Source: Eledone cirrhosa
Taxonomy: Eukaryota
Direction of reading: 5' to 3'
Length of the DNA: 64,000 nt
NCBI GenBank assembly: GCA_964016885.1
Contig: OZ024744.1
Location: 106,454,001 to 106,518,000, forward strand
Part shown: one piece after another, positions 1-64,000 of the stretch
Layout: every line of letters starts with the position of its first letter
How positions within the stretch are numbered: position 1 is the stretch's first letter
Translations under genes and position numbers: made by a program
Notes under the pieces: generated by a model
What the model saw: only the letters and a program-made list of their open reading frames with translations
Databases searched by the model: none
What the model was told of the DNA's origin: nothing

Positions 1-76
1 CCGAGTACTTGATACTTGGGGTGTTAGAGTGGCCCTGAATCTTTTCACATATATATATATTATATATATACTAGAC

Positions 77-226
77 TTTGCAGCATAGAGTTGCGGCCCT
101 TTATGGTCTGAGTTCAAATCCCGCCGAGGTTAATTTTGCCTTTCATCCTTACGGGGTCGATAAAATAAAGTACCAGTAATACACTGGGATAATTGCTGGC
201 CTTGTGCCAAATGTAGAAACAATTAT
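77..226 (+). mobile_element. SINE family B (MetaSINE-like domain), 5'-truncated
   Basis: B box GAGTTCAAATCCC, domain TTTGCCTTTCATCCTTACGGGGTCGATAAAATAAAGTACCAG, and tail GTAGAAACAATTAT. Confidence 0.8.
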
Positions 227-440
227 ATATATACTAGGCTACCTGTGACCCGTTGGGTCACGTTCACTTCAAAATATTTTTTTTAAATCATGTTCACTTA
301 AAAATAATTTTTAAATAATTAATATATACGTGTGTGTATGTATATATATAAATGTGTGTGTGTATATACATATATATATGTATGTGTGTGTATATATATA
401 TATAAATGTGGGTGTCTGTGATCTATATACACATATATAT

Positions 441-780
441 TATCATCATCATTTCATTTTACGTCCGCTTTTTCCCTGCTTGCAAGGGTGGGACGGGAAC
501 TGATTCTGGCTTGATTTCTACAGCTGGATGCCCTTCCTAACACCAACCTCATTTACAGTGAGTGCTGGGTGCTTTTTTGCCGTGGCACCTCCATGACCAC
601 TTTACAGTGGAATGATAGGGACCCCTGTCCCTATCATCTCATTTCTACAGCTGAGTAAACTGGAGCAATGTGAAATAAAGTGTCTTGCTCAAGGAAACAA
701 CACATCACTCGGTCTGAGAATTGAACTCACAACCTTTTGATTGCAAGGCCAATGCTCTAACCACTAAGCCATATGCCTCC
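441..780 (-). mobile_element. tRNA-derived SINE, family A (CORE-like centre, RTE-type tail)
   Basis: A box TGGCTTAGTGG and B box GTTCAATTC, a CCTTGAGCAAGACACTT core, and a tail CAAGCAGGGAAAAAGCGGACGTAAAATG(ATG)n. A near-identical inverted copy lies at 8384-8733. Confidence 0.85.
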
Positions 781-794
781 ATATATATATATAC

Positions 795-847
<53 letters not shown>

Positions 848-1084
848 AGAAGGTAGTACAGCATAATCGAAGCTCTGGTTGCGGGCAAGCTAACGAATGC
901 AGTTGGGATGTGCAGCTAAAGCACTCAATAAGGAATTTACCTTAGAGTTATAACATTACGTTTAGACAGCTATGCAAATTGAAGACAGCGACCGAAATGC
1001 GAGCCGCTAGGACCAGAACAACGAAAAAAAAACGACTCAGGAAAATCTTTGACAATTACCTGGACCATCATGGATATATTACAT

Positions 1085-1249
1085 AATTGTTTCTACGTTA
1101 GGCACAAGGCCAGCAATTACCCAGTGTATTACTGGTACTTTATTTTATCGACCCCCGTAAGGTTGAAAGGCAAAGTTAACCTCGGCGGGATTCGAACTCA
1201 GAATGGCAAGGGCCGTAACTCTATGCCTCAAAGCATGGCGCCCGACCCT
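1085..1249 (-). mobile_element. SINE family B
   Basis: Reverse complement of the same B box, Meta-like domain and tail. Confidence 0.8.
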
Positions 1250-1723
1250 AATATTATATAACATCTCCACTAGGTTTCTGTAAATCCGAAATCAACAAAA
1301 TCCATTTGCAGGAGCCTGGCCTGCAGGTTAATTGGTCTTTGGAAGATAGAACAGTGGAATTTACTTCGTCAACAAGTTTTCGTTCTGCCGCCACCGGTTG
1401 TAAGAACTAGTAGTAAACACTGCCAGTAGTCACGTGGTTTATCCGCAACAAAACCACCAGCTCTCTCTCTCTCTTCCATTCTCCTTCTCTGTCTCCTCCC
1501 TTCTCTCTATGTCTCTCTTTCAATCTACTCTCTCATAACCACTATCTCTTTCTCTCTATCCTTCTCTCTCTCTGTTTATGAAGGTACCTGGAAAAACCCT
1601 TGTAACTAACAACAGATAGTATCAACTACGAGAAACACTATTTCTTTGATCTGATTTGATGATCAATTCCTTTCCTTATTTTTTTGTTTGTAATGTTGAA
1701 GTAAACATTTTTCTCTTATCTAG

Positions 1724-1827
1724 ATTGATATACAGAACTGTACAGTTCCATCACTTGGTGTTAAAAATGCCACATCACCATTACCATCAACATTTCAACA
1801 GGAAGAGTACGAAGAACAAGATCAAAG
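1724..1827 (+). CDS. GLE1: Internal coding exon 1 (in window) of GLE1-like gene; IDIQNCTVPSLGVKNATSPLPSTFQQEEYEEQDQ
   Basis: Acceptor ttttctcttatctag at 1723 and donor AAG|gtacga at 1828. Open, phase 0 to phase 2, matching the next exon. The start codon exon is probably upstream of the window. Gene identity rests on downstream exons. Confidence 0.55.
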
Positions 1828-1876
1828 GTACGAAACATATTTCATGTTAATTTCTCAGGATTTAATATTTCAGCCT

Positions 1877-2268
1877 ATTAACCCTTTTCTTACTAGATTT
1901 CTAATATTAACCCTTTTCTTACTAGATTTCTAATATTAACCCTTTTCTTACAAGATTTCTAATATTAACCCTTTTCTTACTAGATTTCTAATATTAACCC
2001 TTTTCTTACTAGATTTCTAATATTAACCCTTTTCTTACTAGATTTCTAATATTAAAACCCTTTTCGTACTAGATTTCTAATATTAACCCTTTTCTTACTA
2101 GATTTCTAATATTAACCCTTTTATTACTAGATTTCTAATATTAACCCTTTTCTTACTAGATTTCTAATATTAACCCTTTTATTACTAGATTTCTAATATT
2201 AACCCTTTTCTTACTAGATTTCTAATATTAACCCTTTTATTACTAGATTTCTAATATTAACCCTTTTG
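1877..2268. repeat. 29-bp minisatellite, ~13 copies (ATTAACCCTTTTCTTACTAGATTTCTAAT)
   Basis: Direct periodicity of 29 bp. Confidence 0.95.
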
Positions 2269-2475
2269 AAATAAAAATCACTGCCTTTGGTTTTCAAATA
2301 ATTTTGAAAATAATCAAGAATTTGGAGAGACTTAGTAATATAACTTTCTTGTTATTATGTTGGTATTTGGAATATAACTTAACAAAGGTTCTTACATAAG
2401 ATCATAATGAATGGTTTTCAGATACATTATAAATATGAAAGTGATATTAAAATAGTAATGGTGAAACTTACTGCC

Positions 2476-5400
2476 GGGTTGGATGAGATGACCAGGTCAA
2501 TACTGGACATGAGTTGGATGTGTTGACCAGGTCAATACTGGACATGGGTTGGATGAGATGACCAGGTCAATACTGGACATGGGTTGGATATGTTGATCAG
2601 GTCAATACTGGACATGGGTTGGATATGTTGATCAGGTCAATACTGGACACGGGTTGGATGTGGTGTAAATGACCAGGTCAATACTGGACATGGGTTGGAT
2701 GTGGTGTAAATGACCAGGTCAATACTGGACATGGGTTGGATGTGTTGACCAGGTCAATACTGGACATGGGTTGGATGAGATGACCAGGTCAATACTGGAC
2801 ATGGGTTGGATATGTTGATCAGGTCAATACTGGACACGGGTTGGATGTGGTGTAAATGACCAGGTCAATACTGGACATGGGTTGGATGTGGTGTAAATAA
2901 CCAGGTCAATACTGGACACGGGTTGGATGTGGTGTAAATGACCAGGTCAATACTGGACATGGGTTGGATGTGGTGTAAATGACCAGGTCAATACTGGACA
3001 TGGGTTGGATATGTTGATCAGGTCAATACTGGACATGGGTTGGATGTGGTGTAAATGACCAGGTCAATACTGGACATGGGTTGGATGTGTTGATCAGGTC
3101 AATACTGGACATGGGTTGGATGTGGTGTAAATGACCAGGTCAATACTGGACATGGGTTGGATGTGTTGATCAGGTCAATACTGGACATGAGTTGGATGTG
3201 GTGTAAATGACCAGCTCAATCCTGGACATGGGTTGGATGAGATGACCAGGTCAATACTGGACATGGGTTGGATGTGGTGTAAATGACCAGTAAATGCTGG
3301 ACATGGGTTGGATGTGGTGTAAATGACCAGGTCAATACTGGACATGGGTTGGATGTGGTGTAAATAACCAGGTCAATACTGGACATGGGTTGGATGTGGT
3401 GTAAATAACCAGGTTAATACTGGACATGGGTTGGATGTGGTGTAAATAACCAGGTCAATACTGGACATGGGGTGGATGTGGTGTAAATAACCAGGTCAAT
3501 ACTGGACATGGGTTGGATGTGGTGTAAATGACCAGGTCAATATTGGACATGGGTTGGATGTGGTGTAAATAACCAGGTCAATACTGGACATGGGTTGGAT
3601 GTGGTGTAAGTGACCAGGTCAATACTGGACATGGGTTGGATGTGGTGTAAATGACCAGGTCAATACTGGACATGGGTTGGATGTGTTGACCAGGTCAATA
3701 CTGGACATGGGTTGGATGTGGTGTAAATGACCAGGTCAATACTGGACATGGGTTGGATATGTTGATCAGGTCAATACTGGACACGGGTTGGATGTGGTGT
3801 AAATGACCAGGTCAATACTGGACATGGGTTGGATGTGGTGTAAATGACCAGGTCAATACTGGACATGGGTTGGATGTGGTGTAAATGACCAGGTCAATAC
3901 TGGACATGGGTTGGATGTGGTGTAAATGACCAGGTCAATACTGGACATGGGTTGGATGTGGTGTAAATGACCAGTAAATGCTGGACATGGGTTGGATGTG
4001 GTGTAAATGACCAGTAAATGCTGGACATGGGTTGGATGTGGTGTAAATGACCAGGTCAATACTGGACATGGGTTGGATGTGGTGTAAATGACCAGTAAAT
4101 GCTGGACATGGGTTGGATGTGGTGTAAGTGACCAGGTCAATACTGGACATGGGTTGGATGTGGTGTAAGTGACCAGGTCAATACTGGACATGGGTTGGAT
4201 GTGGTGTAAATAACCAGGTCAATACTGGACATGGGGTGGATGTGGTGTAAATAACCAGGTCAATACTGGACATGGGGTGGATGTGGTGTAAATGACCAGG
4301 TCAATACTGGACATGGGTTGGATGTGGTGTAAATGACCAGGTCAATACTGGACATGGGTTGGATGTGGTGTAAATGACCAGTAAATGCTGGACATGGGTT
4401 GGATGTGGTGTAAGTGACCAGGTCAATACTGGACATGGGTTGGATGTGGTGTAAATAACCAGGTCAATACTGGACATGGGGTGGATGTGGTGTAAATGAC
4501 CAGGTCAATACTGGACATGGGTTGGATGTGGTGTAAATGACCAGGTCAATACTGGACATGGGTTGGATGTGGTGTAAATGACCAGTAAATGCTGGACATG
4601 GGTTGGATGTGGTGTAAGTGACCAGGTCAATACTGGACATGGGTTGGATGTGGTGTAAATAACCAGGTCAATACTGGACATGGGTTGGATGTGGTGTAAA
4701 TGACCAGGTCAATACTGGACATGGGTTGGATATGGTGTAAATGACCAGGTCAATACTGGACATGGGGTGGATGTGGTGTAAGTGACCAGGTCAATACTGG
4801 ACATGGGTTGGATGTGGTGTAAATGACCAGGTCAATACTGGACATGGGTTGGATATGGTGTAAATGACCAGGTCAATACTGGACATGGGTTGGATGTGGT
4901 GTAAGTGACCAGGTCAATACTGGACATGGGTTGGATGTGGTGTAAGTGACCAGGTCAATACTGGACATGGGTTGGATGTGGTGTAAATGACCAGGTCAAT
5001 ACTGGACATGGGGTGGATGTGGTGTAAATGACCAGGTCAATACTGGACATGGGGTGGATGTGGTGTAAATAACCAGGTCAATACTGGACATGGGGTGGAT
5101 GTGTTGACCAGATCAATACTGGACATGGGGTGGATGTGGTGTAAATGACCAGATCAATACTGGACATGGGGTGGATGTGGTGTAAATAACCAGGTCAATA
5201 CTGGACATGGGTTGGATGTGGTGTAAATGACCAGGTCAATACTGGACATGGGTTGGATGTGGTGTAAATAACCAGGTCAATACTGGACATGGGGTGGATG
5301 TGGTGTAAATGACCAGGTCAATACTGGACATGGGTTGGATATGTTGATCAGGTCAATACTGGACACGGGTTGGATGTGGTGTAAGTGACCAGGTCAATAC

Positions 5401-7765
5401 TGGACATGGGGTGGATGTGGTGTAAATGACCAGGTCAATACTGGACATGGGTTGGATGTGGTGTAAATAACCAGGTCAATACTGGACATAGGTTGGATAT
5501 GGTGTAAATGACCAGGTCAATACTGGACATGGGGTGGATGTGGTGTAAATAACCAGGTCAATACTGGACATGGGGTGGATGTGGTGTAAGTGACCAGGTC
5601 AATACTGGACATGGGGTGGATGTGGTGTAAATGACCAGGTCAATACTGGACATGGGTTGGATGTGGTGTAAATAACCAGGTCAATACTGGACATGGGGTG
5701 GATGTGGTGTAAATGACCAGGTCAATACTGGACATGGGTTGGATGTGGTGTAAATAACCAGGTCAATACTGGACATGGGGTGGATGTGGTGTAAATGACC
5801 AGGTCAATACTGGACATGGGTTGGATGTGGTGTAAATAACAAGGTCAATACTGGACATGGGGTGGATGTGTTGACCAGGTCAATACTGGACATGGGTTGG
5901 ATGTGGTGTAAATGACCAGGTCAATACTGGACATGGGTTGGATGTGGTGTAAATGACCAGGTCAATACTGGACATGGGGTAGATGTGGTGTAAATAACCA
6001 GGTCAATACTGGACATGGGGTGGATGTGGTGTAAATGACCAGGTCAATACTGGACATGGGTTGGATGTGGTGTAAATAACAAGGTCAATACTGGACATGG
6101 GGTGGATGTGTTGACCAGGTCAATACTGGACATGGGTTGGATGTGGTGTAAATGACCAGGTCAATACTGGACATGGGGTAGATATGGTGTAAGTGACCAG
6201 GTCAATACTGGACATGGGTTGGATGTGGTGTAAATGACCAGGTCAATACTGGACATGGGTTGGATGTGGTGTAAATGACCAGGTCAATACTGGACATGGG
6301 TTGGATGTGGTGTAAATGACCAGGTCAATACTGGACATGGGTTGGATGTGGTGTAAATGACCAGGTCAATACTGGACATGGGGTGGATGTGTTGACCAGG
6401 TCAATGCTGGACATGAGTTGGATGTGGTGTAAATGACCAGCTCAATCCTGGACATGGGTTGGATGAGATGACCAGGTCAATACTGGACATGGGTTGGATG
6501 TGGTGTAAATGACCAGTAAATGCTGGACATGGGTTGGATGTGGTGTAAATGACCAGGTAAATGCTGGACATGGGTTGGATGTGGTGTAAGTGACCAGGTC
6601 AATACTGGACATGGGTTGGATGTGGTGTAAGTGACCAGGTCAATACTGGACATGGGTTGGATGTGGTGTAAGTGACCAGGTCAATACTGGACATGGGTTG
6701 GATGTGGTGTAAGTGACCAGGTCAATACTGGACATGGGTTGGATGTGGTGTAAATGACCAGGTCAATACTGGACATGGGGTGGATGTGGTGTAAATGACC
6801 AGGTCAATACTGGACATGGGTTGGATGTGTTGACCAGGTCAATACTGGACATGGGTTGGATGTGGTGTAAATGACCAGGTCAATACTGGACATGGGGTGG
6901 ATGTGGTGTAAATAACCAGGTCAATACTGGACATGGGTTGGATATGGTGTAAATAACCAGGTCAATACTGGACATGGGTTGGATGTGGTGTAAATGACCA
7001 GGTCAATACTGGACATGGGTTGGATGTGGTGTAAATGACCAGGTCAATACTGGACATGGGGTGGATGTGGTGTAAATGACCAGGTCAATACTGGACATGG
7101 GTTGGATGTGTTGACCAGGTCAATACTGGACATGGGTTGGATGTGGTGTAAATGACCAGGTCAATACTGGACATGGGGTGGATGTGGTGTAAATAACCAG
7201 GTCAATACTGGACATGGGTTGGATATGGTGTAAATAACCAGGTCAATACTGGACATGGGTTGGATGTGGTGTAAATGACCAGGTCAATACTGGACATGGG
7301 TTGGATGTGGTGTAAATGACCAGGTCAATACTGGACATGGGGTGGATGTGGTGTAAATGACCAGGTCAATACTGGACATGCTGACATAGGATGTGGTGTA
7401 AATGACCAGATCAATACTGGACATGGGTTGGATGTGGTGTAAATGACCAGGTCAATACTGGACATGGGGTGGATGTGGTCTAAATGACCAGGTCAATACT
7501 GGACATGGGTTGGATGTGGTGTAAATGACCAGGTCAATACTGGACATGGGTTGGATGTGGTGTAAATGACCAGGTCAATACTGGACATGGGTTGAATGTG
7601 GTGTAAATGACCAGGTCAATACTGGACATGCTGACATAGGATGTGGTGTAAATAACCAGATCAATACTGGACATGGGTTGGATGTGGTGTAAATGACCAG
7701 GTCAATACTGGATATGGGTTGGATGTGGTGTAAATGACCAGAACAATGCTGGACATGCTGACATA
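2476..7765. repeat. 41-bp minisatellite (35/39-bp variants), ~130 copies (GACCAGGTCAATACTGGACATGGGTTGGATGTGGTGTAAAT)
   Basis: Direct periodicity. Confidence 0.97.
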
Positions 7766-8161
7766 GCTGAAGAACCCTCTCGACCCTTTGTTTGACATGA
7801 TTTCTCTAACTGGATGCTCTTCCTATCACCATCCATTACAGAATGTACTGTGTGTATTTTATTGTGACAGCTACAATTGAGCTTGACATGTTCTTGACAC
7901 ATCTGAAGAGTTACTTCAACCCTAAAACATTTCTCATCTGTTTATGATAATGAAGGGTTTTTTATGAAAGCAAATCTAAAACTTTAAGTCTTACCTCTGT
8001 TCTGTATGAGCTTATGTCTTGGTTTCAGTTCATGGCTCTTACATTACTTACCCGCTTCAAAGAAGTGAGGCATGAACACCACACATCCTCATTACCCACC
8101 TATTCCCATAAATAAATCTGTTGTTTTGTTTCTGTACTAAATTATTATTTTCCAATTCCAG

Positions 8162-8327
8162 TAACCTGTCTTTTAGTCAAATCTTGCCTGTAAATGATGT
8201 GAATCTGGAGAATATGGCAAACAAAACCAAAGCCGAAGTCAAGGAATCCTCTCCTAAAACTCCTGAGTATTTACAAAAAAAGCTTCTCATGGTTGAGTAC
8301 AAAGACAGCTGTGAAAACCAAAGTAAG
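8162..8327 (+). CDS. GLE1: Coding exon 2; (S)NLSFSQILPVNDVNLENMANKTKAEVKESSPKTPEYLQKKLLMVEYKDSCENQSK
   Basis: Acceptor ttttccaattccag at 8161 and donor AAG|gtcagt at 8328 (alternative gtaagg at 8323). Phase 2 to 0, and lies within ORF 8121-8519. Confidence 0.65.
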
Positions 8328-8383
8328 GTCAGTCAAATCTCAAGTTTTTACCATAAGATTAGGATACACACAAACATATATAT

Positions 8384-8733
8384 GGAGGTATATGGCTTAG
8401 TGGTTAGAGCATTGGCCTTGCAATCGAAAGGTTGTGAGTTCAATTCTCAGACCGGGTGGTGTGTTGTTTCCTTGAGCAAGACACTTTATTTCACATTGTT
8501 CCAGTTTACTCAGCTGTAGAAATGAGATGATAGGGACTGGGTTCCCTATCATTCCACTGCAAAGTGGTCGTGAAGGTGCCACGGCAAAAAAGCACCCAGC
8601 ACTCACTGTAGATGAGGTTGGTGTTAGGAAGGGCATCCAGCTGTAGAAATCAAGCCAGAATCAGTTCCCGTCTCACCCTTGCAAGCAGGGAAAAAGCGGA
8701 CGTAAAATGAAATGATGATGATGATGATGATGA
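8384..8733 (+). mobile_element. tRNA-derived SINE, family A
   Basis: Full-length copy of the 441-780 element. Its tail matches the 3' end of the LINE at 61868-62950. Confidence 0.85.
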
Positions 8734-8750
8734 TATATGTATATATATAT

Positions 8751-8822
8751 ACTCTTTTATTCTTTTACTCTTTTACCTGGTCCAGGCCATCTAGCCAATA
8801 CCATGCTGGGGCACCACCCTTC
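8751..8822 (-). mobile_element. Retroposon-like 3' tail fused to the U6 fragment
   Basis: The minus strand reads GAAGGGTGGTGCCCCAGCATGG...CCAGG followed by an 8-bp tail repeat (TAAAAGAG/TAAAAGAA)x3, ending in a (TA)n tract. It resembles the common octopus SINE/LINE tail GGTGCTCCAGCATGGCC...GTAAAAGA as I recall it. Confidence 0.65.
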
Positions 8823-8867
8823 AAAAAATTTGGAACACTTCACGAATTTGCGTGTCATCCTTGCGCA
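8823..8867 (-). pseudogene. U6: U6 snRNA 3' fragment (5'-truncated retrocopy) including the terminal U-tract
   Basis: The minus strand reads TGCGCAAGGATGACACGCAAATTCGTGAAGTGTTCCAAATTTTTT, against canonical U6 3' end TGCGCAAGGATGACACGCAAATTCGTGAAGCGTTCCATATTTTT (2 mismatches). Confidence 0.92.
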
Positions 8868-8871
8868 TATA

Positions 8872-9005
8872 TCATAATCATCATCATTTTATGTCTGCTT
8901 TTCTCTGCTTGCAAGGGTCGGACGGGTCCTATTCAGCACAGCATCTCTCCACTTGTCACGGTCCTTTGTCTTCTCCTCCGTGAGTTTCAGCGATCTGAGG
9001 TCTGT
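8872..9005 (-). mobile_element. Severely 5'-truncated copy of the RTE LINE at 61868
   Basis: About 130 bp nearly identical to 61868-61993. Confidence 0.85.
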
Positions 9006-9014
9006 ATATATATA

Positions 9015-9210
9015 TATTCTATTCTATTCTAAGGCGGGTAAAATTCCCGAGATCCATGGACGAATTCTCTCCAGCGGTCTCTGTCCCTCATTATCGGTGC
9101 CATGTCCTGCGTCTCCAACAGACCAGTGTCTGTCCTTAGGGCATCAACATACGTTAACCTTGGTCTTCCTCTTCTAGTGAGCATGTCCAGCTAACCTCAG
9201 TCTCCTCTGT
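9015..9210 (-). mobile_element. 3' fragment of a second RTE-like LINE
   Basis: The minus strand gives RRLRLAGH...MRDRDRWRE-like remnants and an (AATAG)n tail. Confidence 0.6.
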
Positions 9211-9262
9211 GTATATATATACATAAATATATATATATATATATTCATCGATCTGTATATAT

Positions 9263-9880
9263 GTATATATATATAAAAAACATGAGAAGAAAGCAGAATA
9301 CTGCATGGTTTGCACATGGGTTACATATGATAAAAATAGTCCTTCGTCAGTGATTTTCCAACCATCATTGGTATTTCATCACATTAAAAATCAGATACCT
9401 CAGGTTGGTGCGAGCAATAACTAAAATAAGTTATTGGGACCAGTAATCGCGTAAAGCGAGGGGGACAAGTGAACAACATAGAAGGATAAAAACAAACCAA
9501 AGAAAGGAAATAAACAAGCAACATGGTAGTCCTGGTCAGCATAAGCTGGGTGCATTTCATGAGCGAAAGGTACAGACGTCCGACGTGAGTGAGATGTAAG
9601 CAAGAAGAGACCCACTGTAAGCCAAACGGGAGGAAGTGAGAAGGGGAGAAACAGAGAGTGAGTGAGTGGAAGTGCGAGGAAACGGTCAGTTGAGAGAAAG
9701 TGTAACTGACAGAGGGGGCGAAAGAAGTGAGAGAAACAGAGAGAGCGGGGAAGTAGTAAGAGAGAAATAGACAAACACAGCCGAGGTAAATATATATAAA
9801 AAACATGAGAAGAAAGAAGAATACTGCGTGGTTTGCACATGGGTTACATATGATAAAAATAATCCTTCGTCAGTGATATA
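9263..9880 (-). mobile_element. Element with ~90-bp terminal direct repeats (Penelope-like pseudo-LTR remnant?)
   Basis: AAAAAACATGAGAAGAAAG...CCTTCGTCAGTGAT occurs at ~9272-9354 and ~9795-9877. The minus strand carries CTGACGAAGG and a pyrimidine-rich interior. Confidence 0.5.
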
Positions 9881-10057
9881 TATATATATATACATACAAG
9901 GAGTTTTGATTTTAAAGTTGTTGTTTGTCTTTGTCCACATCCAAATGTGGCCTGGCATTGTTTAATTAAATGTTATCCTCTGAAAAAACCTTCATTAATT
10001 AAATGTTATTGTCTTCCCAAAACTGCAAGCTATTGATATTTATTGAAGGAAATGGCT

Positions 10058-10835
10058 GTAGATTCTTGAGATGGGGAGAAGTATGGAAGGACATCATTCT
10101 AGATTCTTAAGATGAGGGAAGTATGGGAGGACGTCACTCTAGATTCTTCAGAGGAGGGAAGTATGGAAGGAAATGATTGTAGATTCTTGAGATGAGGGAA
10201 GTAAGGAAGGGCATCATTCTAGATTCTTGAGACAAGGGAAGTATGGAAGGAAATAACTGTAGATTCTTGGGATGGGGAAGTATGGTAGGACATCATTCTA
10301 GAATTTTGAGATGAGGGAAGTATGGAAGGAAATAAGTGTTGATTCTTGAAATGGGGGAAGTATAGTAGGACATAATTCTAGATTCTTGAAATGAGAGAAG
10401 TATGGAAGGAAATAACTAGATTCTTAGGATGGGGGAAGTATAGTAGGACATCACTAGATTCTTGAGAAGATAGAAGTATGGAAGGACATCATGCTGGATT
10501 CTTGAGATAGGGGAAGTATGGAAGGACATCATTCTAGATTCTTGAGATGAGGGAAGTATGGAAGGACATCATTCTAGATTCTTGAGATTGGAGAAGTATG
10601 GAAGGACATCATTCTAGATTCTTGAGATGGGAGAAGTATGGAAGGACATCATTCTAGATTCTTGAGATGGGGGATGTATAGAAGGACATCATTCTAGATT
10701 CTTGAGATGGGAGAAGTATAGAAGGACATCATTCTAGATTATTGAGATGGGGAAGTATGGAAGGACATCATTCTAGATTCTTGAGATGGGGGAAGTATGG
10801 AAGGACATCATTCTAGATTCTTGAGATGAGGGAAG
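10058..10835. repeat. 40-bp minisatellite, ~19 copies (TAGATTCTTGAGATGGGGGAAGTATGGAAGGACATCATTC)
   Basis: Direct periodicity, more homogeneous at the 3' end. Confidence 0.93.
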
Positions 10836-10899
10836 CAAGCAACATTTTAAGTACTTAGAAAATAAATACTTCAGTGGAGAACAGTGTTTCAATAAAGGT

Positions 10900-13800
10900 C
10901 AGTTGGTATTAAAATTGATAGTCCTTATAGGGGTTATAAAATATATAGTCCCTATAGGGATTATAAAATAGTTTCTATAGTGAGGTAGTTGGTATATATG
11001 GGGCAAGTGTTGCTAATAATATATATATAGTTTCTATAGGGGGGTGTTGGTATAAAAATATATAGTTTCTATAGGGGGGTGTTGGTATACAAATATATAG
11101 TTTCTATAGCGGGTGTTGGTATTAAAATATATAGTTTCTATAGCGGGTGTTGGTATTAAAATATATAGTTTCTATAGGGGGTGTTGGTATTAAAATATAT
11201 AGTTTCTATAGGGGGGTGTTGGTATTAAAATATATAGTTTCTATAGCGGGTGTTGGTATTAAAATATAAAGTTTCTATAGGGGGCTGTTGGTATAAAAAT
11301 ATATAGTTTCTATAGGGTGTGTTGGTATTAAAATATATAGTTTCTATAGGGGGGTGTTGGTATAAAAATATATAGTTTCTATAGCGGGTGTTGGTATTAA
11401 AATATATAGTTTCTATAGAGGGGTGTTGGTATTAAAATATATAGTTTCTATAGGGGGGTGTTGGTATAAAAATGTATAGTTTCTATAGCGGGTGTTGGTA
11501 TTAAAATATATAGTTTCTATAGCGGGTGTTGGTATTAAAATATAAAGTTTGTATAGGGGGGTGTTGGTATAAAAATATATAGTTTCTATAGAGGGGTGTT
11601 GGTATTAAAATATATAGTTTCTATAGGGGGGTGTTGGTATAAAAATATATAGTTTCTATAGGGGGTGTTGGTATTAAAATATATAGTTTCTATAGGGGGG
11701 TGTTGGTATTAAAATATATAGTTTCTGTAGCGGGTGTTGGTATTAAAATATATAGTTTCTATAGCGGGTGTTGGTATTAAAATATATAGTTTCTATAGGG
11801 GGTGTTGGTATTAAAATATATAGTTTCTATAGGGGGGGTGTTGGTATTAAAATATATAGTTCCTTTAGCGGGTGTTGGTATTAAAATATATAGTTTCTAT
11901 AGGGGGTGTTGGTATTAAAATATATAGTTTCTATAGCGGGTGTTGGTATTAAAATATATAGTTTCTATAGGGGGTGTTGGTATTAAAATATATAGTTTCT
12001 ATAGCGGGTGTTGGTAATAAAATATATAGTTTCTATAGAGGGGTGTTGGTATTAAAATATATAGTTTCTATAGGGGGGTGTTGGTATAAAAATATATAGT
12101 TTCTATAGCGGGTGTTGGTATTAAAATATATAGTTTCTATAGCGGGTGTTGGTATTAAAATATAAAGTTTGTATAGGGGGGTGTTGGTATAAAAATATAT
12201 AGTTTCTATAGAGGGGTGTTGGTATTAAAATATATAGTTTCTATAGAGGGGTGTTGGTATAAAAATATATAGTTTCTATAGGGGGTGTTGGTATTAAAAT
12301 ATATAGTTTCTATAGGGGGGTGTTGGTATTAAAATATATAGTTTCTGTAGCGGGTGTTGGTATTAAAATATATAGTTTCTATAGCGGGTGTTGGTATTAA
12401 AATATATAGTTTCTATAGGGGGTGTTGGTATTAAAATATATAGTTTCTATAGGGGGGGTGTTGGTATTAAAATATATAGTTCCTTTAGCGGGTGTTGGTA
12501 TTAAAATATATAGTTTCTATAGGGGGTGTTGGTATTAAAATATATAGTTTCTATAGCGGGTGTTGGTATTAAAATATATAGTTTCTATAGGGGGTGTTGG
12601 TATTAAAATATATAGTTTCTATAGCGGGTGTTGGTATTAAAATATATAGTTTCTATAGGGGGTGTTGGTATTAAAATGTATAGTTTCTGTAGCGGGTGTT
12701 GGTATTAAAATATATAGTTTCTATAGGGGAGTGTTGGTATTAAAATATATAGTTTCTTTAGCGGGTGTTGGTATTAAAATATATAGTTTCTATAGGGGGT
12801 GTTGGTATTAAAATATATAGTTTCTATAGGGGGTGTTGGTATTAAAATATATAGTTTCTATAGCGGGTGTTGGTATTAAAATATATAGTTTCTATAGGGG
12901 GGTGTTGGTATTAAAATATATAGTTTCTATAGCGGGTGTTGGTATTAAAATATATAGTTTCTATAGGGGGGTGTTGGTATTAAAATATATAGTTTCTATA
13001 GGGGGGTGTTGGTATTAAAATATATAGTTTCTATAGCGGGTGTTGGTATTAAAATATAAAGTTTCTATAGGGGAGTGTTGGTATTAAAATATATAGTTTC
13101 TTTAGCGGGTGTTGGTATTAAAATATATAGTTTCTATAGGGGAGTGTTGGTATTAAAATATATAGTTTCTTTAGTGGGTGTTGGTATTAAAATATATAGT
13201 TTCTATAGCGGGTGTTGGTATTAAAATATATAGTTTCTATAGGGGGTGTTGGTATTAAAATATATAGTTTCTATAGCGGGTGTTGGTATTAAAATATATA
13301 GTTTCTATAGGGGGTGTTGGTATTAAAATATATAGTTTCTATAGGGGGGTGTTGGTATTAAAATATATAGTTTCTATAGCGGGTGTTGGTATTAAAATAT
13401 ATAGTTTCTTTAGCGGGTGTTGGTATTAAAATATATAGTTTCTATAGCGGGTGTTGGTATTAAAATATATAGTTTCTATAGGGGGGTGTTGGTATTAAAA
13501 TATATAGTTTCTATAGCGGGTGTTGGTATTAAAATATATAGTTTCTATAGCGGGTGTTGGTATTAAAATATATAGTTTCTATAGCGGGTGTTGGTATTAA
13601 AATATATAGTTTCTATAGGGGGTGTTGGTATTAAAATATATAGTTTCTATAGCGGGTGTTGGTATTAAAATATATAGTTTCTATAGGGGGGGTGTTGGTA
13701 TTAAAATATATAGTTTCTATAGGGGGGTGTTGGTATTAAAATATATAGTTTCTGTAGCGGGTGTTGGTATTAAAATATATAGTTTCTTTAGCGGGTGTTG

Positions 13801-15436
13801 GTATTAAAATATATAGTTTCTATAGGGGGTGTTGGTATTAAAATATATAGTTTCTATAGGGGGTGTTGGTATTAAAATATATAGTTTCTATAGCGGGTGT
13901 TGGTATTAAAATATATAGTTTCTATAGGGGAGTGTTGGTATTAAAATATATAGTTTCTTTAGTGGGTGTTGGTATTAAAATATATAGTTTCTATAGCGGG
14001 TGTTGGTATTAAAATATATAGTTTCTATAGGGGGTGTTGGTATTAAAATATATAGTTTCTATAGCGGGTGTTGGTATTAAAATATATAGTTTCTATAGGG
14101 GGTGTTGGTATTAAAATATATAGTTTCTATAGGGGGGTGTTGGTATTAAAATATATAGTTTCTATAGCGGGTGTTGGTATTAAAATATATAGTTTCTTTA
14201 GCGGGTGTTGGTATTAAAATATATAGTTTCTATAGCGGGTGTTGGTATTAAAATATATAGTTTCTATAGGGGGGTGTTGGTATTAAAATATATAGTTTCT
14301 ATAGCGGGTGTTGGTATTAAAATATATAGTTTCTATAGCGGGTGTTGGTATTAAAATATATAGTTTCTATAGCGGGTGTTGGTATTAAAATATATAGTTT
14401 CTATAGGGGGTGTTGGTATTAAAATATATAGTTTCTATAGCGGGTGTTGGTATTAAAATATATAGTTTCTATAGGGGGGGTGTTGGTATTAAAATATATA
14501 GTTTCTATAGGGGGGGTGTTGGTATTAAAATATATAGTTTCTGTAGCGGGTGTTGGTATTAAAATATATAGTTTCTATAGCGGGTGTTGGTATTAAAATA
14601 TATAGTTTCTATAGGGGGGTGTTGGTATTAAAATATATAGTTTCTATAGCGGGTGTTGGTATTAAAATATATAGTTTCTATAGGGGGGTGTTGGTATTAA
14701 AATATATAGTTTCTATAGGGGGGTGTTGGTATTAAAATATATAGTTTCTATAGCGGGTGTTGGTATTAAAATATAAAGTTTCTATAGGGGAGTGTTGGTA
14801 TTAAAATATATAGTTTCTTTAGCGGGTGTTGGTATTAAAATATATAGTTTCTATAGGGGAGTGTTGGTATTAAAATATATAGTTTCTTTAGCGGGTGTTG
14901 GTATTAAAATATATAGTTTCTATAGCGGGTGTTGGTATTAAAATATATAGTTTCTATAGGGGGTGTTGGTATTAAAATATATAGTTTCTATAGCGGGTGT
15001 TGTTATTAAAACATATAGTTTCTATAGCGGGTGTTGGTATTAAAATATATAGTTTCTATAGGGGGGTGTTGGTATTAAAATATATAGTTTCTATAGGGGG
15101 GTGTTGGTATTAAAATATATAGTTTCTATAGCGGGTGTTGGTATTAAAATATATAGTTTCTATAGGGGAGTGTTGGTATTAAAATATATAGTTTCTATAG
15201 GGGGGTGTTGGTATTAAAATATATAGTTTCTATAGGAGGGTGTTGGTATTAAAATATATAGTTTCTATAGGGGGGTGTTGGTATTAAAATATATAGTTTC
15301 TATAGAGGGGTGTTGGTATTAAAATATATAGTTTCTATAGGGGGGGTGTTGGTATAAAAATATATAGTTTCTATAGAGGGGTGTTGGTATTAAAATATAT
15401 AGTTTCTATAGGGGGGTGTTGGTATAAAAATATATT
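10900..15436. repeat. 34-36-bp minisatellite, ~130 copies (TAGCGGGTGTTGGTATTAAAATATATAGTTTCTA; variable G-run)
   Basis: Direct periodicity. Confidence 0.97.
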
Positions 15437-15592
15437 GCTAAACAGTAGAATAAGGGTTTGTTATCTAAAAGTTGAGAATAGCTTAAGATAAGTATTTCAT
15501 TGACCATTAAACAGTGTTGCCTAAAAGTTTCAACAGCTTGAATATTTATGGTCAGTGATATCCACCAATGTGTTTAGCCACATCCCAACCAT

Positions 15593-15905
15593 CTTCTTCT
15601 TCGCCCACATAATCCTGAGAGGGTCATGAGGGGCAGAGTCCTCAAACACTCCTCCCAGCAGGTCCTGTCAGAAGCAACCATCTCCAACTGATCCGGCTGG
15701 GTTCCCCTAGCGTGACCAGCCAAGCTCATGGATGTTATCCAACCATCTTGCTCGAGGTCTACCTCTGGGTCTCTTGCCAGTTGGTTTTGCCCATAATATG
15801 TGTCCAGCGATTCTTTCCACATGTCCGTAGTAGCGGAGCTGTGATCTCTCAGTTCAGAGAAGTAGCAGCTCTACCTGGAGTGATTCACTGATCTCCCAGT
15901 CACAC
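15593..15905 (-). mobile_element. RTE-like LINE 3' fragment
   Basis: RPRGRPRARWLDNI-type C-terminal remnant and an (AAG)n tail. Confidence 0.7.
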
Positions 15906-16129
15906 CTTTGGTAGCTTAATGATTAGGATGTTAGATTTATGTTCAAAAGGATATGAGTTCAATTCTTTTACTAGGCAGTATATTGTCTTCAGGAGCAACA
16001 TGCTTCATATCACATTGCTTTTCATGATAAGACTGGGGCTCCGCTCCTATCATTACAATATTGAGAAAACTCCTAAGTGATGTAACCTCATACAAACTCA
16101 GCTAAAGCTGCATAGGTATGAGCTGTAAC

Positions 16130-17000
16130 AACAACCACAGAAGAGGACTGTTAAGTCTTCCTCCTCTTCTGTTAATCTGTTCTTATACACATCCATCTCT
16201 GGCTCTATTCCTCTCGTCCAGTCACTTTCAACACATGACCCAGCCATCTTATATTTCTCTTCACAACATTCATCACTGTCTCTATTCCCATCACTCCTCT
16301 CTCACACACTCACTCTCATCTTTCCTCTACACATGATCTAGCCATCTCATTTCAGTATGTCTTCACAACAACACAACACCATACAATAATATTACACCCC
16401 TCCCCCACCACCACCACCACCACCACCACCCATATAATGTGATGTTTATTTTTACATATGTATAACAACAACAAATGTTTTAAGACCATCTTTCCTGCTG
16501 AATCTGGAGGTTAACCTTGCTGGTCTCATATCAAGCTTCTCTACCATCTATATCACCCCTCACCAACCTTTCATTTCCTCCTACACCATTTTCAGCCAAG
16601 TTTTTGTTTTGTTGGTCTGCCAATTCCTTTACTTCCTTCCACATTCATTCCCATCACTCCTCTCACCCAGTCGCTTCTATATTTCCTCAACACATGACCC
16701 AAACATCTCATTCTATTTCTCTTCACAACATTAATCGCTGTCTCTATTTCCCATCACTCCTCTCTCACACATTCACTCTCATCTTTCCTCTACACATGAC
16801 CTAGCCATCTTATTCTATTTTCTCCTCTCGTCCAGTCACTTCCATCATTCCTCAACACTGGACCCAACCATCTCATATTTTCTATTCCCATCATCCTCAA
16901 CAATTCATTGTTTATCTTCCTCTCTCTCTCTCTATTAATCTTCTCATCCACTGAACAATTCTCATTTCTCATGTTGTATCTTTCCACTTCTTTCTTTGCA
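16130..17000 (-). mobile_element. Degenerate, internally duplicated RTE LINE 3' remnants
   Basis: NELLRMMGIENMRWLGPVLR / IRWLGHV remnants are repeated several times. A paralogous segment lies at ~35140-35900. Confidence 0.55.
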
Positions 17001-17070
17001 GCTATCTTTTACATATGTAAAAATAAACACCACATCTTATTCAGTTTATCAGGATCTGTTTTCACAATTT

Positions 17071-20000
17071 AGGTCCTTGTGATGGCAATGTTTGATAGCT
17101 GGATGTTATTACTGGTATATTGCTATAGTTACCATGAGGTCCTTGTGATGGCAATGTTTGATAGCTGGATGTTATTACTGGTATATTGCTATAGTTACCA
17201 TGAGGTCCTTGTGATGGCAATGTTTGGTAGTTGGATGTTATTACTGGTATATTGCTATAGTTACCATGAGGTCCTTGTGATGGCAATGTTTGATAGCTGG
17301 ATGTTATTACTGGTATATTGCTATAGTTACCATGAGGTCCTTGTGATGGCAATGTTTGATAGCTGGATGTTATTACTGGTATATTGCTATAGTTACCATG
17401 AGGTCCTTGTGATGGCAATGTTTGGTAGTTGGATGTTATTACTGGTATATTGCTATAGTTACCATGAGGTCCTTGTGATGGCAATGTTTGATAGCTGGAT
17501 GTTATTACTGGTATATTGCTATAGTTACCATGAGGTCCTTGTGATGGCAATGTTTGATAGCTGGATGTTATTACTGGTATATTGCTATAGTTACCATGAG
17601 GTCCTTGTGATGGCAATGTTTGGTAGTTGGATGTTATTACTGGTATATTGCTATAGTTACCATGGGGTCCTTGTGATGGCAATGTTTGATAGCTGGATGT
17701 TATTACTGGTATATTGCTATAGTTACCATGGGGTCCTTGTGATGGCAATGTTTGGTAGTTGGATGTTATTACTGGTATATTGCTATAGTTACCATGAGGT
17801 CCTTGTGATGGCAATGTTTGATAGCTGGATGTTATTACTGGTATATTGCTATAGTTACCATGGGGTCCTTGTGATGGCAATGTTTGGTAGCTGGCTGTTA
17901 TTACTGGTATATTGCTATAGTTACCATGAGGTCCTTGTGATGGCAATGTTTGATAGCTGGATGTTATTACTGGTATATTGCTATAGTTACCATGAGGTCC
18001 TTGTGATGGCAATGTTTGATAGCTGGATGTTATTACTGGTATATTGCTATAGTTACCATGGGGTCCTTGTGATGGCAATGTTTGGTAGCTGGATGTTATT
18101 ACTGGTATATTGCTATAGTTACCATGGGGTCCTTGTGATGGCAATGTTTGATAGCTGGATGTTATTACTGGTATATTGCTATAGTTACCATGAGGTCCTT
18201 GTGATGGCAATGTTTGGTAACTGGATGTTATTACTGGTATATTGCTATAGTTACCATGAGGTCCTTGTGATGGCAATGTTTGATAGCTGGATGTTATTAC
18301 TGGTATATTGCTATAGTTACCATGAGGTCCTTGTGATGGCAATGTCTGATAGCTGGATGTTATTACTGGTATATTGCTATAGTTACCATGAGGTCCTTGT
18401 GATGGCAATGTTTGATAGCTGGATGTTATTACTGGTATATTGCTATAGTTACCATGAGGTCCTTGTGATGGCAATGTTTGATAGTTGGATGTTATTACTG
18501 GTATATTGCTATAGTTACCATGGGGTCCTTGTGATGGCAATGTTTGGTAGCTGGATGTTATTACTGGTATATTGCTATAGTTACCATGGGGTCCTTGTGA
18601 TGGCAATGTTTGATAGCTGGATGTTATTACTGGTATATTGCTATAGTTACCATGAGGTCCTTGTGATGGCAATGTTTGATAGCTGGATGTTATTACTGGT
18701 ATATTGCTATAGTTACCATGGGGTCCTTGTGATGGCAATGTTTGGTAGTTGGATGTTATTACTGGTATATTGCTATAGTTACCATGGGGTCCTTGTGATG
18801 GCAATGTTTGGTAGCTGGATGTTATTACTGGTATATTGCTATAGTTACCATGAGGTCCTTGTGATGGCAATGTTTGGTAGCTGGATGTTATTACTGGTAT
18901 ATTGCTATAGTTACCATGAGATCCTTGTGATGGCAATGTTTGGTAGTTGGATGTTATTACTGGTATATTGCTATAGTTACCATGGGGTCCTTGTGATGGC
19001 AATGTTTGGTAGCTGGATGTTATTACTGGTATATTGCTATAGTTACCATGGGGTCCTTGTGATGGCAATGTTTGGTAGCTGGATGTTATTACTGGTATAT
19101 TGCTATAGTTACCATGAGATCCTTGTGATGGCAATGTTTGATAGCTGGATGTTATTACTGGTATATTGCTATAGTTACCATGAGGTCCTTGTGATGGCAA
19201 TGTTTGATAGCTGGATGTTATTACTGGTATATTGCTATAGTTACCATGGGGTCCTTGTGATAGCAATGTTAGGTAGCTGGATGTTATTACTGGTATATTG
19301 CTATAGTTACCATGAGGTCCTTGTGATGGCAATGTTTGGTAGTTGGATGTTATTACTGGTATATTGCTATAGTTACCATGAGGTCCTTGTGATGGCAATG
19401 TTTGGTAGTTGGATGTTATTACTGGTATATTGCTATAGTTACCATGAGGTCCTTGTGATAGCAATGTTAGGTAGCTGGATGTTATTACTGGTATATTGCT
19501 ATAGTTACCATGAGGTCCTTGTGATGGCAATGTTTGGTAGCTGGATGTTATTACTGGTATATTGCTATAGTTACCATGAGGTCCTTGTGATGGCAATGTT
19601 TGGTAGTTGGATGTTATTACTGGTATATTGCTATAGTTACCATGAGGTCCTTGTGATGGCAATGTTTGGTAGCTGGATGTTATTACTGGTATATTGCTAT
19701 AGTTACCATGGGGTCCTTGTGATGGCAATGTTTGGTAGCTGGATGTTATTACTGGTATATTGCTATAGTTACCATGGGGTCCTTGTGATAGCAATGTTAG
19801 GTAGTTGGATGTTATTACTGGTATATTGCTATAGTTACCATGGGGTCCTTGTGATGGCAATGTTTGGTAGCTGGATGTTATTACTGGTATATTGCTATAG
19901 TTACCATGGGGTCCTTGTGATAGCAATGTTAGGTAGTTGGATGTTATTACTGGTATATTGCTATAGTTACCATGGGGTCCTTGTGATGGCAATGTTTGGT

Positions 20001-23000
20001 AGCTGGATGTTATTACTGGTATATTGCTATAGTTACCATGAGATCCTTGTGATGGCAATGTTTGGTAGTTGGATGTTATTACTGGTATATTGCTATAGTT
20101 ACCATGAGGTCCTTGTGATGGCAATGTTAGGTAGCTGGATGTTATTACTGGTATATTGCTATAGTTACCATGGGGTCCTTGTGATGGCAATGTTTGGTAG
20201 CTGGATGTTATTACTGGTATATTGCTATAGTTACCATGGGGTCCTTGTGATGGCAATGTTTGATAGCTGGATGTTATTACTGGTATATTGCTATAGTTAC
20301 CATGAGGTCCTTGTGATGGCAATGTTTGATAGCTGGATGTTATTACTGGTATATTGCTATAGTTACCATGGGGTCCTTGTGATGGCAATGTTTGATAGCT
20401 GGATGTTATTACTGGTATATTGCTATAGTTACCATGAGGTCCTTGTGATGGCAATGTTTGATAGCTGGATGTTATTACTGGTATATTGCTATAGTTACCA
20501 TGAGGTCCTTGTGATGGCAATGTTTGATAGTTGGATGTTATTACTGGTATATTGCTATAGTTACCATGGGGTCCTTGTGATGGCAATGTTTGGTAGCGAG
20601 ATGTTATTACTGGTATATTGCTATAGTTACCATGAGGTCCTTGTGATGGCAATGTCTGATAGCTGGATGTTATTACTGGTATATTGCTATAGTTACCATG
20701 AGGTCCTTGTGATGGCAATGTTTGGTAGCTGGATGTTATTACTGGTATATTGCTATAGTTACCATGGGGTCCTTGTGATGGCAATGTTTGGTAGCTGGAT
20801 GTTATTACTGGTATATTGCTATAGTTACCATGGGGTCCTTGTGATGGCAATGTCTGATAGCTGGATGTTATTACTGGTATATTGCTATAGTTACCATGAG
20901 ATCCTTGTGATGGCAATGTTTGGTAGTTGGATGTTATTACTGGTATATTGCTATAGTTACCATGAGGTCCTTGTGATGGCAATGTCTGATAGCTGGATGT
21001 TATTACTGGTATATTGCTATAGTTACCATGAGGTCCTTGTGATGGCAATGTTTGGTAGCGAGATGTTATTACTGGTATATTGCTATAGTTACCATGGGGT
21101 CCTTGTGATGGCAATGTTTGGTAGCTGGATGTTATTACTGGTATATTGCTATAGTTACCATGAGGTCCTTGTGATGGCAATGTTTGGTAGCGAGATGTTA
21201 TTACTGGTATATTGCTATAGTTACCATGGGGTCCTTGTGATGGCAATGTTTGGTAGCTGGATGTTATTACTGGTATATTGCTATAGTTACCATGAGGTCC
21301 TTGTGATGGCAATGTCTGATAGCTGGATGTTATTACTGGTATATTGCTATAGTTACCATGAGGTCCTTGTGATGGCAATGTTTGGTAGCTGGATGTTATT
21401 ACTGGTATATTGCTATAGTTACCATGGGGTCCTTGTGATGGCAATGTTTGGTAGCTGGCTGTTATTACTGGTATATTGCTATAGTTACCATGAGGTCCTT
21501 GTGATGGCAATGTTTGGTAGTTGGATGTTATTACTGGTATATTGCTATAGTTACCATGGGGTCCTTGTGATGGCAATGTTTGGTAGTTGGATGTTATTAC
21601 TGGTATATTGCTATAGTTACCATGAGGTCCTTGTGATGGCAATGTTTGATAGCTGGATGTTATTACTGGTATATTGCTATAGTTACCATGGGGTCCTTGT
21701 GATGGCAATGTTTGATAGCTGGATGTTATTACTGGTATATTGCTATAGTTACCATGAGGTCCTTGTGATGGCAATGTTTGGTAGCTGGATGTTATTACTG
21801 GTATATTGCTATAGTTACCATGAGGTCCTTGTGATGGCAATGTCTGATAGCTGGATGTTATTACTGGTATATTGCTATAGTTACCATGGGGTCCTTGTGA
21901 TGGCAATGTCTGATAGCTGGATGTTATTACTGGTATATTGCTATAGTTACCATGGGGTCCTTGTGATGGCAATGTCTGATAGCTGGATGTTATTACTGGT
22001 ATATTGCTATAGTTACCATGGGGTCCTTGTGATGGCAATGTTTGGTAGCTGGCTGTTATTACTGGTATATTGCTATAGTTACCATGAGGTCCTTGTGATG
22101 GCAATGTTTGATAGCTGGATGTTATTACTGGTATATTGCTATAGTTACCATGGGGTCCTTGTGATGGCAATGTCTGATAGCTGGATGTTATTACTGGTAT
22201 ATTGCTATAGTTACCATGGGGTCCTTGTGATGGCAATGTCTGATAGCTGGATGTTATTACTGGTATATTGCTATAGTTACCATGGGGTCCTTGTGATGGC
22301 AATGTCTGATAGCTGGATGTTATTACTGGTATATTGCTATAGTTACCATGGGGTCCTTGTGATGGCAATGTTTGGTAGCTGGATGTTATTACTGGTATAT
22401 TGCTATAGTTACCATGGGGTCCTTGTGATGGCAATGTCTGATAGCTGGATGTTATTACTGGTATATTGCTATAGTTACCATGAGGTCCTTGTGATGGCAA
22501 TGTTTGGTAGCTGGCTGTTATTACTGGTATATTGCTATAGTTACCATGAGGTCCTTGTGATGGCAATGTTTGGTAGCTGGCTGTTATTACTGGTATATTG
22601 CTATAGTTACCATGAGGTCCTTGTGATGGCAATGTTTGATAGCTGGATGTTATTACTGGTATATTGCTATAGTTACCATGGGGTCCTTGTGATGGCAATG
22701 TTTGGTAGCTGGATGTTATTACTGGTATATTGCTATAGTTACCATGGGGTCCTTGTGATGGCAATGTTTGATAGCTGGATGTTATTACTGGTATATTGCT
22801 ATAGTTACCATGAGGTCCTTGTGATGGCAATGTTTGGTAGCTGGATGTTATTACTGGTATATTGCTATAGTTACCATGAGGTCCTTGTGATGGCAATGTT
22901 TGGTAGCTGGATGTTATTACTGGTATATTGCTATAGTTACCATGGGGTCCTTGTGATGGCAATGTTTGATAGCTGGATGTTATTACTGGTATATTGCTAT

Positions 23001-26000
23001 AGTTACCATGGGGTCCTTGTGATGGCAATGTTTGATAGCTGGATGTTATTACTGGTATATTGCTATAGTTACCATGAGGTCCTTGTGATGGCAATGTTTG
23101 ATAGCTGGATGTTATTACTGGTATATTGCTATAGTTACCATGAGGTCCTTGTGATGGCAATGTTTGGTAGCTGGATGTTATTACTGGTATATTGCTATAG
23201 TTACCATGAGGTCCTTGTGATGGCAATGTTTGATAGCTGGATGTTATTACTGGTATATTGCTATAGTTACCATGGGGTCCTTGTGATGGCAATGTTTGGT
23301 AGCTGGATGTTATTACTGGTATATTGCTATAGTTACCATGAGGTCCTTGTGATGGCAATGTTTGGTAGCTGGATGTTATTACTGGTATATTGCTATAGTT
23401 ACCATGGGGTCCTTGTGATGGCAATGTTTGGTAGCTGGATGTTATTACTGGTATATTGCTATAGTTACCATGAGGTCCTTGTGATGGCAATGTTTGATAG
23501 CTGGATGTTATTACTGGTATATTGCTATAGTTACCATGGGGTCCTTGTGATGGCAATGTCTGATAGCTGGATGTTATTACTGGTATATTGCTATAGTTAC
23601 CATGGGGTCCTTGTGATGGCAATGTCTGATAGCTGGATGTTATTACTGGTATATTGCTATAGTTACCATGAGGTCCTTGTGATGGCAATGTTTGATAGCT
23701 GGATGTTATTTCTGGTATATTGCTATAGTTACCATGAGGTCCTTGTGATGGCAATGTCTGATAGCTGGATGTTATTACTGGTATATTGCTATAGTTACCA
23801 TGAGGTCCTTGTGATGGCAATGTTTGATAGCTGGATGTTATTACTGGTATATTGCTATAGTTACCATGAGGTCCTTGTGATGGCAATGTTTGGTAGCTGG
23901 ATGTTATTACTGGTATATTGCTATAGTTACCATGAGGTCCTTGTGATGGCAATGTTTGGTAGTTGGATGTTATTACTGGTATATTGCTATAGTTACCATG
24001 GGGTCCTTGTGATGGCAATGTTTGGTAGCTGGATGTTATTACTGGTATATTGCTATAGTTACCATGGGGTCCTTGTGATGGCAATGTCTGATAGTTGGAT
24101 GTTATTACTGGTATATTGCTATAGTTACCATGAGGTCCTTGTGATGGCAATGTCTGATAGTTGGATGTTATTACTGGTATATTGCTATAGTTACCATGGG
24201 GTCCTTGTGATGGCAATGTCTGATAGTTGGATGTTATTACTGGTATATTGCTATAGTTACCATGGGGTCCTTGTGATGGCAATGTCTGATAGTTGGATGT
24301 TATTACTGGTATATTGCTATAGTTACCATGAGGTCCTTGTGATGGCAATGTTTGGTAGTTGGATGTTATTACTGGTATATTGCTATAGTTACCATGGGGT
24401 CCTTGTGATGGCAATGTTTGGTAGCTGGATGTTATTACTGGTATATTGCTATAGTTACCATGAGGTCCTTGTGATGGCAATGTTTGATAGTTGGATGTTA
24501 TTACTGGTATATTGCTATAGTTACCATGAGGTCCTTGTGATGGCAATGTTTGATAGCGAGATGTTATTACTGGTATATTGCTATAGTTACCATGGGGTCC
24601 TTGTGATGGCAATGTTTGGTAGCTGGATGTTATTACTGGTATATTGCTATAGTTACCATGAGGTCCTTGTGATGGCAATGTCTGATAGCTGGATGTTATT
24701 ACTGGTATATTGCTATAGTTACCATGAGGTCCTTGTGATGGCAATGTCTGATAGCTGGATGTTATTACTGGTATATTGCTATAGTTACCATGAGGTCCTT
24801 GTGATGGCAATGTTTGATAGCTGGATGTTATTACTGGTATATTGCTATAGTTACCATGAGGTCCTTGTGATGGCAATGTTTGGTAGCTGGATGTTATTAC
24901 TGGTATATTGCTATAGTTACCATGAGGTCCTTGTGATGGCAATGTCTGATAGCTGGATGTTATTACTGGTATATTGCTATAGTTACCATGAGGTCCTTGT
25001 GATGGCAATGTTTGGTAGCGAGATGTTATTACTGGTATATTGCTATAGTTACCATGAGGTCCTTGTGATGGCAATGTCTGGTAGTTGGATGTTATTACTG
25101 GTATATTGCTATAGTTACCATGAGATCCTTGTGATGGCAATGTTTGGTAGCTGGATGTTATTACTGGTATATTGCTATAGTTACCATGAGGTCCTTGTGA
25201 TGGCAATGTTTGATAGCTGGATGTTATTACTGGTATATTGCTATAGTTACCATGAGGTCCTTGTGATGGCAATGTTTGATAGCTGGATGTTATTACTGGT
25301 ATATTGCTATAGTTACCATGAGGTCCTTGTGATGGCAATGTTTGGTAGCTGGCTGTTATTACTGGTATATTGCTATAGTTACCATGAGGTCCTTGTGATG
25401 GCAATGTTTGGTAGCTGGATGTTATTACTGGTATATTGCTATAGTTACCATGAGGTCCTTGTGATGGCAATGTTTGGTAGTTGGATGTTATTACTGGTAT
25501 ATTGCTATAGTTACCATGAGGTCCTTGTGATGGCAATGTTTGGTAGTTGGATGTTATTACTGGTATATTGCTATAGTTACCATGAGGTCCTTGTGATGGC
25601 AATGTTTGGTAGCTGGATGTTATTACTGGTATATTGCTATAGTTACCATGGGGTCCTTGTGATGGCAATGTTTGATAGCTGGATGTTATTACTGGTATAT
25701 TGCTATAGTTACCATGAGGTCCTTGTGATGGCAATGTTTGGTAGCTCGATGTTATTACTGGTATATTGCTATAGTTACCATGAGGTCCTTGTGATGGCAA
25801 TGTTTGGTAGCTGGCTGTTATTACTGGTATATTGCTATAGTTACCATGAGGTCCTTGTGATGGCAATGTTTGATAGCTGGATGTTATTACTGGTATATTG
25901 CTATAGTTACCATGGGGTCCTTGTGATGGCAATGTTTGGTAGCTGGCTGTTATTACTGGTATATTGCTATAGTTACCATGAGGTCCTTGTGATGGCAATG

Positions 26001-29000
26001 TTTGATAGCTGGATGTTATTACTGGTATATTGCTATAGTTACCATGAGGTCCTTGTGATGGCAATGTTTGGTAGCGAGATGTTATTACTGGTATATTGCT
26101 ATAGTTACCATGGGGTCCTTGTGATGGCAATGTTTGGTAGCTGGATGTTATTACTGGTATATTGCTATAGTTACCATGGGGTCCTTGTGATGGCAATGTT
26201 TGGTAGCTGGATGTTATTACTGGTATATTGCTATAGTTACCATGAGGTCCTTGTGATGGCAATGTTTGGTAGCTGGCTGTTATTACTGGTATATTGCTAT
26301 AGTTACCATGAGGTCCTTGTGATGGCAATGTTTGGTAGCTGGCTGTTATTACTGGTATATTGCTATAGTTACCATGAGGTCCTTGTGATGGCAATGTTTG
26401 GTAGCTGGATGTTATTACTGGTATATTGCTATAGTTACCATGGGGTCCTTGTGATGGCAATGTTTGGTAGCTCGATGTTATTACTGGTATATTGCTATAG
26501 TTACCATGGGGTCCTTGTGATGGCAATGTTTGGTAGCTGGCTGTTATTACTGGTATATTGCTATAGTTACCATGAGGTCCTTGTGATGGCAATGTTTGAT
26601 AGCTGGATGTTATTACTGGTATATTGCTATAGTTACCATGAGGTCCTTGTGATGGCAATGTTTGGTAGTTGGATGTTATTACTGGTATATTGCTATAGTT
26701 ACCATGAGATCCTTGTGATAGCAATGTTTGGTAGCTGGATGTTATTACTGGTATATTGCTATAGTTACCATGGGGTCCTTGTGATGGCAATGTTTGATAG
26801 TTGGATGTTATTACTGGTATATTGCTATAGTTACCATGGGGTCCTTGTGATGGCAATGTTTGGTAGCTCGATGTTATTACTGGTATATTGCTATAGTTAC
26901 CATGAGGTCCTTGTGATGGCAATGTTTGGTAGCTGGATGTTATTACTGGTATATTGCTATAGTTACCATGAGGTCCTTGTGATGGCAATGTTTGGTAGCT
27001 CGATGTTATTACTGGTATATTGCTATAGTTACCATGAGGTCCTTGTGATGGCAATGTTTGATAGCTGGATGTTATTACTGGTATATTGCTATAGTTACCA
27101 TGAGGTCCTTGTGATGGCAATGTTTGATAGCTGGATGTTATTACTGGTATATTGCTATAGTTACCATGAGGTCCTTGTGATGGCAATGTTTGGTAGCTGG
27201 CTGTTATTACTGGTATATTGCTATAGTTACCATGAGGTCCTTGTGATGGCAATGTTTGGTAGCTGGATGTTATTACTGGTATATTGCTATAGTTACCATG
27301 GGGTCCTTGTGATGGCAATGTTTGGTAGCTCGATGTTATTACTGGTATATTGCTATAGTTACCATGGGGTCCTTGTGATGGCAATGTTTGGTAGCTGGCT
27401 GTTATTACTGGTATATTGCTATAGTTACCATGAGGTCCTTGTGATGGCAATGTTTGATAGCTGGATGTTATTACTGGTATATTGCTATAGTTACCATGAG
27501 GTCCTTGTGATGGCAATGTTTGGTAGTTGGATGTTATTACTGGTATATTGCTATAGTTACCATGAGATCCTTGTGATAGCAATGTTTGGTAGCTGGATGT
27601 TATTACTGGTATATTGCTATAGTTACCATGGGGTCCTTGTGATGGCAATGTTTGATAGTTGGATGTTATTACTGGTATATTGCTATAGTTACCATGGGGT
27701 CCTTGTGATGGCAATGTTTGGTAGCTGGATGTTATTACTGGTATATTGCTATAGTTACCATGAGGTCCTTGTGATGGCAATGTTTGATAGCTGGATGTTA
27801 TTACTGGTATATTGCTATAGTTACCATGAGGTCCTTGTGATGGCAATGTTTGATAGCTGGATGTTATTACTGGTATATTGCTATAGTTACCATGGGGTCC
27901 TTGTGATGGCAATGTTTGATAGCTGGATGTTATTACTGGTATATTGCTATAGTTACCATGAGGTCCTTGTGATGGCAATGTTTGGTAGCTGGCTGTTATT
28001 ACTGGTATATTGCTATAGTTACCATGAGGTCCTTGTGATGGCAATGTTTGGTAGCTGGATGTTATTACTGGTATATTGCTATAGTTACCATGAGGTCCTT
28101 GTGATGGCAATGTTTGGTAGTTGGATGTTATTACTGGTATATTGCTATAGTTACCATGAGGTCCTTGTGATGGCAATGTCTGATAGCTGGATGTTATTAC
28201 TGGTATATTGCTATAGTTACCATGAGGTCCTTGTGATGGCAATGTTTGGTAGCTCGATGTTATTACTGGTATATTGCTATAGTTACCATGAGGTCCTTGT
28301 GATGGCAATGTTTGGTAGCTGGATGTTATTACTGGTATATTGCTATAGTTACCATGAGGTCCTTGTGATGGCAATGTTTGGTAGCTGGCTGTTATTACTG
28401 GTATATTGCTATAGTTACCATGGGGTCCTTGTGATGGCAATGTCTGGTAGCTGGATGTTATTACTGGTATATTGCTATAGTTACCATGAGGTCCTTGTGA
28501 TGGCAATGTTTGGTAGCTGGATGTTATTACTGGTATATTGCTATAGTTACCATGGGGTCCTTGTGATGGCAATGTCTGATAGCTGGATGTTATTACTGGT
28601 ATATTGCTATAGTTACCATGAGGTCCTTGTGATGGCAATGTTTGGTAGCTGGATGTTATTACTGGTATATTGCTATAGTTACCATGGGGTCCTTGTGATG
28701 GCAATGTCTGGTAGCTGGATGTTATTACTGGTATATTGCTATAGTTACCATGAGGTCCTTGTGATGGCAATGTTTGGTAGTTGGATGTTATTACTGGTAT
28801 ATTGCTATAGTTACCATGAGGTCCTTGTGATGGCAATGTTTGGTAGTTGGATGTTATTACTGGTATATTGCTATAGTTACCATGGGGTCCTTGTGATGGC
28901 AATGTTTGGTAGCTCGATGTTATTACTGGTATATTGCTATAGTTACCATGAGGTCCTTGTGATGGCAATGTTTGGTAGCTGGATGTTATTACTGGTATAT

Positions 29001-32000
29001 TGCTATAGTTACCATGAGGTCCTTGTGATGGCAATGTTTGGTAGCTGGCTGTTATTACTGGTATATTGCTATAGTTACCATGGGGTCCTTGTGATGGCAA
29101 TGTCTGGTAGCTGGATGTTATTACTGGTATATTGCTATAGTTACCATGAGGTCCTTGTGATGGCAATGTTTGGTAGCTGGATGTTATTACTGGTATATTG
29201 CTATAGTTACCATGGGGTCCTTGTGATGGCAATGTTTGGTAGTTGGCTGTTATTACTGGTATATTGCTATAGTTACCATGAGGTCCTTGTGATGGCAATG
29301 TTTGGTAGTTGGATGTTATTACTGGTATATTGCTATAGTTACCATGAGGTCCTTGTGATGGCAATGTTTGATAGCTGGATGTTATTACTGGTATATTGCT
29401 ATAGTTACCATGAGGTCCTTGTGATGGCAATGTTTGGTAGTTGGATGTTATTACTGGTATATTGCTATAGTTACCATGAGGTCCTTGTGATGGCAATGTT
29501 TGGTAGTTGGATGTTATTACTGGTATATTGCTATAGTTACCATGAGGTCCTTGTGATGGCAATGTCTGATAGCTGGATGTTATTACTGGTATATTGCTAT
29601 AGTTACCATGAGGTCCTTGTGATGGCAATGTTTGATAGCTGGATGTTATTACTGGTATATTGCTATAGTTACCATGAGGTCCTTGTGATGGCAATGTTTG
29701 ATAGCTGGATGTTATTACTGGTATATTGCTATAGTTACCATGAGGTCCTTGTGATGGCAATGTTTGGTAGTTGGATGTTATTACTGGTATATTGCTATAG
29801 TTACCATGAGGTCCTTGTGATGGCAATGTTTGGTAGCTGGCTGTTATTACTGGTATATTGCTATAGTTACCATGAGGTCCTTGTGATGGCAATGTTTGGT
29901 AGTTGGATGTTATTACTGGTATATTGCTATAGTTACCATGAGGTCCTTGTGATGGCAATGTTTGGTAGTTGGATGTTATTACTGGTATATTGCTATAGTT
30001 ACCATGAGGTCCTTGTGATGGCAATGTTTGGTAGCTGGATGTTATTACTGGTATATTGCTATAGTTACCATGAGGTCCTTGTGATGGCAATGTTTGGTAG
30101 TTGGATGTTATTACTGGTATATTGCTATAGTTACCATGGGGTCCTTGTGATGGCAATGTTTGGTAGCTGGATGTTATTACTGGTATATTGCTATAGTTAC
30201 CATGGGGTCCTTGTGATGGCAATGTTTGGTAGTTGGATGTTATTACTGGTATATTGCTATAGTTACCATGGGGTCCTTGTGATGGCAATGTTTGGTAGCT
30301 GGATGTTATTACTGGTATATTGCTATAGTTACCATGAGGTCCTTGTGATGGCAATGTTAGGTAGTTGGATGTTATTACTGGTATATTGCTATAGTTACCA
30401 TGAGGTCCTTGTGATGGCAATGTTTGGTAGTTGGATGTTATTACTGGTATATTGCTATAGTTACCATGAGGTCCTTGTGATGGCAATGTTAGGTAGTTGG
30501 ATGTTATTACTGGTATATTGCTATAGTTACCATGAGGTCCTTGTGATGGCAATGTTAGGTAGTTGGATGTTATTACTGGTATATTGCTATAGTTACCATG
30601 AGGTCCTTGTGATGGCAATGTTTGGTAGTTGGATGTTATTACTGGTATATTGCTATAGTTACCATGGGGTCCTTGTGATGGCAATGTTTGATAGCTGGAT
30701 GTTATTACTGGTATATTGCTATAGTTACCATGAGATCCTTGTGATGGCAATGTTTGGTAGTTGGATGTTATTACTGGTATATTGCTATAGTTACCATGAG
30801 GTCCTTGTGATGGCAATGTTTGGTAGCTGGCTGTTATTACTGGTATATTGCTATAGTTACCATGAGGTCCTTGTGATGGCAATGTTTGGTAGCTGGATGT
30901 TATTACTGGTATATTGCTATAGTTACCATGAGGTCCTTGTGATGGCAATGTTTGGTAGCTGGATGTTATTACTGGTATATTGCTATAGTTACCATGGGGT
31001 CCTTGTGATGGCAATGTCTGATAGCTGGATGTTATTACTGGTATATTGCTATAGTTACCATGGGGTCCTTGTGATGGCAATGTCTGATAGCTGGATGTTA
31101 TTACTGCTATATTGCTATAGTTACCATGGGGTCCTTGTGATAGCAATGTTAGGTAGCTGGATGTTATTACTGGTATATTGCTATAGTTACCATGGGGTCC
31201 TTGTGATGGCAATGTCTGATAGCTGGATGTTATTACTGGTATATTGCTATAGTTACCATGGGGTCCTTGTGATAGCAATGTTAGGTAGCTGGATGTTATT
31301 ACTGGTATATTGCTATAGTTACCATGAGGTCCTTGTGATGGCAATGTTTGGTAGTTGGATGTTATTACTGGTATATTGCTATAGTTACCATGGGGTCCTT
31401 GTGATGGCAATGTTTGGTAGTTGGATGTTATTACTGGTATATTGCTATAGTTACCATGGGGTCCTTGTGATGGCAATGTTTGGTAGCTGGATGTTATTAC
31501 TGGTATATTGCTATAGTTACCATGAGGTCCTTGTGATGGCAATGTTTGGTAGTTGGATGTTATTACTGGTATATTGCTATAGTTACCATGGGGTCCTTGT
31601 GATGGCAATGTTTGGTAGTTGGATGTTATTACTGGTATATTGCTATAGTTACCATGGGGTCCTTGTGATGGCAATGTTTGGTAGTTGGATGTTATTACTG
31701 GTATATTGCTATAGTTACCATGAGGTCCTTGTGATGGCAATGTTTGGTAGTTGGATGTTATTACTGGTATATTGCTATAGTTACCATGGGGTCCTTGTGA
31801 TGGCAATGTTTGGTAGTTGGATGTTATTACTGGTATATTGCTATAGTTACCATGGGGTCCTTGTGATGGCAATGTTTGGTAGTTGGATGTTATTACTGGT
31901 ATATTGCTATAGTTACCATGGGGTCCTTGTGATGGCAATGTTTGGTAGTTGGATGTTATTACTGGTATATTGCTATAGTTACCATGGGGTCCTTGTGATG

Positions 32001-32693
32001 GCAATGTTTGGTAGTTGGATGTTATTACTGGTATATTGCTATAGTTACCATGGGGTCCTTGTGATGGCAATGTTTGGTAGTTGGATGTTATTACTGGTAT
32101 ATTGCTATAGTTACCATGGGGTCCTTGTGATGGCAATGTTTGATAGCTGGATGTTATTACTGGTATATTGCTATAGTTACCATGAGGTCCTTGTGATGGC
32201 AATGTTTGGTAGTTGGATGTTATTACTGGTATATTGCTATAGTTACCATGAGGTCCTTGTGATGGCAATGTTTGGTAGTTGGATGTTATTACTGGTATAT
32301 TGCTATAGTTACCATGAGGTCCTTGTGATGGCAATGTCTGGTAGCTGGATGTTATTACTGGTATATTGCTATAGTTACCATGAGGTCCTTGTGATGGCAA
32401 TGTTTGGTAGTTGGATGTTATTACTGGTATATTGCTATAGTTACCATGAGGTCCTTGTGATGGCAATGTCTGGTAGCTGGATGTTATTACTGGTATATTG
32501 CTATAGTTACCATGAGGTCCTTGTGATGGCAATGTTTGGTAGTTGGATGTTATTACTGGTATATTGCTATAGTTACCATGAGGTCCTTGTGATGGCAATG
32601 TCTGGTAGCTGGATGTTATTACTGGTATATTGCTATAGTTACCATGAGGTCCTTGTGATGGCAATGTTAGGTAGTTGGATGTTATTACTGGTA
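17071..32693. repeat. 66-bp tandem array, ~237 copies, without frameshifting indels
   Basis: Unit CATGAGGTCCTTGTGATGGCAATGTTTGATAGCTGGATGTTATTACTGGTATATTGCTATAGTTAC. It is open on both strands (5211 and 5213 aa ORFs). Confidence 0.98.
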
Positions 32694-33296
32694 CCATCTA
32701 TTTTAGTCGAATTTAGGTAAAAATGGCACTAGTGGAAAAATAGGTAAAAAGTGGTGTTGGTGGTGGTAGTAGTAGTGGTGGGGTAGTCATGGCTGTGTAG
32801 TAGTGGTGGTAGCCATAGTTCTAGTTGAAGTAGTAGAAGTAGTAATATTATTACTACTACTACTACCACCACCATCACTACCACTTGTGCCATTTTTACC
32901 GTTTACCATTTTAGTCACTTCTTATAACATCCAGAGATATGACATACTTACTCCAAACTGTATACAATCGTTTTTTTTTTAGTTGTTTTTTTACTAAAAT
33001 GGTGAGAGAGAAGCTTGGTATGAAGCCAGCAAGGTTAACACCCAGATTCGGCAGCTAAGATGGTCTTAAAACATTTATTGTTACACATATGTAAAAATAA
33101 ACATCACATCTTACTCAGTTTATTGAGATCACTTTTCACCACCTCCACCCTATGTAAAATGGTAGTGCTACTGACATTATAACATGTACCGGTGCACTCT
33201 GTAAAGTGGTTGTGATTGTACCCTAATAAAATACACCTAAAATACTTTGTAGATATTACATATTTCATTTATAAAGCAATGGGATATACACCAGTA

Positions 33297-33660
33297 TTAA
33301 TAATCGTTTCTACTTTTGGCACAAGGCAAGCAATTACTCCAGTGCATTACTGGTTTATCGAACCTGTAAGGATCAAAGGCAAAGTTAACCTCAGCGGGAT
33401 TTGAACTCAGACCGTAAAAGGCAGTAACTCTATGCTGCATGGCGTCCAACCCTCCACCACAGTATTAATAATAATTGTTTATACTTTTTGCACAAGGCCA
33501 GCAAATACCCAGTGAATTACTGGTACTTTATTTTATCGACCCCGTAAGGATGAAAGGCAAAGTTAACTTCGGCGGAATTTGAACTCAAACCATAAAGGGC
33601 CGTAACTCTTTGCTGCAAAGCATAGCGTCAGACCGTCTACCGATACTGCCAATCCACTGT
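33297..33660 (-). mobile_element. Two head-to-tail SINE family B copies
   Basis: Two successive reverse-strand copies, each with GGATGAAAGGCAAAGTTAAC...GAACTCA on the + strand. Confidence 0.8.
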
Positions 33661-33709
33661 ACCAATATATATAGGTCATGTTAACCTATATAAATGTTCA
33701 CAAAGAGGA

Positions 33710-35135
33710 TTGGGCGTATTTTATTATAATACTATCTATTTCACTTTACAGAGTGTACTGGGTGTATTTTATCATGACACCAAGACTATCACTTTACAGA
33801 GTGTACTGGGTGTATTTTATCATGACACCAACACTATCACTTTACAGAGTGTACTGGGTGTATTTTATCATGACACCAACACTACCGCTTTACAGAATGT
33901 ACTGGGTGTATTTTATTGTAGCACCACCACTACCACATTACAGAGTCTACTGGGTGTATTTTATCATGACACCACCACTACCACATTACAGAGTGTACTG
34001 GGTGTATTTTATCATGACACCAACACTACCACTTTACAGAGTGTACTGGGTGTATTTTATCATGACACTAGCACTATCACTTTACAGACTGTACTGGGTG
34101 TATTTTATCATGACACCAACACTACCACTTTACAGAGTGTACTGGGTGTATTTTATCATGACGCCAACATTATCACTTTACAGAGTGTACTGGGTGTATT
34201 TTATTGACACCAACACTACCACTTTACAGAGTGTACTGGGTGTATTTTATCATGACACCAACACTAACACTTTACAGAGTGTACTGGGTGTATTTTATCA
34301 TGACACCACCACCACCACTTTACAGAGTGTACTGGGTGTATTTTATTGTGACACCACCACTACCACTTTACAGAGTGTACTGGGTATATTTTATCATGAC
34401 ACTAGCACTATCACTTTACAGAGTGTACTGGGTGTATTTTATCATGACACCAACACTACCACTTTACAGAGTGTACTGGGTGTATTTTATCATGACGCCA
34501 ACATTATCACTTTACAGAGTGTACTGGGTGTATTTTATTGTGACACCAACACTACCACTTTACAGAGTGTACTGGGTGTATTTTATCATGACACCAACAC
34601 TACCACTTTACAGAGTGTACTGGGTGTATTTTATCATGACGCCAACATTATCACTTTACAGAGTGTACTGGGTGTATTTTATTGTGACACCAACACTACC
34701 ACTTTACAGAGTGTACTGGGTGTATTTTATCATGACGTCACCACCACCACTTTACAGACTGTACTGGGTGTATTTTATCATGACACCAACATTATCACTT
34801 TACAGAGTGTACAGGGTGTATTTTATTGTGACACCAACACTACCACTTTACGGAGTGTACTGGGTGTATTTTATTGAGACTGGATTGGCAATATCGTTAG
34901 AGGGTCGTTCTGAGTTCAAATCCCGTTGAGGTTTAACTTTGCCTTTCATCCTTACGGGGTCGATAAAATGAAGTACCAGTAATGCACTGGGATAATTGCT
35001 GGCCTTGTGCCAATAGTAGAAACAATTATTGAGACACCACCACTACCACTTTACAGAGTTTACTAGGTGTATTATATCATGACACTACCACTTTACAGAG
35101 TTGGGTGTATTTCATCATGACACTGCCACTTTATT
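33710..35135. repeat. 48-bp minisatellite (ACTTTACAGAGTGTACTGGGTGTATTTTATCATGACACCAACACTACC), SINE-derived
   Basis: Direct periodicity, interrupted by a SINE at 34881. Confidence 0.95.
34881..35030 (+). mobile_element. SINE family B inserted into the 48-bp array
   Basis: Internally deleted copy flanked by a TTATTGAGAC target-site duplication. Confidence 0.8.
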
Positions 35136-35264
35136 GAATAAGATGTGATGTTTATTTTTACATATGTATAACAACAACAAATGTTTTAAGACCATCTTTC
35201 CTGCTGAATCTGGGGGTTCACCTTGCTGGTCTCATATCAAGCTTCTCTATCATCTATATCACCC

Positions 35265-35885
35265 CTCACCAACCCTCTGGCTTTCATTTCCTTTTACACC
35301 ATTTTCAGCCAAGTCTTTGTTGGTCTGTCAATTCCTCTACTTCCTTCCACATTCATTTCCATCACTCCTCTCACCCAGTTACCTTCATCCTTCCTCAACA
35401 CATGAACTAACCATCTCATCATACTCAGCAATTCATTGGTATTCTTCTCATCCATTGGCCATTCTCATTTCTGTTATTGCCACTTCTTTATTTGCTGCTT
35501 TATAATGTTGATGAGCTTCCTGCTACCATATTCCTTGCCCTCTGCTATTCATTGAATCTTCCCCTTTTCTTATCAATCCTCTTTCCAACTTCATCATCCG
35601 TCGACCATGTTTCCAGATGTCTTGGTCCATCCACACACATCACCAGTAACTCCTAATAAACCGTCTTTGAAAGACTTCCTATCTCTCTCAACTTCATACT
35701 CAATTTCTCTATTAGTTTCCCTTAATGTTGCTTCTTTTAACATTCACACCTTCACCCTTGGTAAGATATTTCCTCATCTGAGCTCTCTTCTCAGCTCTCA
35801 GATCACAGACAATTAGATGGCCCTGTGTAACAACCTCCTTCCCCAGGGATTACCTTTATATCATGAAGGTTCCTTCCATCTCACC
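35265..35885 (-). mobile_element. Degenerate LINE remnant
   Basis: Homologous to 16540-17000 and continues into RT C-terminal-like sequence with many disablements. Confidence 0.5.
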
Positions 35886-35995
35886 CGTGTAGCCTCATTG
35901 TGAACGTTTATATAGGTTAACATGACCTATATATATATTTGTGTACTTATGCTTAAAGGACTAGAAGGGCGCTATCATTATTACCACCATTATAG

Positions 35996-36400
35996 GGGCG
36001 GTGGATTGGCAGTATCGGTAGAGGGTCGGACACCATGCTTTCCAGCATAGTTACGTCCCTTTACGGTCTGAGTTCAAATCCCGCCGAGGTTGACTTTGCC
36101 TTTCATCCTTACGGGGTCGATAAAATAAAGTACCAGTAATGTACTGGGTAATTGCTGGCCTTGTGCCAAAAGTAGACACAATTATTACCACCATTATAAT
36201 CATCATTATTGTTGGATTGGCAGTATCGGTAGAGGGTTGGACGCCATGCTTTCTAGTATAGTTACGTCTCGTTATGGTCTGAGTTCAAATCTTGTCGAGA
36301 TTAACTTTGCCTTTCATCCTTACGGGATCGATAAAATAAAGTACCAGTAATGTACTGGGTAATTTCTGGCCTTGTGCTAAAAGTAGAAACAACTATTAAT
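35996..36400 (+). mobile_element. Two head-to-tail SINE family B copies
   Basis: GGCGGTGGATTGGCAGTATCGGTAGAG heads. The first copy is flanked by an ATTATTACCACCATTATA duplication. Confidence 0.82.
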
Positions 36401-37057
36401 ACTGGTGTATAGCCCATTGTTTAATAGATATCTATGTTTTGTTTGTTTTTTCACAACATTCTAGCAAACTTATGTTTATAGATTGAATGTATATCATCAT
36501 CATTTTATGTCCAGTTGTGATGGTGATACAATAGGATACACCCAAAACGCTCTGTAAAGTGGGCGTAATGGTACTACAATAAAATACACCCAGTACACTC
36601 TGTAAAGTGAAATTGCTAGTATTGCAATAAAATGTACCCGATACATCCTGTAGAAGTGATGGTGCCACAATAAAATACAGCCAATACACTCTCTAAAGTG
36701 GGTGTGATACTGTCACAATAAAATACATCTAGTAGACTCTGTAAAGTGGTTGGCATTATCAAAGACAGCCATTGAAGCCATGCCAAAATACGGAATGTGT
36801 GTGCAAAATGTGTTATCCAAATTGTCTTGTGTCGGATCATAAAAACACACCCAACTCATTGCTGCAAGGAAAGCAAGTATAAGATGATAAAAACTAAAGT
36901 GTAACTTTTTTTTCTGACATTTTCTTCCTGGTTTTATTTCCATTGGCAACATGTAATACATGTAGGTATAGCCAGAATTTACAAGCCTATTTGTGAACAT
37001 TTATATAAGTTAACATGACCTATATATATTTGTGTGCTTATGCTCAAAGGACTAGAA

Positions 37058-37493
37058 CAGGGGTTGGCAACCTACAGCCCGTGAAGGGATTTTGACTGGC
37101 CCGCGAGAACTGATGCCCAATGAGTTGTTTATTTAAAATTTAAATTTATTGTAATATGAGAGACGAGATAATATCTTGCTCTTGGCATCAAGTTTGAATC
37201 TTTCAAGGAACACAGGACATCAAGTTTCCCATTCATTTTTTGGCTGCTATGTATTTTAAAGATTTTTTTAAACAAATAATTCCAACGGTGTCTTAAATTG
37301 AATAAATGATGTTTTTCCATTACTACATTCATCTCTGGTTAATACAAATTATTTTAAAGTATCGTCAACACTTGTGATTAAATTTTAGCTTGTGTAATTT
37401 TCCATAATTATTCTTTTATGGCCTTCGTCCGGCCCGCTATCCGTCATTAGTACTCAATCTGGCCCGTGGAGGCAAAGAAGTTGCCGACCTCTG
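37058..37493. mobile_element. hAT (Charlie-like) MITE
   Basis: TIRs CAGGGGTTGGCAAC / GTTGCCGACCTCTG and 8-bp TSD GACTAGAA/AACTAGAA. The empty paralogous site AAAGGACTAGAAGGGC lies at ~35956. Confidence 0.9.
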
Positions 37494-37835
37494 AACTAGA
37501 AGGGTGCCATCATTATCATCATCATTATTAATAGTGGTATAAAGTACCACTGTGTAATTGCTGGCCTTGTGCCAAAAGTAGAAACATTTATTAATAGTGG
37601 TATATAACCCATTGTTTTATAAATAGAATATCCAATGTTATAAGTTTTTTCACCACATTGTAGCAAACTTATGTTTCTAGATTGTATTTATATAATTGTC
37701 ATCATCATCATTTTATGTCCAGTTTCAATGTAGGCATGTGTTGGGTAGGTTGTCATAGTCCAAGAATCTCATTTTGCTCATTCATTCCAGATTTTGGCAT
37801 GACCTCTATGGCTGGTTGTCTTTCCTAATGCCAAC

Positions 37836-39400
37836 CACTTTACAGAGTGTACTGGGTATATTTTATTGTGGCACCAACACTACCACTTTACAGAGTGTAT
37901 TAGGTGTATTTTATTGTGGCACCAACACCACCACTTTACAAAGTCTACTGGGTGTATTTTATTGTAGCATCAACACTGCCACTTTACAGAGTGTACTAGG
38001 TGTATTTTATTGTGGCACCAACACTACCACTTTACAGAGTCTACTGGGTGTATTTTATTGTAGCATCAACACTATCACTTTACAGAGTCTACTGGGTGTA
38101 TTTTATTGTAGCATCAACACTACCACTTTACAGAGTGTACTAGGTGTATTTTATTGTGGCACCAACACCACCACTTTACAAAGTCTACTGGGTGTATTTT
38201 ATTGTAGCATCAACACTACCACTTTACAGAGTCTACAGGGTGTATTTTATTGTAGCATCAACACTACCACTTTACAGAGTGTACTAGGTGTATTTTATTG
38301 TGGCACCACTTTACAGAGTCTACTAGGTGTATTTTATTGTGGCACCAACACTACCACTTTACAGAGTCTACTGGGTGTATTTTATTGTAGCATCAACACT
38401 ACCACTTTACAGAGTGTACTAGGTGTATTTTATTGTGGCATCAACACTACCACTTTACAGAGTGTACTAGGTGTATTTTATTGTGGCACCAACACCACCA
38501 CTTTACAGAGTCTACTGGGTGTATTTTATTGTGGTACCAACACTACCACTTTACAGAGTGTAATGGGTGTATTTTATTGTGGCACCAACACCACCACTTT
38601 ACAGAGTCTACTGGGTGTATTTTATTGTGGCACCAACACTACCACTTTACAGAGTGTACTGGGTGTATTTTATTGTGGCACCAACACCACCACTTTACAG
38701 AGTCTACTGGGTGTATTTTATTGTGGTACCAACACTAACACTTTACAGAGTGTAATCGGTGTATTTTATTGTGATACCACCACTACCACTTTACAGAGTG
38801 TACTAGGTGTATTTTATTGTGGCACCAACACCACCACTTTACAGAGTCTACTGGGTGTATTTTATTGTAGCATCAACACTACCACTTTGCAGAGTGTACT
38901 AGGTGTATTTTATTGTGGGACCAACACCACCACTTTACAGAGTCTACTGGGTGTATTTTATTGTGGTACCAACACTACCACTTTACAGAGTGTAATCGGT
39001 GTATTTTATTGTGATACCACCACTACCACTTTACAGAGTGTACTAGGTGTATTTTATTGTGGCACCAACACCACCACTTTACAGAGTCTACTGGGTGTAT
39101 TTTATTGTAGCATCAACACTACCACTTTGCAGAGTGTACTAGGTGTATTTTATTGTGGCACCAACACTACCACTTTACAGAGTCTACTGGGTGTATTTTA
39201 TTGTGGTACCAACACTACCACTTTACAGAGTGTAATCGGTGTATTTTATTGTGATACCACCACTACCACTTTACAGAGTGTACTAGGTGTATTTTATTGT
39301 GGCACCAACACTACCACTTTACAGAGTCTACTAGGTGTATTTTATTGTGGCACCAACACTACCACTTTGCAGAGCGTACTGGGTGTATTTTATTGTAGTA
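37836..39400. repeat. 48-bp minisatellite, second array (…TATTGTGGCACCAACACTACC variant)
   Basis: Direct periodicity. It begins inside a degenerate SINE (CTATGGCTGG..TTCCTAATGCCAACCACTTTACAG). Confidence 0.95.
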
Positions 39401-39785
39401 TCAACAGTAGAGAGGTCCAGTGGATTTACTGAAAGTGTTGTAGCTAAAGTGAGAGAAGTTGAGAAAGATGTTACCCCTACTGATAACGAAGGGTTTCTCT
39501 CTGAAAGAGAAGGGTAAAGGTAAAGTATATGATGTATGACTGTGAGATGTGAGCCTTGAGTACAGAATACCTACAGTGGCTTAAAAGAAATAAGGCATAC
39601 ATGTTTCACTGGATATGTGATTGTTAGTGTGTGAACTGAGAGAGAAGCTGAGTATGTACCCCTTCCATACACATGCACACGTGTGTATCATGACTCATGC
39701 ACTGTAGGAACTGAATGTAGTATACATGATAGACAATTGCACTGGTATGGTCATGTGATGTGTAAGCAGTGTGTTGTACAGAAAA
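39400..39785 (+). mobile_element. Degenerate RTE LINE fragment
   Basis: GTTACCCCTACTGATAACGAAGGGTTTCTCTCTG is homologous to LLPLLTKKGFSL in the 62250-62960 ORF. An LHWYGHVM remnant is also present. Confidence 0.65.
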
Positions 39786-39942
39786 AAAGGACTGAGCATC
39801 CCCCCCATGACTCCATCATGAGTTCAGCACCCATGGATGGATGGATGGATGGATGGATAAACTTTAATAAGGAAATAGTAAAAGAAAATGACATATATTT
39901 CGTTTAACCTTGAAAATGTCTTCTTTTTTTTTATATTGTCAG

Positions 39943-40091
39943 TTACTGAAGAAGAAGAAAACTTTAGAATTTCATGAGAATGTTAAACATATCAACATGT
40001 TAATGAATAAAGACCTGGAGAATCTCAGGAAGAAAGAAGAAGATTGTAAATTTAGTCAATTGGAAAGATTACAGGATCTATACAAACAGAG
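39943..40091 (+). CDS. GLE1: Coding exon 3; LLKKKKTLEFHENVKHINMLMNKDLENLRKKEEDCKFSQLERLQDLYKQ (coiled coil)
   Basis: Acceptor ttttttatattgtcag and donor CAGAG|gtattt. Phase 0 to 2; helical E/K-rich sequence. Confidence 0.72.
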
Positions 40092-40174
40092 GTATTTCAG
40101 TTTTATCATACACTCTTCTTTAATATTTCATATATTTGCCAGTCAGTGGTCTCCATTAAATGAATTTGTGTGTG

Positions 40175-40201
40175 ATCATCATCATCACCATCATCATCAA
40201 C

Positions 40202-40251
<50 letters not shown>

Positions 40252-40535
40252 CCATCACCATCATCACCATCGTCATCACCATCATCATCATCATCACCAT
40301 CATTGTCATCATCATCGCCATCACCATCATCATCATCATCATCACCATCACCACCATCATCATCATCATCATCATTATTGTCATCGTCATCATCATCATT
40401 GTCATCATCACCATCATCGTCATCATCATCATCATTATCACCATCATCATCATCATCATCATCACCATCACCACCAACATCCTCACTACCACCTTCATTA
40501 CCACCATCACCACTACCACCATCATTACCACCACA
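40175..40535. repeat. (CAT/CAC)n microsatellite
   Basis: Direct reading. Confidence 0.95.
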
Positions 40536-41039
40536 TGTTATAATGTGAGGTGAGGCAAGTCATTTGACCTGTCTCATACCTTTCATATTTTTCTTTAATC
40601 TTCTATGACTGGATTCCCTTCCAAGCACTGACCACTTTGCAGCGTGCACTGGGTGGGTGCCATTTGTCATGGCACCAGGAGTAGAACAACAACAACAACA
40701 ACCTCGTTGTTATATTGATATTTGTAGAGACAAAGATTTAGTGTATAATGTTTTATAGATAATCAGTTGAAATCTACTGTAGATGTTTCAGGAAAAACAC
40801 TTTATTCCACGTGTCACAGCTTATTTGGAGATGTGGTTTAATGGTTAGGGTGTTTGATTCAAGAATAGGTTTGTTTCATGGTGCTATGTTATCTCATAGT
40901 CCCAGCAGACAGAATTGTGAATATGTTACCCCCAGAAGATAGTGGAGGAAGTGTGTTGAAAGAGCTACTCCAACACTACCATTTCCTACCAAAATAAATA
41001 CAAATGTAGACAAAAATCATTATTTATATAAAGTGATCG

Positions 41040-41240
41040 TGTAGGTGTCATGATAAAAAGCATCCAGCACATGCTGTAAATGTGATTGGCGTTAGGAAGG
41101 GCATCCAGCCATAGAAAACCAACCAGAAATGGTTCAATATGAGTGAGACTTGGTCACCCAACCCAACTTGCCTCTAAATAGGACAAACCCGTCTAACCCG
41201 TGCTAGCGTGGAAGATGGACATTAAACGATGATGATATAA
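41040..41240 (+). mobile_element. Degenerate SINE 3' half (family A/C domain plus RTE tail)
   Basis: TTGGCGTTAGGAAGGGCATCCAGCC...GCTAGCGTGGAAGATGGACATTAAACGATGATGA. Confidence 0.65.
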
Positions 41241-42207
41241 ACACTTATCAATCGTATATATAGTAAATATTAGCAAGGTTGCACACAGAAAAACAGATAT
41301 GCAGGACAAACAAACATAAGAATTTAACTTCATCAGCCACACTTTGGAAAATACAATTTTGTGTATAAAAGTGGAATTACATTGTTATTACATCCAGACT
41401 GGACATTGGCTTGAAAGAAGAAGCCACTGGAAAGATTCATGTGATACAGTATAACAACATAGAAACCAACAGTAGCTGGAAAATACAAGAGAAACAACAC
41501 ATGGACAACGAGATTACAGGGAAATAAATAGGTTTATAAAAAAAAAATGAGAAAGTTTTCCAACTGGAATAAACAACAAAGAGAATGTATATTCAGATGG
41601 TCTTACAGCTGGAACAAAGCAGGAGATGCCACATGTAATGTGTCTTTTGAATATAACAAATATTGAAGAGAGAACATAAACAGATATAGAAAAGTCTCAT
41701 AACTGGAACAAAACAAAAGACAGTACACTGTAAGCTGTACATATATGTAATGCAAGAAAGAGAGAAATAATTAGGACTCTTCTTTAAGAACAATTGGCAC
41801 CACTGTGGAGAGACCTCCATCTTGTAATGGACAACAATTACATATTTCTCTTCTATGAATCCAAAGTTTCATATTTATTTAAGAAATTGTTTTGTTATCC
41901 ATATACAAGGTGTATCAGAGAAAGAGACAGGACTGGGGTCATACACAAAATATGTCCTGTTAGTTTTCTTATACAGTTCATAGTTATGTTAGTAGGCAAC
42001 AAATTGACAGTCATTAGGGTGTCAGAATAAATATCTTATTTGTTTCTAACTCGTAAATCTGAGCTAGAATCCTGACATGGTCAGTTTTACCTTTCATCCT
42101 CAGGGTTGATAAATGAAGTATCAGTTCAGTAGTGGTGGATTCAAACAGGATGCTATATAGTATTTGATCTAACTATGTGTATTCTCAGTTCCAATCCCAC
42201 CTCCTTC

Positions 42208-42575
42208 TGCCAGGAGTTGTGACTGACAGATAGTATCAGTAATGGAAAGACCAATGGAAACATTGTTTCTTTGGTCTGATCTGATGATCAACTCCTTTCT
42301 ACTGCCAGGAGTTGTGACAGATAGTATCAGTAATGGAAAGACCAATGGAAACATTGTTTCTTTGGTCTGATCTGATGATCAACTCCTTTCTACTGCCAGG
42401 AGTTGTGACAGATAGTATCAATAATGGAAAAACCAATGGAAACATTGTTTCTTTGGTCTGATCTGATGATCAACTCCTTTCTACTGCCAGGAGTTGTGAC
42501 TGACAGATAGTATCAATAATGGAAAGACTAATAGAAACATTGTTTCTTTGGTCTGCTCCAATGATCAGCTCCTTT
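42208..42575. repeat. ~91-95-bp tandem repeat, ~4 copies
   Basis: TGCCAGGAGTTGTGAC...GATCAACTCCTTTCTAC. A single diverged copy lies at ~1590-1675. Confidence 0.9.
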
Positions 42576-42582
42576 TTGTTTA

Positions 42583-42985
42583 TACGTTTTACGTTCATTC
42601 TTCCACGCTAGCATGGATTGGATTGGTTGTCTTGTTGTGGGCAATGCCAGGTCGGGTGACCTTGTCTTGCTCATACGGGAACTGATTTTGGCTTGATTTC
42701 TGCAGCTGGATGCCCTTCCTAACACCAACCTCATTTACAGTGAGTACTGGGTGCTTTTTTACCGAGGCACCGACACGACCAATTTACAGTGTGGACTAGG
42801 TGTTTTTTTTGTCGTGACACATCCATGAACCACTTTGCAGTGGGAGGGGGTGGGGGCATATTGTCTATATGCTTCAGCTTTGGCTTGTACCCGTGGGAAG
42901 TTGGGTCTTCTGTATTACTGCGTAACACCAGAGGTAACGGTCCTGTGTCATCGCCTTTGAGAGGTGCAATTGGGCAATATACATA
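42583..42985 (-). mobile_element. SINE-like element, family C (shares the GTTAGGAAGGGCATCCAGCTG domain and RTE tail with family A)
   Basis: Closely matches 63330-63710 and carries internal short tandem duplications of the CCACTTTACAGTG unit. Confidence 0.75.
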
Positions 42986-43032
42986 TATGTGTGTGTGTGT
43001 GTGTGTATATATATATTTTTTTTTTTTTACAG

Positions 43033-43093
43033 TAATGAAGAAATTGTGAAGAATCAGAAAGAAAGATGTGAACAACATACATATCACAATGAG
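43033..43093 (+). CDS. GLE1: Coding exon 4; (S)NEEIVKNQKERCEQHTYHNE
   Basis: Acceptor (t)n-acag and donor GAG|gttaga. Phase 2 to 0. Resembles recalled human GLE1 [21 protein letters not shown]. Confidence 0.7.
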
Positions 43094-43857
43094 GTTAGAA
43101 TTTTTCAATGGAATTTCTCTATTTTAATTTTTAGACTGCATGGAACTTTTTCTGAAAAATAATATATATATATATATAATATATTTATCTTCCACTTCCC
43201 TTCTTGCAAGGTATACTTGTCACCCAGCTTCTCTCCTAACCTCTTAGTGTTCTCTACTTCCTCCATCACACCATTTTTTCCATGCCTATCTTTGCCTTAA
43301 TTGTCTCCTCCACTTTACTGTTCCACCACCAAGTCACTCTCCTTCTCCCTATAGACCTGCTCCAGCCACAGATTTCATTTGTCCCCTTCAGTAGGTTATC
43401 TTTCAGGAATTCCCACTGCTCCTCTATATTGTAGGTCTCTACTTGATCTTCCTTACTGTCAATAGCTAGTGTGGAAAATGGACGTTAAACGATGATGATG
43501 ATGATGATATATTTTTATATTTGGGGATGGTCATGTTGCCAGTATATATAATCATCAACATCTTACATACATACAGTTCCACATTCTACCAAGTGCATCT
43601 TGTCATGTCACCAGCACTAGGGAGGCTTTCATGTCCTTGACACAGCTGAAGAGTCCTCCCAACTCTTTATTTAGCAAGCTTTCTATGGCTGGATACCCTT
43701 CCTATCACCAACACTAGGGAGGCTTTCGTGTCCTTGACACAGCTGATGGGTCCTTCCAACTCTTTGGTTGGCAAGCATTCTATGGCTGGACACCTTCTCC
43801 AACCACTTTACACCATGTACTGGTCGTGTAGATTATTATTATTATTATTATTTATTA

Positions 43858-44472
43858 GGGTGGTGGATTGGCACTATTGGTAGAGGGTCGGACGCCAAGC
43901 AGAGAGTTACGGCCCTTTATGGTCTGAGTTCAAATACCGCCGAGGTTAACTTTGCCTTTCATCCTTACGGGGTCGATAAAATAAAGTACCAGTAATACAC
44001 TGGGATAATTGCTGGCCTTGTGCCAAAAGTAGAAACAATTATTATTATTATGGATTGGCAGTACTGGTAGAACATCAGGCAACATGCTTTGTGGCATTGA
44101 GTCGCATCCCTTTACGTTCTGGGTTCCAATCCCGCTGGGGTTAGATTTGCCTTTCATCCTTATGAGGTCAATAAAATAAAGAACTGGTAACACACTGACT
44201 TTGATTTAATCGACTGTCCCCTCCCCAAAATCTTTGGCCTTGTGCCTAAATCAGAAACCATTATTATTAGCATCCAAGGGCGGTGGATTGGCAGTATCGG
44301 TAGAGGGTCGGACACCATGCTTTGCAGCGTTGTTACGTCCCTTTGCGGTCTGAGTTCAAATTCCGCCGAGGTTGACTTTGCCTTTCATCCTTACGGGGTC
44401 GATAAAATAAAGTACCAGTAATGCACTGGGATAATTGCTGGCCTTGTGCCAAAAGTAGAAACAATTATTATT
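43858..44472 (+). mobile_element. Cluster of three head-to-tail SINE family B copies
   Basis: Copies at ~43858, ~44051 and ~44278. The last is flanked by an ATTATTAGCATCCA duplication. Confidence 0.85.
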
Positions 44473-44489
44473 AGCATCCATGGGTCTGT

Positions 44490-45170
44490 GCTTGGAGAAT
44501 GTTGTGTCAGCTGCTGATGGTGGTGCAGTGTCTGCTGTGGCCCTACAGGCCTACACAGGAGTGACAGTCCTGTGTACAGCAACTGCATTTGAAGATCTTC
44601 TCCTCCAGTGTTACTATGTTGTTCTTTTTTCAAGCACAATTTTCCCCAACTCCATGTTTCAGTTTCTCTTCCCCTCACTCCATCCCCTTGCGCAGTACTT
44701 GCCTCCAGCATGGGCATCATTAGCAACCTCGAAGATGAGGTTCCCTTTGTGCTCCTCTTGTGCCAATTGCCAGTTCCCCATACACCAAGTCATTGAGGAT
44801 CTTCCTGTCTGGCAAAACATTTACATGACCGAGCCTACACAGACAACACTGCTTGAGCAGGATGTATATGCTGGATATCTTAGCGTGTTGGTGACCCGGT
44901 CAGTCCACTTGCTATCCAAAATGTGTCTCAGGCGAGGAGTAAAGGCTCCTTGTCTAGCTGCTGTGGACACACGCCTTGTCGACAGCAATCTTGGTGTTAA
45001 TGGTCAGTTTTCTATTCTCCCAGACACTCTTGATCAACCTGGCAAATTTGGAGGTTGTTCATCTAACTCACTTATTGATCTTAGAGTCGAAGGAGAGGTT
45101 GTCAGTGATGGTAGATGAAGTCATGATCTACCTCCAGATCATAGTTATTAATGGTGATGGCAGTGTAGAG
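44490..45170 (-). mobile_element. Degenerate RTE/BovB-like LINE 3' fragment
   Basis: Minus-strand remnants such as LGHV..PDRKILNDLVYGELAIGTR, with multiple frameshifts. Confidence 0.65.
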
Positions 45171-45701
45171 AATAAATGAGAGAAATAGAAAGAGCCAAAT
45201 TAGAAGAGATGTAGATGTTTTATGCCTGGGATCTGCATGGAAATCATTTCAAGAGTTCATACCAATCCTGACAACAAGAGACAGGATGTTTAATTTGTGT
45301 TGTTGTATAGTTGTGACTGTTCGATCCCCAGGATTGAGGACAAATTGCAACGGGAGTGAAATGAAAAACTGGATATGTGATGTCAAAATCTGAAACTATG
45401 TCCACAAAGAGACTCCAGAAAAAAATTAAAGACACCAGCACTCAGCTCTGTTTTAAGATCATACAGATTGTGTTGGTTGGGACATGTGAACCATAGTGGT
45501 TGGTGGATACCAAGATTATGACCCCTGTTAGACAGGGCACCCACGTAAAACTTGGGAAGAAGTAATCTAGAACAAACACTCTGGAGAGTTGCATTGAAAG
45601 AGGCTACCAAATTGTCCAATGTTTGTTACAAGTAAAGAAGATATTAAACTAGTTGCTGATGATGATGATGTTTTAAATTTGTTTTTTGTTTGTGTTTTCA
45701 G

Positions 45702-45763
45702 AGTAATGTTCAAAAACTTAAGGAAATCAAAAGAAAACAGGAAGAGGCTGTCCAAAAAGACAG
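45702..45763 (+). CDS. GLE1: Coding exon 5; SNVQKLKEIKRKQEEAVQKD (paralog of exon 8)
   Basis: Acceptor tgtgttttcag and donor CAG|gtaaaa. Phase 0 to 2; a paralogous exon with the same splice sites lies at 59392. Confidence 0.75.
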
Positions 45764-46458
45764 GTAAAATATTCTTGATTAACCCTTTTTATAGCAAACT
45801 GCCTGAAACTACCTCTGGTTCTATTGATTTAACATTTTTTGAAATGTCTGAAATAGAATCTGGTTAATAAGATTTTATTCATTTTTCTCAATATTACTTT
45901 CATCTTCACATGCCTACATACGAAGTGTGATGCTGCATGGCAGTGAGACATGGATGGTCAATTCAGAGGATCAGAGGATATCCAAAGTCTGAAGAGAAAA
46001 ATTGACTACATCAGCAATTGTACAGTCCTACTACTGCCTAGTATGTGTGTGTGTGGCGGGGGGGGTCTACCCTTTCCTCAGCTCTACCTAATTTATATGT
46101 ATGTATGTGTAAGAACCCCTCTCTGTTTCAGTTACTTTTGCAGAATTGCTGGCCTATGACATGTTTCCCAAATAAAAATGGAGAAGCTTCATATTCTACT
46201 TTATAAATTTCAGCAAAAGTTAAATTTGAAAATAAAAAAATATCTTTGTTAGGTACAATGAAACTTTGTGAGTTAACCAGAGAGAGCCTACTGTATTTCT
46301 ATATCTATGCAGTATTAAAACATATATTGAGTCCTACATTGGTTAATGATCTTCCTGCTTTTCTAACTGTTGGATTACAGTTGTCTGTTTATATAAACTA
46401 TTTAGATATCTGCTAATGCTCATATATTCTTACGTTTGCCTCTGATTTTTTTTGGCAG

Positions 46459-46730
46459 AGAACAAAAATTGGAACAGTTAAGAGAGGAGTCACAAAAATC
46501 AAAGTCACAAATTGAATTATTTTCGACAATGTTGAAGAAATGTCAAAATAAGGCATATCTAACAAACATCGATAAATATGAGAGTGCTATGGAGAATTTT
46601 AACACAATGGTTAATGACCTCCTGGCTCTTTCAGAGAGCACTGGAATTGTTACACCAGAACATCTTATCAAAGCAACGACAATACGGGAAGAGATACAAA
46701 ATGTTAACAAAATTATTAAACAGAATATTG
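46459..46730 (+). CDS. GLE1: Coding exon 6; (R)EQKLEQLREESQKSKSQIELF...KAYLTNIDKYESAMENFNTMVNDLLALSESTGIVTPEHL...KQNI (paralog of exon 9)
   Basis: Acceptor tttttttggcag and donor TTG|gtatgt. Phase 2 to 1, within ORF 46436-46774. The pattern matches recalled human GLE1 [38 protein letters not shown]. Confidence 0.78.
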
Positions 46731-46879
46731 GTATGTATTTTTATTCTTCTTTGTTGCTCTTATCATACATATAACTGAATGTAGGGCAAGGGTGCACTTC
46801 CTCTCCTTTCCACTTTTATATATAGACTAGAATGTTACCCAACATATGGCAGGTATTATGGCCAATATACCACAATAGG

Positions 46880-47990
46880 TAACAGTAGGTGATGTGACAC
46901 AGGTAAAATATTTATAATTTCATGGAGTCCATATTTATAAACTAAAGTGTTACCTGTTATAAACTAGTATGTTACCTATTGTAATTTTAGGTGTGTACTT
47001 ATGTCACTGTAGCTAACAGTAGGTGATGTGACACAGGTAAAATATTTATAATTTCATGGGGTCCATATTTATAAACTAAAGTGTTACCTGTTATAAACTA
47101 GTATGTTACCTATTGTAATTTTAGGTGTGTACTTATGTCACCGTAGCTAACAGTAGGTGATGTTACACAGGTAAAATATTTATAATTTCATGGAGTCCAT
47201 ATTTATAAACTAAAGTGTTACCTGTTATAAACTAGTATGTTACCTATTGTAATTTAAGGTGTATACTTATGTCACCGTAGCTAACAGTAGGTGATGTGAC
47301 ACAGGTAAAATATATATAATTTCATGGAGTCCATATTTATAAACTAAAGTGTTACCTGTTATAAACTAGTATGTTACCTATTGTAATTTTAGGTGTGTAC
47401 TTATGTCACCGTAGCTAACAGTAGGTGATGTGACACAGGTAAAATATTTATAATTTCATGGGGTCCATATTTATAAACTAAAGTGTTACCTGTTATAAAC
47501 TAGTATGTTACCTATTGTAATTTTAGGTGTATACTTATGTCACCGTAGCTAACAGTAGGTGATGTGACACAGGTAAAATATTTATAATTTCATGGGGTCC
47601 ATATTTATAAACTAAAGTGTTACCTGTTATAAACTAGTATGTTACCTATTGTAATTTTAGGTGTATACTTATGTCACCGTAGCTAACAGTAGGTGATGTG
47701 ACACAGGTAAAATATTTATAATTTCATGGGGTCCATATTTATAAACTAAAGTGTTACCTGTTATAAACTAGTATGTTACCTATTGTAATTTTAGGTGTAT
47801 ACTTATGTCACCGTAGCTAACAGTAGGTGATGTGGCACAGGTAAAATATTTATAATTTCATGGAGTCCATATTTATAAACTAAAGTGTTACCTGTTATAA
47901 ACTAGTATGTTACCTATTGTAATTTTAGGTGTGTACTTATGTCACCGTAGCTAACAGTAGGTGATGTGACACAGGTAAAATATTTATAAA
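46880..47990. repeat. 134-bp tandem repeat, ~8.3 copies
   Basis: Unit starts recur at 46880, 47014, 47148 and so on to 47952. Confidence 0.95.
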
Positions 47991-48487
47991 CCCACACCAA
48001 ATTGTAAAATAAGAAATTAAGAAATGGTGTATTTATTTCCAAGAATGTGTATTCCAGGCAAACATTGCTTCATATAAATATTCCTTATTTATTTCCAAGT
48101 TCTTGTATATGTTTGTGTGTTAGTGTTTGTATATCAATGAGAATATATTTAATGGTCCAAGGGTATCAGACAGAGATTACACATGCTCAAATATAGTAAT
48201 GTATATTTCAGTCCACAGAAACTCTCCCGTTGGACAGCATCATTTATAGGGTTGGTTTTTGCTAATCATTTCTGTATTTAATTAATGAAGAATTTTGAGG
48301 GATTTACTAAAATTATTAATTATTTCATTACTTAACATAAAATGATGCTGGAAAGTTTTGTTTGATAGGAACACAGGCAGTTTTGGCTGGTTTATTACCA
48401 AAAGGTGATAACCTTACAAATACTATCGTGTGGAAGGACCCTTCCGATGTATCAAAGTCACAACTGCTCAATGTTAACTGGTTTAGT

Positions 48488-48957
48488 GGTAGGAAGGGCA
48501 TCTAGCTATACAAAGCTTGCCAAACAAGGGTTGTGAGGACCCTTCAGTTGTGTCAAGGACATGAAAGCATCCCTAGTGCTGGTGGTAGGAAGGGCATCTA
48601 GCCATAGAAAGCTTGCCAAACAAGGGTTATGAGGACTTTTCAGTTGTGTCAAGGACATGAAAGCATCCCTAGTGCTGGTGGTAGGAATGGCATCTAGCCA
48701 TAGAAAGCTTGCCAAACAAGGGTTATGAGGACTTTTCAGTTGTCTCAAGGACATGAAAGCATCCCTAGTGCTGGTGGTAGGAAGGGCATCTAGCTTGCCA
48801 AACAAGAGTTGTGAGGACTCTTCAGTTGTGTCAAGGACATGAAAGCATCCCTAGCGCTGGTGGTAGGAAGGGCATCTAGCTATACAAAGCTTGCCAAACA
48901 AGGATTGTGAGGACCCTTCAGTTGTGTCAAGGACATCACAGCCTCCCTAGTGCTGGT
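48488..48957 (-). repeat. 96-bp tandem repeat, ~5 copies, SINE-derived; ~2 copies in the opposite orientation at 43610-43810
   Basis: The unit contains GGTAGGAAGGGCATCTAGCCATAGAAA, the SINE A/C domain. Confidence 0.9.
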
Positions 48958-49014
48958 TATCTACACAATAAAGGAACCCAGTACATGCTGATCTAATATT
49001 TTTGATTTATTTAG

Positions 49015-49109
49015 AAAGGGCAAACCAAAAAGGAAAAGAAGAGGAATCGTTGAAAGCTCAACAGTTAACATCACCTGTAAAGGTAACTAATGAACAGGAG
49101 ACTTCCACG
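49015..49109 (+). CDS. GLE1: Coding exon 7; (E)RANQKGKEEESLKAQQLTSPVKVTNEQETST
   Basis: Acceptor tttgatttatttag and donor ACG|gtaaat, with an alternative in-frame donor AAG|gtaact at 49083. Phase 1 to 0. Confidence 0.7.
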
Positions 49110-49174
49110 GTAAATATACACCTGTCTTATTTCTTTTAGTAATGTAACTTTCTTTATCATTTACACAGGTACCT

Positions 49175-51350
49175 GTTGGTGGTGGTGGTGTGCTGGTGGT
49201 GGTGGTGGTGGTGGTGGTGTTAGTTGTTGGATATGGTGGTGGTGGTGTTAGTTGTTGGATATGGTGGGGGTTGTGGTGGTGTTAGTTGTTGGATATGGTG
49301 GTGGTGGTGGTGGTGTTAGTTGTTGGATATGGTGGTGGTGGTGGTGGTGTTAGTTGTTGGATATGGTGGTGGTGGTGGTGGTGGTGTTAGTTGTTGGATA
49401 TGGTGGTGGTGGTGGTGGTGTTAGTTGTTGGATATGGTGGTGGTGGTGGTGGTGTTAGTTGTTGGATATGGTGGTGGTCGTGGTGGTGGTGTTAGTTGTT
49501 GGATATGGTGGTGGTGGTGGTGGTGGTGTTAGTTGTTGGATATGGTGGTGGTGGTGGTGGTGGTGTTAGTTGTTGGATATGGTGGTGGTGGTGGTGTTAG
49601 TTGTTGGATATGGTGGTGGTGGTGGCGGTGGTGGTGTTAGTTGCTGGATATGGTGGTGGTGGTGGTGGTGGTGTTAGTTGTTGGATATGGTGGTGGTGGT
49701 GGTGGTGGTGGTGTTAGTTGTTGGATATGGTGGTGGTGGTGGTGGTGTTAGTTGTTGGATATGGTGGTGGTGGTGGTGGTGGTGTTAGTTGTTGGATATG
49801 GTGGTGGTGGTGGTGGTGTTAGTTGTTGGATATGGTGGTGGTGGTGGTGGTGGTGTTAGTTGTTGGATATGGTGGTGGTGGTGGTGGTGTTAGTTGTTGG
49901 ATATGGTGGTGGTGGTGGTGGTGGTGTTAGTTGTTGGATATGGTGGTGGTGGTGGTGGTGTTAGTTGTTGGATATGGTGGTGGTGGTGGTGGTGTTAGTT
50001 GTTGGATATGGTGGTGGTGGTGGTAGTGGTGTTAGTTGTTGGATATGGTGGTGGTGGTGGTGGTGTTAGTTGTTGGATATGGTGGTGGTGGTGGTGGTGG
50101 TGGTGGTGGTGTTGGATGTGGTGATGTTGTTGGATGTGGTGGTGGTGTTAGTTGTTGAATGTGGTGGTGGTGGTGGTGGTGGTGTTAGTTGTTGGATATG
50201 GTGGTGGTGGTGGTGATGGTTGTGTTAGTTGTTGGATGTGGTGGTGGTGGTAGTGTTAGTTGTTGAATGTGATGGTGGTGGTGGTGTTGTTGGATGTGGT
50301 GGTGGTTGTGGTGATGGTGGTGTTAGTTGTTGAATGTGGTGGTGGTTGTGGTGTTGGTGGTGTTAGTTGTTGGATGTGGTGGTGGTGGTGGTGATGGTTG
50401 TGTTAGTTGTTGGATGTGGTGGTGGTGGTGGTGGTGGTGGTGTTAGTTGTTGGATGTGGTGGTGGTGGTGGTGGTGGTGGTGGTGTTAGTTGTTGGATAT
50501 GGTGGTGGTGGTGGTGGTGTTAGTTGTTGGATATGGTGGTGGTGGTGGTGGTGTTAGTTGTTGGATGTGGTGGTGGTGGTGGTGGTGGTGGTGGTGTTAG
50601 TTGTTGGATATGGTGGTGGTGGTGGTGGTGTTAGTTGTTGGATATGGTGGTGGTGGTGGTGGTGTTAGTTGTTGAATGTGGTGGTGGTTGTGGTGATGGT
50701 TGTGTTAGTTGTTGGATGTGGTGGTGGTGGTGTTGGTGGTGGTGTTAGTTGTTGGATATGGTGGTGGTTGTGGTGATGGTGGTGTTAGTTGTTGGATGTG
50801 GTGGTGATGGTGGTGGTGGTTGTGGTGATGGTGGTGTTGGATGTGGTGGTGACGGTGGTGGTTATGGTGATGTTAGTTGTGGTGGTGGTGGTGGTGTTAG
50901 GTGTTGTGGTGGTGGTGTTAGGTGTTGTGGTGGTGGTGTTAGGTGTTGTGGTGGTGGTGTTAGGTGTTGTGGTGGTGGTGGTGGTGTTATTGTTGATGTG
51001 GTGTTAGTGATTGTTGTTGTGGTGACGGTGGTATTGGCAGTGGTGGTTGTGGTGGTGGCAGTGGTGTTGGTGATGTTGTGGTAATGGTGGTAATGGTAGT
51101 GGTTACGGTGCTGGCGGTGGTGGTGGTGGTGGTTGTTATCGTGATGGTGTTAGTTGTTGTTGGATGTGGTGGTGCTGATGCTGGTTGTTTGGTGGTGGTG
51201 GTGGTTGTAGTAATGGTAGTGGTGTTTCTAGTGGTGTTGTTGTGGTAATGGTGGTTCTGGTGGTGGTGGTGGTGGTGGTGGTGGTGTTATTGTGGTAATG
51301 GTGTTAATTGTTATGGTGCTGGTGGTGATTATGGTAGTGGCTGTGTAATC
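49175..51350. repeat. Compound (GGT)n / GTTAGTTGTTGGATAT repeat
   Basis: Direct reading; degenerates toward the 3' end. Confidence 0.95.
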
Positions 51351-51357
51351 GGTATTA

Positions 51358-54300
51358 ATGGTTGTAGTATTATCTGTGGTGGTGTGGGCTGTAGTATTAT
51401 CTGTGGTGGTGTGGGCTGTAGTATTATCTGTGGTGGTGTGGGCTGTAGTATTATCTGTGGTGGTGTGGGCTGTAGTATTATCTGTGGTGGTGTGGGTTGT
51501 AGTATTATCTGTGGTGGTGTGGGCTGTAGTATTATCTGTGGTGGTGTGGGCTGTAGTATTATCTGTGGTGGTGTGGGCTGTAGTATTATCTGTGGTGGTG
51601 TGGGCTGTAGTATTATCTGTGGTGGTGTGGGCTGTAGTATTATCTGTGGTGGTGTGGGCTGTAGTATTATCTGTGGTGGTGTGGGCTGTAGTATTATCTG
51701 TGGTGGTGTGGGCTGTAGTATTATCTGTGGTGGTGTGGGCTGTAGTATTATCTGTGGTGGTGTGGGCTGTAGTATTATCTGTGGTGGTGTGGGCTGTAGT
51801 ATTATCTGTGGTGGTGTGGGTTGTAGTATTATCTGTGGTGGTGTGGGCTGTAGTATTATCTGTGGTGGTGTGGGCTGTAGTATTATCTGTGGTGGTGTGG
51901 GCTGTAGTATTATCTGTGGTGGTGTGGGCTGTAGTATTATCTGTGGTGGTGTGGGCTGTAGTATTATCTGTGCTGGTGTGGGCTGTAGTATTATCTGTGG
52001 TGGTGTGGGTTGTAGTATTATCTGTGGTGGTGTGGGCTGTAGTATTATCTGTGGTGGTGTGGGCTGTAGTATTATCTGTGGTGGTGTGGGTTGTAGTATT
52101 ATCTGTGCTGGTGTGGGCTGTAGTATTATCTGTGGTGGTGTGGGCTGTAGTATTATCTGTGGTGGTGTGGGTTGTAGTATTATCTGTGGTGGTGTGGGCT
52201 GTAGTATTATCTGTGGTGGTGTGGGCTGTAGTATTATCTGTGCTGGTGTGGGCTGTAGTATTATCTGTGGTGGTGTGGGTTGTAGTATTATCTGTGGTGG
52301 TGTGGGCTGTAGTATTATCTGTGGTGGTGTGGGCTGTAGTATTATCTGTGGTGGTGTGGGCTGTAGTATTATCTGTGGTGGTGTGGGTTGTAGTATTATC
52401 TGTGGTGGTGTGGGCTGTAGTATTATCTGTGCTGGTGTGGGCTGTAGTATTATCTGTGGTGGTGTGGGTTGTAGTATTATCTGTGGTGGTGTGGGCTGTA
52501 GTATTATCTGTGGTGGTGTGGGCTGTAGTATTATCTGTGGTGGTGTGGGTTGTAGTATTATCTGTGGTGGTGTGGGCTGTAGTATTATCTGTGGTGGTGT
52601 GGGCTGTAGTATTATCTGTGCTGGTGTGGGCTGTAGTATTATCTGTGGTGGTGTGGGTTGTAGTATTATCTGTGGTGGTGTGGGCTGTAGTATTATCTGT
52701 GGTGGTGTGGGCTGTAGTATTATCTGTGGTGGTGTGGGCTGTAGTATTATCTGTGGTGGTGTGGGTTGTAGTATTATCTGTGGTGGTGTGGGCTGTAGTA
52801 TTATCTGTGCTGGTGTGGGCTGTAGTATTATCTGTGGTGGTGTGGGTTGTAGTATTATCTGTGGTGGTGTGGGCTGTAGTATTATCTGTGGTGGTGTGGG
52901 CTGTAGTATTATCTGTGGTGGTGTGGGCTGTAGTATTATCTGTGGTGGTGTGGGCTGTAGTATTATCTGTGGTGGTGTGGGCTGTAGTATTATCTGTGGT
53001 GGTGTGGGCTGTAGTATTATCTGTGGTGGTGTGGGCTGTAGTATTATCTGTGGTGGTGTGGGTTGTAGTATTATCTGTGGTGGTGTGGGCTGTAGTATTA
53101 TCTGTGGTGGTGTGGGCTGTAGTATTATCTGTGGTGGTGTGGGCTGTAGTATTATCTGTGGTGGTGTGGGCTGTAGTATTATCTGTGGTGGTGTGGGCTG
53201 TAGTATTATCTGTGGTGGTGTGGGCTGTAGTATTATCTGTGGTGGTGTGGGTTGTAGTATTATCTGTGGTAGTGTGGGCTGTAGTATTATCTGTGGTGGT
53301 GTGGGTTGTAGTATTATCTGTGGTGGTGTGGGCTGTAGTATTATCTGTGGTGGTGTGGGCTGTAGTATTATCTGTGGTGGTGTGGGCTGTAGTATTATCT
53401 GTGGTGGTGTGGGCTGTAGTATTATCTGTGGTGGTGTGGGTTGTAGTATTATCTGTGGTGGTGTGGGCTGTAGTATTATCTGTGGTGGTGTGGGCTGTAG
53501 TATTATCTGTGGTGGTGTGGGCTGTAGTATTATCTGTGGTGGTGTGGGCTGTAGTATTATCTGTGGTAGTGTGGGCTGTAGTATTATCTGTGGTGGTGTG
53601 GGCTGTAGTATTATCTGTGCTGGTGTGGGCTGTAGTATTATCTGTGGTGGTGTGGGTTGTAGTATTATCTGTGGTGGTGTGGGCTGTAGTATTATCTGTG
53701 GTGGTGTGGGCTGTAGTATTATCTGTGGTGGTGTGGGCTGTAGTATTATCTGTGGTGGTGTGGGCTGTAGTATTATCTGTGGTGGTGTGGGTTGTAGTAT
53801 TATCTGTGGTGGTGTGGGCTGTAGTATTATCTGTGGTGGTGTGGGCTGTAGTATTATCTGTGGTGGTGTGGGCTGTAGTATTATCTGTGGTGGTGTGGGC
53901 TGTAGTATTATCTGTGCTGGTGTGGGCTGTAGTATTATCTGTGGTGGTGTGGGCTGTAGTATTATCTGTGGTGGTGTGGGTTGTAGTATTATCTGTGGTG
54001 GTGTGGGTTGTAGTATTATCTGTGGTAGTGTGGGCTGTAGTATTATCTGTGGTGGTGTGGGCTGTAGTATTATCTGTGGTGGTGTGGGCTGTAGTATTAT
54101 CTGTGGTGGTGTGGGCTGTAGTATTATCTGTGCTGGTGTGGGCTGTAGTATTATCTGTGGTGGTGTGGGCTGTAGTATTATCTGTGGTGGTGTGGGCTGT
54201 AGTATTATCTGTGGTGGTGTGGGCTGTAGTATTATCTGTGGTGGTGTGGGCTGTAGTATTATCTGTGGTGGTGTGGGTTGTAGTATTATCTGTGGTGGTG

Positions 54301-57300
54301 TGGGTTGTAGTATTATCTGTGGTAGTGTGGGCTGTAGTATTATCTGTGGTGGTGTGGGCTGTAGTATTATCTGTGGTGGTGTGGGCTGTAGTATTATCTG
54401 TGGTGGTGTGGGCTGTAGTATTATCTGTGCTGGTGTGGGCTGTAGTATTATCTGTGGTGGTGTGGGCTGTAGTATTATCTGTGGTGGTGTGGGCTGTAGT
54501 ATTATCTGTGGTGGTGTGGGCTGTAGTATTATCTGTGGTGGTGTGGGCTGTAGTATTATCTGTGGTGGTGTGGGCTGTAGTATTATCTGTGCTGGTGTGG
54601 GCTGTAGTATTATCTGTGGTGGTGTGGGCTGTAGTATTATCTGTGCTGGTGTGGGCTGTAGTATTATCTGTGGTGGTGTGGGCTGTAGTATTATCTGTGG
54701 TGGTGTGGGCTGTAGTATTATCTGTGGTGGTGTGGGCTGTAGTATTATCTGTGGTGGTGTGGGCTGTAGTATTATCTGTGGTGGTGTGGGCTGTAGTATT
54801 ATCTGTGGTGGTGTGGGCTGTAGTATTATCTGTGGTGGTGTGGGCTGTAGTATTATCTGTGGTGGTGTGGGCTGTAGTATTATCTGTGGTGGTGTGGGCT
54901 GTAGTATTATCTGTGGTGGTGTGGGCTGTAGTATTATCTGTGGTGGTGTGGGCTGTAGTATTATCTGTGGTAGTGTGGGCTGTAGTATTATCTGTGGTGG
55001 TGTGGGCTGTAGTATTATCTGTGGTGGTGTGGGTTGTAGTATTATCTGTGGTAGGTGTGGGCTGTAGTATTATCTGTGGTGGTGTGGGCTGTAGTATTAT
55101 CTGTGCTGGTGTGGGCTGTAGTATTATCTGTGGTGGTGTGGGCTGTAGTATTATCTGTGGTGGTGTGGGCTGTAGTATTATCTGTGGTGGTGTGGGCTGT
55201 AGTATTATCTGTGGTGGTGTGGGCTGTAGTATTATCTGTGGTGGTGTGGGTTGTAGTATTATCTGTGGTAGTGTGGGCTGTAGTATTATCTGTGGTGGTG
55301 TGGGCTGTAGTATTATCTGTGCTGGTGTGGGCTGTAGTATTATCTGTGGTGGTGTGGGCTGTAGTATTATCTGTGCTGGTGTGGGCTGTAGTATTATCTG
55401 TGCTGGTGTGGGCTGTAGTATTATCTGTGGTGGTGTGGGCTGTAGTATTATCTGTGGTGGTGTGGGCTGTAGTATTATCTGTGGTGGTGTGGGCTGTAGT
55501 ATTATCTGTGGTGGTGTGGGCTGTAGTATTATCTGTGGTGGTGTGGGCTGTAGTATTATCTGTGGTGGTGTGGGCTGTAGTATTATCTGTGGTGGTGTGG
55601 GCTGTAGTATTATCTGTGGTGGTGTGGGCTGTAGTATTATCTGTGGCTGGTGTGGGCTGTAGTATTATCTGTGGTGGTGTGGGCTGTAGTATTATCTGTG
55701 GCTGGTGTGGGCTGTAGTATTATCTGTGGTGGTGTGGGCTGTAGTATTATCTGTGGTGGTGTGGGCTGTAGTATTATCTGTGGTGGTGTGGGCTGTAGTA
55801 TTATCTGTGGTGGTGTGGGCTGTAGTATTATCTGTGGTGGTGTGGGCTGTAGTATTATCTGTGGTGGTGTGGGCTGTAGTATTATCTGTGGTGGTGTGGG
55901 CTGTAGTATTATCTGTGGTGGTGTGGGCTGTAGTATTATCTGTGGTGGTGTGGGCTGTAGTATTATCTGTGGTGGTGTGGGCTGTAGTATTATCTGTGGT
56001 GGTGTGGGCTGTAGTATTATCTGTGGTGGTGTGGGCTGTAGTATTATCTGTGGTGGTGTGGGCTGTAGTATTATCTGTGGTGGTGTGGGCTGTAGTATTA
56101 TCTGTGGTGGTGTGGGTTGTAGTATTATCTGTGGTGGTGTGGGCTGTAGTATTATCTGTGGTGGTGTGGGCTGTAGTATTATCTGTGGTGGTGTGGGTTG
56201 TAGTATTATCTGTGGTGGTGTGGGCTGTAGTATTATCTGTGGTGGTGTGGGCTGTAGTATTATCTGTGGTGGTGTGGGCTGTAGTATTATCTGTGGTGGT
56301 GTGGGCTGTAGTATTATCTGTGGTGGTGTGGGTTGTAGTATTATCTGTGGTGGTGTGGGTTGTAGTATTATCTGTGGTGGTGTGGGCTGTAGTATTATCT
56401 GTGGTGGTGTGGGCTGTAGTATTATCTGTGGTGGTGTGGGTTGTAGTATTATCTGTGGTGGTGTGGGCTGTAGTATTATCTGTGGTGGTGTGGGCTGTAG
56501 TATTATCTGTGCTGGTGTGGGCTGTAGTATTATCTGTGGTGGTGTGGGCTGTAGTATTATCTGTGGTGGTGTGGGTTGTAGTATTATCTGTGGTGGTGTG
56601 GGCTGTAGTATTATCTGTGGTGGTGTGGGCTGTAGTATTATCTGTGCTGGTGTGGGCTGTAGTATTATCTGTGGTGGTGTGGGTTGTAGTATTATCTGTG
56701 GTGGTGTGGGCTGTAGTATTATCTGTGGTGGTGTGGGCTGTAGTATTATCTGTGGTGGTGTGGGCTGTAGTATTATCTGTGGTGGTGTGGGCTGTAGTAT
56801 TATCTGTGGTGGTGTGGGCTGTAGTATTATCTGTGGTGGTGTGGGCTGTAGTATTATCTGTGGTGGTGTGGGCTGTAGTATTATCTGTGGTGGTGTGGGT
56901 TGTAGTATTATCTGTGGTGGTGTGGGCTGTAGTATTATCTGTGGTGGTGTGGGCTGTAGTATTATCTGTGGTGGTGTGGGCTGTAGTATTATCTGTGGTG
57001 GTGTGGGCTGTAGTATTATCTGTGGTGGTGTGGGCTGTAGTATTATCTGTGGTGGTGTGGGCTGTAGTATTATCTGTGGTGGTGTGGGCTGTAGTATTAT
57101 CTGTGGTGGTGTGGGGCTGTAGTATTATCTGTGGTGGTGTGGGCTGTAGTATTATCTGTGGTGGTGTGGGCTGTAGTATTATCTGTGGTGGTGTGGGCTG
57201 TAGTATTATCTGTGGTGGTGTGGGCTGTAGTATTATCTGTGGTGGTGTGGGCTGTAGTATTATCTGTGGTGGTGTGGGTTGTAGTATTATCTGTGGTGGT

Positions 57301-58855
57301 GTGGGCTGTAGTATTATCTGTGGTGGTGTGGGCTGTAGTATTATCTGTGGTGGTGTGGGCTGTAGTATTATCTGTGGTGGTGTGGGCTGTAGTATTATCT
57401 GTGGTGGTGTGGGCTGTAGTATTATCTGTGGTGGTGTGGGCTGTAGTATTATCTGTGGTGGTGTGGGCTGTAGTATTTATCTGTGGTGGTGTGGGCTGTA
57501 GTATTATCTGTGGTGGTGTGGGCTGTAGTATTATCTGTGCTTGGTGTGGGCTGTAGTATTATCTGTGGTGGTGTGGGCTGTAGTATTATCTGTGGTGGTG
57601 TGGGCTGTAGTATTATCTGTGGTGGTGTGGGCTGTAGTATTATCTGTGGTGGTGTGGGCTGTAGTATTATCTGTGGTGGTGTGGGCTGTAGTATTATCTG
57701 TGGTGGTGTGGGTTGTAGTATTATCTGTGGTGGTGTGGGCTGTAGTATTATCTGTGGTGGTGTGGGCTGTAGTATTATCTGTGGTGGTGTGGGCTGTAGT
57801 ATTATCTGTGGTGGTGTGGGCTGTAGTATTATCTGTGGTGGTGTGGGCTGTAGTATTATCTGTGGTGGTGTGGGCTGTAGTATTATCTGTGGTGGTGTGG
57901 GCTGTAGTATTATCTGTGCTGGTGTGGGCTGTAGTATTATCTGTGCTGGTGTGGGCTGTAGTATTATCTGTGGTGGTGTGGGCTGTAGTATTATCTGTGG
58001 TGGTGTGGGCTGTAGTATTATCTGTGGTGGTGTGGGCTGTAGTATTATCTGTGGTGGTGTGGGCTGTAGTATTATCTGTGGTGGTGTGGGCTGTAGTATT
58101 ATCTGTGCTGGTGTGGGCTGTAGTATTATCTGTGCTGGTGTGGGCTGTAGTATTATCTGTGGTGGTGTGGGCTGTAGTATTATCTGTGGTGGTGTGGGCT
58201 GTAGTATTATCTGTGGTGGTGTGGGCTGTAGTATTATCTGTGGTGGTGTGGGCTGTAGTATTATCTGTGGTGGTGTGGGCTGTAGTATTATCTGTGGTGG
58301 TGTGGGCTGTAGTATTATCTGTGGTGGTGTGGGTTGTAGTATTATCTGTGGTGGTGTGGGCTGTAGTATTATCTGTGGTGGTGTGGGCTGTAGTATTATC
58401 TGTGGTGGTGTGGGCTGTAGTATTATCTGTGGTGGTGTGGGCTGTAGTATTATCTGTGGTGGTGTGGGCTGTAGTATTATCTGTGGTGGTGTGGGTTGTA
58501 GTATTATCTGTGGTGGTGTGGGCTGTAGTATTATCTGTGGTGGTGTGGGCTGTAGTATTATCTGTGGTGGTGTGGGCTGTAGTATTATCTGTGGTGGTGT
58601 GGGCTGTAGTATTATCTGTGGTGGTGTGGGCTGTAGTATTATCTGTGGTGGTGTGGGCTGTAGTATTATCTGTGGTGGTGTGGGTTGTAGTATTATCTGT
58701 GGTGGTGTGGGCTGTAGTATTATCTGTGGTGGTGTGGGCTGTAGTATTATCTGTGGTGGTGTGGGCTGTAGTATTATCTATGGTGGTGTGGGCTGTAGTA
58801 TTATCTGTGGTGGTGTGGGCTGTAGTATTATCTGTGGTGGTGTGGGCTGTAGTGT
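51358..58855. repeat. 27-bp minisatellite, ~277 copies (GTAGTATTATCTGTGGTGGTGTGGGCT)
   Basis: Direct periodicity. Confidence 0.98.
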
Positions 58856-58884
58856 TGTTATTGTGCCTGGTAAAAATCGAAACT

Positions 58885-59200
58885 GCATCTTTTTCTGTTA
58901 CTTTCATGACCTGGTCCATCAGCTTTATACCTCTATAGTTTCCTCTATCTAGTGCATCACCTTTACCCTTGTAGCAGTTGACAATGATGTTGCTGCACCA
59001 ATCCTTTGGTATGACATCCTCTAGTATTACCTGGTTAACAATACGTTTGGTTATGGTGTGTCCTACCAACTCTGATGCTTTCAGCATCTCAGCAACTATT
59101 CCTGATGGACCAGCTGCTTTCTCGGTCTTCATATCCTTGATTGCCTTACTATACTGCTGCTGACTGTACGCCTGGGCCCTCTATGGGGTCCACTTGGGGT
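58885..59200 (-). mobile_element. RTE-clade LINE internal fragment (RT N-terminal region)
   Basis: KAAGPSGIVAEMLK...IPKDW...YKGKGDALDRGNYRGIKL, typical non-LTR RT domain 0-1 motifs. Confidence 0.88.
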
Positions 59201-59391
59201 AGGACTTAATTGTCTTCTCTACCTTATTGATCCACCACCAAGTCACTCTCCTTCTCTCTGTAGTCTTACTCCATTTACAGATCTATATATGTTATACTGT
59301 GGTAGGGTCATGTTGCCAATAAAAACACATGCACCAGTTGAGTTTCACTTCAATTTATTATTATAATGTTTGTTTTGTTTTTTTTTTGTAG

Positions 59392-59447
59392 AGTGATGGT
59401 CAAAAACTTAAGGAAATGAATCAGGAAGAAGCTGCTCAAAAACACAG
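59392..59447 (+). CDS. GLE1: Coding exon 8; SDGQKLKEMNQEEAAQKH (duplicate of exon 5)
   Basis: Acceptor (t)n-gtag and donor CAG|gtaaaa. Phase 0 to 2; 6 bp shorter than exon 5, frame preserved. Confidence 0.72.
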
Positions 59448-59462
59448 GTAAAATATTCTTGA

Positions 59463-60289
59463 GTAACCCTTTTTATACCAAACTACCTGAAACTACTGCT
59501 GGTTCTATTGATTAACACTTTGAAATGTCTGAAATAGAATCTGGTTAATAAGATTTTATTCATTTTTCTCAATATTACTTTCATCTTCACCCAGGTGAAA
59601 GTATTTCAAATTACATCTAAACTAGTACAACTGTGTAGTTAAGTATTTCTAATTACATCTAAACTAGTGCAACATAACTGCGTAGTTAAGTATTTTTTAA
59701 TTACATCTAAACTAGTACAACTGTGTAGTTAAGTATTTCTAATTACATCTTAACTAATACAAGATAGGTGTGTAGTTAAATATTTCTAATTACATCTAAA
59801 CTAGTACAACATAACTGTGGGGTTAATATTTCTAATTACATCTAAACTAGTACAACTGTGTAGTTAAGTATTTCTAATTACATCTAAACTAGTACAACAT
59901 AACTGTGGGGGTTAATATTTCTAATATTTAAAATTTTTTATCAGAGATTTTCTATTGAAAACAGTTGAATTCAACATTTGTTACAATTTGGCAGAAAATA
60001 TTAAAAAGCTGTTGTTAATTTAAATGTTTATAGCAACTTTAATAGTGGACAGATTGTAGTGAAAAATTACAGTATTAGAGTATACTCTATATTTACTATT
60101 GTATTTTCATGATAAAAGCTTTACCTTACATAATTATCTCACATAATACCGAATTTAGGAGATTTTGATATTATTCATTTTGATAACAATACCTTAACAT
60201 AAATATGAGCAGCTGTTATGGCTGGTTTGAACCAGAGGAGGTGAGAAAATTCTAGCCGGATACAGCCGGTTTAAATTCTAAAGGATTAA
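59463..60289. mobile_element. piggyBac-like MITE with an internal ~45-50-bp tandem repeat (59600-59925)
   Basis: Ends TAACCCTTT... and ...AAAGGATTAA. A truncated sister copy starts TTAACCCTTT at 45779. Confidence 0.55.
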
Positions 60290-61006
60290 TGTATATGATA
60301 CAGTCATCATGTTGTTTAGTACTTTTTAAAGAATGTCTTGATGTGGTTTCATGGATATTCAGAGTTAATTGTATTATTGACACTTTGCAGTATCTTGCTA
60401 TAGGTCAGCTTTGGTGAGGCAAAGATGTTCCAGCTGTAACCAATCCTTTTATTTCAGATATAATGTATCTAACAATGCATTACCTAAAGTATAGTATAGT
60501 AGTTAGTATTAGTGTCTATAGTATTGATGTTTAGCCCCTGGTCAGTCATGATCCAGTAGACCTATGATCAAAGATGTTCCATTTGTGACCATTCCTTCTT
60601 TTCTTTCAGGTATCTAAGACTGCATTATCTAAAGTATAGTATTAGTGGCTATAGATGTTGATGTTAAACCTCAGTTCAATCCTAATCTAAACATGTTTAT
60701 GATCAAACATGTTCCAGTTGTGACCATCCCATCTTATATTCAGACAATCAATAAAGTCTAGGACATGGTGTCTTCCTCGTGGACATAATTCAGTGCTATC
60801 AATGATACAAACCATTGCCTTGAAACTGTGTGTTTTATATTGCCAGCACTAAGTTTTTCACAACTATATAAATTATTTACTATGGAACATGTTTATATTT
60901 CTTTGATAATATTCCTGCTAATGATCACTTACTTTTGCCTGCATTTATTTATTTTTTTTTTTTTTTTTTTTTTATTTATTTATTTTTTTTTTTTATATAT
61001 ATATAT

Positions 61007-61041
<35 letters not shown>

Positions 61042-61056
61042 TGTTTGTTTTGGTAG

Positions 61057-61304
61057 AGTACAAAAATTGGAACAGTTGATGGCAGGGCTACAGAAATCAG
61101 AATCCCAAAGTGAACTATTTAAATTGTTAAAGGAATGTCAAAATGAGGAGTATCTTAATGTCCAAAGTGGTATTGATAAAAACGAAAGTGCTATGGCAAG
61201 TCTTAACACAATGGCTAATGATTTCTTAGCTCTTGCTGAGAGCACTGGTAACATTACGCCAGAGCAACTTAAAGAATTCTTGAAAATTTACCAAACAAAT
61301 CTTG
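61057..61304 (+). CDS. GLE1: Coding exon 9; (R)VQKLEQLMAGLQKSESQSELF...ESAMASLNTMANDFLALAESTGNITPEQL...QTNL (duplicate of exon 6)
   Basis: Acceptor gtttgttttggtag and donor TTG|gtatgt. Phase 2 to 1, within ORF 60935-61342. The gene continues beyond the window. Confidence 0.75.
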
Positions 61305-61344
61305 GTATGTATTATTTTTTAAATTTCTTCATATACATATAACT

Positions 61345-61686
61345 TAGGAGTTCCAAACCTAGTTTTTGCTTCATTGGCCACTTCCACAGGGAAATATTTT
61401 CCACTACCCACCTGTATAGTAAATATTCAAAAGTGTACCAAAAATGTTTGGTAAAAGTTTGTTACTGGTTTATTATTCCCATTTAGCCTCTTGTTTTGTG
61501 TTTTTTTATACAGGTTCTTTACATATCTCCTTTGAATTTATTTTTTGGTGGGTAACATATGTTGAAATACCTTCTTAATACACAAAATCCTATATCGTCC
61601 ACCAAAATTTCCAATTGCTCACCATTTTCTGTTCAGCTCCTTGTCGCCCACCCAATAGTTGAAATCACCCAAGTTGGGAAATGCTG
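61345..61686. mobile_element. Degenerate hAT-like MITE
   Basis: TIRs TAGGAGTTCCAAAC / GTTGGGAAATGCTG and 8-bp TSD ATATAACT/ATATGACT. The empty paralogous site ATATAACTGAATGTA lies at 46769. Confidence 0.8.
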
Positions 61687-61867
61687 ATATGACTGAATGT
61701 AAGACGAGAGTGTGCTTCCTTTACTTTCAGCACACATATACACACTACAGCAGTAACTCTGGATTACAATCTGAATGAAACATCTTGTAACAGCATTGTG
61801 TGCTTCAAACGGCACCCCGCCTGTAACTGTTGTTACAACACACCTAACTAAAATTATATATGTTTAT

Positions 61868-62950
61868 CATCATCATTTTACGTCTGCTTTTCCCTGCTTG
61901 CAAGGGTTGGACGGGTCCTATTCAGCACAGCATCTGTCCACTTGTCACGGTCCTTTGTCATCTCCTCGGTGAGTTTCAGCGATCTGAGGTCTGCTCTCAC
62001 CACCTCCACCCATGTTTTATGTGATCTACCTCTACCACGTCTTCCCTCTACTGGGATTTCTTGGCACTTATTTACCCAGCTGTCATCCTCCATGAGCATC
62101 ACATGTCCATACCATCTCAGCCATCTCTCCTGCACACCATAACTTATCCCTCTTATACCCAGTTTCTTTCTCAACTCGTCTATGCTTGGTCATTCACGCA
62201 CATTGACATTGCACATCCAACGGGGCATACTTGCTTCATTTCTCTCTAGCTATCGCATATCCTCTGCAGTTGCTACCCATGTCTCACTACCATGCAGCAT
62301 CGTGCTCCTCACACAGGCACAATATAACCGTCCTTTCGTACGCAGGGAGAAACCCTTCTTTGTCAACAAAGGAAGCAGTTCCCTAAACTTCTTCCAACCC
62401 GTCCTTATTCTAGATACTATGGCCTCGGAACACGCCCCTCCCATGCTGATCTGATCACCTAGGTACCGGAAGCTATCAACCACTTCTATAGAACCCACCT
62501 GCATTAGAAAAATGTGTCTATCAGTGCGACTTCTACTGTCTAATTTCCCTGTACATCTACTGCATACATAGTTCTCCCTACCTGTTAGTTTGCCTGCTAT
62601 CCCGCTACATCTCTTGTGTACCCAAGATCTGTATTGTGTACGTTTTATGGAATTTATGCCAGTTCCTTTTCTGCATATCGAACATGGCCATTTCCCTGAC
62701 GGAATCAGAGTTTTGTCCTCTTTTCTACTCATCAACACTTTTGTCTTAGCTAGGTTCACTCTCAGTCCTCTTGCTTCCAACTGCTGTTTCCATAGCCGGA
62801 ATTTATTCTCTATCTCCTCTACTGATTCTGCTATAAGAACCAGATCGTCAGCATAGAGAAGTTCCCATGGGCAGCCAGTCTTAAACTCCTCTGTTATGGC
62901 TTGGAGGACTATAATGAACAAGAGCGGGCTGAGGACTGAACCCCCACCTA
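61868..62950 (-). mobile_element. 5'-truncated RTE-clade LINE (RT C-terminal half through 3' end), pseudogenised
   Basis: GSVLSPLLF and LLYADDLVL RT motifs, FRYLG, and LRWYGHV...GRGR..KTW. There is an in-frame stop at 62250 and an (ATG)n tail. Confidence 0.92.
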
Positions 62951-63180
62951 TCACACACATTCCAAAACATTCCTCATAGCTAAACGTGAAACGTTACACA
63001 CATTTCTATGCTTTATATGTTCATTCTGTCATTACAACAGCAGAGGTGCGACAAGCTTTTGATTCCAGAGTCGGGCCAGATCGATTCAGATCGAACCATG
63101 AGCTGATCAATAGCGAAACGTGCATGACCAATCAATAAACGTAACAATGGCTTAACAAATCGTCCTTGTATTTTTATATA

Positions 63181-63235
<55 letters not shown>

Positions 63236-63285
63236 AATGGTCAGCTTTGAAGCTTAAGGCAGAAAGAATTCCTATAATATAAGTA

Positions 63286-63329
<44 letters not shown>

Positions 63330-63332
<3 letters not shown>

Positions 63333-63710
63333 CATCATCATCATCACCGTTTTACGTCCGTTCTTCCACGCTTGCATGGGTTAGACGAGTTGTCCCGTTG
63401 TGGGCAGTGTCCGGTCAGCTGACCTTGTCTTGCTCATACTGGAACTGATTCTGGCATAATTTCTACAGCTGGATGCCCTTCCTAACACCAACCTCATTTA
63501 CAGTGAGTGCTGGGTGCTTTTTTTTTTCTGTGGCGCCTACACGTCCACTTTACAGTGTGGGCTGGGTGCTTTTTTTGCCGTGGCACCTCCACGACCACTT
63601 CGCAGTGGGAGGGTGTGGGGGCATATTGTCTATATGCTTCAGCTTCGGCTTGTACCTGTGGGAAGTCGGGTCTTCTGTATTACTGCGTGATGCCGGAGGT
63701 CAAGGTCATA
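63330..63710 (-). mobile_element. SINE-like element, family C
   Basis: Paralog of 42583-42985 with a (CAT)n tail, flanked by (TA)n. Confidence 0.75.
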
Positions 63711-64000
63711 TATATATATATGATAGGAATTCTTTCTGTCTTAAGCTTCAAAGATGACCATTACTCATGTGCAATGATAAAAGAACAGATATACACTTCC
63801 TATTCATCTGTTTATTTATATGAATCCAGTTTATACATAGATACATATACATATATATATATGTACACAAGTGGCATCAAGTTGATGGACCAGCTCAGAA
63901 GGGGTTATCACACAGCTGCTTTGGGACTGAATTAACCTAGATGAGATGCAGTTTGGATTAAGTACTACTGATTCCCTCTTCCTTATGAGACAACTGCAAG

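Follow-up and report, generated by a model that had tools for sequence, protein, structure and literature searches.

U6 and other Pol III RNAs joined at one position to short 3′ stubs of a LINE in the Eledone cirrhosa genome

Introduction

SINEs have long been proposed to gain LINE tails by template switching, and few intermediates of this process are observable. A stretch of 64,000 nucleotides from Eledone cirrhosa (assembly GCA_964016885.1, contig OZ024744.1, positions 106,454,001 to 106,518,000; hereafter the window) carries on its minus strand the 3′ end of a U6 snRNA running into what a preliminary description, made from the letters alone, took for a LINE- or SINE-like tail. That description left two readings: a chimera made by ligation or template switching with a non-L1 retroposon, or a 5′-truncated copy of an undescribed SINE family with a U6 head. 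Here we ask which reading the genome bears out, which element the tail belongs to and how the two parts came to be joined.

A decayed U6–LINE chimera in the window

The U6 3′ end is indeed joined to a retroposon tail: U6 positions 64–107 (2 mismatches) and T6 are followed by one extra G before the tail begins, and comparison with a U6 gene of the same genome (locus L044) places the two mismatches at U6 positions 94 and 101 (Table 1). Rfam scores the U6 part at 37.6 bits (E 1.3e-7, 1-kb region searched), and a scan of the whole window at the gathering score of 44 returned no U6 match because the copy is truncated. The earlier impression of a unit inside a (TA)n tract was roughly right, with AT repeat reaching over 5 nt upstream and ~18 nt downstream. 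ATATA occurs on either side of the unit, a 5-nt match within this tract that is not diagnostic as a target-site duplication, and no convincing duplication was seen in the flanks. The short AT tract is itself placed between tail-to-tail fragments of other retroelements, and the chimera is inserted into the end of an unrelated LINE with ATG repeats, which is probably RTE-like by its motif. At 10.8% divergence, against a mean of 4.1%, the window copy is the most diverged of the U6–tail units described below. Its tail variant is unique genome-wide, as a pattern allowing 1 mismatch matches this copy alone, and the idea that the tail represents a separate LINE subfamily was dropped on that result. 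The window copy is an old, promoterless and shortened U6 fossil, dead because U6 needs an upstream promoter that was not carried along.

Table 1. Parts of the chimera and its immediate surroundings, in window positions
Feature	Position	Strand	Remark
5′-truncated U6 snRNA copy	8829..8867	-	U6 positions 64-102, 2 mismatches
T6 run, the U6 3′ oligo(U) end	8823..8828	-	
Single G, neither U6 nor LINE	8822	-	non-templated letter or later mutation of LINE C at offset -7
3′ UTR stub of putatively CR1-like LINE	8776..8821	-	older G-variant, decayed double hairpin; 46 nt
LINE 8-nt terminal repeat, three units	8751..8775	-	running into TA target
AT-repeat target tract	8733..8750	not assigned	downstream of chimera
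3′ end of unrelated LINE with ATG repeats	8868..9003	-	upstream neighbour, outside chimeric element

Around the chimera, a tRNA-SINE head and several LINE 3′ fragments are stacked in AT tracts (8387–8454 and 8590–8733 on the plus strand, 8875–9205 on the minus strand). An open frame between AG and GTAAG at 8176–8325 on the plus strand is a possible exon, in which case the chimera would be antisense in the following intron. Large minisatellite arrays at 2488–7757, 11007–15435, 17071–32693 and 51363–58853 (41-, 34-, 66- and 27-bp units) occupy about half of the window.

Recurrence and independent origin of the U6 joins

A search of the 3.0-Gb genome with the 117-nt unit found 41 places that match across the seam, and junction searches with reversed patterns as controls gave 0 matches. 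With further pattern searches and fetched loci we collected at least 45 distinct U6–tail units, a lower bound that excludes one locus with a diverged tail under the score cut (L151). The units are dispersed over many chromosomes with unrelated flanks. In 42 of the 45 (L117, L121 and L145 are left out), U6 is joined at LINE offsets −6 to −9. These 42 hotspot copies show 34 different seams, a few of which recur 2–3 times. The T-run at the seam is 1–10 long, most commonly T5–T6 (26/42) and T4–T6 in 31/42, and letters that are neither T nor LINE stand at the seam in 19 copies and are absent from 23. U6 5′ ends span positions 1 to 79, with the full 5′ end kept in 8 units. In a junction-blind set, 21 of 63 dispersed exact matches to the U6 3′ end are attached to this LINE, in every case inside its last 71 nt and never further in; given 45% long copies, the chance of 0/21 joins on the long part is 0.55^21 = 4e-6, the two samples differing in age. 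In 11 places U6 precedes a complete tRNA-SINE, attached to its 5′ end, and joins to the tails of several other elements occur as well. Other repeats carry U6 at, or immediately beside, their hammerhead cut sites (L057, L146, L153, L111 and L127, the last two by eye).

Such an arrangement could in principle reflect two separate adjacent insertions, or duplication at the DNA level of a U6 gene with its natural flank. TA tracts here do collect nested insertions, also at the window. Against two insertions, neither target sequence nor a duplication separates U6 from the tail, and the arrangement is repeated 45 times with unrelated flanks; against duplication, the best 30 U6-family loci include real genes of which none carries the tail, and the U6 genes examined have other 3′ flanks. 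Both explanations, which the preliminary description had named as possible refutations, are extremely improbable.

The real U6 genes are of two types that differ at positions 6, 10 and 24: one is found as single genes on C5 and on C9, the other as a tandem array on C19 (30 exact matches). These genes carry an octamer at −76 to −78 and a TATA element at −30. The array (L046–L073, C19:31.78–31.84 Mb) consists of ~34 U6 genes of the variant type in a 1.8-kb unit, several of which carry a SINE insertion in place of the promoter that would lie upstream of the TATA region.

A U6-headed SINE family was the first reading of the junction matches. Under this reading, a host promoter would have driven transcription of one master copy, or of a few, from which the ~45 copies were made, and a single junction position, varied 5′ ends, a LINE recognition tail, wide dispersal and the few recurrent seams would all fit. 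We dropped it on the gene types, the seams and the absence of shared mutations. The U6 heads equal the two existing gene types at all three diagnostic sites, so that two apparent head subfamilies, once considered, turned out to be these gene types; each type is found with each tail variant (U6 type by tail variant 1/8/2/10 in 21 typeable copies, Fisher p = 1). Among 990 pairs of U6–tail units, none shares two or more non-CpG substitutions, and the 34 seams in 42 copies come with no shared derived changes in a search that was not exhaustive and leaves room for a daughter group of 2–3 copies. The octamer is absent upstream of all 8 full-length chimeras, and many unrelated RNAs occupy the same seam, as described below. 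The units thus lack a shared seam, family-private changes and a promoter of their own, and resemble SINEs in their 3′ tail, which an autonomous LINE also carries. Later decay may account for some of the seam variety, given the mean divergence of 4.1%, and a star-shaped tree by itself also fits one short-lived master. On balance a low-copy U6-headed SINE is very unlikely, and the seams, U6 types and substitutions make an independent, recurrent origin of the U6–tail joins, as in U6/LINE chimeric pseudogenes, very likely. Of the two original readings, then, the recurrent chimera with a non-L1 retroposon is supported and the SINE family is not.

The partner LINE and its stubs

The tail is the 3′ end of a LINE, and the remaining possible refutation in the preliminary description, a segment matching no retroposon 3′ end, does not apply. 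A 32-nt motif from it has 3,339 exact matches genome-wide, and long copies continue into an intact 1074-aa open reading frame with endonuclease (APE) and reverse transcriptase (RT) domains, the autonomous element sought for this 3′ end. Young copies of the LINE are 96–99% alike and 89% identical to an older subfamily. Its best named relative is from Argonauta hians (60%), and a bird RT is among the best 120 matches to its RT (35%). Together with presumed CR1-like motifs at its C terminus, the bird match hints that the partner may belong near CR1, and features of that clade are present, namely an ORF2 with APE and RT and a short 3′ UTR with a stem-loop and a tandem-repeat end.

Copies of this LINE form two size classes, one long and one of stubs. 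The 80 exact tails that come first on C1 comprise 44 that end 0–8 nt upstream of the motif (24 of them at 7–8), 5 at 10–399 nt and 31 at 400 nt or more, so that in 44 of 80 consecutive tails the 5′ ends fall in a 9-nt window about 65 nt from the LINE 3′ end. The next 13 LINE bases are kept exactly in 1,170 of the 3,339 exact tails. The boundary lies at most 4 nt 5′ of a predicted double hairpin, and a step in read depth marks it in DNA runs of organisms A–D, although the step is weak evidence in B and C because their LINE body has diverged. The idea that the stubs are truncated copies of a hidden SINE was dropped, since they share no upstream sequence. An A-box-like motif is visible by eye in the stub and no B box was seen. 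One tRNA-SINE family (L005, L014, L035, L095 and others) starts with nearly the same 10–11 letters as the LINE stub, by chance or shared origin.

The stub hotspot also explains why the units resemble a SINE family. The preliminary description had proposed that an identical junction with variable 5′ ends would indicate a U6-SINE, and different junctions recurrent chimera formation. This rule would mislead here: the copies have one junction place and varied 5′ ends because the LINE has a stub hotspot, and a fixed junction with variable 5′ ends does not by itself demonstrate a SINE family.

Other Pol III RNAs at the same seam

U6 is one of several RNAs found at the stub seam. In a census of the heads on 83 distinct tails preceded by T4 (Rfam run on 59 of the 83), we counted 12 U6 and 22 Rfam-supported RNAs of other kinds, comprising 14 tRNAs (2 of them Sec), 7 5S RNAs and 1 SRP RNA, the last a whole SRP (7SL) RNA scoring 228 bits. 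All 22 non-U6 heads lie on the same strand as the stub and end 6–37 nt before the seam, with a trailer. Six more tails resemble tRNA 3′ fragments (L167, L182, L234, L235 and L244 by BLAST, L178 by eye). Two tRNA-His chimeras have different seams and 5′ ends and carry both the leader and the trailer of one source gene (L294, on C15), and were therefore copied from its primary transcript. BLAST matches to the 5S entry L174 are artefacts of AT repeats and were ignored, and in a downstream control two tRNA matches (L008, L225) lie in neighbouring tRNA-derived SINEs. A clear RNA head precedes 3 of 44 unselected stubs (L103 by eye, L165, L169), which would scale to an estimated 150 or so RNA-headed stubs among ~2,000 exact stubs.

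Other heads have no Rfam assignment. Those of L179, L209 and L203 end in T-runs and are without a match to any Rfam family; the last ~13 nt are common to L179 and L209, which possibly represent an unannotated Pol III RNA. The heads of L197, L236, L207 and L239 at the stub seam are tRNA-like, went unreported by Rfam and are possibly diverged Pol III genes.

Ligation or template jumping

Two routes could place these RNAs at a fixed seam. In the first, RtcB would ligate U6, through its 2′,3′-cyclic phosphate, to a LINE RNA whose cleavage at one fixed site has left a 5′-OH, and the fused RNA would then be reverse transcribed. Cleavage at a constant position would account for the sharp boundary of the stubs, and the common T5–T6 runs and the seams without a non-T letter are as in ligation products. 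A U6 with T5 and no extra letter stands exactly at a hammerhead cut site at L057 (and by eye at L146, with L153 one off), an arrangement that RtcB ligation would be expected to produce. Across 11 places, 1 U6 and 0 tRNA or 5S heads were counted at the hammerhead cut site, too few to discriminate. A ribozyme at the stub boundary was considered and dropped: the sequence upstream of the LINE seam contains no hammerhead core, and Rfam gave no ribozyme match at the tail in 60 loci scanned. The 19 of 42 seams with non-T letters and the spread of offsets likewise weigh against ligation, and pre-tRNA, 5S and 7SL at the same seam are left unaccounted for unless two routes use one site. Precursor tRNAs and 5S RNAs end in 3′-OH, and these ends, like the 5′ ends of SINEs, should lack what RtcB needs. 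In the parts of Moldovan et al. 2019 available to us (PMC6789731), ligation by RtcB is demonstrated for human U6/L1, requires a cyclic phosphate and a 5′-OH, and does not join U6-OH or 5′-triphosphate ends efficiently. We consider ligation of U6 to a cut LINE RNA the less likely source of these units, though a serious rival for U6.

We favour instead run-off template jumping, in which the LINE RT, having run off the 5′ end of a putative ~65-nt LINE RNA fragment, would have switched to U6 at its oligo(U) 3′ end; for the U6–stub joins this is the probable route. The stub boundary is fixed, the joins are in sense and at oligo(U) ends, and the copies originated independently; the following steps could yield this outcome. 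ORF2p bound to the hairpins would protect a ~65-nt RNA remnant from 5′–3′ decay, or would stall there, and the remnant would prime at TA-rich DNA through its terminal repeat. At the end of the template the enzyme may add non-templated letters, mostly A, that pair with the 3′ U-runs of nuclear Pol III RNAs, and would copy the second RNA until it falls off, leaving the varied U6 5′ ends. Template jumping by R2 RT requires non-templated addition, mostly of A, according to the sections of PMC8857657 that we could consult; the same source found A-overhangs of three or more non-productive in assays and doubts a physiological role for jumping, and these two points weigh against the jump model. Between ligation and template switching, the partners other than U6 favour a jump. 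A broader proposal, that the LINE makes a free ~65-nt recognition RNA (the ORF2p footprint) that retrotransposes alone, outnumbers the long copies and is grafted by run-off jumping onto any U-ended Pol III primary transcript, is one that we put forward tentatively, as a possibility somewhat short of an even bet.

Discussion

U6/LINE chimeras are known in vertebrates with L2, RTE, CR1 and SINE partners, and the papers searched, as far as their accessible parts extend, do not describe complete precursor RNAs at a fixed stub junction. No U6-headed SINE family and no such chimera in a cephalopod is reported in the open-access literature searched. The closest precedents are the chimeric pseudogenes of non-L1 clades described by Doucet et al. 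2015 (PMC4476161; read in part), which include platypus U6-L2 and U6-Mon-1, Anolis U6-L2, U6-RTEX-2 and U6-AnolisSINE2, and one turkey U6-CR1. Our units conform to that type: a complete U6 3′ end, of a U6 that is often 5′-truncated, is joined directly and in the same orientation to a small part of a 5′-truncated non-LTR element, there a stringent LINE, and platypus has a similar number (about 40 copies). The chimeras of that study have a small target duplication or none, and the window copy shows a 5-nt match in an AT tract. Our units differ in their invertebrate host, in having a single join position, that of the stub class to which more than half of the LINE copies belong, and in sharing the seam with pre-tRNA, 5S and 7SL; the junction positions in platypus may be given in the supplements of that study. 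Human U6/L1 chimeras likewise join a U6 ending in about 4–8 T to a 5′-truncated LINE, and differ, on what we could read of Moldovan et al. 2019 (PMC6789731), in having no favoured L1 position and precise seams, where the present set has one position, frequent extra letters and partners with 3′-OH ends. The L1 chimeras with tRNA, 5S, 7SL, Y and 7SK RNAs (bioRxiv 2025, PMC11838501) involve the same small RNA classes 5′ of a LINE. In the portion of that preprint available to us, however, the tRNA and 5S parts are mostly antisense halves attributed to twin priming, whereas all 22 Rfam-supported heads here are in sense with a genomic trailer and T-run. The crocodilian SINEU-1/2/3 (Kojima 2015, PMC4494074; consulted in part) resemble our units in placing an snRNA head on a LINE-mobilised unit and in repeated 5′ snRNA additions; in contrast to those U1- and U2-headed families, with about 140–7,700 copies and subfamilies, we find tens of one-off copies without lineage.

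The stub-and-capture system, of which the window holds a single dead copy, is the interesting part of these observations. One young LINE has left dozens of head–tail joins at a fixed point, with every known class of Pol III head and with the source genes still present, and the route of SINE birth thereby becomes testable in this genome. The stub chimeras are raw material for new SINEs and do not constitute a SINE family, and they suggest why such births are rare: the T-run of the terminator is retained and U6 loses its promoter. If the proposal of a free recognition RNA is true, this genome would hold an estimated hundred or more ready-made proto-SINEs with tRNA, 5S, 7SL and snRNA heads, most of them silenced by the terminator at the seam, and the set would directly document, in fossil form, how the birth of a SINE begins. 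A further observation concerns the placement of the units. At L039 (the same as L002/L007), L104, L113 and L123, U6 chimeras occur as back-to-back pairs on opposite strands within ~100 bp, and these pairs look as if both ends of one break had primed separately.
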